Shown here piece by piece: positions 1-32,000 of a stretch of DNA of 32,000 bases. Source of the stretch: Candidatus Iainarchaeum sp. (lineage in GTDB: Archaea; Iainarchaeota; Iainarchaeia; Iainarchaeales; JAZDEL01); assembly GCA_043808785.1 (NCBI GenBank), contig JAZDEL010000004.1, positions 30,001 through 62,000 of the forward strand, read 5' to 3'. Position 1 is the first letter of the stretch. Each line of letters begins with the position of its first letter. The position numbers and the translations under genes are program-made. A model generated the notes under the pieces. It did not search any database and was not told the DNA's origin. It saw only the letters and a list, made by a program, of their open reading frames with translations.

Positions 1-1
1 C

Positions 2-1867
2 CCAGACGTTCTCGTGCACCTGCGCGACCAGCTTGTCTACATCCGCCACGTGAACCTTGTACGCCAAGTCCGCCTTCGAAACGTCGAACTTGTAGAGCTG
101 GATATAGCCCGTGTCTATGCCGTCCTTTACCACGGTTTCATACGTGCTCTGGTATTTGTAGGCTTCGTCCATGAACCCCTTCCAGTCCCCGTCATCCACA
201 AACTTGTCCATTATCCTGCGGATGTGCCTCGGGTTCTCGTAGAGGTCTATCACCTCCCCCGAATTCATCTGCCTCACGCCGTAGTTGTAGAGCTGCGAAT
301 TGGGGTGCCGGACAAAAAAGAAGGGCGCATCCGGCCTTAGCGGCCCGTCGTCCATCTGGTTCAGCCAGCGCGCGAACTGCCTGCCGTAATCCACATATGC
401 CTGCCTTGCCACGCCTGAATTCGGGCCGTAAGCCTTGACAGCCTCGGCATAAGCCCTCTCGGCCATTGCGCTGTTCGCCTCCCCCGCCCCTATATAGGTG
501 CGGAAGTCCTTCACAATCTTCACGAATTCGTGCTTCCTCTCCAGCGAGTTTATGGAATCGAGGTATCCGCCCGGGGAGGACATCTTGTTCCACCATGCCT
601 GGAAATCGTTTGTCATAAAAATCGGGGCATTTGCAGTGCCGCCGACGTCGTTTGTAAGCTCGTCGAAGAACTTCCTGAAGCCGAACTTGTCTATGTTTGC
701 CTGCGCCCTGTCCATCCTGAAATTGCTTATGAACGAGCCCGGCGATTCGAACTTCCGCCTGAATTTGTCCAGGTAGTTCTCAATAGTGCCCTTGAGGAAG
801 CTGCGCCTGCCCACCCAGCCGAAAAGCTTTTTGGACCTGTAGAGCAGCTCGGGCCCGAAGTTTGAGACTGTGAGTTCCGAACTCATCCACGAGTTGAAAT
901 ATTTGTCGAACATGCTGTAAGTGGAGAGCACGCAGGCAGAGCTGGTGCAGTTCGTTGCGAGCTTTGCCTCGAAGCTCCCGCCCTTTACCCGGATGCTGTT
1001 TTTTATGAGGTCGCTCTGCAGGCGCTGGGCAACCTTCATATTGAAAGTTTCCTTGTCCTCGCCCTGGAACGCGGATTTCAGTATGTCGTTTTCCTCGTCC
1101 GTGAATGCGGAAATTTTCACGTCCCCCTCCCAGAGGTTCTGCATGCTTTTCCAAACATTAACAAAATCCGCCTTTATTCCCGCTCCTGAATTCCTGTATT
1201 TCAGGTTCGCGCCGGAAACCGAGCATTTAGGGTCGGAGAGCTCTTCACAGCGCGCTGTGCGCAGGCTGTCCTCGAGCACTATGCCGTAAGCGAACGCCCC
1301 TTTTATGCTGTTGTTAAGGAACTGCGAAATTTCCCATGCGTCGAATTTCTCGTTCGGCTGTTCGACAATCGCGGCCTGCGGCTTCTCCGTATCCGTGATT
1401 TCCTTTTTCACGTCGCCCAGTTCGCGGCCCGGGTCGGTAAGCACGATCTTGTTCTGCTCAAGCTTGTCGCGGTCGGTGTCCGCCTGCGCGCCGGAGCTTA
1501 TCTCCCGCCCCACATACCCGTCCTTCAGGAGGTTCATTATGTTCTGCGATTCTTCGGGAGTGAGCGATTTGGTTTCGCAGGGCTTGCCTGTCCCTAAAGA
1601 GGGCATGCCTGCATCGGCGCCAGTGTCCCCGCCTATTGTTCCGTCGCCTGAAACAAAAGAGGGCTCGGTTGCATCAGTTGCATTTGCCTGCGCCTCGGTG
1701 CTACTAGGGGGGCTTGCCGTGAACGGGTCTGCAGGATTAGTGCCGCCGGAATCCGAACCGTCCTGAAAGAGCACGGGGTATGCGTAAACGCCCTGCACCA
1801 TGAGCATTATCATGCAGAGCGAGAAGAGCCTGATTTCCCAGAGTTCAAAATATTTTCTTTGCCCCAT
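2..1867 (-). CDS. Large secreted protein of unknown function; its C-terminal part lies beyond the left window edge (at least 622 codons here)
   Basis: Absent from the supplied ORF track. I checked every + strand triplet starting at 2,5,8...1865 and found no TTA/CTA/TCA, so this minus-strand frame is open throughout. The ATG at 1867-1865 lies 9 nt after the TAG (1879-1877) of the upstream gene. Translation begins MGQRKYFELWEIRLFSLCMIMLMVQGVYAYPVLFQDGSDSGG (Sec-type signal peptide) and continues ...KYRNSGAGIKADFVNVWKSMQNLWEGD...QMDDGPLRPDAPFFFVRHP... All track ORFs in 1-1870 are short and in other frames. Confidence 0.75.
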   Translation of the reverse strand, partial: MGQRKYFELWEIRLFSLCMIMLMVQGVYAYPVLFQDGSDSGGTNPADPFTASPPSSTEAQANATDATEPSFVSGDGTIGGDTGADAGMPSLGTGKPCETKSLTPEESQNIMNLLKDGYVGREISSGAQADTDRDKLEQNKIVLTDPGRELGDVKKEITDTEKPQAAIVEQPNEKFDAWEISQFLNNSIKGAFAYGIVLEDSLRTARCEELSDPKCSVSGANLKYRNSGAGIKADFVNVWKSMQNLWEGDVKISAFTDEENDILKSAFQGEDKETFNMKVAQRLQSDLIKNSIRVKGGSFEAKLATNCTSSACVLSTYSMFDKYFNSWMSSELTVSNFGPELLYRSKKLFGWVGRRSFLKGTIENYLDKFRRKFESPGSFISNFRMDRAQANIDKFGFRKFFDELTNDVGGTANAPIFMTNDFQAWWNKMSSPGGYLDSINSLERKHEFVKIVKDFRTYIGAGEANSAMAERAYAEAVKAYGPNSGVARQAYVDYGRQFARWLNQMDDGPLRPDAPFFFVRHPNSQLYNYGVRQMNSGEVIDLYENPRHIRRIMDKFVDDGDWKGFMDEAYKYQSTYETVVKDGIDTGYIQLYKFDVSKADLAYKVHVADVDKLVAQVHENVW

Positions 1868-1876
1868 AATCAAAAC

Positions 1877-2416
1877 CTAAAATGCATAAAATATAAGATA
1901 CAGGACCCCGAGCGGAACCCAGGGGAGCAGGAAAATCACCGCTGCGCAGGAGGCGAGAGTGACCGCGAGAACCGAAACATAAACCAGCGCATGGCGGTTC
2001 GCCTTTTTCCGGCGCTTTGAAAGTGCGTCAAACAAAACCGCGCCCAAAACCACGAGCGGCATTATTATGAGCGTTATCACGAACGCAACCGCGGCAACCC
2101 TGATAAGGGAAAGCGCGAACGCCGCCGCATTTTCCACGGGCGCGGGGGCAAGGCCGTCGGGATAGGCTGTTTGGGCGCCCTCGCCCATCGCCGCCAGCAG
2201 GGGGTAGAAATATGCCGCGGAAACCAGAACCAATACAAATAAATATGAGGTAATTGCACTTGATTTGAGCCAGCCGAATTTGTAGTGCCTGGCTATTGCC
2301 GAGCGCACGGGCATGGCCGGGGCAACGAGGATGAAGACGAGTATGGAGCAGATGACGCCGCCCTTTGCAAGGGTGAAGAGCGACATGGCTAACCCTGCAA
2401 CAAAATCCGCGGGCAT
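1877..2416 (-). CDS. Polytopic membrane protein, unknown function (179 aa)
   Basis: Track ORF with an ATG start. It has several long hydrophobic segments (VICSILVFILVAPAM, SYLFVLVLVSAAYFYPLLAA, VAFVITLIIMPLVVLGAVLF, VYVSVLAVTLASCAAVIFLL). Its stop is 9 nt before the ATG of the next minus-strand gene, so the two are probably co-transcribed. No family motif recognised. Confidence 0.65.
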   Translation of the reverse strand: MPADFVAGLAMSLFTLAKGGVICSILVFILVAPAMPVRSAIARHYKFGWLKSSAITSYLFVLVLVSAAYFYPLLAAMGEGAQTAYPDGLAPAPVENAAAFALSLIRVAAVAFVITLIIMPLVVLGAVLFDALSKRRKKANRHALVYVSVLAVTLASCAAVIFLLPWVPLGVLYLIFYAF

Positions 2417-2419
2417 TAT

Positions 2420-2450
2420 GAGTATAATTATAAACTAGTATAAATAACTT
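2420..2450. promoter_or_regulatory. AT-rich divergent promoter region with TATA-like boxes
   Basis: gagtataattataaactagtataaataac is the most AT-rich stretch between the divergent genes starting at 2416 (-) and about 2515 (+). It contains TATAAATA on + and TTATTTATAC / TTTATAAT on -, at archaeal TATA-box distance from the minus-strand ATG. Confidence 0.4.
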
Positions 2451-2514
2451 TAGTAAACGGGTTTACCGGCAAGGGGTTTGTTGGCAGAGGGTTTGCAAAG
2501 GATTTGGGAAAGGT

Positions 2515-4143
2515 TTGGCGGAACTTGTTTGGCTGTGTGGTTGTTTTGATTGCTTTGTTCGGGATCGTGCGGGAACGGGTGTGATCGCTTTGCTGTCCGT
2601 GTTCGGGGTTCTTCTGGATTTTGATTTCATTGTTGACGTGCTTTTCGCGCTCTGCCTCCTGCTCGGCTCCACGAGCGCGGGCTACCTTTTCCTGCGCGCG
2701 GGCTGGCCGAAGATAAGGGTGCTGGAGCACTCGTACAAAACAGGCTGGTCGGTAATTCTCGGCTCGCTTTTCACGGTTGCGGTTACGGGAAGCGCTTTCA
2801 TTTTAGGGTTCCTCGGCATGCTTCCGATGCCCAGGCGGAATTACATGTTCATCGCGCTCATAGGCGCGTTCGCGCTTGCGCTTTCACTGCTGACCCTGAG
2901 GAGAAAATTCTTCGCAACAGGCAGTGTTGTGGTTTCCGTGCCGAAAAGGGTTGTCGGCACGAAAATAGTTTCGGAAAAGGTAATGGAAAAATTCGGCGTC
3001 GAGAAAGGGTTTGTCAGTGTCGGGACCCTGGGCGAGGAAAGGGTGAAGGAACTGAAGGGCGCGCTCGGCAAGGGCCCTGCGCAGGCAAGGCAATGGGGAA
3101 AGGCTTTTTCGCCGGCAGCAAAGGCGCCGGGTGCGGAAGCTAAGCCGGCAGCCGGGAAACCCGCGGGCGCGGAAGCAAAGCCCGCGGAGGAAAAACCGGC
3201 GGGCGGCGGGGCGAAGCCATCTGCAATAGGGGGCATTGCCGGGTTTTTCAAAAAAATCCCGCCGATAAAACTTTTCGGAAAGCCGAAGGATAAATCCGGG
3301 GAAGCCGCGGCGGCCGCGGAAAAAAAACCCGCGCCAGCGGCGGCACCAATTCCCGCGAAGCCGGAACAAAAAACCATCGGCCAGATATTAGGTTCCGCAA
3401 AGCCGAAGGGGAGGGAAGGGGAACAGGCACAAGCAAAGAAACAAAAGAATGCTCCCGCCGAGGATGAAACTGCGGAAGCCGAACCCGCGGAAGAAGAACC
3501 AGCTGAGGAACAGGGCGCCGGGGAAGAAGCCGCAGAAGATACGGGAACCGAAGAAGGTGCGGCTGCCGAAGAAACCGAGGAAGAAACCGATGAGGGCGCT
3601 GAGGAAGAGGGCGGAAAGAAAGAACCGGGGGAAACCGCGGAAACGGGGGGGGAAGATGCTGAAGGAGATGAGGCGCCGGAGGAAGAAGAGGGCGTAGAAG
3701 AGGAAACAAAAAAGGGGGCAGGAGAGGGCGCCGGAGAGGAACCTGAAGAGGGCACCGAAGGTGAGGATGAAGAGGCCGAGGGGGATGGGGAAACCGAGGG
3801 GGGCGAAGAAACAGAGGAAGATGAAACAGGGGAGCGCGGGGAAGAACCCGCGGATGAAGATGCGCAGAAGGAAAAGGTAAGGGATGCTGTGAAAAAATCG
3901 CTCATGCGGAAACTTGCGGCAATAAAGGGAACTGAAGGCGGGGAGGCTGAGGATGGAGATGGGGAACCCGCTGAGGAACCGAAGCCGAAGTTGCGGCAGG
4001 CTCCCGCCGTGCAGAAGCCGCGGCAGAAAGCCGCCGCAGCGCCAACCGGAAAAAAGGAGAAGCAGGAAAAAATAGACAAGGTGAAGAAGGACATACTTGA
4101 GAAGCTCAGGAAACTCGAAAAGGGGGGCGGAAAAAATGGCTGA
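2515..4143 (+). CDS. Membrane-anchored protein with a long Ala/Pro/Lys-rich and then extremely Glu/Gly/Ala-rich low-complexity tail (up to 542 aa)
   Basis: Track ORF. The N-terminal ~130 aa contain hydrophobic helices (VIALLSVFGVLLDFDFIVDVLFALCLLL, WSVILGSLFTVAVTGSAFILGFLGML, YMFIALIGAFALALSLLTL). These are followed by KPAAGKPAGAEAKPAEEKPAGGGAKP-type repeats, a ~170-aa block that is mostly E/G/A/T, and a basic C-terminus. The start is uncertain: TTG at 2515, with an in-frame GTG at 2581. The coding strand is strongly purine-rich, which explains the long antisense shadow ORFs. Confidence 0.65.
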   Translation: MAELVWLCGCFDCFVRDRAGTGVIALLSVFGVLLDFDFIVDVLFALCLLLGSTSAGYLFLRAGWPKIRVLEHSYKTGWSVILGSLFTVAVTGSAFILGFLGMLPMPRRNYMFIALIGAFALALSLLTLRRKFFATGSVVVSVPKRVVGTKIVSEKVMEKFGVEKGFVSVGTLGEERVKELKGALGKGPAQARQWGKAFSPAAKAPGAEAKPAAGKPAGAEAKPAEEKPAGGGAKPSAIGGIAGFFKKIPPIKLFGKPKDKSGEAAAAAEKKPAPAAAPIPAKPEQKTIGQILGSAKPKGREGEQAQAKKQKNAPAEDETAEAEPAEEEPAEEQGAGEEAAEDTGTEEGAAAEETEEETDEGAEEEGGKKEPGETAETGGEDAEGDEAPEEEEGVEEETKKGAGEGAGEEPEEGTEGEDEEAEGDGETEGGEETEEDETGERGEEPADEDAQKEKVRDAVKKSLMRKLAAIKGTEGGEAEDGDGEPAEEPKPKLRQAPAVQKPRQKAAAAPTGKKEKQEKIDKVKKDILEKLRKLEKGGGKNG

Positions 4144-5011
4144 CCCCTTGCCTAGGAGGCTCAGGCGTTTCGCAAAGGGCGGCACCGAGCAGGGCGTGAT
4201 GCCCGAGCCTGTGCAGGCGGAAACAGCGGCGCCTGCGGGCGAGCCTAGCGTGGCCCTGCACGGAAACAGGGAAAAAATAATCTCCGCAATAATCGCGCAG
4301 GCAAAGGAAAAGATGCAGGACAGGACGAATGCGCTTGCATCAAAGGAGATTGAAAATTTCAAGGAGAGGCACAACCGCTACCCGCAGACCGACGGCGAGT
4401 ACGACGAGATAGCGGACAGCATATTCGGGCAGCTCAAGGATGAAATGGAAAAGAAGGAAATAAGGAAGCGCGGCAAGGTGCAGCAGAGCTTCCTCGAGGA
4501 GAGGATGAACAGGAGGAAGGCGGGCGCATCTGCGGAGGAAAAGGCTGAGGCAAAGCCAGCGTCGAAGAGAAGGCGCATGCAGGAAGAGGGCGCGGAGGAA
4601 GAGGGGAGAATACCCGCGGATTCGGAAGGCGCCGAAGTGGAAACGGGGGAAGGGGCTGCGGAAGGGGAAGAGGCGGGCGTTTTTGGCGAAGAAGGCGAGG
4701 ATGCCGGGCAGGGAGGAGGCGCTGACGAGCTCGGCACGCAGGGCTTCAGCGAAGAGGAATCAGATTCGCTGGAGGAGGAACTCAAATCCCTTTCGCTTGA
4801 CGACGATTCAGACCTTGTCACAAAGGAGTTCGATGCCGCAAGGAAAAAATGCCCGAACTGCAGGAACCCCGCAAGCGACATAATATACTGCCCGAACTGC
4901 GGCACGGGGTTCTGCGCGCACTGCGCCAAAGGGGCGGAAGTCCTGCAGGAGCAGATAAAATACACCTGCCCCAAATGCGGGTTCCAGTTCAAGGGAAGAA
5001 GGCTGGAATAG
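4136..5011 (+). CDS. Acidic coiled/low-complexity protein with a C-terminal double zinc ribbon (291 aa from the ATG at 4136)
   Basis: The track ORF is 4097-5011. I prefer the in-frame ATG at 4136, which overlaps the upstream stop (ATGGCTGA; TGA at 4141-4143) and follows a G-rich SD-like run (aaggggggcgg). The C-terminus reads CPNCRNPASDIIYCPNCGTGFCAHCAKGAEVLQEQIKYTCPKCG (about 4850-4978), giving four CxxC pairs. Confidence 0.65.
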   Translation: MADPLPRRLRRFAKGGTEQGVMPEPVQAETAAPAGEPSVALHGNREKIISAIIAQAKEKMQDRTNALASKEIENFKERHNRYPQTDGEYDEIADSIFGQLKDEMEKKEIRKRGKVQQSFLEERMNRRKAGASAEEKAEAKPASKRRRMQEEGAEEEGRIPADSEGAEVETGEGAAEGEEAGVFGEEGEDAGQGGGADELGTQGFSEEESDSLEEELKSLSLDDDSDLVTKEFDAARKKCPNCRNPASDIIYCPNCGTGFCAHCAKGAEVLQEQIKYTCPKCGFQFKGRRLE

Positions 5012-5038
5012 TTCCCGCGCGAGGGCGGAACCGCGCGC

Positions 5039-5917
5039 TCACTGATTTGCAGTATTGGTTTGCGGCACGCAATCAAGTTTCAAAATATCCTCTTCCGAAA
5101 GCGCGAGGAATTCCCCCGCCCCCATGCAGCACCATTCCGCGCTTTGCTTGTCGAAAACGCCCTTGAGGTCGGCCGCGGTCCAGATAATCAGGGTTGCCTC
5201 CGCCGCAGATGTGCTGAGCCCGCCCTTCGCGTCAAGTTCGGGCAGGCCTATTTTTGATGATGCCTGGTAGCTGCCGCCAAGCCTGCCCTTCAGTTTCTGC
5301 AGGGCATCGAAGAAGCCGGAATTAATTTTACCGAGGGCGCAGAAATAATCGATGTGCGCCGGGCTGCGTGCGGAAACCTGCAAATCTCTCCCGGAACCCG
5401 CAACGGCAAAGTTGCTTGTGTGCATAAACGCGAAAACAAAGTCAGTCTTGCCCTTGGAGATGTAGAATATGTAATCGAAGGAGTTCGAGAGCGGGCGCAT
5501 CGCGGAACGCAGGCTTGAGGAAAGCGCTGCCGCGGCATCCACGCCTATAGAATGCCTGTCTGCGTAATCCTCCTTCACATACGCAAGGAGATAGTCTATT
5601 TCCGCTTCGCCGAAGTAAATCGACTGTTCGGGGGAGCGTGCAGTGGAGCTGTAGAGCATTGTCTTCAGCGCTGAGGTGGCGTAATCCGCATAATACTGGC
5701 TCTCTATCTGCTCCGCGGCGGAATTGCCGTAGCTGTTTGAAAATGCGAAAAGGAAAACGCAGAGCGCGCTCGCTATCATGAGGAAGTACATCGCGTCGGT
5801 TACAGCAGCCTGCCCCCGCGAGCCGATTGGCGGAAAAACACCCCGCAAACCGGGCGGCTTCGCGCGCGGCAAAACGCGCTGCGCATTGGTTCGCACCCAG
5901 TTGCGGGTTCCGCTCAT
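5039..5917 (-). CDS. Pilin-like protein of the pilus locus (candidate class III signal ...GSRG/QAAVTDAMYFLMIASALCVFLFAF)
   Basis: The track ORF extends to 6049 but would then overlap the upstream gene by 130 nt. The ATG at 5917-5915 forms an ATGA overlap with the upstream TGA (5916-5914). An in-frame TTG (giving MRGVFPPIGSRGQ...) is an alternative start. An RGQ motif is followed by a ~20-aa hydrophobic helix. Confidence 0.6.
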   Translation of the reverse strand: MSGTRNWVRTNAQRVLPRAKPPGLRGVFPPIGSRGQAAVTDAMYFLMIASALCVFLFAFSNSYGNSAAEQIESQYYADYATSALKTMLYSSTARSPEQSIYFGEAEIDYLLAYVKEDYADRHSIGVDAAAALSSSLRSAMRPLSNSFDYIFYISKGKTDFVFAFMHTSNFAVAGSGRDLQVSARSPAHIDYFCALGKINSGFFDALQKLKGRLGGSYQASSKIGLPELDAKGGLSTSAAEATLIIWTAADLKGVFDKQSAEWCCMGAGEFLALSEEDILKLDCVPQTNTANQ

Positions 5918-6459
5918 CTCCAAGCAATCACCACCAGGTGCATGGGCTTGACAACCATGTTGTCTTCTACGGCTACGGGGTAAACCTTCACAACAACCGT
6001 TGCCTGAAGCGCGTTCTCCTTTGAAAATGGCTCCCCGGAGTTTGTGCATTCAAGCGCATCGCCGCCAAGGGAGAAAGGCGCCAGGCGGTAGATGTCAAGA
6101 ATTTCGGGTTCGGCAGCGGCGGCAGTATGGGCATACACATCTGTTACAAACGCCCTGTACTTCATCCCCGAAATCCCAAGTGAGGCGCAACGCACGGAGA
6201 ATTCCGCGGCACTTCCTATGTAGCCGTTCGCCTTGAGCGCGTGCGCAAGCTGCAGCGCCTTAAGGTCGTGCTGGAAGTCCCTGTCCCTTGCCTCGAAAAC
6301 GCCGAAGGCGAAGGCGAATGTGGAAAAAAATACGACGAGCGCGAAGAGCAGGGGGATAAGGCTGGGCAAATCATCCCCTATCGGGCCGATAAAGCCGCGC
6401 GCGGTTTTCGGCAGCGGCAGGAATGAAACACGCCTTGCGGCGCTCGCCCCGCTCAGCAC
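5914..6459 (-). CDS. Pilus-locus protein with an N-terminal hydrophobic helix (...KTARGFIGPIGDDLPSLIPLLFALVVFFSTFAFAFGVF)
   Basis: The track ORF extends to 6537. The GTG at 6459-6457 overlaps the upstream stop (GTGCTGA; TGA at 6455-6453), consistent with translational coupling. It has a single N-terminal TM helix followed by a soluble domain. Confidence 0.5.
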   Translation of the reverse strand: MLSGASAARRVSFLPLPKTARGFIGPIGDDLPSLIPLLFALVVFFSTFAFAFGVFEARDRDFQHDLKALQLAHALKANGYIGSAAEFSVRCASLGISGMKYRAFVTDVYAHTAAAAEPEILDIYRLAPFSLGGDALECTNSGEPFSKENALQATVVVKVYPVAVEDNMVVKPMHLVVIAWR

Positions 6460-7112
6460 CTGAAACCGCCCTCCTCGTCGGGCAGGTTCTGCGCACGCAC
6501 AAAATCCTTTCCCACGCGGTCCTTGTCGGCGGTGCACGTGCCCGAGTTGCAGGGGATTATGTAAACTATCGGCTGGCCGCCAACCACTTCCTTTACGAAA
6601 ATTATTTCATTGGTGGGGACCGCTGCCTGCGGGTCGGCGAAAACCCCGTCAGTAACCTCGCCCCACACCCCGTCGGTCTCGCCGAACATCCTTATTGTTG
6701 CCGAAGTTATGAACGAATCAGCGGCTATTGCGTGGGCAGGGTCCTTCCTCCTGAAAATCTGGAACACGAGGTATTTCAGTTCCTTTTCCCCGGCGCCGCT
6801 TTCCGAAATATCGCTCGCGGAAATTTTCATGACATAAAACTGCTCCCCGCCGGAAACCGAGAGCGCGGGCGGGAGCGCGTAACGCACGCTGTCGCAGTAG
6901 GAGGGGGAATTGACAAGCGAATCCGCCATCCTCTTCGCCCTGTCGACGACTATCTGCGCCTCCTTATCTATGGTGACAAGGATGAAACTCGTTGTGAAAT
7001 AGGAAACTATGGCAAATACCGCAACCACAAGGATTAGCAGGTTCATCTTGCTGAGTATGAAGCCGAGCATTGGAAACACCGCCTCGTGGTTCGCGCAGCA
7101 GCGCAAAGGCAA
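6453..7112 (-). CDS. Pilus-locus protein with an N-terminal hydrophobic helix (MLGFILSKMNLLILVVAVFAIVSYFTT)
   Basis: Track ORF. The TTG at 7112 is preceded by GGAGGGGG (7129-7122 on the minus strand) with 9-nt spacing. The ATG at 7070 (MLGFILSK...) is an alternative start. Same strand and tight spacing as the neighbouring pilin-like genes. Confidence 0.6.
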   Translation of the reverse strand: MPLRCCANHEAVFPMLGFILSKMNLLILVVAVFAIVSYFTTSFILVTIDKEAQIVVDRAKRMADSLVNSPSYCDSVRYALPPALSVSGGEQFYVMKISASDISESGAGEKELKYLVFQIFRRKDPAHAIAADSFITSATIRMFGETDGVWGEVTDGVFADPQAAVPTNEIIFVKEVVGGQPIVYIIPCNSGTCTADKDRVGKDFVRAQNLPDEEGGFRC

Positions 7113-7134
7113 TCATGCATCCCCCTCCGCACGG

Positions 7135-7180
7135 CGCGCACGGAAAGGCGCACGCACTCGCGCACGGAAAGGCACGCACT
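7135..7180. repeat. Tandem direct repeat, 24 + 22 bp, in the spacer between two pilin-like genes
   Basis: cgcgcacggaaaggcgcacgcact (7135-7158) is followed immediately by cgcgcacggaaaggcacgcact (7159-7180). The copies are identical except for a 2-nt deletion. Confidence 0.85.
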
Positions 7181-7767
7181 TACCCACTTACCCTCCTGTA
7201 AGGGCATACAATCGGGGCATCGGCATCGAGGCCGAAGGGGTTAAGCAATTTATACTGCCCCTCCCGTATGCTCTCGCTGCCCCAGTTTTCGAGAACCCAG
7301 CCCTCGCCCGGCTGTGCCGGGTCGCAGGGCGCATCCGCAAGGAAATTCGTCATGCTGCTTATCCTCAGGCACCTCACGGAGTGGTAGTTCGCGCTGGAGA
7401 ACATGAGAAGATAGCAGCTTCTTGAGGAGCCGCCGCAGTAATGCGAGCACACGGTTTCGTCGTCCATGTGGCGTATGCAGAGCTTCGCCCCCTCGGGGTC
7501 GGATGAATAGCTGCAGCCCCTGTCCGTCGATGCCCTGAAGCACCCGGGAATTGTGAAGGAAACCGAGGCGTGCCCCTGGCTCTTTGCGACTGTTTCTATG
7601 GCGGTTTTCATGTTCTCGACGGAACTGTCCGCCTCGCCCTTGCATTTTTCCTGGTTCAGGTAGTTTATCGCGACAAGCCCCGCGCCTATCACGAAGGTCA
7701 TCACTATCACGGCGACGAGCAGTTCGAAGGGCGCCGCCTCCTGCCCCGCACGGTTTAAAGTGCGCAT
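7180..7767 (-). CDS. Cys-rich pilin-like protein with a class III signal peptide (MRTLNRAG/QEAAPFELLVAVIVMTFVIGAGLVAINYL), 195 aa
   Basis: The track ORF extends to 8025 but would then cross a TATA box and T-run terminators. The ATG at 7767-7765 lies about 27 nt downstream of TTTAAATA (7797-7790 on the minus strand). The leader is short and basic, with G-Q followed by a ~22-aa hydrophobic helix. The mature part has 10 Cys. Confidence 0.7.
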   Translation of the reverse strand: MRTLNRAGQEAAPFELLVAVIVMTFVIGAGLVAINYLNQEKCKGEADSSVENMKTAIETVAKSQGHASVSFTIPGCFRASTDRGCSYSSDPEGAKLCIRHMDDETVCSHYCGGSSRSCYLLMFSSANYHSVRCLRISSMTNFLADAPCDPAQPGEGWVLENWGSESIREGQYKLLNPFGLDADAPIVCPYRRVSG

Positions 7768-7789
7768 GATAGGAAGAACTGCGAGGATG

Positions 7790-7797
7790 TATTTAAA
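7790..7797 (-). promoter_or_regulatory. TATA box (TTTAAATA) for the gene starting at 7767
   Basis: The minus strand reads acCTTTAAATAcatcc. The centre is about 27 nt upstream of the ATG, implying a leaderless or very short-leader mRNA. Nearly the same motif (aaCCTTTAAATAtt) precedes the gene starting at 8667. Confidence 0.5.
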
Positions 7798-7844
7798 GGT
7801 TAGCAGGGCGGGGAATTGCGGAAAAACAAAAGGCAAGCCGCGGA

Positions 7845-7927
7845 CAAAAACAAAAAACAAACCCGCCCGAACGCGGGGTTTACTGCGTATGCACAAAAAC
7901 AAAAAACCCGCGGTTTGTTTTTTTTTG
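7845..7927 (-). terminator. Two tandem hairpin + oligo-T terminators after the small pilin gene
   Basis: Just after the TAA at 7936-7934 the minus strand reads ...AAACCGCGGGTTTTTTGTTTTTGT..., and then CCCCGCGTTCGGGCGGGTTTGTTTTTTGTTTTTGT. Each is a GC hairpin followed by T-runs. The first also reads as hairpin + T9 on the + strand. Confidence 0.55.
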
Positions 7928-7933
7928 AGGCGC

Positions 7934-8104
7934 TTATTTTTCAGCAACCCCGGGGTAGGTCTTGACGATGTCCTGCGAACTCTTGAACATCGGCTTAACC
8001 AGCGCGATAAGAAGCAGCGCCGCAATCGCGAAAATTATAATGAGGTATACGGAACTCCACTCGCTCTGCCCTTTATCGTCGAGCCCGAAAATATCCGTGC
8101 GCAT
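7934..8104 (-). CDS. Small pilin (56 aa) with a class III signal peptide (MRTDIFGLDDKG/QSEWSSVYLIIIFAIAALLLIALV)
   Basis: The track ORF extends to 8146 and would overlap the upstream gene. The ATG at 8104 lies 12 nt after the upstream stop. A KGQ motif is followed by an acidic residue and a long hydrophobic helix, matching short archaeal class III-signal pilins. Confidence 0.6.
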   Translation of the reverse strand: MRTDIFGLDDKGQSEWSSVYLIIIFAIAALLLIALVKPMFKSSQDIVKTYPGVAEK

Positions 8105-8115
8105 GCGCACGCCCC

Positions 8116-8667
8116 TCAGTCCCTTACAATGGCGACTATGCAGCACTTGGTCGCCTCGCCGTCATAATTGAGCTTACACGGGCAGTCGCCCCACTGGCCG
8201 GCCCAGTCCACGTCGTATTCTGCCAGTGTCTCGTCCATCTTGTTGACATAATCGCAGAGCACGAAAAGCTTGGTGTTCATGCTGCCCTCGAAGGCATATT
8301 GTATCTTGGTGCCGCCGTTTCCCAGCCCGATGAAACTGCCGGAACTGTCGCCCTCCCCGAACTGCCCCGGCAGGACACATACCTGGTCCTCGGCAAGGGA
8401 GCCGGTGCCGTCCGCAATCGCCCTTGCGGAGAGTTCGCCCTTGTTCTGCCATGTAACCTCGCTGGTTATTTCCCTTGTGCCGAGCAGGGTTGTGTGGCTC
8501 TTTACAACCTCTACAGCCCTTTCGGTCGGGGACTGGCTGAACGGCTTCGGAATAAGGTTCATTATGTACATCAGTATTGTCAGTATCGCGACCGCGACAA
8601 CCGCGGCAATCAGCAAATTGAAGACGCTGGATGCCTGACCTTTTTTGTTCAAGAATTTCGGTTTCAT
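8116..8667 (-). CDS. Type IV pilin-like protein, candidate major pilin (MKPKFLNKKG/QASSVFNLLIAAVVAVAILTILMYIM), 183 aa
   Basis: Track ORF with an ATG start and its own TATA box about 33 nt upstream. The class III signal peptide is textbook: basic leader, G-Q, ~25-aa hydrophobic helix. The C-terminal domain is soluble and contains 4 Cys. Confidence 0.75.
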   Translation of the reverse strand: MKPKFLNKKGQASSVFNLLIAAVVAVAILTILMYIMNLIPKPFSQSPTERAVEVVKSHTTLLGTREITSEVTWQNKGELSARAIADGTGSLAEDQVCVLPGQFGEGDSSGSFIGLGNGGTKIQYAFEGSMNTKLFVLCDYVNKMDETLAEYDVDWAGQWGDCPCKLNYDGEATKCCIVAIVRD

Positions 8668-8696
8668 AAAGACCGCTAATAGTTTGCCTTAACCAA

Positions 8697-8704
8697 TATT
8701 TAAA
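8697..8704 (-). promoter_or_regulatory. TATA box (TTTAAATA) for the pilin gene starting at 8667
   Basis: The minus strand reads aaCCTTTAAATAttgg, about 33 nt upstream of the ATG at 8667. Confidence 0.5.
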
Positions 8705-8927
8705 GGTTGCGTTGCGCTGCGCGGGCGGGTTTCGTGCCGCGGGCGGCGCAAAAAAAACCCGCGTGCGGGCAAAGAGCCGTTCTTTGCCCGTGCTTTCGGG
8801 AACGCGGGGCTGCCGCGGGGGCGGAAACCCCGCACCAGATAACTTTTTAAACGGGAAAGCGGTAATTAAGTAAAACAAAATTCAAAATAAAGTTAATCCA
8901 AAAGCAAAAACAAAAGGGGGTAAAAAA

Positions 8928-9272
8928 ATGGACATGCAGAAAATCGGGAGCTGGGCATTCCTTCTCGGCGTGCTTATTGCGCTGGTGGCGGGAATAGCTA
9001 CCGCATTCATGACCGTTGACGCGAGCATGACAATGTATGCCGGATTCGCAATGCTTGTGCTCGGCCTGATTATAGGGCTGCTCAATGTCACGGACAAGGA
9101 AACGGTTGCGTTCCTCGTTGCCGCTATAGCGCTTATTTCGACAAAGGCGGCGCTTGGCGCACTCGGTTCGCCTGTGCTGGAGGCAATAGTAGGCAACATA
9201 GCGGCACTAGCTGCGCCCGCGGCATTCGTCGTGGCGCTGAAGGCAGTCTGGACAATGTCAAGGCACGGGTAG
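8928..9272 (+). CDS. Small four-helix membrane protein (114 aa), opposite strand to the pilus genes
   Basis: Track ORF. The ATG is preceded by aaaagggggtaaaaaa (SD-like GGGGGT). The protein is regularly hydrophobic (WAFLLGVLIALVAGIATAF, YAGFAMLVLGLIIGLL, VAFLVAAIALIS, IAALAAPAAFVVAL) and is followed by a T-rich terminator. The overlapping minus-strand ORF 8882-9397 looks like a shadow. Confidence 0.6.
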   Translation: MDMQKIGSWAFLLGVLIALVAGIATAFMTVDASMTMYAGFAMLVLGLIIGLLNVTDKETVAFLVAAIALISTKAALGALGSPVLEAIVGNIAALAAPAAFVVALKAVWTMSRHG

Positions 9273-9284
9273 AATAGAACTGCC

Positions 9285-9316
9285 TTTTTTTCTTTTTCTG
9301 TTTTCTTTTTATTTTT
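9285..9316 (+). terminator. Oligo-T terminator after 8928-9272
   Basis: ctttttttctttttctgttttctttttattttt starts 13 nt after the TAG at 9270-9272. Oligo-T tracts act as terminators in archaea. Confidence 0.5.
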
Positions 9317-9415
9317 CCAGGGAAGCCGAAGGCACGGTTCCCGCGGGTGCGGCCGAACGGGTTCGTGCGGAACCGCTTTCAGGCTGCGGCAGGGCAAACG
9401 GCACGCTGCCGCGCC

Positions 9416-9823
9416 TCACTTAATGTCCTTCCCGAAAGAAACCGTGCACGAAACAGGGCAGCCGGCGGAACCAGTTTCACATTTCATGTAAACGTCCGCC
9501 TTTACGCGCTGCTTCACGGTTACGATGTTTAACCCGTCCTCGAATGCGCCTCCCTGAGACTGGACCAAAACGCATTCCCTGTCGATGCCCATTATCCCCC
9601 CAAGCGATGAAGCAGTGTATGCCGCGCCCTGCGGAAAGGTGACGCCGGAAATAAGCAGGGTGTCTGCGTTCGGCTGCCGCACAACCTTCCCGAGCCCGTC
9701 GATGAAGCGCTGGTTGCTTATCTCGATTTCGAGGTTGCTGAAATAGGTTATCGAGGTGACTATTATCAAGAGTATGAGGAGCGCGATTATCGCGCCTATC
9801 AGCATCCTGAAGATTTCAAACAT
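9416..9823 (-). CDS. Pilus-locus protein with an N-terminal hydrophobic helix (MFEIFRMLIGAIIALLILLIIVTSITYF), 135 aa
   Basis: Track ORF. Its ATG at 9823 lies 4 nt after the TGA (9830-9828) of the platform gene, so it is the third gene of the ATPase-platform operon. It has no G-Q cleavage motif. Confidence 0.65.
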   Translation of the reverse strand: MFEIFRMLIGAIIALLILLIIVTSITYFSNLEIEISNQRFIDGLGKVVRQPNADTLLISGVTFPQGAAYTASSLGGIMGIDRECVLVQSQGGAFEDGLNIVTVKQRVKADVYMKCETGSAGCPVSCTVSFGKDIK

Positions 9824-9827
9824 GACA

Positions 9828-12167
9828 TCACCCGCCCGTAAAGGTCCCTATGAGCGCGTTGGAAACGACAACTGAAAGCACGAAGACAATTATCGCAATC
9901 GGCAGGTTGCGGGCAAGGTTCATGCGCACAAGCAAATCGTTGTCCTCCTCTATCTTTGTGGTGAAGTAGCTCATTATCACCACGAGCTCGATTATGTAAA
10001 TCGCGACTATGATTATGAATTGGGTGGGAGTGGCCATCGTGCTTATCGCCTCGGCATTTATGAACGAGGAGAGGTTGACGCCTGAAAAGGCGACGGAGGA
10101 GCCCGCGGCACCTAAAGCGGAAACATCGGGGCTTGCGGTTTCGAGCGTGCCCGAGGAAGCGATGGACGCAAGCGTGACTATCACGACCCTCTGCAGGCTG
10201 GTGGTTATGCCCAAAACAACGGGGGCTATGAACATCGTCATTGTCTTCATCATGCCCGTGATGTCGCTCACAAGCACCTTAAGGTTCTGCGCAACTTTCT
10301 GCGAATTGCTCAGTTGTATGCTGAGCGAAATCATTGTGCGCGCTGCGACATTCACGCCCAACTGCACGCTGTCAACAAGCAGGCGCATTGAGCCGCGTAT
10401 TATTGAACTCGGGTTGTCGCGCAATGAGCCATAGTGCGGGTCGAAAACAGCTGCCTCGAGCGGCATTGCAAGCAGGGAAATGTTGTCGACCGTGCGCCCG
10501 AAAAGGCGGTCGGAAATTTTCAGCTTAGGCAGGAAGGTGCGCGTGTGCTTCAGCGCCTCTTCCACAGGCTTATTTTCCCCCATGCGCGAGGCAAGCACAT
10601 ACAGGGAGTCCTTGAACTCGTTCTCCATCACCATTACTTCCTCCTGCACGCGGCGCTTTGCCACGTTGGGGTAATGCAGCGCGATAAAGCCCATTATGCC
10701 GACGGTTATGAGCAGGCCGAATACAAGGTTGTACGGCGCCGCATCATGGTCCGCGTCCATGAAATAAAGCGAGCGCTCGAGCGCGAGCTTTTTCTTCGCC
10801 TTTTCCGCATCTCCCGACTGCCCGAGGAGTTCGCGGTAGCGTTCGCTGCTTTCGTCCGCATTGAAATATGATGCGCTCTTCCCGTCCGCACGCAGTATCT
10901 CCGCCTCGCTCCTGTCGTAATTAAGGAGCTGTGGCGTGCCCTCCTTGAGCACGGCGCGCGGGGGCATGCCCTGCATGGAGAGGAAAAGGGACGCCCCCGC
11001 GCCGGCAATAAGCACGAACGCCAGCACAACCGCCAGGTTCATGTTCATGCCGCCAAGGCGCATTGTTCCCCTTGGGGGAAGGCCGGGGAAATTGTTAGGA
11101 ATTACCGGGGGCTCGTAAGTGGGGGGGCGCTGCCTCACAAGCCTCACAGCAAAAATAATTGTCACAAGCGGTATCGCCACATTGTAAATCAGCGCGAGGA
11201 TAATCGGGTTTGCAAGCGGCGCCCCGGAAAATGAGGAACCTACAGGGAGGATTATTATGAGTATAAGCGGCAGCAGCACCCCTATGTAGAAAAGCATGGT
11301 GCTCGGCTGGGAGAGTTCGCGGGCGTACTGCTCCATCTTTGACTTTATGCTCTCAAGCACCTCGGCCATTGTCTTGTCAAGCAGGGCATAACGCTTTGCC
11401 TCGGTGTCCTCGATGACGGATGCCCTTACCATCATCAGGCCGCGCTTGAACTCCTCGCTGAATGTGCCCCACCTGTATGCAAGCGCGTCGAGCGCCTCGG
11501 AAAGGGTTGTGTACACGCCGACCTGAACCTGCCAGAGCAGGTTCTTCAGGTCCTCGGCGATTTTCCCGCGCCCGTGCCTTGCCGCAAACTCTATAGCCTT
11601 CTCGAGGTTGGGCACGAGCTTCATGGACATCACCATGTAGCCCAGAATTTCGGGGACATATGTAAGGGCGCGTATCTGCTCCGCCTTTGCCGTGTTTATC
11701 GGGTAGTTCTGGACATAATTCACGATGTAGAGCGCCGCAAGTATGAACGGCAGGAATATGTAAACAGGCACGAGGAAGGGCATGGGCCCTGCAATGGACG
11801 CGACTATATTTGCCACGGGCGAAAAATAAATGAGAAGGCTTATTGCGAAACCCGCAAGCAGCGAAACTATTAGCGCGAACTTCGATGCCGCCGCGAACTC
11901 CTCCGCTGTGAGGTCCCATGCGAGGAACGAAACAGCCTCGGCGTTCCGCTCATTAAACTTTCCCCCCTTGCCCAGGGAAGGCATCGAGCGGTGAATGCCG
12001 CGGCAGAACTTCACAAAAGGGTGAGTGGCTTTCCTCACAAGCCCCTGGTCAAGCACCTCGAACTCCCTTATGCGCGTCGGGATTGCACTGTAAAGCGCGC
12101 CTATGTCGGGCTCCTCATCGCGCGCCCTTGCTGCGGGCTTTCCATGGAAACGAGGCATAGTAAGCAC
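9828..12167 (-). CDS. Type IV pilus/archaellum-type polytopic membrane platform protein (FlaJ/TadC/PilC-like, two T2SSF-like halves), 779 aa
   Basis: Track ORF, starting at the GTG at 12167 or the ATG at 12158 (MPRFHGK...). There are two repeats of a cytoplasmic helical domain followed by TM helices (...LEKAIEFAARHGRGKIAEDLKNLLWQVQVGV...LSQPSTMLFYIGVLLPLILIIILPVG and ...PVEEALKHTRTFLPK...MKTMTMFIAPVVLGITTSL). It sits immediately downstream of the secretion ATPase. Confidence 0.8.
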   Translation of the reverse strand: MLTMPRFHGKPAARARDEEPDIGALYSAIPTRIREFEVLDQGLVRKATHPFVKFCRGIHRSMPSLGKGGKFNERNAEAVSFLAWDLTAEEFAAASKFALIVSLLAGFAISLLIYFSPVANIVASIAGPMPFLVPVYIFLPFILAALYIVNYVQNYPINTAKAEQIRALTYVPEILGYMVMSMKLVPNLEKAIEFAARHGRGKIAEDLKNLLWQVQVGVYTTLSEALDALAYRWGTFSEEFKRGLMMVRASVIEDTEAKRYALLDKTMAEVLESIKSKMEQYARELSQPSTMLFYIGVLLPLILIIILPVGSSFSGAPLANPIILALIYNVAIPLVTIIFAVRLVRQRPPTYEPPVIPNNFPGLPPRGTMRLGGMNMNLAVVLAFVLIAGAGASLFLSMQGMPPRAVLKEGTPQLLNYDRSEAEILRADGKSASYFNADESSERYRELLGQSGDAEKAKKKLALERSLYFMDADHDAAPYNLVFGLLITVGIMGFIALHYPNVAKRRVQEEVMVMENEFKDSLYVLASRMGENKPVEEALKHTRTFLPKLKISDRLFGRTVDNISLLAMPLEAAVFDPHYGSLRDNPSSIIRGSMRLLVDSVQLGVNVAARTMISLSIQLSNSQKVAQNLKVLVSDITGMMKTMTMFIAPVVLGITTSLQRVVIVTLASIASSGTLETASPDVSALGAAGSSVAFSGVNLSSFINAEAISTMATPTQFIIIVAIYIIELVVIMSYFTTKIEEDNDLLVRMNLARNLPIAIIVFVLSVVVSNALIGTFTGG

Positions 12168-12221
12168 AACCTTTAGCGGCTAACTCCCGATTCGGGCCAA
12201 ATCACGCCAGGCAAACACATC

Positions 12222-12280
12222 ATTCCTTCCCCGCCTTTTTCCCCGTGAGCGGCACAGTTATTCCTTCCCCGCCTTTTTCC
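12222..12280. repeat. 21-bp perfect direct repeat (38-bp offset) duplicating the 3' end of the ATPase gene into the intergenic spacer
   Basis: attccttccccgcctttttcc occurs at 12222-12242 and at 12260-12280. The second copy encodes the last residues (KKAGKE-stop) of the ATPase. Confidence 0.85.
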
Positions 12281-14546
12281 TCGCAAGCAAACGCTTGACC
12301 TGGTAATTCCTGACCCAGTGCTTCCACTCCCCGAGCACCTCATTATAGTCTATGCTGCCGTGCTCCCTGAGCTGGCCTTCCTTTATGAGCACAAGTTTGT
12401 TGTTCGCAACAACCGAATTCTCCGCCTCGAGCAGCAACGGGAGCTTGAATTCGTTCTTCATCTGGACCATGAATTCCTTTGCGGATGCGTGCGTCCTTAT
12501 GCTGTCCCACATCTGCTCCATATTCAATCCCGACATCCTGCTTATCTTCGGGAAAATTTCGGATTCCTTGAGGTTGTCCTCAAGCAGCTCTAACTTGTCC
12601 TTTTTTGCGGTGTAGTTCATCAAATCAAGCAGGCCCCCTTCTTTCTCGGGGTCCTCTGTCCAGTGCTTTTTCACTTCCGTAACCTGAACAACGCGCCTCT
12701 GCCTTTCGAGCGAGCCGTGGAAACGGATGGGGCGGGCAACAACCACAATATCCGTTGCCTTGAATGATGTGTTAGGCACGTCAAGGTCGTTCACAACCCT
12801 GTCCCATACGCTGTATGCGGAGTCGCCGTGGATTGTGCCCATCACAATGTTCCCCGCAGCGCCAATGCGCATCGCCTCATAGAGGACGCGCGCCTCCCTG
12901 CTCCTCACTTCCCCGATTACGAGCGCCGAGTCGCCTAACCTCAGGGCTGTGCGCAGTGATTCCGCGGGGGAAACTTCGGATGTCGCTGCCGAGCCCGCAA
13001 TAGGCGAGCGCGTCTTGAGGCGCTGTATGTTGAAGCCGATGCTCTTCATGTAGGGAACGCCTATTTCCATTGTGTCCTCCTGCACTATTATGCGCGTGTT
13101 CTGGATTATCTCGAGCATGAGCGCGCCCATTAGCGAGGTTTTTCCAGAGCCCCTTGAGCCCGTGACAAGCATCGTCGCCTGCGAATCGATGAGGAAAGAA
13201 AGCAGGCCCGCGGCAAGGGGCGTGAGGAATTTCACATCGACAAACTGCGGCAGTGTCCAGGGGGTCATCTTGTGCAGGCGGAATGCAAACGCGACTCCGT
13301 CAGGTGCAAGAGGCGGCCCTATTACCGCAACCCTTGTCTCGAGGTCCTGCAAATCGAAATCAAGCACCGGATGCGCCTCATCGAAAGGCCTGCCCGACAT
13401 CGCGCGCAGCTTGCTCACCATGGAGCTTGCCTCGTCCTCTGTGTAAACGATGTTTGTCTGGCACTGCCCGAAGTCGGAGTGCACGACATAGAGGGGCTTG
13501 AGCCCTATCGGGGAGTCGAGGTATATGTCCGTAAGCTTGCGGTCGGAGAGCAATATCTCGAGGATGCCGTAACCAACTGTGTACCTCGCAACAATTCCGC
13601 TGAGCTCTATTATTTCCGCATTGTCGATTTTTATTCCCGCTTCCCTTGCGATGTCCTTTATCGTCGACTGGTAAACCCTTTCAAAATAGCGCCTGCTCCT
13701 TGCAAGGTCGCTGAGGTTCGTCCGCCCGGGCCTGTATGACGCGACAAGTTCGCGGGTTTTTGAAAGTATGAAATATTTATCGGGCGGCAGGGAATACTCC
13801 GGCGGGTTTATGAAGTAAAGGCATTCCGCCCTGTTCGGGTGCCTGAAAATCTGCACCTGCGATTCCTTTACCTGGTATTCGTCAAGCAGTTCGAGTTTCT
13901 CCATGCCGCCGAACATAAGCCTCGAGCCTATGAAGCTCGGCTTAACATCCACCTCGAAAAAACTCCTGTATAACTGCGCAGTCTGCGGCATTTCCTTGAG
14001 GTTAAGCAGTATCGCCTTTGCCTTTGAAATGAGTTCGGTTTTCTCGAACTCCGATTGCAAGTAAAGCAGGGTTTTGAGGTAGACGCCCGAGTATGTTGCG
14101 GGGTCGCTCTTCTTTACCATCTCGCGCTCGCGCACAACGGCCTGAAGAAGCTCGACATATGCCGCGATGGGGTCGAACATTATCAGGTCGTGCGCCGCGC
14201 GCACAATCGTGTTATGCCTTTCCCCGAAATTTTTTTCCCCTTCCTTTGCCGCATCCCCGAGGTACTTGGAACCCCAGACGCTCTCGACCTCGAACTTCTG
14301 CGCTAACTGCGCAACCTCCATCAGCATCCTTGCCTGCTCCTCCCCATAAACGCGCTCGTAAACCTCCGCAAGCACAACCAAATCCGCTTCCGCCTCCTGC
14401 ATTGCGCGCATCACGTGATACCTGCACGCCTTGTCGTCCGCAAGGTTCGAGCTGTATATGCAGCCGCGGCAGTCCATGATGAGGTGCCGCTTACCCCCCT
14501 CATCCTTAACTGCGTAAGGACCTACCTCGAAACCGCCGATTTTCAA
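12258..14546 (-). CDS. Type II/IV secretion-family ATPase (FlaI/PilB/GspE-like) with a long N-terminal extension, 762 aa
   Basis: Track ORF with a TTG start. Motifs: Walker A GSRGSGKTS (13160-13137), an Asp-box region IIVQEDTMEI, Walker B ALVIGEVRSREA, and His box MGTIHGDSAY. Followed by the FlaJ-like platform gene. Confidence 0.9.
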   Translation of the reverse strand: MKIGGFEVGPYAVKDEGGKRHLIMDCRGCIYSSNLADDKACRYHVMRAMQEAEADLVVLAEVYERVYGEEQARMLMEVAQLAQKFEVESVWGSKYLGDAAKEGEKNFGERHNTIVRAAHDLIMFDPIAAYVELLQAVVREREMVKKSDPATYSGVYLKTLLYLQSEFEKTELISKAKAILLNLKEMPQTAQLYRSFFEVDVKPSFIGSRLMFGGMEKLELLDEYQVKESQVQIFRHPNRAECLYFINPPEYSLPPDKYFILSKTRELVASYRPGRTNLSDLARSRRYFERVYQSTIKDIAREAGIKIDNAEIIELSGIVARYTVGYGILEILLSDRKLTDIYLDSPIGLKPLYVVHSDFGQCQTNIVYTEDEASSMVSKLRAMSGRPFDEAHPVLDFDLQDLETRVAVIGPPLAPDGVAFAFRLHKMTPWTLPQFVDVKFLTPLAAGLLSFLIDSQATMLVTGSRGSGKTSLMGALMLEIIQNTRIIVQEDTMEIGVPYMKSIGFNIQRLKTRSPIAGSAATSEVSPAESLRTALRLGDSALVIGEVRSREARVLYEAMRIGAAGNIVMGTIHGDSAYSVWDRVVNDLDVPNTSFKATDIVVVARPIRFHGSLERQRRVVQVTEVKKHWTEDPEKEGGLLDLMNYTAKKDKLELLEDNLKESEIFPKISRMSGLNMEQMWDSIRTHASAKEFMVQMKNEFKLPLLLEAENSVVANNKLVLIKEGQLREHGSIDYNEVLGEWKHWVRNYQVKRLLARKKAGKE

Positions 14547-14547
14547 C

Positions 14548-14580
14548 TCAAAGCCCCCTTGAAATTCCGCCGATTTTCAT
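14548..14580 (-). other. 10-codon upstream ORF (MKIGGISRGL) whose first 13 nt duplicate the start of the ATPase gene
   Basis: An ATG at 14580-14578 opens ATGAAAATCGGCGGAATTTCAAGGGGGCTTTGA. The TGA ends 1 nt before the TTG start of the ATPase, whose own sequence starts TTGAAAATCGGCGG (MKIGG...). The 13-mer ccgccgattttca occurs at 14533-14545 and at 14567-14579. Confidence 0.35.
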
Positions 14581-14619
14581 TGCGAACGCCTGCCGATGGC
14601 TTGGATACAATTAGCGTTA

Positions 14620-14636
14620 TCTTATTATTATACTTT
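14620..14636 (-). promoter_or_regulatory. Candidate TATA region for the ATPase operon
   Basis: The minus strand reads aagtaaagTATAATAATAAGataacgc, 40-55 nt upstream of the uORF ATG. It is the only AT-rich stretch in the 108-nt spacer. Confidence 0.35.
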
Positions 14637-14654
14637 ACTTAATGCGCGCAGGGT

Positions 14655-17600
14655 TCATTTCCTTTGCCTTTCCTTTCCCCTGCGGAATGCCAAAATTGCC
14701 GCAGCGCCGAGCACAATAATTGCGGCAGCAACAACTACTGCAATCTGCTGCAGCCCTGCCGCGTCAGTTCCTTCCCCTGTCCCTGCAACAGCGGACGCGG
14801 TTGCCTGTACGCCCGCCTCTATGCATTTTCCCCCCATGCACCTGAAGCCTGCGCCGCACAATGTTCCGTCCCTGAGCACATCATAAACGCATTTTCCCTC
14901 CTTGCAGTAATCCGCGGTGCATGCGTCATAATCGTTGCAGAACACGCCCATGCACGCATCGCCGGCATCAAGCCCTACAAGCGCCACGGGAGCGCGCATC
15001 CTTCCGAACTTTGCCGGGGTAATTGAGCCCTCCACAGCGCTCCTGTTGAAATCGTAGGTTACGCTCTTTTCCCCTCCCGCGGGAATGTCGCCAAGCGTGA
15101 ACCTGATTATCGGGTCCTCCTCGACAACGTGGAAAGGCGTGCCGCTTACAATCGTCTTCGCGCTCTTCGCTACTTCCTTTGGTATTTCCTCCACAATCTC
15201 GACACCATGCAGCGCTTCCCCACTCAGGTTCACAGCAGTGAGGGTTATTGAATTTGAGTGCTTGACAATCGTATTTTCCCCCCAGAGCGCCTCCACAACA
15301 AGCGACCTTTTGAACGACAAATCATCGCCTGTTGCAAGCCTTTTGCGTTCCGCTCCCGCACCCTCATCAAGGCTGCGTATGGGTATGCCGACCTCCGCGG
15401 CAAAACTGCCGGAGGTTTCAATCGACAGCACGCGCTCGGCCTTTATTATTTCGGGTTCGGGCGCGGTTCCCCCTCCGCCTCCGCGGTTAATGGGGGGAAT
15501 AACTTCCTCGCTCTCGGGCACCGAGCCCGTGGCTCCGCTGTTCTGCAGAACCGCAACAGTAACAGCAACGCTTGCGTCATTGGAGTTCTCATCCGAAACA
15601 TCGTGCGCGCGTGCATAGAAAATGTGCGCGCCGTTGGAAAGGCTTCCGAATGTGTAGGTAAGGTTCAGCGCATTGTCTACCCAGTCCTCGCTGTCCTTTT
15701 TCACATAATATTTGTCTATGCCGCTTGTTGAGCCTGCCGCTGAATATGTGATTGTTACCGAGCTCGAGGTTGTCGTGGAGCCGTTTGCGGGGGAGGTTAT
15801 TGAAACTATGGGCGCGGAGAAGTTGTCGTCTATCTGCAGCTGCGCGTTCTGGTCGTCCGCAGTAAGGGAGCCTAACCAAACCACAACCGCGTACTGCCCC
15901 ACAGTGTTCACATCCGCGACAAAGTCGATTCCCTCGTTCAAATCAACATTGTTTAGGCGCATCAAGGGGCGGGTGGAAGCGGTGTAGCTCGCGATTTCAA
16001 ATGCGGGGCTGTAGCGGTTAGTGTCCCAGTTGTTGTGGTCGTTGTATATTCCGTTAGTGGAGATGTTGAAGTCCACGCGGTTGCCTGAGGCGGTTACCTT
16101 GTAGGCGCCTGTGTTGTAATCGAAGCCCTGCGAGGTGCCCGTTGCCATGAACAAATTGTCGGGGTTGCGGTAGTCGAGCATGTAATAATCCACGAGGTTT
16201 TCGTCGGGGGCGGACTGTATTGGATACATTACCTGACCGAATTGTTTGGTGTCGGAGAGAACAAGAAGGTAATTTAGGTAATCCATTTCCCCCGCGTCGA
16301 ATTCCGAAGCCAGATCCCAATCAATCCAGCCCACATTCCCCTCAGTACCCCAATTTGTTGCAAAGTCAGTTGGCGCCCATCTCCCATCCCAAAATGTTTG
16401 GGAACTTTGCGGAGGATAACCAGTAATGAGCAGGGTGTTTGCGTCAAAGTCGGAGTTCAAATCATAGCGCTGCCTTGCGTGCCACCATGAAGGGTCGCCA
16501 CTTGGGAATATGCCCGTGGCATTGTTATCCTGATAAGTATAAAGGATACCTGCAGGCGTTTGTGTCCTGTGAATCATAAAAGTAGAATTTGTTGCTGCGG
16601 AATTAGTATCCGTGAATTCCATATGGACCGCAGCCCTGAACCCACCAATTACGGGGTAAATTGTTGTTGTTTTGACATAATTCAGGTCATATATCTGCCC
16701 GCTTGTGCCTGAGATGCTTTGCCCCGCAGGGCCCCAGCGGGTTAATGCCCCGCTTGCGGTAATTTTTACCCTGCTGTTCAGGTCTTCGTTAAGGGTTAAG
16801 GCTGCCCCGTTATCATCGGACTCGCTCCTAGTAACAATGCCATCACTAATCTGCCAATTATCAAATACTGTGCTACCGCTGCCAGAGGATAGATTTTTCT
16901 TTGCGGAATCCCTGTTTAAGTCCACAATCGTTGAGAGGCAGCCACCTTCATACTGGTTAAAGAACATATTAAAATCACTCGTCCCCACCTCGAAATTCGC
17001 CCCTGTCGCGTTCACGTCGAGGTGGCGGATGGTAGGGGAAACAGTGGTAAGGGTAAAGGTAACCGTTGCAGTGGTCGAGTTATTGTCCGCATTGTCCTGC
17101 GCAATCACATACGCAGTATGCGAACCAGGCGCCAAGCCGAAGAAAGTGCGCGTTATGTTAACGTTGTTGTCAATCCAGCCAAGATTGTCCATCTGCACGT
17201 AATATTTCTTTATCCCGCTGTTCACATCTATTCCCCAGTATTTGACGTTCATTGAATTCGCCGCCGTGCTTGAGCCAACGGAGGGGGAGGTTATTGTTAC
17301 GGCGGGGGCGTTCAAATCCTGCGCTATGGTGAACTGCGCGTTTTCATCGTTTCCAGTGAGCGCGCCGAGCCAGACAACGACGGCGTAATTGCCCAAATCG
17401 TTCACATCGGAAACATAATCCACGCCCGCGGTTTTCAGGACGCCGTTTATTTTCATCGCGGGCGCAGTGGGGGCGAGGTAATTATTAATCTGGAATGCGG
17501 GATAATACCTGTTAGTGTCCCAGTTGTTGTGGTCGTTGTATATTCCGTTTGTGCAGATGTTGAAATCCACCTTGTTGTTGTCCGCTGTGAGGAGGTATGC

Positions 17601-18572
17601 CGCGGTGTTGTAATCGAAGCCCTGTGTTGTTCCTTTTGACATGAATAAATTGTCGGGGTTCCTGTAATCTAGCATTATGTAATCGATTTTGTTTTCGTCG
17701 GGCAGGGCTTGCAGCCCCCAATTCACGGCACCAAGTTCGCCTGTGTTTGAGAAATAAAGCATATAGTTTACATAATCCATTTCCCCGGCTTGGAATTGCG
17801 GGCTAAAGCCACTACTATCATTCCACCCCGAATTTCCAGTCGTTGTCCAGATATACTGCGAGTCTGGATCCCACTTCTTGTTGTAAAAACTTGAGTCTGC
17901 GGCGCGCTTGGCGTAGCCGCTGGCAATTACTGAGTTTTTGTCATAATCTGAATTCAAATCTGTGCGCTGTATTGAATGCCACCAGTCGCTTCCCGCAGGG
18001 TTGCCAGTATTGTTGTCTGCATACCCGACCATCCCTGTGCTTTTCCCCACTACGAAGTGTGAAAATTGCCCATAGTTTGTCGCACCACTATTTGTATCAG
18101 TAAATTCCATATGAACTGCAGCCCGTATTCCGCCGATAGTCGGGTAGATTGTCGTTGTTTTATTGAAATTCAAGTCATACAGGGCATTATTTGTTAATGC
18201 ACCATAGGTATGCACCTTAACCCTGCTTTGCAGTTGCTCATCAATATTGAGTATGGCGGCAGTATCGTTAACATCAGCCCTCCAAGTTGAACTAGAACTT
18301 GTCCACGACCAACTATCGGAAGACCTTTGCGGCCACGTTCTGTCGCCGCTACTAATGTCGGTTTTGCTGTCGGTATTCAAATCCCAAACACCATATATCG
18401 TTCCGCCCTTGTTCTGCTGGAAGAATATATTCCAATCCGCAGTCCCCACCTCGAAATTATCCCCTGTCGCGTTCACATCCAGCACATAATTCGCCGAGAG
18501 CGCGTTTCCGGCAAACGCCAGAAATGCGATTAACAAAAAAAGTGCGAAACACGCATTCCTCATTCCATGCAT
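14655..18572 (-). CDS. Giant cell-surface protein: signal peptide, two ~490-aa tandem modules, Ig-like/CARDB-like region, Cys-rich knot, C-terminal TM anchor with a basic tail
   Basis: The track ORF extends to 18698. A start at the ATG at 18572 (MHGMRNACFALFLLIAFLAFAGNALSA/NY) or 18563 is more likely, downstream of an AT-rich TATA-like stretch (18600-18620). The C-terminus reads ...CNDYDACTADYCKEGKCVYDVLRDGTLCGAGFRCMGGKCIEAG...GEGTDAAGLQQIAVVVAAAIIVLGAAAILAFRRGKERQRK. Confidence 0.8.
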   Translation of the reverse strand: MHGMRNACFALFLLIAFLAFAGNALSANYVLDVNATGDNFEVGTADWNIFFQQNKGGTIYGVWDLNTDSKTDISSGDRTWPQRSSDSWSWTSSSSTWRADVNDTAAILNIDEQLQSRVKVHTYGALTNNALYDLNFNKTTTIYPTIGGIRAAVHMEFTDTNSGATNYGQFSHFVVGKSTGMVGYADNNTGNPAGSDWWHSIQRTDLNSDYDKNSVIASGYAKRAADSSFYNKKWDPDSQYIWTTTGNSGWNDSSGFSPQFQAGEMDYVNYMLYFSNTGELGAVNWGLQALPDENKIDYIMLDYRNPDNLFMSKGTTQGFDYNTAAYLLTADNNKVDFNICTNGIYNDHNNWDTNRYYPAFQINNYLAPTAPAMKINGVLKTAGVDYVSDVNDLGNYAVVVWLGALTGNDENAQFTIAQDLNAPAVTITSPSVGSSTAANSMNVKYWGIDVNSGIKKYYVQMDNLGWIDNNVNITRTFFGLAPGSHTAYVIAQDNADNNSTTATVTFTLTTVSPTIRHLDVNATGANFEVGTSDFNMFFNQYEGGCLSTIVDLNRDSAKKNLSSGSGSTVFDNWQISDGIVTRSESDDNGAALTLNEDLNSRVKITASGALTRWGPAGQSISGTSGQIYDLNYVKTTTIYPVIGGFRAAVHMEFTDTNSAATNSTFMIHRTQTPAGILYTYQDNNATGIFPSGDPSWWHARQRYDLNSDFDANTLLITGYPPQSSQTFWDGRWAPTDFATNWGTEGNVGWIDWDLASEFDAGEMDYLNYLLVLSDTKQFGQVMYPIQSAPDENLVDYYMLDYRNPDNLFMATGTSQGFDYNTGAYKVTASGNRVDFNISTNGIYNDHNNWDTNRYSPAFEIASYTASTRPLMRLNNVDLNEGIDFVADVNTVGQYAVVVWLGSLTADDQNAQLQIDDNFSAPIVSITSPANGSTTTSSSVTITYSAAGSTSGIDKYYVKKDSEDWVDNALNLTYTFGSLSNGAHIFYARAHDVSDENSNDASVAVTVAVLQNSGATGSVPESEEVIPPINRGGGGGTAPEPEIIKAERVLSIETSGSFAAEVGIPIRSLDEGAGAERKRLATGDDLSFKRSLVVEALWGENTIVKHSNSITLTAVNLSGEALHGVEIVEEIPKEVAKSAKTIVSGTPFHVVEEDPIIRFTLGDIPAGGEKSVTYDFNRSAVEGSITPAKFGRMRAPVALVGLDAGDACMGVFCNDYDACTADYCKEGKCVYDVLRDGTLCGAGFRCMGGKCIEAGVQATASAVAGTGEGTDAAGLQQIAVVVAAAIIVLGAAAILAFRRGKERQRK
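15540..18488 (-). repeat. Intragenic tandem duplication (two modules of about 487-498 codons)
   Basis: The protein modules align: LDVNATGDNFEVGTADWNIFF... with LDVNATGANFEVGTSDFNMFF..., KTTTIYPxIGGxRAAVHMEFTDTNS in both, and MLDYRNPDNLFM...GFDYNT...NGIYNDHNNWDTNRY in both. Identical DNA blocks: a 39 nt block at 16017-16055 and 17511-17549 (offset 1494), a 17 nt block at 16981 and 18442, and a 16 nt block at 17000 and 18461 (offset 1461). Confidence 0.85.
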
Positions 18573-18705
18573 GGAAAACACCGCAAAAACCGAATAGAAT
18601 AGGTTAATGTTATTATTATTCATTGCGGGCACGGGGTTTTTGGGCGCGCAGCGGGGCACGGGAATGCGGGCGCATGCCGCGGGTTCGGAAAGGCACACGC
18701 AAAGC

Positions 18706-18713
18706 TTTAAAAC
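18706..18713 (+). promoter_or_regulatory. TATA box (TTTAAAAC) for the gene starting at 18736
   Basis: gcTTTAAAACag is centred about 27 nt upstream of the ATG at 18736. Confidence 0.45.
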
Positions 18714-18735
18714 AGAAAGCGCGCATAATTAGGGC

Positions 18736-19812
18736 ATGGGAAACTGGTACGCGTTTGATTCAATAGGCGAGGGCATTGCAAAGGCCCGCGGCCTGCTGCG
18801 CGGCCCCGGCCTGTTCGGGAAATGGATGAAGCTTGCTGTGCTTGTTTTCATAGTCAGCCTGCTCTCCGGGGGCTGGGGAGGGCTTGATTACAGGGCATCG
18901 GATAGCGACGCAACGCAGTTCGCCGGGGTATTGAACCAGGCAGCGGCGGTGCCTTCAGAAATAATAATAATCGCCATTATTGCCGCAATTGCCGCGGCAC
19001 TTATTGTGGGGGCGATATTCGGGCTTGTGAGGAATGTTTTCTTCTTCGCAACCCTTGAATCCATAACAACGGGGCAGGCTAAAATTTTCGGCTATCTCGG
19101 GAAGTTCGCGGGGCTTGCGGTTTCGCTCACGCTTTTCGAGATTGTGCTTGCGTTAATCACGCTGCCTTTCGGCATCGCGTTCGCGCTTTCAATTGCGGGC
19201 ATGCTGCTGATGTTCGGGCTCCTTCCCGCAGCGCTCACGTCCGCAATCTATGCCGTGCCAGTGCTTGGCGGAATTGCCACATTTGCATCGAACCCGCTGG
19301 CGATTGTGGCGATGGGAATTATCGGGGCTCTCGGAATTGCAATACTCGCGGCCGTGAATTACATAAAGGGGCAGTTCGCGGAATACATGATGTACATGCA
19401 CGGCCACAGGGCATTCGATGCTTTTAAGCGCTCCGCGGGGCTTGTAAGGAGGAACCTTGCGCAGGTAATTATCCTTCTCTTCGCGCAGTTTTTGCTCCTC
19501 ATTGCGATAGGGATTATTTCGGTAATATGCGCGGCAATATTCTTCGGGCCGCCCGTGATTGCGGGGCTGCTCATAGGCGGGGCGCTCGGAATTACGGGAA
19601 TGCTTTCCAACCCGATAGTGGCCGTGCTTGCGGCGCTTGTTGCGGGGGCTGTTTTCCTAATCGCGGCGTTCCTGATGAACCTTGTGCTCACGCCCGTGAA
19701 AATTTTCACATACTTCTTCAACCTGGCAGTGCTCGAAAAAATGTCGGGCGGCGGGGCTGTGATAACGGTTGCAAAGGGGGCGAAGGGCTGGCCGAAAGGC
19801 GACCCGCGCTGA
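18736..19812 (+). CDS. Polytopic Gly/Ala/Ile-rich membrane protein, unknown function (358 aa)
   Basis: Track ORF with an ATG start and an upstream TATA box. It has about 8 hydrophobic helices. The N-terminus MGNWYAFDSIGEGIAKARGLLRGPGLFGKWMKLAVLVFIV loosely resembles DUF4013-type proteins (weak, from memory). It is followed 26 nt later by the archaeosortase-like gene. Confidence 0.65.
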   Translation: MGNWYAFDSIGEGIAKARGLLRGPGLFGKWMKLAVLVFIVSLLSGGWGGLDYRASDSDATQFAGVLNQAAAVPSEIIIIAIIAAIAAALIVGAIFGLVRNVFFFATLESITTGQAKIFGYLGKFAGLAVSLTLFEIVLALITLPFGIAFALSIAGMLLMFGLLPAALTSAIYAVPVLGGIATFASNPLAIVAMGIIGALGIAILAAVNYIKGQFAEYMMYMHGHRAFDAFKRSAGLVRRNLAQVIILLFAQFLLLIAIGIISVICAAIFFGPPVIAGLLIGGALGITGMLSNPIVAVLAALVAGAVFLIAAFLMNLVLTPVKIFTYFFNLAVLEKMSGGGAVITVAKGAKGWPKGDPR

Positions 19813-19838
19813 GCATTTCAAAATAGGGCGGCGAAAGC

Positions 19839-20510
19839 ATGGCTCCTGCCGGAAATGGCGCCGAAAGTGCGGAACCTCCACGCGCGGAGGAACTGCCCGG
19901 CGGCGCGCTGAAAATTTCGGAACTTAAGGGCAAAAAAAACTTCTGGGAAAGCGCAAACTTCAGGGCGGAGGCCCTGCGCGGGCTGAAGTTCCTCGCGGGA
20001 ACGGCAGTTGTTTTTGCGGCGCTGCATTTTTTGTTTTTGCTTGTTGTGCCGCTTGCGAACGTTGAACTTTTCTACGCGAACCTCGCGCTTTTTTTCGCGG
20101 GGTTTTTCGGGGTTAACGGAAATGTTCAGGCGTTCTCCGAACCCGTGCTTATTTTCGCGTGGGGCAAGGGGCTTACGTTTCCGATTTCGGTTTCATACCT
20201 CTGCACCGGGCTTCTTGAAATGCTGCTGCTCGTTGCCGCGGTTGCCGCATCATTCGGGATAGAAATCAGGAAGCGCGCGCTCGGCATTGCGGGCGCCGTT
20301 GCTGCAACCGTGCTCTTTAACCTGCTGCGCATAACCGCAAGCATCCTGCTCATTGTTTTTTACGGGCTCGGGATTGCGGAAATCGGGCACGAAATATTGT
20401 TCCGCCTGTTCCTGTTCGTGACTGTCGCGGGATATTACACGCTGTGGTTCTGGTGGGCTACGGGGCAGGCGCCAAAGGCGCTAAATAAGATTTTCCGCAA
20501 ATCTTATTAA
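19839..20510 (+). CDS. Exosortase/archaeosortase-family protein (small, 223 aa)
   Basis: Track ORF. A membrane protein carrying the ordered family signature: Cys122 in SVSYLCTGLLEMLLL (tgc 20202-20204), Arg164 in VLFNLLRITASILL (cgc 20328-20330), and His184 in AEIGHEILFRLF (cac 20388-20390). The order and spacing match the Cys/Arg/His triad of EpsH/ArtA-type sortases. Confidence 0.6.
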   Translation: MAPAGNGAESAEPPRAEELPGGALKISELKGKKNFWESANFRAEALRGLKFLAGTAVVFAALHFLFLLVVPLANVELFYANLALFFAGFFGVNGNVQAFSEPVLIFAWGKGLTFPISVSYLCTGLLEMLLLVAAVAASFGIEIRKRALGIAGAVAATVLFNLLRITASILLIVFYGLGIAEIGHEILFRLFLFVTVAGYYTLWFWWATGQAPKALNKIFRKSY

Positions 20511-20530
20511 TAAGGTAGGGCGTCATATTT

Positions 20531-20824
20531 ATGGAGGTGTCGATTTTGGCAACTGTTGAAATGACCAAAATGAGTTCGAGAGGGCAGGTTGTTATTCCGC
20601 AGGACATAAGGGATAACATGAAACTGAAGGAGGGAGAATCGTTCGCCGTGGTGGCAAGCGGCGACACGCTGCTGCTCAAAAGGATTGCAACCCCTTCCAA
20701 GGAAGAGATACTGCGCGAATGGAAGAGGGCCGCAGCCAAGGGCAGGGAGGAGGCAAAAAAACTGGGCATAAGGCAGGGCGATGTGGAGAAACTGATCCAT
20801 AAGGGCAGGGGAATCAGCGGATGA
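20531..20824 (+). CDS. AbrB/SpoVT-family antitoxin (VapB/MazE-like)
   Basis: Track ORF. MSSRGQVVIPQDIRDNMKLKEGESFAVVASGDTLLLKRI is a typical SpoVT-AbrB swapped-hairpin motif. GGAGGTG (20533-20539) precedes an in-frame TTG at 20546, and ATGs at 20561/20570 are alternative starts. The stop overlaps the ATG of a PIN stump (ATGA). Confidence 0.75.
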   Translation: MEVSILATVEMTKMSSRGQVVIPQDIRDNMKLKEGESFAVVASGDTLLLKRIATPSKEEILREWKRAAAKGREEAKKLGIRQGDVEKLIHKGRGISG

Positions 20825-20874
20825 TTAGGGCGGTTCCGGACACTAACGTGCCAGCATCAAATGGCAACAGTTAG
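20821..20874 (+). pseudogene. vapC: Truncated PIN-domain (VapC-like) toxin remnant, 17 codons
   Basis: ATGATTAGGGCGGTTCCGGACACTAACGTG... encodes MIRAVPDTNVPASNGNS-stop. The ATG overlaps the antitoxin TGA (ATGA), and xxPDTNV is the canonical first acidic motif of PIN toxins. The reading frame ends exactly where GC content collapses. Confidence 0.5.
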
Positions 20875-20934
20875 TTTATAAAGACATTTTGCTCTTTAAA
20901 AATAGGAGTAGGCACAATACATACTGGTGATTAT

Positions 20935-21201
20935 TTGGAGAAATCCGAGATAATAAAGGCTATCGAAGGCAGGGTAATGGCTGCCGAAAGCAAAAACTAT
21001 TCTATTTGGACTGTTGGCATAACAAATAATCCAGGGCGGAGGAAAAACGAACATGAGAGTGAAAAAAATGTGCGACATTGGAATGATTGGAAGGCTGATA
21101 GCGAGAATGAGGCAAGAGATATTGAGAAATACTTCTTGGCAAAGGGAATGAAAGGGGAAGCAGGCGGTGGCGAAAACCCTACTTACGTATACATCTTTTA
21201 G
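20935..21201 (+). CDS. Small GIY-YIG-like protein (tentative), 88 aa
   Basis: Track ORF with a TTG start (alternative ATG at 20977). SIWTVGITNNPGRRKNEH...EARDIEKYFLAKGMKGEAGGGENPTYVYIF resembles the xYxGxT-x-R-x-x-H...E core of GIY-YIG-type domains. Assignment is from memory only. It lies in the low-GC region. Confidence 0.4.
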   Translation: MEKSEIIKAIEGRVMAAESKNYSIWTVGITNNPGRRKNEHESEKNVRHWNDWKADSENEARDIEKYFLAKGMKGEAGGGENPTYVYIF

Positions 21202-21286
21202 GGTTCCCCGCAATTGTTGTTTTGCATATGAATTAGATTTTATGCGGAATATAGTTTAGATTTTCAAGAATGTTGCGTGATATAAA

Positions 21287-21535
21287 ATGGATAGGGATTT
21301 ATTGAAAAAAGAATTACAAACTTACGAAGACAAAAAGAAGGAATTAGTTTCGGAGCATCCTGGCAAGTATGTGCTAATCAAAGAAGATAAGATAATTGGT
21401 ATTTTTGAGTTTCAAAAGGCAGCCATAAATAGCGGATTTGAAAAATTTGGCAATGTTCCTTTTTTGGTGAAAAAAATAGAACTTGTGGAACAAAAGCAAA
21501 ATTTTACTTCGAACCTTATTATTACTGGTAACTAG
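21287..21535 (+). CDS. Small protein (82 aa), possibly DUF5678-like; partner of the downstream protease
   Basis: Track ORF with an ATG start. HPGKYVLIKEDKIIGIFEFQKAAINSGFEKFGNVPFLVKKI fits the small beta-rich 'GKWVAI-dgkvv' type domain. Its stop is 10 nt before the protease ATG. Confidence 0.45.
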   Translation: MDRDLLKKELQTYEDKKKELVSEHPGKYVLIKEDKIIGIFEFQKAAINSGFEKFGNVPFLVKKIELVEQKQNFTSNLIITGN

Positions 21536-21545
21536 TGGGATAGAT

Positions 21546-21977
21546 ATGTCCAGCATAACTCGCACAATGAACAATCTACAGAGAGAAGGCCCATTGTTAG
21601 ACATTTATTTTTCTGTTCCTGCGGAATTGGAGAGAAAATTAAAAAAAGAAGGAAAGCAAGTTCCTGAGAGCATACATTGCAAGGCATTGATAGATACAGG
21701 AGCGAGCAATTGCGTAGTCCAAGCAAATATTCCCCAAGCACTTAAATTGAATCCAATCGGCGAAACCACAATGGCAACTCCGTCCTGCCAATCTTGCAAG
21801 TGCTATACTTATTTGCTAAGAATAACTATCCCCCAACAACAAATTGCTTACGAATGTGTTTTTACTTCGGCACCACTGCAGGGCCAAGAAATTAATTGCC
21901 TAATCGGCAGGGATATTCTTTCCCAATCCCACTTTACATATATAGGCTACATGAACCAATTTACATTTTCAATATAG
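21546..21977 (+). CDS. Retropepsin-like (clan AA) aspartic protease, 143 aa
   Basis: In-frame ATG at 21546 within track ORF 21483-21977. It carries the catalytic signature ALIDTGASNCVV (D-T-G-A) and the downstream LIGRDIL motif typical of single-lobe retroviral-type proteases that dimerise. Confidence 0.7.
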   Translation: MSSITRTMNNLQREGPLLDIYFSVPAELERKLKKEGKQVPESIHCKALIDTGASNCVVQANIPQALKLNPIGETTMATPSCQSCKCYTYLLRITIPQQQIAYECVFTSAPLQGQEINCLIGRDILSQSHFTYIGYMNQFTFSI

Positions 21978-21998
21978 CCGCGCACAGAGGCGGAAAAT

Positions 21999-22253
21999 TC
22001 ATTGCGGACCTTTTTTCAACAATTTTTTCCCTTTCTCAGTTGTCTTGTAATACCTGAAATTCGGCTGGGTAGGATTAATGCATACGACGAGTTTTTGCCT
22101 TTCCATTTCAAGAAGCGCCCTGCTTACGCTTTCCCTGTGCACGCCGATAATTTTTTTCAGGTCGGTCGCGGTTTTCGGCTCCTGCAGAAGCCTGAGCAAC
22201 TGCGGCTTAATTTTGCTCCGCCTTAGCGAGGCTATTAGGTCGTAATCGGGCAT
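21999..22253 (-). CDS. Winged helix-turn-helix transcriptional regulator (84 aa)
   Basis: Track ORF. LLRLLQEPKTATDLKKIIGVHRESVSRALLEMERQKLVVCINPTQPNFRYYKTTEKGKKLL shows the ArsR/MarR-like wHTH pattern of recognition helix plus beta-wing. Confidence 0.65.
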   Translation of the reverse strand: MPDYDLIASLRRSKIKPQLLRLLQEPKTATDLKKIIGVHRESVSRALLEMERQKLVVCINPTQPNFRYYKTTEKGKKLLKKGPQ

Positions 22254-22316
22254 AGAATCAGAAACGTAACCTCCAAATTAAAGACAGCGGAACATCAGCG
22301 TAACCTGTGAGTTTTT

Positions 22317-22718
22317 ATGCTTTTTCCCCCACAAAAACTAATGATAAAAATGGGTTCAAGAACGGTTGAATTTGTACTTGGGCTTATCGGGGGAATCCTC
22401 GGCTTTTTTGCCGCGCTCTTGGCAATTTTAATAGGCGGTTTAGGTGCGGCAGTTGGGGAAGCTGTTGACAGCCAAGAAACAGCCTCGTCAGGCTCTCTTG
22501 TAATTTTGCTCGGATTTTCGGCAATTATTTTTTCCATTATCGGAATTGTCGGGGCGGCGTTGGTGAAGGGAAGGCCAAAACTCGGCGGGGGGCTGATGCT
22601 CGTTTCCGCTGTCGGCGGGCTGATTTCAATAAGTTTGTTTTACTCCCTTTCATTCGTATTGCTCTTTATAGGCGGGCTGATGGGCCTACTCAAAAAAGAT
22701 AAAGAGGTTTCAGAATGA
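22317..22718 (+). CDS. Small Gly-rich membrane protein (DUF4064-like, tentative)
   Basis: Track ORF, starting at the ATG at 22317, 22341 or 22350. It has four hydrophobic helices (FVLGLIGGILGFFAALLAILIGGLGAAVG, LVILLGFSAIIFSIIGIVGAALV, GGGLMLVSAVGGLISISLF, SFVLLFIGGLMGLL). Its stop overlaps the next ATG (ATGA at 22715-22718). Confidence 0.6.
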   Translation: MLFPPQKLMIKMGSRTVEFVLGLIGGILGFFAALLAILIGGLGAAVGEAVDSQETASSGSLVILLGFSAIIFSIIGIVGAALVKGRPKLGGGLMLVSAVGGLISISLFYSLSFVLLFIGGLMGLLKKDKEVSE

Positions 22719-23807
22719 GCGGCAGGAAAACGGCATCGATTGCAGGATTAATTTTCATTTTGATAATAGTCGGGTTAAGCGGCTGCACAAGCAATAATTC
22801 CTCTTTAAGAAAGGATTTCGTTTCCGACGGCAGCCAGAATGCCGAGGTTGCGCAAAACGGCCAAGAGGCGCCAACGCAAACACGGGGCGCGAGCGATTCT
22901 GAATCTCAAAAAACGTATGAGTTCGATAAGGCGGTTGTGTTGGATAACCTGGAGTATAAATTTTCCAACGTTGCCGTAAGAAAACAATTGTTTCCAGAAA
23001 ACTCTCGTTGCCGTAAGAAAACAATTGTTTCCAGAAAACTCTTTTAGTAGCCCCCAAGAAACTGAAGGCTATTTCGTAATTCTTGATGTCGCGGTAAAAA
23101 ATGTAGGGCTGGATGCAATAAATGGCTATAATGCTGGCAACATAAAACTGATAGACAAGAAGACGAGGGTTTATGAAAGTTCTTCAATTGGCATAAATAC
23201 GTTTGTCGGTTTTGAAAACGCAAAAGACTTTTTCTTGGAAAAAATCAACCCCGGCTTGTCGGAAAAGGGCACTTTATTTTTTGAAGTCCCGGAAGACTTC
23301 TTCTCGAAAGGCGCCGCGGGGGACTTTTCAGCAGAAGGATTTATTGCCGTAGAAAGTCTTGGCAAGTCAGAGTCTGTGTTCGTCAAATTCCCGGATAATT
23401 TGGATTTAGGAGCCGCCAACAATGTCGAAGCGAGCGCCAACGCCAACATAACAAGCATAGAATATACTTGGTACGGCTCATCTTCTGGCGGCTATATTAA
23501 AAAAATAAATTTTAAGATAACCAACACCGGCGGCACGGTAATTAATCTTGGCTTGAAATACAGGATAATAGATGTTTCGGTCAAAAGCAACGACCCGCCG
23601 CTGATAGCGGAGGGACAGGATAGTTGGTTCGACAGCAAATCGATGAATTCATGGGATGCCATCAAGCCGCAAGAGGAGAGCGAAGCGTATTTAGTTCAAT
23701 GGTACCCAACTGTCAAGGCGGGGAAATACAAATTCGAATTAACGTTTTTTGATAAAACCAGCGGCAAGGAACTGACAAAAACAGAAAAGGAACAGCAGAT
23801 ACCGTGA
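22715..23807 (+). pseudogene. Lipoprotein with a DUF4352-type Ig-like domain, frameshifted by a 37-bp tandem duplication
   Basis: Track ORFs 22715-23047 and 23025-23807 are two halves of one gene. The N-terminus MSGRKTASIAGLIFILIIVGLSGC has a lipobox. Removing one 37-bp copy joins ...KFSNVAVRKQLFPENS to FSSPQETEGYFVILDVAVKNVG...IKLIDKKTRVYE...INPGLSEKGTLFFEVPED in one frame (351 codons). Confidence 0.75.
22969..23042 (+). repeat. Perfect 2 x 37-bp tandem duplication
   Basis: cgttgccgtaagaaaacaattgtttccagaaaactct at 22969-23005 is repeated exactly at 23006-23042 (compared base by base). The flanking bases differ, so the unit is exactly 37 bp, which is not a multiple of 3. Confidence 0.95.
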
Positions 23808-23834
23808 GGATTGCACGCCCCCATTATTTTGCAA

Positions 23835-24026
23835 TCACAGATTATGCACCTTTTTGTGCGCATCAACTACTTCAATTTCTATTTCCATATTTTCATAATC
23901 ATCTGGCAAGCCATACGCTTTTTTTAATTCGGGGTTTTCCTTCACTTGGCGAATTGCATCAAGCAAGGATGCTTTTAAATATTCTCCAAAAGCACGATTT
24001 TTTAATTTAAGTTTTATTTTTTCCAT
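23835..24026 (-). CDS. Small hypothetical protein (63 aa)
   Basis: The in-frame ATG at 24026 within track ORF 23835-24089 is preceded by GGAGGTGG with ~6-nt spacing. Starting there avoids overlap with the reductase gene. No family recognised, and the region is low-GC. Confidence 0.4.
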   Translation of the reverse strand: MEKIKLKLKNRAFGEYLKASLLDAIRQVKENPELKKAYGLPDDYENMEIEIEVVDAHKKVHNL

Positions 24027-24060
24027 TACCAAACCACCTCCATAGCTATTCTGCAAAGTT

Positions 24061-25068
24061 TCAGCGCATAGGGCGCGCGACCTTTTCAACAGCCTCTTTG
24101 TTCACTACTGCCCTTGGCGTCCTGCCCGCGAAAAAATCCACAAGGTTCTGCGCCGCAAGAACGGACATGGCGTCCCTTGCCTCCACGGTTGCACTCCCAA
24201 GGTGCGGCGCGAGGACAACGTTCTGCAGCGCGCGCAGCTCTTTCGGAATCTCGGGCTCGTTCTCGTAAACGTCCAGCGCTGCGCCGAAAATCGTGCCCTG
24301 CTTAAGCGCATTTATGAGCGCCTTTTCATCGACAACGGGCCCGCGGGCCATGTTTATGAGGCATGCGGTTTTCTTCATAATCGCGAGTTCGTGCCCCCCT
24401 ACCATGTGCTTCGTTTTTTCGTTCAGGGGGACGTGCAGCGAAACAAAATCGCTGACCATAAGCAGCGTCTCGAGCGGCTTGTATTCTATGCCTAACTCGC
24501 GCTCCGCATCCTCCTGCCTTATAACGTCGGAATAGAACACGCGCATTCCGAAGCCCTTTGATGCGCGCTCCGCAACCGCTTTCCCTATCCTGCCAAGGCC
24601 CACGATGCCAAGGGTTTTTCCGTAAACATCAACGCCCAACATATACTCGGGTTCCCAGCCAGTGAAGTTGCCTGCGCGCGCAACCCTGTCCCCTTCCGAA
24701 ATCCTGCGCGCAATGTCGAGCATCAGTGCGATTGTGCAGTCCGCTGTTGCCTCGTTCAGCACGTTCGGCGTGTTTGCCACAACAATGCCGCGCTTTGTCG
24801 CTTCGGGAACGTCTATGTTGTTGAACCCCACGCCGAAGTTCGACACTATTTTCAGTTTCGGCTCCGCGGAGAGGACGTCCGCGTCGATTTTGTCAGTAAG
24901 GATGCAGAGCAGCGCGTCCTTTCCCTTCACGCGCGCGATAAGTTCCTTTTTTGTGAGTACGCGCTTCTCGGCGTTTGCCTCCGCATCGAAATGCGCTTCA
25001 AGAAGCACTATTCCCTTTTTGGGAATCGGCTGCGAAACAAAAACCTTGGGCTTTGCCAAAAAAACCAA
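24061..25068 (-). CDS. gyaR: D-2-hydroxyacid dehydrogenase family: glyoxylate/hydroxypyruvate reductase
   Basis: Track ORF, starting at the TTG at 25068 or the TTG at 25059 (giving MAKPKVFVSQPIP). It aligns along its whole length with my memory of Pyrococcus GyaR: KPKVF..., TKRGIxVxNTPxVLxxATAD, VYGKTLGIVGLGRIGKAVA (NAD fold), INxARGxVVDxxAL, and LDVxExEP...NVVLxPHxGSA. Confidence 0.85.
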   Translation of the reverse strand: MVFLAKPKVFVSQPIPKKGIVLLEAHFDAEANAEKRVLTKKELIARVKGKDALLCILTDKIDADVLSAEPKLKIVSNFGVGFNNIDVPEATKRGIVVANTPNVLNEATADCTIALMLDIARRISEGDRVARAGNFTGWEPEYMLGVDVYGKTLGIVGLGRIGKAVAERASKGFGMRVFYSDVIRQEDAERELGIEYKPLETLLMVSDFVSLHVPLNEKTKHMVGGHELAIMKKTACLINMARGPVVDEKALINALKQGTIFGAALDVYENEPEIPKELRALQNVVLAPHLGSATVEARDAMSVLAAQNLVDFFAGRTPRAVVNKEAVEKVARPMR

Positions 25069-25292
25069 TCTCCAATCCTTGTAAAAATCTCAACCGCATG
25101 GGGGCGCGGTTTACTTTAAACCATTAGGGCACCTTGTTTTTATTAACCTTGCGCAGGTTCGGGGGGAAAATTGATGTGAACGGCGTTAACTGCACAGCTT
25201 CGGGCGGCCAATTAACCGCTGCAGCGGAAAGCCGGTGCCCGGGAAAGCAAATGCGAAACCATTAATAACGGGTTTAACGTATAGGGTTAAGG

Positions 25293-28200
25293 ATGCAATT
25301 AGGAAAATGCGCGCTTTTTGCGCCAGCGGTTTTGCTTATCGCCCTTGTTGCGGGCACGGTTTTGCTGAGCGGCTGCGCGCAGGCGCCGAGGGAGGGGATG
25401 TTCACCGCTTCCCTGCAGGGCGAGCCCGTAACCGTGACTTTCGGGCTGCGCTCCGCGGACACATTTACGGGCGGCTGGCTGGATACCTACGTAAGGTCAA
25501 ACAATCCGGCGAAGAATTATTCAGGCAACAATTATTACTCGCTTGTGCAGGGAACAATCTTCCATTATGCAGTCAATTTGTCGTCCGGCATCCCGACGGG
25601 CGCGGACATAACCTCCGCCAAACTTTGCTCCTATGTCAGCAGTTCCATAAACTGCGGCTCGCCTTACTGGGAACTGCGGTCGCTTGGCAAGGAGGGCTTG
25701 GATATAACCAAGGACACATGGAACACGTATGACGGCGTTAACAGCTGGACAAACCAAAGCGGCGGGGCGGACGACGGCATTGCCCTGGGGCGGACATTGA
25801 TTGCCACCGGGTTGAAAGGGCGGTATTGCGCCGATTTTGATGCACAAGGGGTGCAGTACCTTGAAGGCAGGGCTGCGGGCGGGCAGCCTGCAAGGTTCAT
25901 GCTCCGCCAGCTTGCGGAGGGGACCGGGTGTGATGCCTGCAGCAACGGCGACTGCTCTGCGCGCACGATAAGGACTGCGGAAGACCCTGATGCAACGCGC
26001 CCCTATCTTGAAATTGCATACACACCGGGCGGTGGGGGGCAGTACTGCACGGACGGCACTGCTTACGGCGTTTGCTCAACTGCAAAGCCGAAGAAGTGCG
26101 TTAACGGAACGCTGGCTGACGTTTGTTCGCAGTGCGGCTGCGGCACAGGGTTAACATGCGACGCGAACGGCTCCTGCAAGGTTCAGCAGCAGGAATGCAC
26201 GAACGGGCAGGCACAACAGTGCGGAACAACCGATGTCGGGGCGTGCGAATACGGAACGCAAACCTGCACGAACGGCTCGTGGGGCGCGTGCACAGGCGAA
26301 GTGAGCGCAGGCACGGAGATATGCGGCAACGGCATTGATGAAGATTGCGACGGCGCTGATTCGGAGTGCGGCGCTGGCGGGACTTATTACGTGTGCGGCA
26401 CAGCAGAGGAATGCAACTCGGGAAAGGGCAGCGGCTGGGGCACGGGAAATGACTCTTACGCCTGCACCTCAAAGGCGCAGCCGTGCAAGACAGTCACCGG
26501 CGCGACAAAAAAAATGGCATCCGGCGACACGGCAATAATCGGCGATGGCATTTACACTGGGGAGGAAAACAGGGTGCTTTACAACATGATCCCGAACGGC
26601 AGCGCGGGCAGTTACACAGCCATCCGCGCTGAAAACCCGTTTTATGTAACCCTTGACGGAGGCTATTCACTGGCTTCTGCAGGGGATTACACGAGCATGC
26701 TTACCATCAAAGGCAATTCGTACGTGCATGTCGACGGCATATTGTTCTTCAGGGGCGGCGGCGGCGTGCACGGCTCGGACCACATAAAGGTCACGCGCTG
26801 CGGCTTCGGCGAGGCGTCATACATGAACTGCGTGTCATACGGCTTCATCATCGGGAGCACCTCAAGCCATATCCTTGTCGAGGACTCATTCGTCTTCGGC
26901 TCGGGCAGGTATCTGTTCGGGGTAAGCTCCACTGGCGGCTTCGGCTCGTCGCACGACATAGTTTTCAGGCGCTGCCTGGCAAGGGCTGATTATTATTACA
27001 ACGACCCGAACAACGACAAATGCGGCATGATTTCTCACTTTTCAAACTACCAGCAGAAGGATGTTTCTTTCCAGAACTGCATTGCAATCGACGGGCTTGA
27101 ATGGTATCCCGACGGCGGGGGCTCTTACCCGGGCTTTATGATTCCGAACGGATGCGTTTCGACATACATAGAAGGGAGCATTGTCCTGAATATTGTGGGG
27201 AATGGAATACTGTCCGAAAGCACCGCGCGTGAAGGCATCCACGTAAAGGACACTGTTATCTGGGACACGCGGAGGGGCAGGTCCAATTACCAGGGCGTGG
27301 TCCGCATAGGGGCGGATAACGGATTATCCACATTTGAATCCATGACAACAGGGCACACGGATGCGAACAGGGGCTGGGGCAAAAAAGAGGGCACGCAGAA
27401 TTCGGACGTTAAAAACAGCATTCTTTACGGGTTTACTAATGTAAGGGCAGATTATGCCGCAAACGACACTTTTGACATTAACAACAGCAGTTTCTACAGC
27501 AACAGGCATGACGGCAAGACAGGCAACAACCCGATACTTGATGTGGACCCTATTTGGAGCCCGCAGAACCCCACGGGTTCGCTGAAATATTTGCCCAGGA
27601 TTGAACCGGGTTCCGCGCTCTACACAGCGGGCCAGGACGGGGAGCCTGTCGGGGCGACAATCCTGAAAAAGATAGGGGTTACGGGAACGCTCGCCGGGGA
27701 AGAAGGCTGGAATTCCGTTACCAACGACAGCCTGTGGCCTCCCCCTTATGAAAACGAGTACAAAAGGATAATGTGCGACGAGCAGTATAATTTGCACAAG
27801 GGCGAGGTGGACAAGTCGGGAAACCCGGTGGTTTTCGGCGGCAGAGGGTTCTGTGCGAACGGGACAGGGCTCTACGGCGGGCCGGTTACATTGACTTCAT
27901 ACATCTGGGAATATCTGGGCAACGAATGCCCGCACGACAATCCGGGAGACCCGTGCTATTATGATGTCCTGCCATGCGGGCAGGGCGAGATAACAGGCAA
28001 CTGCCTCTGCAGCGGGCAGGAGCACGGCAGCGGTTACTGCTGCTCGGGCAACTGGCAGCAGGGCGCGTGCATGCAGAACTGCGGGGAGGGGGCAATAACT
28101 GGAACGTGCAGGTGCGGCGGGGTTGAATACGGCAGCGGATATTGCTGTTCGGGCGTTTGGCAGGCTGGCGCGTGCACGCAGGGCTGCGAACAGCAGGGGA

Positions 28201-28409
28201 AGATTGAATGCAACGGCGTTTGCGTAACCCCGACATGCTCCTCTAACGAGGATTGCCCGCAGTGGAAGGAGTGCAGGAACGCGGGCACTTGCACTGCGAA
28301 GTGCGCAACCTCCCTGCCGGGGCTGGTTAACTACATAGGGCAGTGGAGGAGCGGCAGCCTTTCGCTGACGCAGATTGTGGCGAAGATTGCCGAGTGGAAG
28401 CAGGGCTGA
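25293..28409 (+). CDS. Secreted/lipid-anchored multidomain exoprotein: DNRLRE-like N-domain, Cys-rich CDG-type repeats, right-handed beta-helix, C-terminal Cys-rich repeats (1038 aa)
   Basis: Track ORF. The signal reads MQLGKCALFAPAVLLIALVAGTVLLSGC (lipobox-like). WLDTYVRSNNPAKNYSGNNY...ADITSAKLCSYV...ITKDTWNTY...SWTNQSG resembles DNRLRE/CBM-like domains. EICGNGIDEDCDG is a MopE-type Cys repeat. ...KTVTGATKKMASGDTAIIGDGIYTGEE... opens a pectate-lyase-like beta-helix. Two 35-aa repeats of GxITGxCxCxGxExGSGYCCSGxWQxGAC are present (DNA offset 105 nt, 28026 vs 28131). Confidence 0.8.
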   Translation: MQLGKCALFAPAVLLIALVAGTVLLSGCAQAPREGMFTASLQGEPVTVTFGLRSADTFTGGWLDTYVRSNNPAKNYSGNNYYSLVQGTIFHYAVNLSSGIPTGADITSAKLCSYVSSSINCGSPYWELRSLGKEGLDITKDTWNTYDGVNSWTNQSGGADDGIALGRTLIATGLKGRYCADFDAQGVQYLEGRAAGGQPARFMLRQLAEGTGCDACSNGDCSARTIRTAEDPDATRPYLEIAYTPGGGGQYCTDGTAYGVCSTAKPKKCVNGTLADVCSQCGCGTGLTCDANGSCKVQQQECTNGQAQQCGTTDVGACEYGTQTCTNGSWGACTGEVSAGTEICGNGIDEDCDGADSECGAGGTYYVCGTAEECNSGKGSGWGTGNDSYACTSKAQPCKTVTGATKKMASGDTAIIGDGIYTGEENRVLYNMIPNGSAGSYTAIRAENPFYVTLDGGYSLASAGDYTSMLTIKGNSYVHVDGILFFRGGGGVHGSDHIKVTRCGFGEASYMNCVSYGFIIGSTSSHILVEDSFVFGSGRYLFGVSSTGGFGSSHDIVFRRCLARADYYYNDPNNDKCGMISHFSNYQQKDVSFQNCIAIDGLEWYPDGGGSYPGFMIPNGCVSTYIEGSIVLNIVGNGILSESTAREGIHVKDTVIWDTRRGRSNYQGVVRIGADNGLSTFESMTTGHTDANRGWGKKEGTQNSDVKNSILYGFTNVRADYAANDTFDINNSSFYSNRHDGKTGNNPILDVDPIWSPQNPTGSLKYLPRIEPGSALYTAGQDGEPVGATILKKIGVTGTLAGEEGWNSVTNDSLWPPPYENEYKRIMCDEQYNLHKGEVDKSGNPVVFGGRGFCANGTGLYGGPVTLTSYIWEYLGNECPHDNPGDPCYYDVLPCGQGEITGNCLCSGQEHGSGYCCSGNWQQGACMQNCGEGAITGTCRCGGVEYGSGYCCSGVWQAGACTQGCEQQGKIECNGVCVTPTCSSNEDCPQWKECRNAGTCTAKCATSLPGLVNYIGQWRSGSLSLTQIVAKIAEWKQG

Positions 28410-28420
28410 GCACGCCGCAG

Positions 28421-29584
28421 TTACATGCCGCGCATCATTTCCGCGGTTTTATTTTTCAAATCGAGGAAGCATTTCTTTTTCACGAGTTTTCCGCTCGTGC
28501 CTTTGCTGCATGCCCCTACCGCGCTTATCCCGAGCGCGAGCACATCCTTGTGCCCCTGCCCTAGTTTTCCGCCTATGGCAACAGCGCGCTTGCCGTGCCT
28601 GCGCGCAAGGAGCGCAACGCGCGCCACGGCCTTTCCCCTGCAGGTTTGGGAATCGATGCATCCTTCCCCCGTGATTACGATGTCGCATTCCGCGAGTTTT
28701 TTTTCGAAGCCCGTGATTTCCATGACCAAATCCGCGCCGTGCTCGAATTCCGCGCCGAGGAACGCGAACAGCCCCGCGCCGAGGCCGCCGGCGGCGCCGG
28801 CGCCCTGCATGTCAATGACATCGATGCCTATGTCGCGCTTCAGCACCGCAGCATAGTTGCGCAGCGCCGCATCCATCTGCTTCACCATCTCGTGCGTTGC
28901 CCCTTTCTGCGGACCGTAAATAACGGAGGCGCCGTGCTCCCCGCACAGGGGGTTTGTAACATCGCACGCAACCGTGAATTTGCAGCGCGCAATGCGCGGG
29001 TCGATGCCGGAAGCGTCAATGCGCGCAAGGTTCTCAAGGGAAGCCGCGCAGTAACCTTCCTCCCTGCGCACGGAAATTTCCTTTCCCTTCCCATCGAAAA
29101 ATTTAACCCCCAGAGCCTGCGCCATTCCCGCACCCCCGTCATTGGTTGCCGAGCCACCGATGCCGATTATGAAATTGGTACAGCCCGCATCGAGGGCGGC
29201 GAGGATTAACTGCCCAGTGCCAAAGGTTGTGGCAAGCAGGGGGCTGCGCTCGTTTTCCGGAACCAGCAACAAACCCGAGGCTTCCGCCATTTCAATTAGC
29301 GCGCGGTTTTCGGGGAGAACCAAAAATTTCGCTTTTGTTTTTTTTCCGAGCGGGTTGTGGACAATAACGGTGTGAACTTTCGCGCCTTTAGAGGCGGATG
29401 CGATTGCCTCCACAGTTCCCTCCCCGCCGTCGGCGATAGGGCACAATTCGACCTTTGCCTGCGGGAGAGCGGAGCGGACGCCCTGCGCAATCGCGTCAGC
29501 GGCTTCCGCCGCTGTTAACGTACCCTTGAAAGGTGCGGGGGAGACGAGCACACGCAGGCTTGAAGTTGAACCGCGCGGTTTCAT
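28421..29584 (-). CDS. glxK: Glycerate kinase (GlxK/GarK family)
   Basis: Track ORF. It aligns end to end with my memory of E. coli GlxK: VxxAPxxFKGxLxAxEAAxAI, PxADGGEGTVEA, TTxGTGxLIxxALDxGxxNxIIGIGGSATNDGGAGMxQALG, ACDVTNPLxGxxGASxIxGPQKGA, GAGAAGGxGAxLxAFLGAE, and VITGEGxIDSQ. Confidence 0.9.
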   Translation of the reverse strand: MKPRGSTSSLRVLVSPAPFKGTLTAAEAADAIAQGVRSALPQAKVELCPIADGGEGTVEAIASASKGAKVHTVIVHNPLGKKTKAKFLVLPENRALIEMAEASGLLLVPENERSPLLATTFGTGQLILAALDAGCTNFIIGIGGSATNDGGAGMAQALGVKFFDGKGKEISVRREEGYCAASLENLARIDASGIDPRIARCKFTVACDVTNPLCGEHGASVIYGPQKGATHEMVKQMDAALRNYAAVLKRDIGIDVIDMQGAGAAGGLGAGLFAFLGAEFEHGADLVMEITGFEKKLAECDIVITGEGCIDSQTCRGKAVARVALLARRHGKRAVAIGGKLGQGHKDVLALGISAVGACSKGTSGKLVKKKCFLDLKNKTAEMMRGM

Positions 29585-29607
29585 AAGCGAGTGTTGGCGG
29601 AAAGGGG

Positions 29608-29615
29608 TTTTAAAC
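29608..29615 (-). promoter_or_regulatory. TATA box (GTTTAAAA) for the glycerate kinase gene
   Basis: The minus strand reads caGGTTTAAAACccc, centred about 27 nt upstream of the ATG at 29584. Confidence 0.45.
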
Positions 29616-29635
29616 CTGACGCGCGGGATTGCGGA

Positions 29636-30061
29636 TTAATCGCCTAATTCCTTAACAAGTTCCGTTGTAGAATACACCCTTACTTTTTGCTGCTTTTTCA
29701 GCTTCGCATCCTGCGACCAGAGCGGGCATTCCAATTTCAGCGCAAGCGCGATATAAGGCGCGTCCTTTTTATCGGGGCTTATCCGCACCGCTTCCTCCAG
29801 AAATTCGGAATAATCCTCGGGCAGAGGCACGCTTATGCCCGCGGCATCGAAAAGCAGCGCGATTGCCTCCTCAATCTCGGCTTCCTTCACGCCGAGCCTC
29901 TTTGAGAACTCGCCCGAATATTTTGAAAGTCCCGCCCTTATGAATGCTGGCGCAAAAAACCGCGGCGCATTCCCGCCCAGCAGAATCTTCCGCGTGAGCG
30001 AATTTTTGAGCAGCGCGGAAACAATTATGTTCGCGTCTACGACAAGCCTCGGAAGCGCCAA
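29636..30061 (-). CDS. vapC: PIN-domain toxin (VapC-like)
   Basis: The track ORF extends to 30106. I prefer the in-frame TTG at 30061, preceded by GGGAGGTG with 5-nt spacing and lying 16 nt after the antitoxin stop. That start gives MALPRLVVDANIIVSALL (first PIN acidic motif), followed by ...DAPYIALAL...LWSQD. Confidence 0.7.
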   Translation of the reverse strand: MALPRLVVDANIIVSALLKNSLTRKILLGGNAPRFFAPAFIRAGLSKYSGEFSKRLGVKEAEIEEAIALLFDAAGISVPLPEDYSEFLEEAVRISPDKKDAPYIALALKLECPLWSQDAKLKKQQKVRVYSTTELVKELGD

Positions 30062-30077
30062 GAAAACACCTCCCGCG

Positions 30078-30320
30078 TCACGAGCCCATGCCGTGCCTTC
30101 TCGCAATTCCCGCGTTTATTTTCCTGCCGAATTCGAGGGCGTCTTTCTCGGTCAGCTCGCTGTTCCTCGTGAGTTCGTCGAGTTTCTTCAGAACCCTGAG
30201 GCGCTTTACCCTGCCCTCAAGGAACTGCCGCGTTTCCTCGCTCCAGTTCACGCCCTTGACCTCGTTGAGTTCCCTTTTGAGTTTCTCTGGGATTGAAACA
30301 GTGAGGGTTGCATTAGCCAT
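30078..30320 (-). CDS. vapB: Ribbon-helix-helix (CopG-like) antitoxin (VapB-like), 80 aa
   Basis: Track ORF with an ATG start. TLTVSIPEKLKRELNEV is a typical RHH beta-strand plus helix. It lies directly upstream of the PIN gene, and a palindromic operator-like site sits in its promoter. Confidence 0.7.
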   Translation of the reverse strand: MANATLTVSIPEKLKRELNEVKGVNWSEETRQFLEGRVKRLRVLKKLDELTRNSELTEKDALEFGRKINAGIARRHGMGS

Positions 30321-30342
30321 AAGGTTGCCTCCTTGGTGTTTG

Positions 30343-30365
30343 CACTAATATTAGTGTGATTAGTG
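30343..30365. promoter_or_regulatory. Perfect 14-bp palindrome plus an extra half-site, candidate operator of the RHH antitoxin
   Basis: CACTAATATTAGTG (30343-30356) lies 23-36 nt upstream of the vapB ATG (30320) and overlaps the AT-rich TATA-like core. The half-site ATTAGTG recurs at 30359-30365. Confidence 0.5.
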
Positions 30366-30631
30366 TTTTTAATGGTTTCGCTGACGGGGGCGGGATTAAC
30401 ACCGATTCTGCAAAAAAGGCGCGGTTTTTGATGGTTTGGTGTTAATCGGTTTTCGTGGAAAATCGACTGGAATGGGAATTCACGCATGCATAACATCAAA
30501 AACCCGTGCGCGCATGAATTTCTCGGCATGGGTTTCCCGCAAGGATGGCTGGCGATAATATGGCGGAAAGCGCGAGGACGCTTGCGCAACCGGGGCAGAC
30601 GAAACTGGACAGGAGCAGAATAAAGTAATGG

Positions 30632-31225
30632 CTACCATGGGTCGTTTAATTCCCGGATGCCCACTATGCTGCCGTAATCTTTTACATAATATTTAATTTT
30701 TCTTTCGGTTAAGCCGAACTCGTAAAGCTCTTTCAGGAGTTTTACATCATTATGGCAGTAATCTTTTACTCTTTGCATTTCTCCAGCAGCCCACATCTTA
30801 GGCACTAATTTGCCATCCTCAGTTTTCGCCAAACCAAGGTTCAGTTTCGCGAGGTCATTGAGGCTTGCATACTGGCGGGTTCTCCGTTTTATGGTCTGAA
30901 AAAAATCTAACGTTTTTTTACCAATCTTTTGCAGAACATTCAACGCATCATGCGGCTGCAAAACCAGATAATCAAAATCAACTATATTGTGCCCGACCAC
31001 CATATCGAAACTGCCTAATTTTTCAAGCAGGGCCTTTTCTTCGGCTTCTTCATACTCATACTTCTCGCCGCTATCCGACAGCACGCAAGCGCAAGCCATG
31101 CCAAGTTTCGGGGTCAGTTTGCAACGAAGCAGTTCTTTCTGCGACCAGGAATAAGTCTGGTAATGAGGATCGACATCCTCAAACAGGCGTTTTGTTTCTA
31201 TATCAAAAAAACCAATGTGACCCAT
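30632..31225 (-). CDS. DEDDy 3'-5' exonuclease related to the PolB exonuclease domain (197 aa)
   Basis: Track ORF. Motifs: ExoI GFFDIETK (D-x-E), ExoII VVGHNIVDFDYLVL (N-x3-D), and ExoIII DYCHNDVKLLKELY (Y-x3-D). The ATG at 31225 directly abuts the stop (31228-31226) of the upstream gene. Low-GC region. Confidence 0.65.
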   Translation of the reverse strand: MGHIGFFDIETKRLFEDVDPHYQTYSWSQKELLRCKLTPKLGMACACVLSDSGEKYEYEEAEEKALLEKLGSFDMVVGHNIVDFDYLVLQPHDALNVLQKIGKKTLDFFQTIKRRTRQYASLNDLAKLNLGLAKTEDGKLVPKMWAAGEMQRVKDYCHNDVKLLKELYEFGLTERKIKYYVKDYGSIVGIRELNDPW

Positions 31226-32000
31226 CTAACCATACCCCATAAATTCCGATGTTGCGCCCGGGAAACATTTTTTCTTAAAGTTGCAATAAGTGCAGTCGCT
31301 TTCATTATCTGTTTTCGGAAACTTGCCTTCGGATGCGCTATTTTTAGTGCCCTCGTCAAGCATGGACTTCATCTGCGCAATGCTTTCCCGCATGTAGTTT
31401 TTTACCTGGGCAGCATCCGAATTTGAAAAAGTTTTCTCCTCAAAAAAGCCATCCTTAAGATATACTTTTTTCAGTTCAATTTGGGCAGGCGACAAATTTT
31501 CATTTTTTGAAAAGAACGGCAGGAAAATGTTGTTCTTCAAAACGGAATCCTCTTCGGCAGATTCGCCCCTTGCTGATGTCGTCCAGTCGTATAAAGTCAA
31601 ATTTCCGCCGCTTAACACCCCGAACCTGAACATGGCAAAAACACGGGTGTCCTCAAAATAGAAGACGGGGAACCCCTTCGCATCGTAGTCCTTCGGAAAA
31701 CGCCAGGTCTTAGGGTCTGAAGCCTTAATTTCCCTCAGAAGTTCCGAGTTAAGGAAGGCGGCGAGGCAGCTTTTGGCAAGTTCCAATTTTTCCTTAACAA
31801 AATCGTCATCCACAATCCGCGAATACTCGTGGTCCTGCAAGATAAGGCCTTTGGACCGATCCTTTTTCAAGGCACGGTTTTTTGACCCCTCAAGCCCCTC
31901 CCTAAATTGCCGCTCCAGCCCCGACAACAGCACGCCCCCTTCAACCTCGCGCCCCTTCTTTAATTCAACAAGAAAATAAGCAATCGAATTAGAAACGAGT
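31226..32000 (-). CDS. Cas4/AddB-like Fe-S (CxxCx5C) nuclease-fold protein; its N-terminus probably lies beyond the right window edge
   Basis: The track ORF starts at the GTG at 31933, but I translated 31934-31999 in the same frame (LVSNSIAYFLVELKKGREVEGG) and found no stop, so the ORF is open to the edge. The C-terminus DCTYCNFKKKC is the Cas4/AddB cluster motif, with a candidate first Cys in AKSCLAAF. The expected hhDYKT motif reads LYDWTT (Lys absent). Confidence 0.5.
   Translation of the reverse strand, partial: LVSNSIAYFLVELKKGREVEGGVLLSGLERQFREGLEGSKNRALKKDRSKGLILQDHEYSRIVDDDFVKEKLELAKSCLAAFLNSELLREIKASDPKTWRFPKDYDAKGFPVFYFEDTRVFAMFRFGVLSGGNLTLYDWTTSARGESAEEDSVLKNNIFLPFFSKNENLSPAQIELKKVYLKDGFFEEKTFSNSDAAQVKNYMRESIAQMKSMLDEGTKNSASEGKFPKTDNESDCTYCNFKKKCFPGATSEFMGYG

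Follow-up and report, generated by a model that had tools for sequence, protein, structure and literature searches.

An unnamed Iainarchaeia archaeosortase clade beside a pilus-like gene cluster and a variable surface-protein gene

Genes at the locus

The sequence under study is a 32-kb window of a Candidatus Iainarchaeum sp. contig, which was analysed together with 42 other archaeosortase loci. Three ORFs lie at the centre of the locus. A large secreted surface protein of 1347 aa, counted from a mechanically assigned start, is encoded on the minus strand (14655–18698). On the plus strand there is a polytopic membrane protein of 358 aa (18736–19812; Pfam PF24400, DUF7544) followed by a compact archaeosortase-family protein of 223 aa (19839–20510; TIGR04178). 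A TATA-like element, TTTAAAA (18706–18712, plus strand), can be read from the sequence approximately 27 nt 5′ of the 358-aa gene's start codon, ATG. The C-terminal tail of the large protein (14658–14777, minus strand) is made of GEGTDAAGLQQ, a transmembrane (TM) helix, IAVVVAAAIIVLGAAAILAF, and the basic cluster RRGKERQRK. The three ORFs, the tail, the TATA-like element, and Cys122, Arg164, and His184 of the 223-aa protein are all found where a sequence-only reading of this DNA had placed them. On the far side of the large gene, the minus strand encodes a PilB/FlaI/TadA-type secretion ATPase of 762 aa (12258–14546; Pfam T2SSE), a PilC/TadC/FlaJ-like polytopic platform protein of 779 aa with approximately nine TM segments (9828–12167), and a run of small pilin-like genes recognized among the translated ORFs (5039–9823).

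The DUF7544 model (PF24400; cutoff 27) gives the 358-aa protein 99.4 bits (E 2.9e-28), and the match covers 296 of the 302 profile positions. A Kyte–Doolittle count gives approximately 11 hydrophobic segments. The gap to the archaeosortase gene is 26 bp, and the two genes are probably co-transcribed. The sequence-only reading had considered this protein a possible third component of a sorting system. In the window and 15 of the 42 further loci, the gene next to the archaeosortase does encode a polytopic protein of similar size and topology. Many loci lack one, however, and a third-component role is supported only in part. Five of these 16 proteins pass the DUF7544 model and three match GPDPase_memb. 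Alignment of the DUF7544-positive with the DUF7544-negative group by hhalign gave a probability of 86.9 % (E 4e-6).

The archaeosortase-family protein

The 223-aa protein passes the NCBIfam profile TIGR04178 (exo_archaeo; cutoff 23) with 39.3 bits (E 6e-10). The same profile is matched by 29 of 30 homologues. The identical entry P0001, from a Ca. Diapherotrites MAG, carries the NCBI name "exosortase/archaeosortase family protein". Pfam Exosortase_EpsH (PF09721) gave 11.5 bits, under its gathering threshold of 25.7; precomputed PF09721 matches are present in 10 of the 30 homologues. No subfamily cutoff was reached with the ArtA–ArtF, pacearchaeosortase, heimdallarchaeosortase, and XrtA–XrtY models, the best named subfamily being XrtG (30 bits; cutoff 102.75). 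The ArtA model matched neither the window protein nor the 30 homologues at the thresholds used. The sequence-only reading had assigned the protein to the archaeosortase family, and both the TIGR04178 score and the Cys, Arg, and His kept in its homologues bear this out. They support its identification, as judged from sequence, as a genuine archaeosortase-family enzyme of an unnamed Iainarchaeia clade. The clade comprises 224 cluster representatives at E≤1e-10, and its sources here are Iainarchaeia (Diapherotrites) MAGs and one MAG labelled Micrarchaeota.

In length, the clade resembles the short subfamilies (XrtX, XrtG, XrtH, XrtM, ArtB, ArtD, ArtE, and pacearchaeosortase). Sub-threshold scores of its members run up to 53 bits for XrtX, 43 for XrtH, 35 for XrtG, and 35 for ArtB. 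Among 10 homologues the highest subfamily score came from XrtX, and ArtB, ArtD, and ArtE all stayed at ≤35 bits against cutoffs of 95–150. The cutoffs are missed widely (XrtX, 53 vs. 170; XrtG, 35 vs. 103; ArtB, 35 vs. 150), and the pacearchaeosortase model was matched at all by 2 of 30 clade members. By these profile scores, the clade is separate from the named short subfamilies; nearly all of its members found here come from Iainarchaeia MAGs. For XrtG, likewise, we know of no recognized cognate sorting signal. The 223-aa enzyme is a new, unnamed member of an already known enzyme family. It had been described as much smaller than ArtA, but there is nothing unusual in such a size, as the NCBIfam profiles of ArtB, ArtD, ArtE, XrtG, XrtH, XrtM, and XrtX span 150–187 positions.

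The protein contains the motifs YLC122TG, NLLR164I, and IGH184E. In the alignment of 162 family members, Cys122, Asn161, and Arg164 are each present in 162/162 sequences, Glu127 in 161, and His184 in 160, where the remaining two are gaps. Position 189 is occupied by Arg in 147 members and by Lys in 13. The conservation of Cys122, Arg164, and His184 is far beyond chance. The residues of ArtA shown by experiment to be critical are Cys173, Arg214, and Arg253, with no histidine (PMC9263693). From the Cys to the first of these Arg residues, ArtA has a spacing of 41, and the 223-aa protein one of 42. Arg189 may be the counterpart of ArtA Arg253. The Cys/Arg/His triad proposed from the sequence is thus conserved in all three of its residues across the 162 members, but the critical set of ArtA has a second arginine in place of the histidine.

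Hydropathy analysis of the 223-aa protein indicates four to five hydrophobic helices, and the core measures approximately 180 aa. The AF2 model (pLDDT 85.6) is helical, with a small β element right before Cys122. Over the 162 diverged sequences, Cys, Arg, and Asn never vary and His and Glu hardly do, a sign of strong purifying selection at an active site. We predict the protein to be a functional, compact polytopic membrane cysteine (trans)peptidase. The ORF might instead be read as an exosortase-like membrane protein that is degenerate or lacks catalysis, with no sorting activity. The missed Exosortase_EpsH threshold (11.5 vs. 25.7 bits), the failure of all named subfamily models, and the absence of a recognized substrate would speak for this. 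However, the curated TIGR04178 signature was passed, PF09721 matches occur in several homologues, and loss of the cysteine was not seen among the 162 sequences, in which the pattern of invariant and near-invariant residues is kept; such a reading is highly improbable. By the positive-inside rule, the active site with Cys122 and Arg164 is probably directed toward the outer leaflet. By analogy with ArtA, the enzyme would most likely cut the membrane-anchoring segment off selected secreted proteins, and the cleaved proteins would then be passed to a new anchor, for example a lipid.

The large surface protein and its tail

The NCBI product of the large gene, P0031, begins at Met43 (18572), is 1305 aa long, and carries the Sec-type signal peptide MHGMRNACFALFLLIAFLAFAGNALS. 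This start is favoured over the mechanically assigned GTG of the 1347-aa ORF, which is probably wrong. The protein contains two tandem repeats of approximately 480 aa (residues 79–553 vs. 566–1051, 246/465 identical). Ig-like matches lie near the end of each repeat (OmpL47-type, residues 488–549; Big_7, residues 963–1025), and a Cys-rich module with eight cysteines comprises residues 1249–1292. Among 5.8 billion proteins, the only homologues besides the identical self-entry P0031 were P0032 and P0033. P0032 is the sole full-length homologue and is 47 % identical. P0033 is a paralogue on an unrelated contig of the MAG that contains locus L006. At L006, a paralogue of the 1347-aa protein is encoded 1.1 kb downstream of the archaeosortase. 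Of the 42 other loci, just one has a homologue beside the archaeosortase, and 41 have none there.

The closest relative of the window is locus L001, with approximately 80–85 % DNA identity and an ATPase that is 97 % identical. The blastn colinearity of the two sequences revealed an indel of approximately 4.05 kb (14645–18695): L001 8706–8744 corresponds to 14606–14644 of the window, and L001 8856–10012 to 18696–19850. The 4.05 kb of the window, replaced by 111 bp in L001, match the 1347-aa ORF nearly exactly. Their GC content is 49–52 %, compared with approximately 55 % in the flanks. The TATA-like TTTAAAA is kept in the intergenic region of L001. In L004 the same slot is taken by a Band_7 gene, in L006 by one for a 231-aa protein, and in L012 by a second polytopic gene. 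Judged by the clean indel against L001, the 1347-aa gene is a recent insertion. The slot that it occupies, with the ATPase gene on one side and the DUF7544 gene on the other, is variable.

The curated CTERM models did not match the tail (the top score, E 1.8, is noise), and a database search with the tail region of the 1347-aa protein returned nothing sharing it. The earlier description of the tail, a motif region, TM helix, and basic end in which no known CTERM motif is present, is accurate. The generic layout of archaeosortase substrates is there: a signal peptide and, toward the C-terminus, a Gly/Thr/Ala linker leading into the TM helix and the basic cluster. The C-terminus of P0032 likewise consists of a TM helix and basic residues, but it does not align with the P0031 tail, and there is no pre-TM motif common to P0031 and P0032, the two homologues on which motif conservation can be judged. 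Among the window ORFs, the 1347-aa protein is the only one with a C-terminal TM helix and basic tail. Approximately 550 kb of related loci contain about four real tails of this kind, which have no common motif. Small NPxILP-tailed proteins occur in L031 and L042.

The sequence-only reading had proposed an undescribed sortase/substrate pairing, in which the archaeosortase would have the 1347-aa protein, with a new signal (…AAGLQQ, TM helix, RRGKERQRK), as its dedicated substrate and the DUF7544 protein would be a third sorting component. The signal peptide, the C-terminal TM helix, and the basic tail fit this proposal, as do the divergent arrangement of the gene next to the DUF7544–archaeosortase operon, the apparently competent catalytic residues of the archaeosortase, the paralogue near the archaeosortase of L006, and the similar end of P0032. 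However, the gene is missing from L001 through a clean indel and from 41/42 other loci, the two homologues have unalignable tails and nothing in common ahead of the TM helix, no similar tail is present in other window ORFs, the few tails in related loci are motif-less, and no CTERM model matches. In essence, the tail looks like a simple TM anchor: it has no conserved motif, and across the loci compared the protein does not co-distribute with the 223-aa gene. The pairing is not upheld by these data, and we consider it rather unlikely.

Because the indel is clean, the slot is variable, P0033 lies elsewhere, and the tails cannot be aligned, we do not regard the 1347-aa protein as a dedicated partner, and its adjacency to the archaeosortase is probably coincidental. 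The TM helix with its Arg/Lys end most plausibly serves as an ordinary stop-transfer anchor; a tail that differs between homologues is what one would expect of the simple anchor of a type I surface protein. Plain type I archaeal surface proteins have a Sec signal, Ig-like domains, one C-terminal TM helix, and cytoplasmic Arg/Lys residues. All of these are present in the 1347-aa protein, whose sole distinction from the class is its location beside an archaeosortase gene. It may best be described as a lineage-specific type I membrane protein of adhesin-like character, whose gene was either gained recently or retained variably. The cognate signal of the clade may lie outside the known motifs, so that recognition could occur despite the lack of a known motif, and the protein might be processed opportunistically and not as a co-evolved dedicated substrate.

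The conserved neighbourhood and known systems

Thirty-one loci (the window and 30 others) have at least 3 kb of upstream sequence and are informative for the neighbourhood of the archaeosortase. T2SSE and/or T2SSF genes lie within 10 kb of it in 28 of them, and the adjacency to pilus-like genes survives three rearranged layouts (L039, L044, and L045). The ATPase, a divergent neighbour of the archaeosortase, scores 61.4 bits with Pfam T2SSE (cutoff 24.9; E 8e-17), with NCBIfam FlaI and TadA matches under their cutoffs; it is 64–97 % identical among the loci carrying it. The platform protein matches Pfam T2SSF weakly (20.1 bits; cutoff 25.2), and in related loci its gene is invariably paired with the ATPase gene. 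The pilin-like proteins have N-termini that, judged by eye, are hydrophobic or resemble class III signal peptides (RAGQEAAPFELLVAVIV, RGQAAVTDAMYFLMIAS, and MFEIFRMLIGAIIALLILLI). One of their genes, pil135 (9416–9823), stands beside the platform gene in most loci. A C-terminal TM tail is absent from the translations of all pilin-like proteins of the window. The window ORFs that were scanned gave no match to Peptidase_A24; a prepilin peptidase may be encoded elsewhere in the genome.

Directly upstream of the archaeosortase, approximately seven to eight loci have a gene for a class III pilin, "KGQAFSTFKLLIAAIVA…", with the conserved ending "CCxIxLRYxx". The opposite flank varies and carries AbrB, 2-hydroxyacid dehydrogenase, MarR, or giant genes. 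The giants form a single family of 2400–2950 aa that follows the archaeosortase in 22 other loci and starts with a conserved "RGIPSFPF" motif abutting a TM helix; a C-terminal SLT domain was present in one of three members scanned. In the window's own subclade, no giant protein is encoded within 32 kb. With the pilus-like operon and, in many lineages, a DUF7544-like protein or, in many others, a giant as conserved partners, the archaeosortase is best read as part of a conserved cell-surface biogenesis cluster. In small DPANN genomes, such synteny could perhaps reflect co-regulation of envelope genes and not a direct biochemical link to the pilus.

The neighbourhood also raises the question of whether the archaeosortase directly serves the pilus-like/giant apparatus, acting on non-canonical clients, for instance the pilin-like proteins or the N-terminally anchored giant, in place of classical C-terminal tripartite substrates, with a DUF7544-like accessory, the 1347-aa protein being irrelevant. 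The class-wide adjacency to ATPase, platform, and pilin genes despite rearrangements points in this direction, and so do the class III pilin gene directly upstream in some loci, the "RGIPSFPF" motif next to the TM helix of the giants, the rarity of C-terminal tripartite tails around the archaeosortase, and the acceptance of a non-C-terminal signal by ArtA (PMC9263693). Against this, an archaeosortase acting on pilins or N-terminal anchors has no biochemical precedent, synteny alone does not show direct interaction, and the window's subclade has no giant protein within 32 kb. Moreover, if the giant is extracellular, "GIPSFPF" would be cytoplasmic, across the membrane from where the active site is predicted to be. 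We judge a direct service of this kind decidedly unlikely.

The best characterized relative for comparison is ArtA of Haloferax volcanii with its PGF-CTERM substrates. ArtA and the 223-aa protein belong to a common superfamily (TIGR04178), both are polytopic, and their Cys–Arg spacing is near-identical (41 vs. 42); the 223-aa protein also has a further conserved Arg that may correspond to the second critical Arg of ArtA. By analogy, the cleave-and-reanchor chemistry of ArtA is presumably the same in the 223-aa protein. Unlike ArtA, the latter has no ArtA-model match, a core of approximately 180 aa, and approximately five TM segments. PGF-CTERM proteins were not detected, and no PssA or PssD genes were found among the window ORFs scanned. 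In the searchable literature on ArtA, neither a type IV pilus-like operon nor a DUF7544 partner is described.

The neighbouring genes recall archaeal type IV pilus/Tad-like systems, since a T2SSE ATPase, a PilC/TadC-like partner, and class III-like small proteins also occur beside the archaeosortase. The ATPase found there is unusually long at 760 aa, with approximately 290 extra N-terminal residues, and is very conserved; further differences are the weak T2SSF match of the platform protein and the lack of a prepilin peptidase among the window ORFs scanned. The survey of archaeal type IV pili by Makarova, Koonin and Albers (2016) mentions no association with a sortase, exosortase, or archaeosortase.

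Taken together, we think it probable that a functional archaeosortase lies in a cluster of pilus-like, DUF7544, and giant surface-protein genes, and that the 1347-aa protein is a plain-anchored, adhesin-like protein in a variable slot and no dedicated substrate. A wider proposal is that the clade is the dedicated maturation or anchoring enzyme of a conserved surface apparatus of DPANN archaea made up of the pilus-like machine, the DUF7544-like protein, and the giant SLT protein. It would use a non-CTERM, possibly non-C-terminal signal, with the 1347-aa protein and the NPxILP-tailed proteins of L031 and L042 as extra clients. This proposal is tentative and, in our view, fairly unlikely.

To our knowledge, archaeosortase experiments have been performed almost solely on ArtA in haloarchaea, and in the searchable literature we found nothing on DPANN archaeosortases and no link between an archaeosortase and a pilus. 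An archaeosortase–substrate pairing, if true, would define a new sorting signal. DPANN organisms are thought to depend on cell–cell contact. A well-conserved clade beside a pilus-like operon across approximately 40 species, often with a giant protein, is a lead for DPANN surface biology, and the cluster suggests a surface-biogenesis module in these archaea that is open to testing.

An archaeosortase outside the named subfamilies

The 223-aa protein (19839–20510, + strand) belongs to the exosortase/archaeosortase superfamily but to none of its named Art/Xrt subfamilies, the DPANN-derived pacearchaeosortase included. It matched the curated signature model TIGR04178 (exo_archaeo) with 39.3 bits against a cutoff of 23, missed the Pfam Exosortase_EpsH cutoff (11.5 vs 25.7), and failed every named Art/Xrt subfamily model at the curated cutoffs. 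An identical entry from a Candidatus Diapherotrites MAG (P0001) carries the NCBI name ‘exosortase/archaeosortase family protein’. A collection of 5.8 billion proteins yielded 30 homologues, mostly of 165–206 aa. TIGR04178 was matched by 29 of these, and none of the ten tested reached a subfamily cutoff (best scores: XrtX, 53 vs 170; XrtG, 35 vs 103; ArtB, 35 vs 150). The sequence-only reading had assigned the family correctly. It had also pointed to the small size of the enzyme; the size is confirmed but is no peculiarity, as many named Art/Xrt profiles span only 150–187 positions. An exhaustive profile search returned 1147 cluster representatives at E≤1e-3, 224 at E≤1e-10, and 67 at E≤1e-30. 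One match, P0145 (1102 aa), is a fusion with a compact archaeosortase domain at its N-terminal end (residues 13–186), and a clue to function or substrate might come from its C-terminal part.

In an alignment of 162 cluster representatives from the profile search, Cys122, Asn161, and Arg164 were each present in 162 of 162, Glu127 in 161, and His184 in 160; position 189 is Arg in 147 and Lys in 13. The motifs YLC122TG, NLLR164I, and IGH184E, from which a Cys/Arg/His catalytic triad had been proposed, are all found in the protein. Experiments on the ArtA of H. volcanii identified Cys173, Arg214, and Arg253 as critical (PMC9263693). The Cys–Arg spacing is 41 residues in ArtA and 42 here. All three residues of the proposed triad are conserved, but no histidine is among the experimentally established residues of ArtA (PMC9263693). 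With an active site of this conservation, it is very improbable that the 223-aa protein is a non-catalytic relic.

AlphaFold2 modeled the archaeosortase with confidence (pLDDT 85.6) as a helical protein that has a small beta element right before Cys122. No related solved structure was found by sequence (PDB search) or by fold (Foldseek on the AlphaFold2 model, all matches at E>0.9). The positive-inside rule would put the Lys/Arg-rich N-terminus, the C-terminus, and the IEIRKRA loop on the cytoplasmic side, and Cys122 and His184 at the outer face. The protein would then be an outward-facing membrane cysteine transpeptidase that, by analogy with ArtA, may free secreted proteins of a membrane-anchoring segment and then re-anchor them. 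In its N-terminal part, the window enzyme has a cytoplasmic insertion of some 30–40 aa (19851–19975; …GNGAESAEPPRAEELPGGALKISELKGKKN…) that is missing from the 80%-identical protein of L001, the closest relative of the window.

The large protein and its C-terminal tail

The ORF of the large protein (14655–18698, − strand) encodes 1347 aa; in the NCBI version (P0031, ‘Ig-like domain-containing protein’), translation begins at Met43, which leaves 1305 aa that include a Sec-type signal peptide. Two tandem repeats of ~480 aa (residues 79–553 and 566–1051) are 53% identical, and near the end of each is an Ig-like match (OmpL47-type at 488–549 and Big_7 at 963–1025). An eight-Cys module (residues 1249–1292) precedes a TM helix and a basic tail. 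The sequence-only reading gave the positions of this ORF and of the two beside it exactly, and its tripartite tail, GEGTDAAGLQQ / IAVVVAAAIIVLGAAAILAF / RRGKERQRK, is present.

It was proposed from this tail that the large protein is a dedicated substrate of the archaeosortase. The generic architecture of the protein fits such a role, and the archaeosortase clade may have a cognate sorting signal unlike the described ones. However, the genomic context speaks against it. The window and L001 are colinear with ~80–85% DNA identity and 97% identical ATPases, and 14645–18695, almost exactly the large ORF, corresponds to 111 bp in L001. What lies between the ATPase and DUF7544 genes differs among other relatives: a Band_7 gene (L004), a 231-aa gene (L006), or a second polytopic gene (L012). 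The comparison took in 42 archaeosortase loci besides the window (40 GTDB species representatives and 6 loci from protein look-ups, minus 4 duplicates; genes called as greedy longest ORFs), and only L006 has a large-protein homologue near the enzyme. A further paralogue in the same MAG (P0033) is on an unrelated contig, with NurA/HerA-type genes next to it.

The tail itself also argues against dedicated pairing. Besides P0031, the 5.8-billion-protein collection held only two homologues of the large protein. The sole full-length one, P0032 (1750 aa, 47% identical), ends in a TM helix and basic residues (…NILPAMEAYPAMFG ASIIVIIALMAVLFYIL RKRRAKG), lacks the Cys-rich module, and has a tail that is not alignable with that of the window protein (a motif-conservation test with one full-length homologue). 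No curated CTERM sorting-domain model matched the large protein, either whole or as the isolated tail (tail at E≤10), which bears out the earlier observation that the tail fits no described CTERM motif. The last 145 aa had no match among the 5.8 billion proteins; the sensitivity of this search is doubtful because the parent protein was not returned either. In ~550 kb of related loci, genuine C-terminal tails of a TM helix plus basic residues number about four (in the window, L031, its near-identical L042 counterpart, and L038), and no pre-TM motif common to these and P0032 was found.

The indel, the rarity near the enzyme, the unalignable tail, and the lack of a CTERM match or common motif thus describe what is essentially a plain TM anchor with neither a conserved motif nor co-distribution with the enzyme. 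The substrate pairing is unsupported, and a dedicated substrate is unlikely here; what stands is an enzyme that is an unnamed addition to a known superfamily. For the large protein, the best reading is a type I membrane protein, adhesin-like and recently acquired, whose anchor is an ordinary stop-transfer one; it may be a client of the archaeosortase, but not a co-evolved one.

Across the loci, the most promising candidate for a dedicated substrate is a secreted protein of 205–208 aa encoded directly upstream of the archaeosortase in L031 (80–706) and L042 (9283–9900). It ends in a motif, a TM helix, and basic residues (‘…DVLKNP(I/S)ILPILLIATLI…RELKNEKQK’) and is unrelated to the window tail. 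A 1038-aa secreted protein in the window (25293–28409, +) is Cys-rich toward its C-terminus and lacks a TM anchor; kinship with the large protein was rejected, as there is no similarity and no C-terminal TM helix. Its L001 counterpart has 997 aa and is 51% identical.

A second indel relative to L001 (20791–24070; 3.3 kb here, 617 bp there) has a GC content of 42–44% vs ~55% elsewhere and looks like an acquired island. It encodes a retropepsin-like aspartyl protease (21483–21977), an HTH protein (21999–22253, −), a DUF4064 protein (22317–22718), and a DUF4352 protein (23025–23807). An AbrB/MazE-type antitoxin-like gene (20531–20824, +), conserved in L001, comes right after the archaeosortase gene, and a PIN-domain gene (29636–30106, −) lies further on. 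Rfam and tRNA scans found no RNA genes in the window.

A proposed surface apparatus around the archaeosortase

A type IV pilus-like operon occupies 5039–14546 (−) of the window. It comprises a secretion ATPase (12258–14546, −; Pfam T2SSE E 8e-17, FlaI/TadA-like by NCBIfam), a PilC-like platform protein (9828–12167, −; weak T2SSF match), and, on the same strand, small pilin-like proteins whose N-termini resemble class III signal peptides. At 762 aa the ATPase is unusually long, and ~290 of its residues precede the T2SSE domain. None of the window ORFs that were scanned matched a prepilin peptidase.

Upstream of the archaeosortase, 31 loci (the window among them) extend for 3 kb or more. A T2SSE-family ATPase (757–798 aa), a PilC-like partner of ~780 aa, or both are encoded within 10 kb of the enzyme in 28 of these. 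Usually the ATPase/PilC-like pair is immediately divergent from the archaeosortase and is followed by pilin-like genes. Across about 28 species the ATPases are 64–97% identical; the archaeosortases are 33–80% identical across species. The adjacency is kept through three different rearrangements (L039, L044, L045) while the other flank varies, which argues, at the level of gene order, for a functional linkage between the two rather than mere inherited order.

The gene immediately beside the archaeosortase differs between loci. In the window and 15 others it encodes a polytopic protein of 292–411 aa with up to ~11 TM segments, as counted by a simple hydropathy script. Pfam DUF7544 was passed by five of these 16 proteins and GPDPase_memb matched by three; profile–profile comparison related the DUF7544-positive and DUF7544-negative groups with 86.9% probability (E 4e-6). 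The window member (358 aa, 18736–19812, +) has the TATA-like TTTAAAA noted earlier, at 18706–18712, ~27 nt 5′ of its ATG. It is separated from the archaeosortase gene by 26 bp, and the two genes overlap in L002 and L006, so they are probably co-transcribed in this subclade. The suggestion that this protein is a third component is partly supported by the adjacency in these 16 loci; elsewhere a different neighbor is found, for example a pilin.

In about 7–8 other loci, a class III pilin (KGQAFSTFKLLIAAIVA…) replaces the polytopic protein. Such genes lie directly upstream of the archaeosortase at L034:505–1092, L037:979–1560, L038:9297–9902, L039:7575–8183, L044:2385–2990, and L045:8101–8727. The products in these six loci all end in ‘CCxIxL(R/K)(Y/F)xx’, as does a cut pilin-like copy in L040.

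One family of giant proteins (2400–2950 aa) is encoded near the archaeosortase in 22 loci, usually just downstream on the same strand (including L002, L005, L015, L021, L024, L031, L034, L037, L039–L042, and L044; for example L005:4163–12949); the window has no member. The conserved N-terminus, ‘…KGIPxY…RGIPSFPF’, directly abuts a TM helix, and CarboxypepD_reg domains are present. A C-terminal SLT lytic-transglycosylase domain was found in one of three members scanned (L005). A single-TM protein of ~350–600 aa usually follows the giant gene. The giants also have a conserved internal hydrophobic patch (residues ~2000–2170, e.g. L024:10629–18896). We rejected it as a tripartite signal like that of HVO_0405; it is Cys/Gly-rich (‘DCGIPA’) and has no basic cluster.

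We suggest that the archaeosortase clients in Iainarchaeia belong to, or act with, this pilus-like and giant-protein surface apparatus, in which the DUF7544-like protein would be an accessory. Taken as a whole, an outward-facing enzyme that re-anchors such clients, beside a large protein with an ordinary stop-transfer anchor, is the reading we consider reasonably probable. That the pilus or giant-protein system supplies non-canonical clients on which the enzyme acts directly seems a poor prospect by comparison, somewhat less likely even than a dedicated large-protein substrate.

In the searchable literature, we found no description of a DPANN archaeosortase system (Diapherotrites included), of an archaeosortase–type IV pilus association, or of DUF7544, and sortases do not come up in a 2016 survey of type IV pili in archaea. 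The class-wide linkage of the archaeosortase to a pilus-like locus is the most interesting by-product of this analysis.
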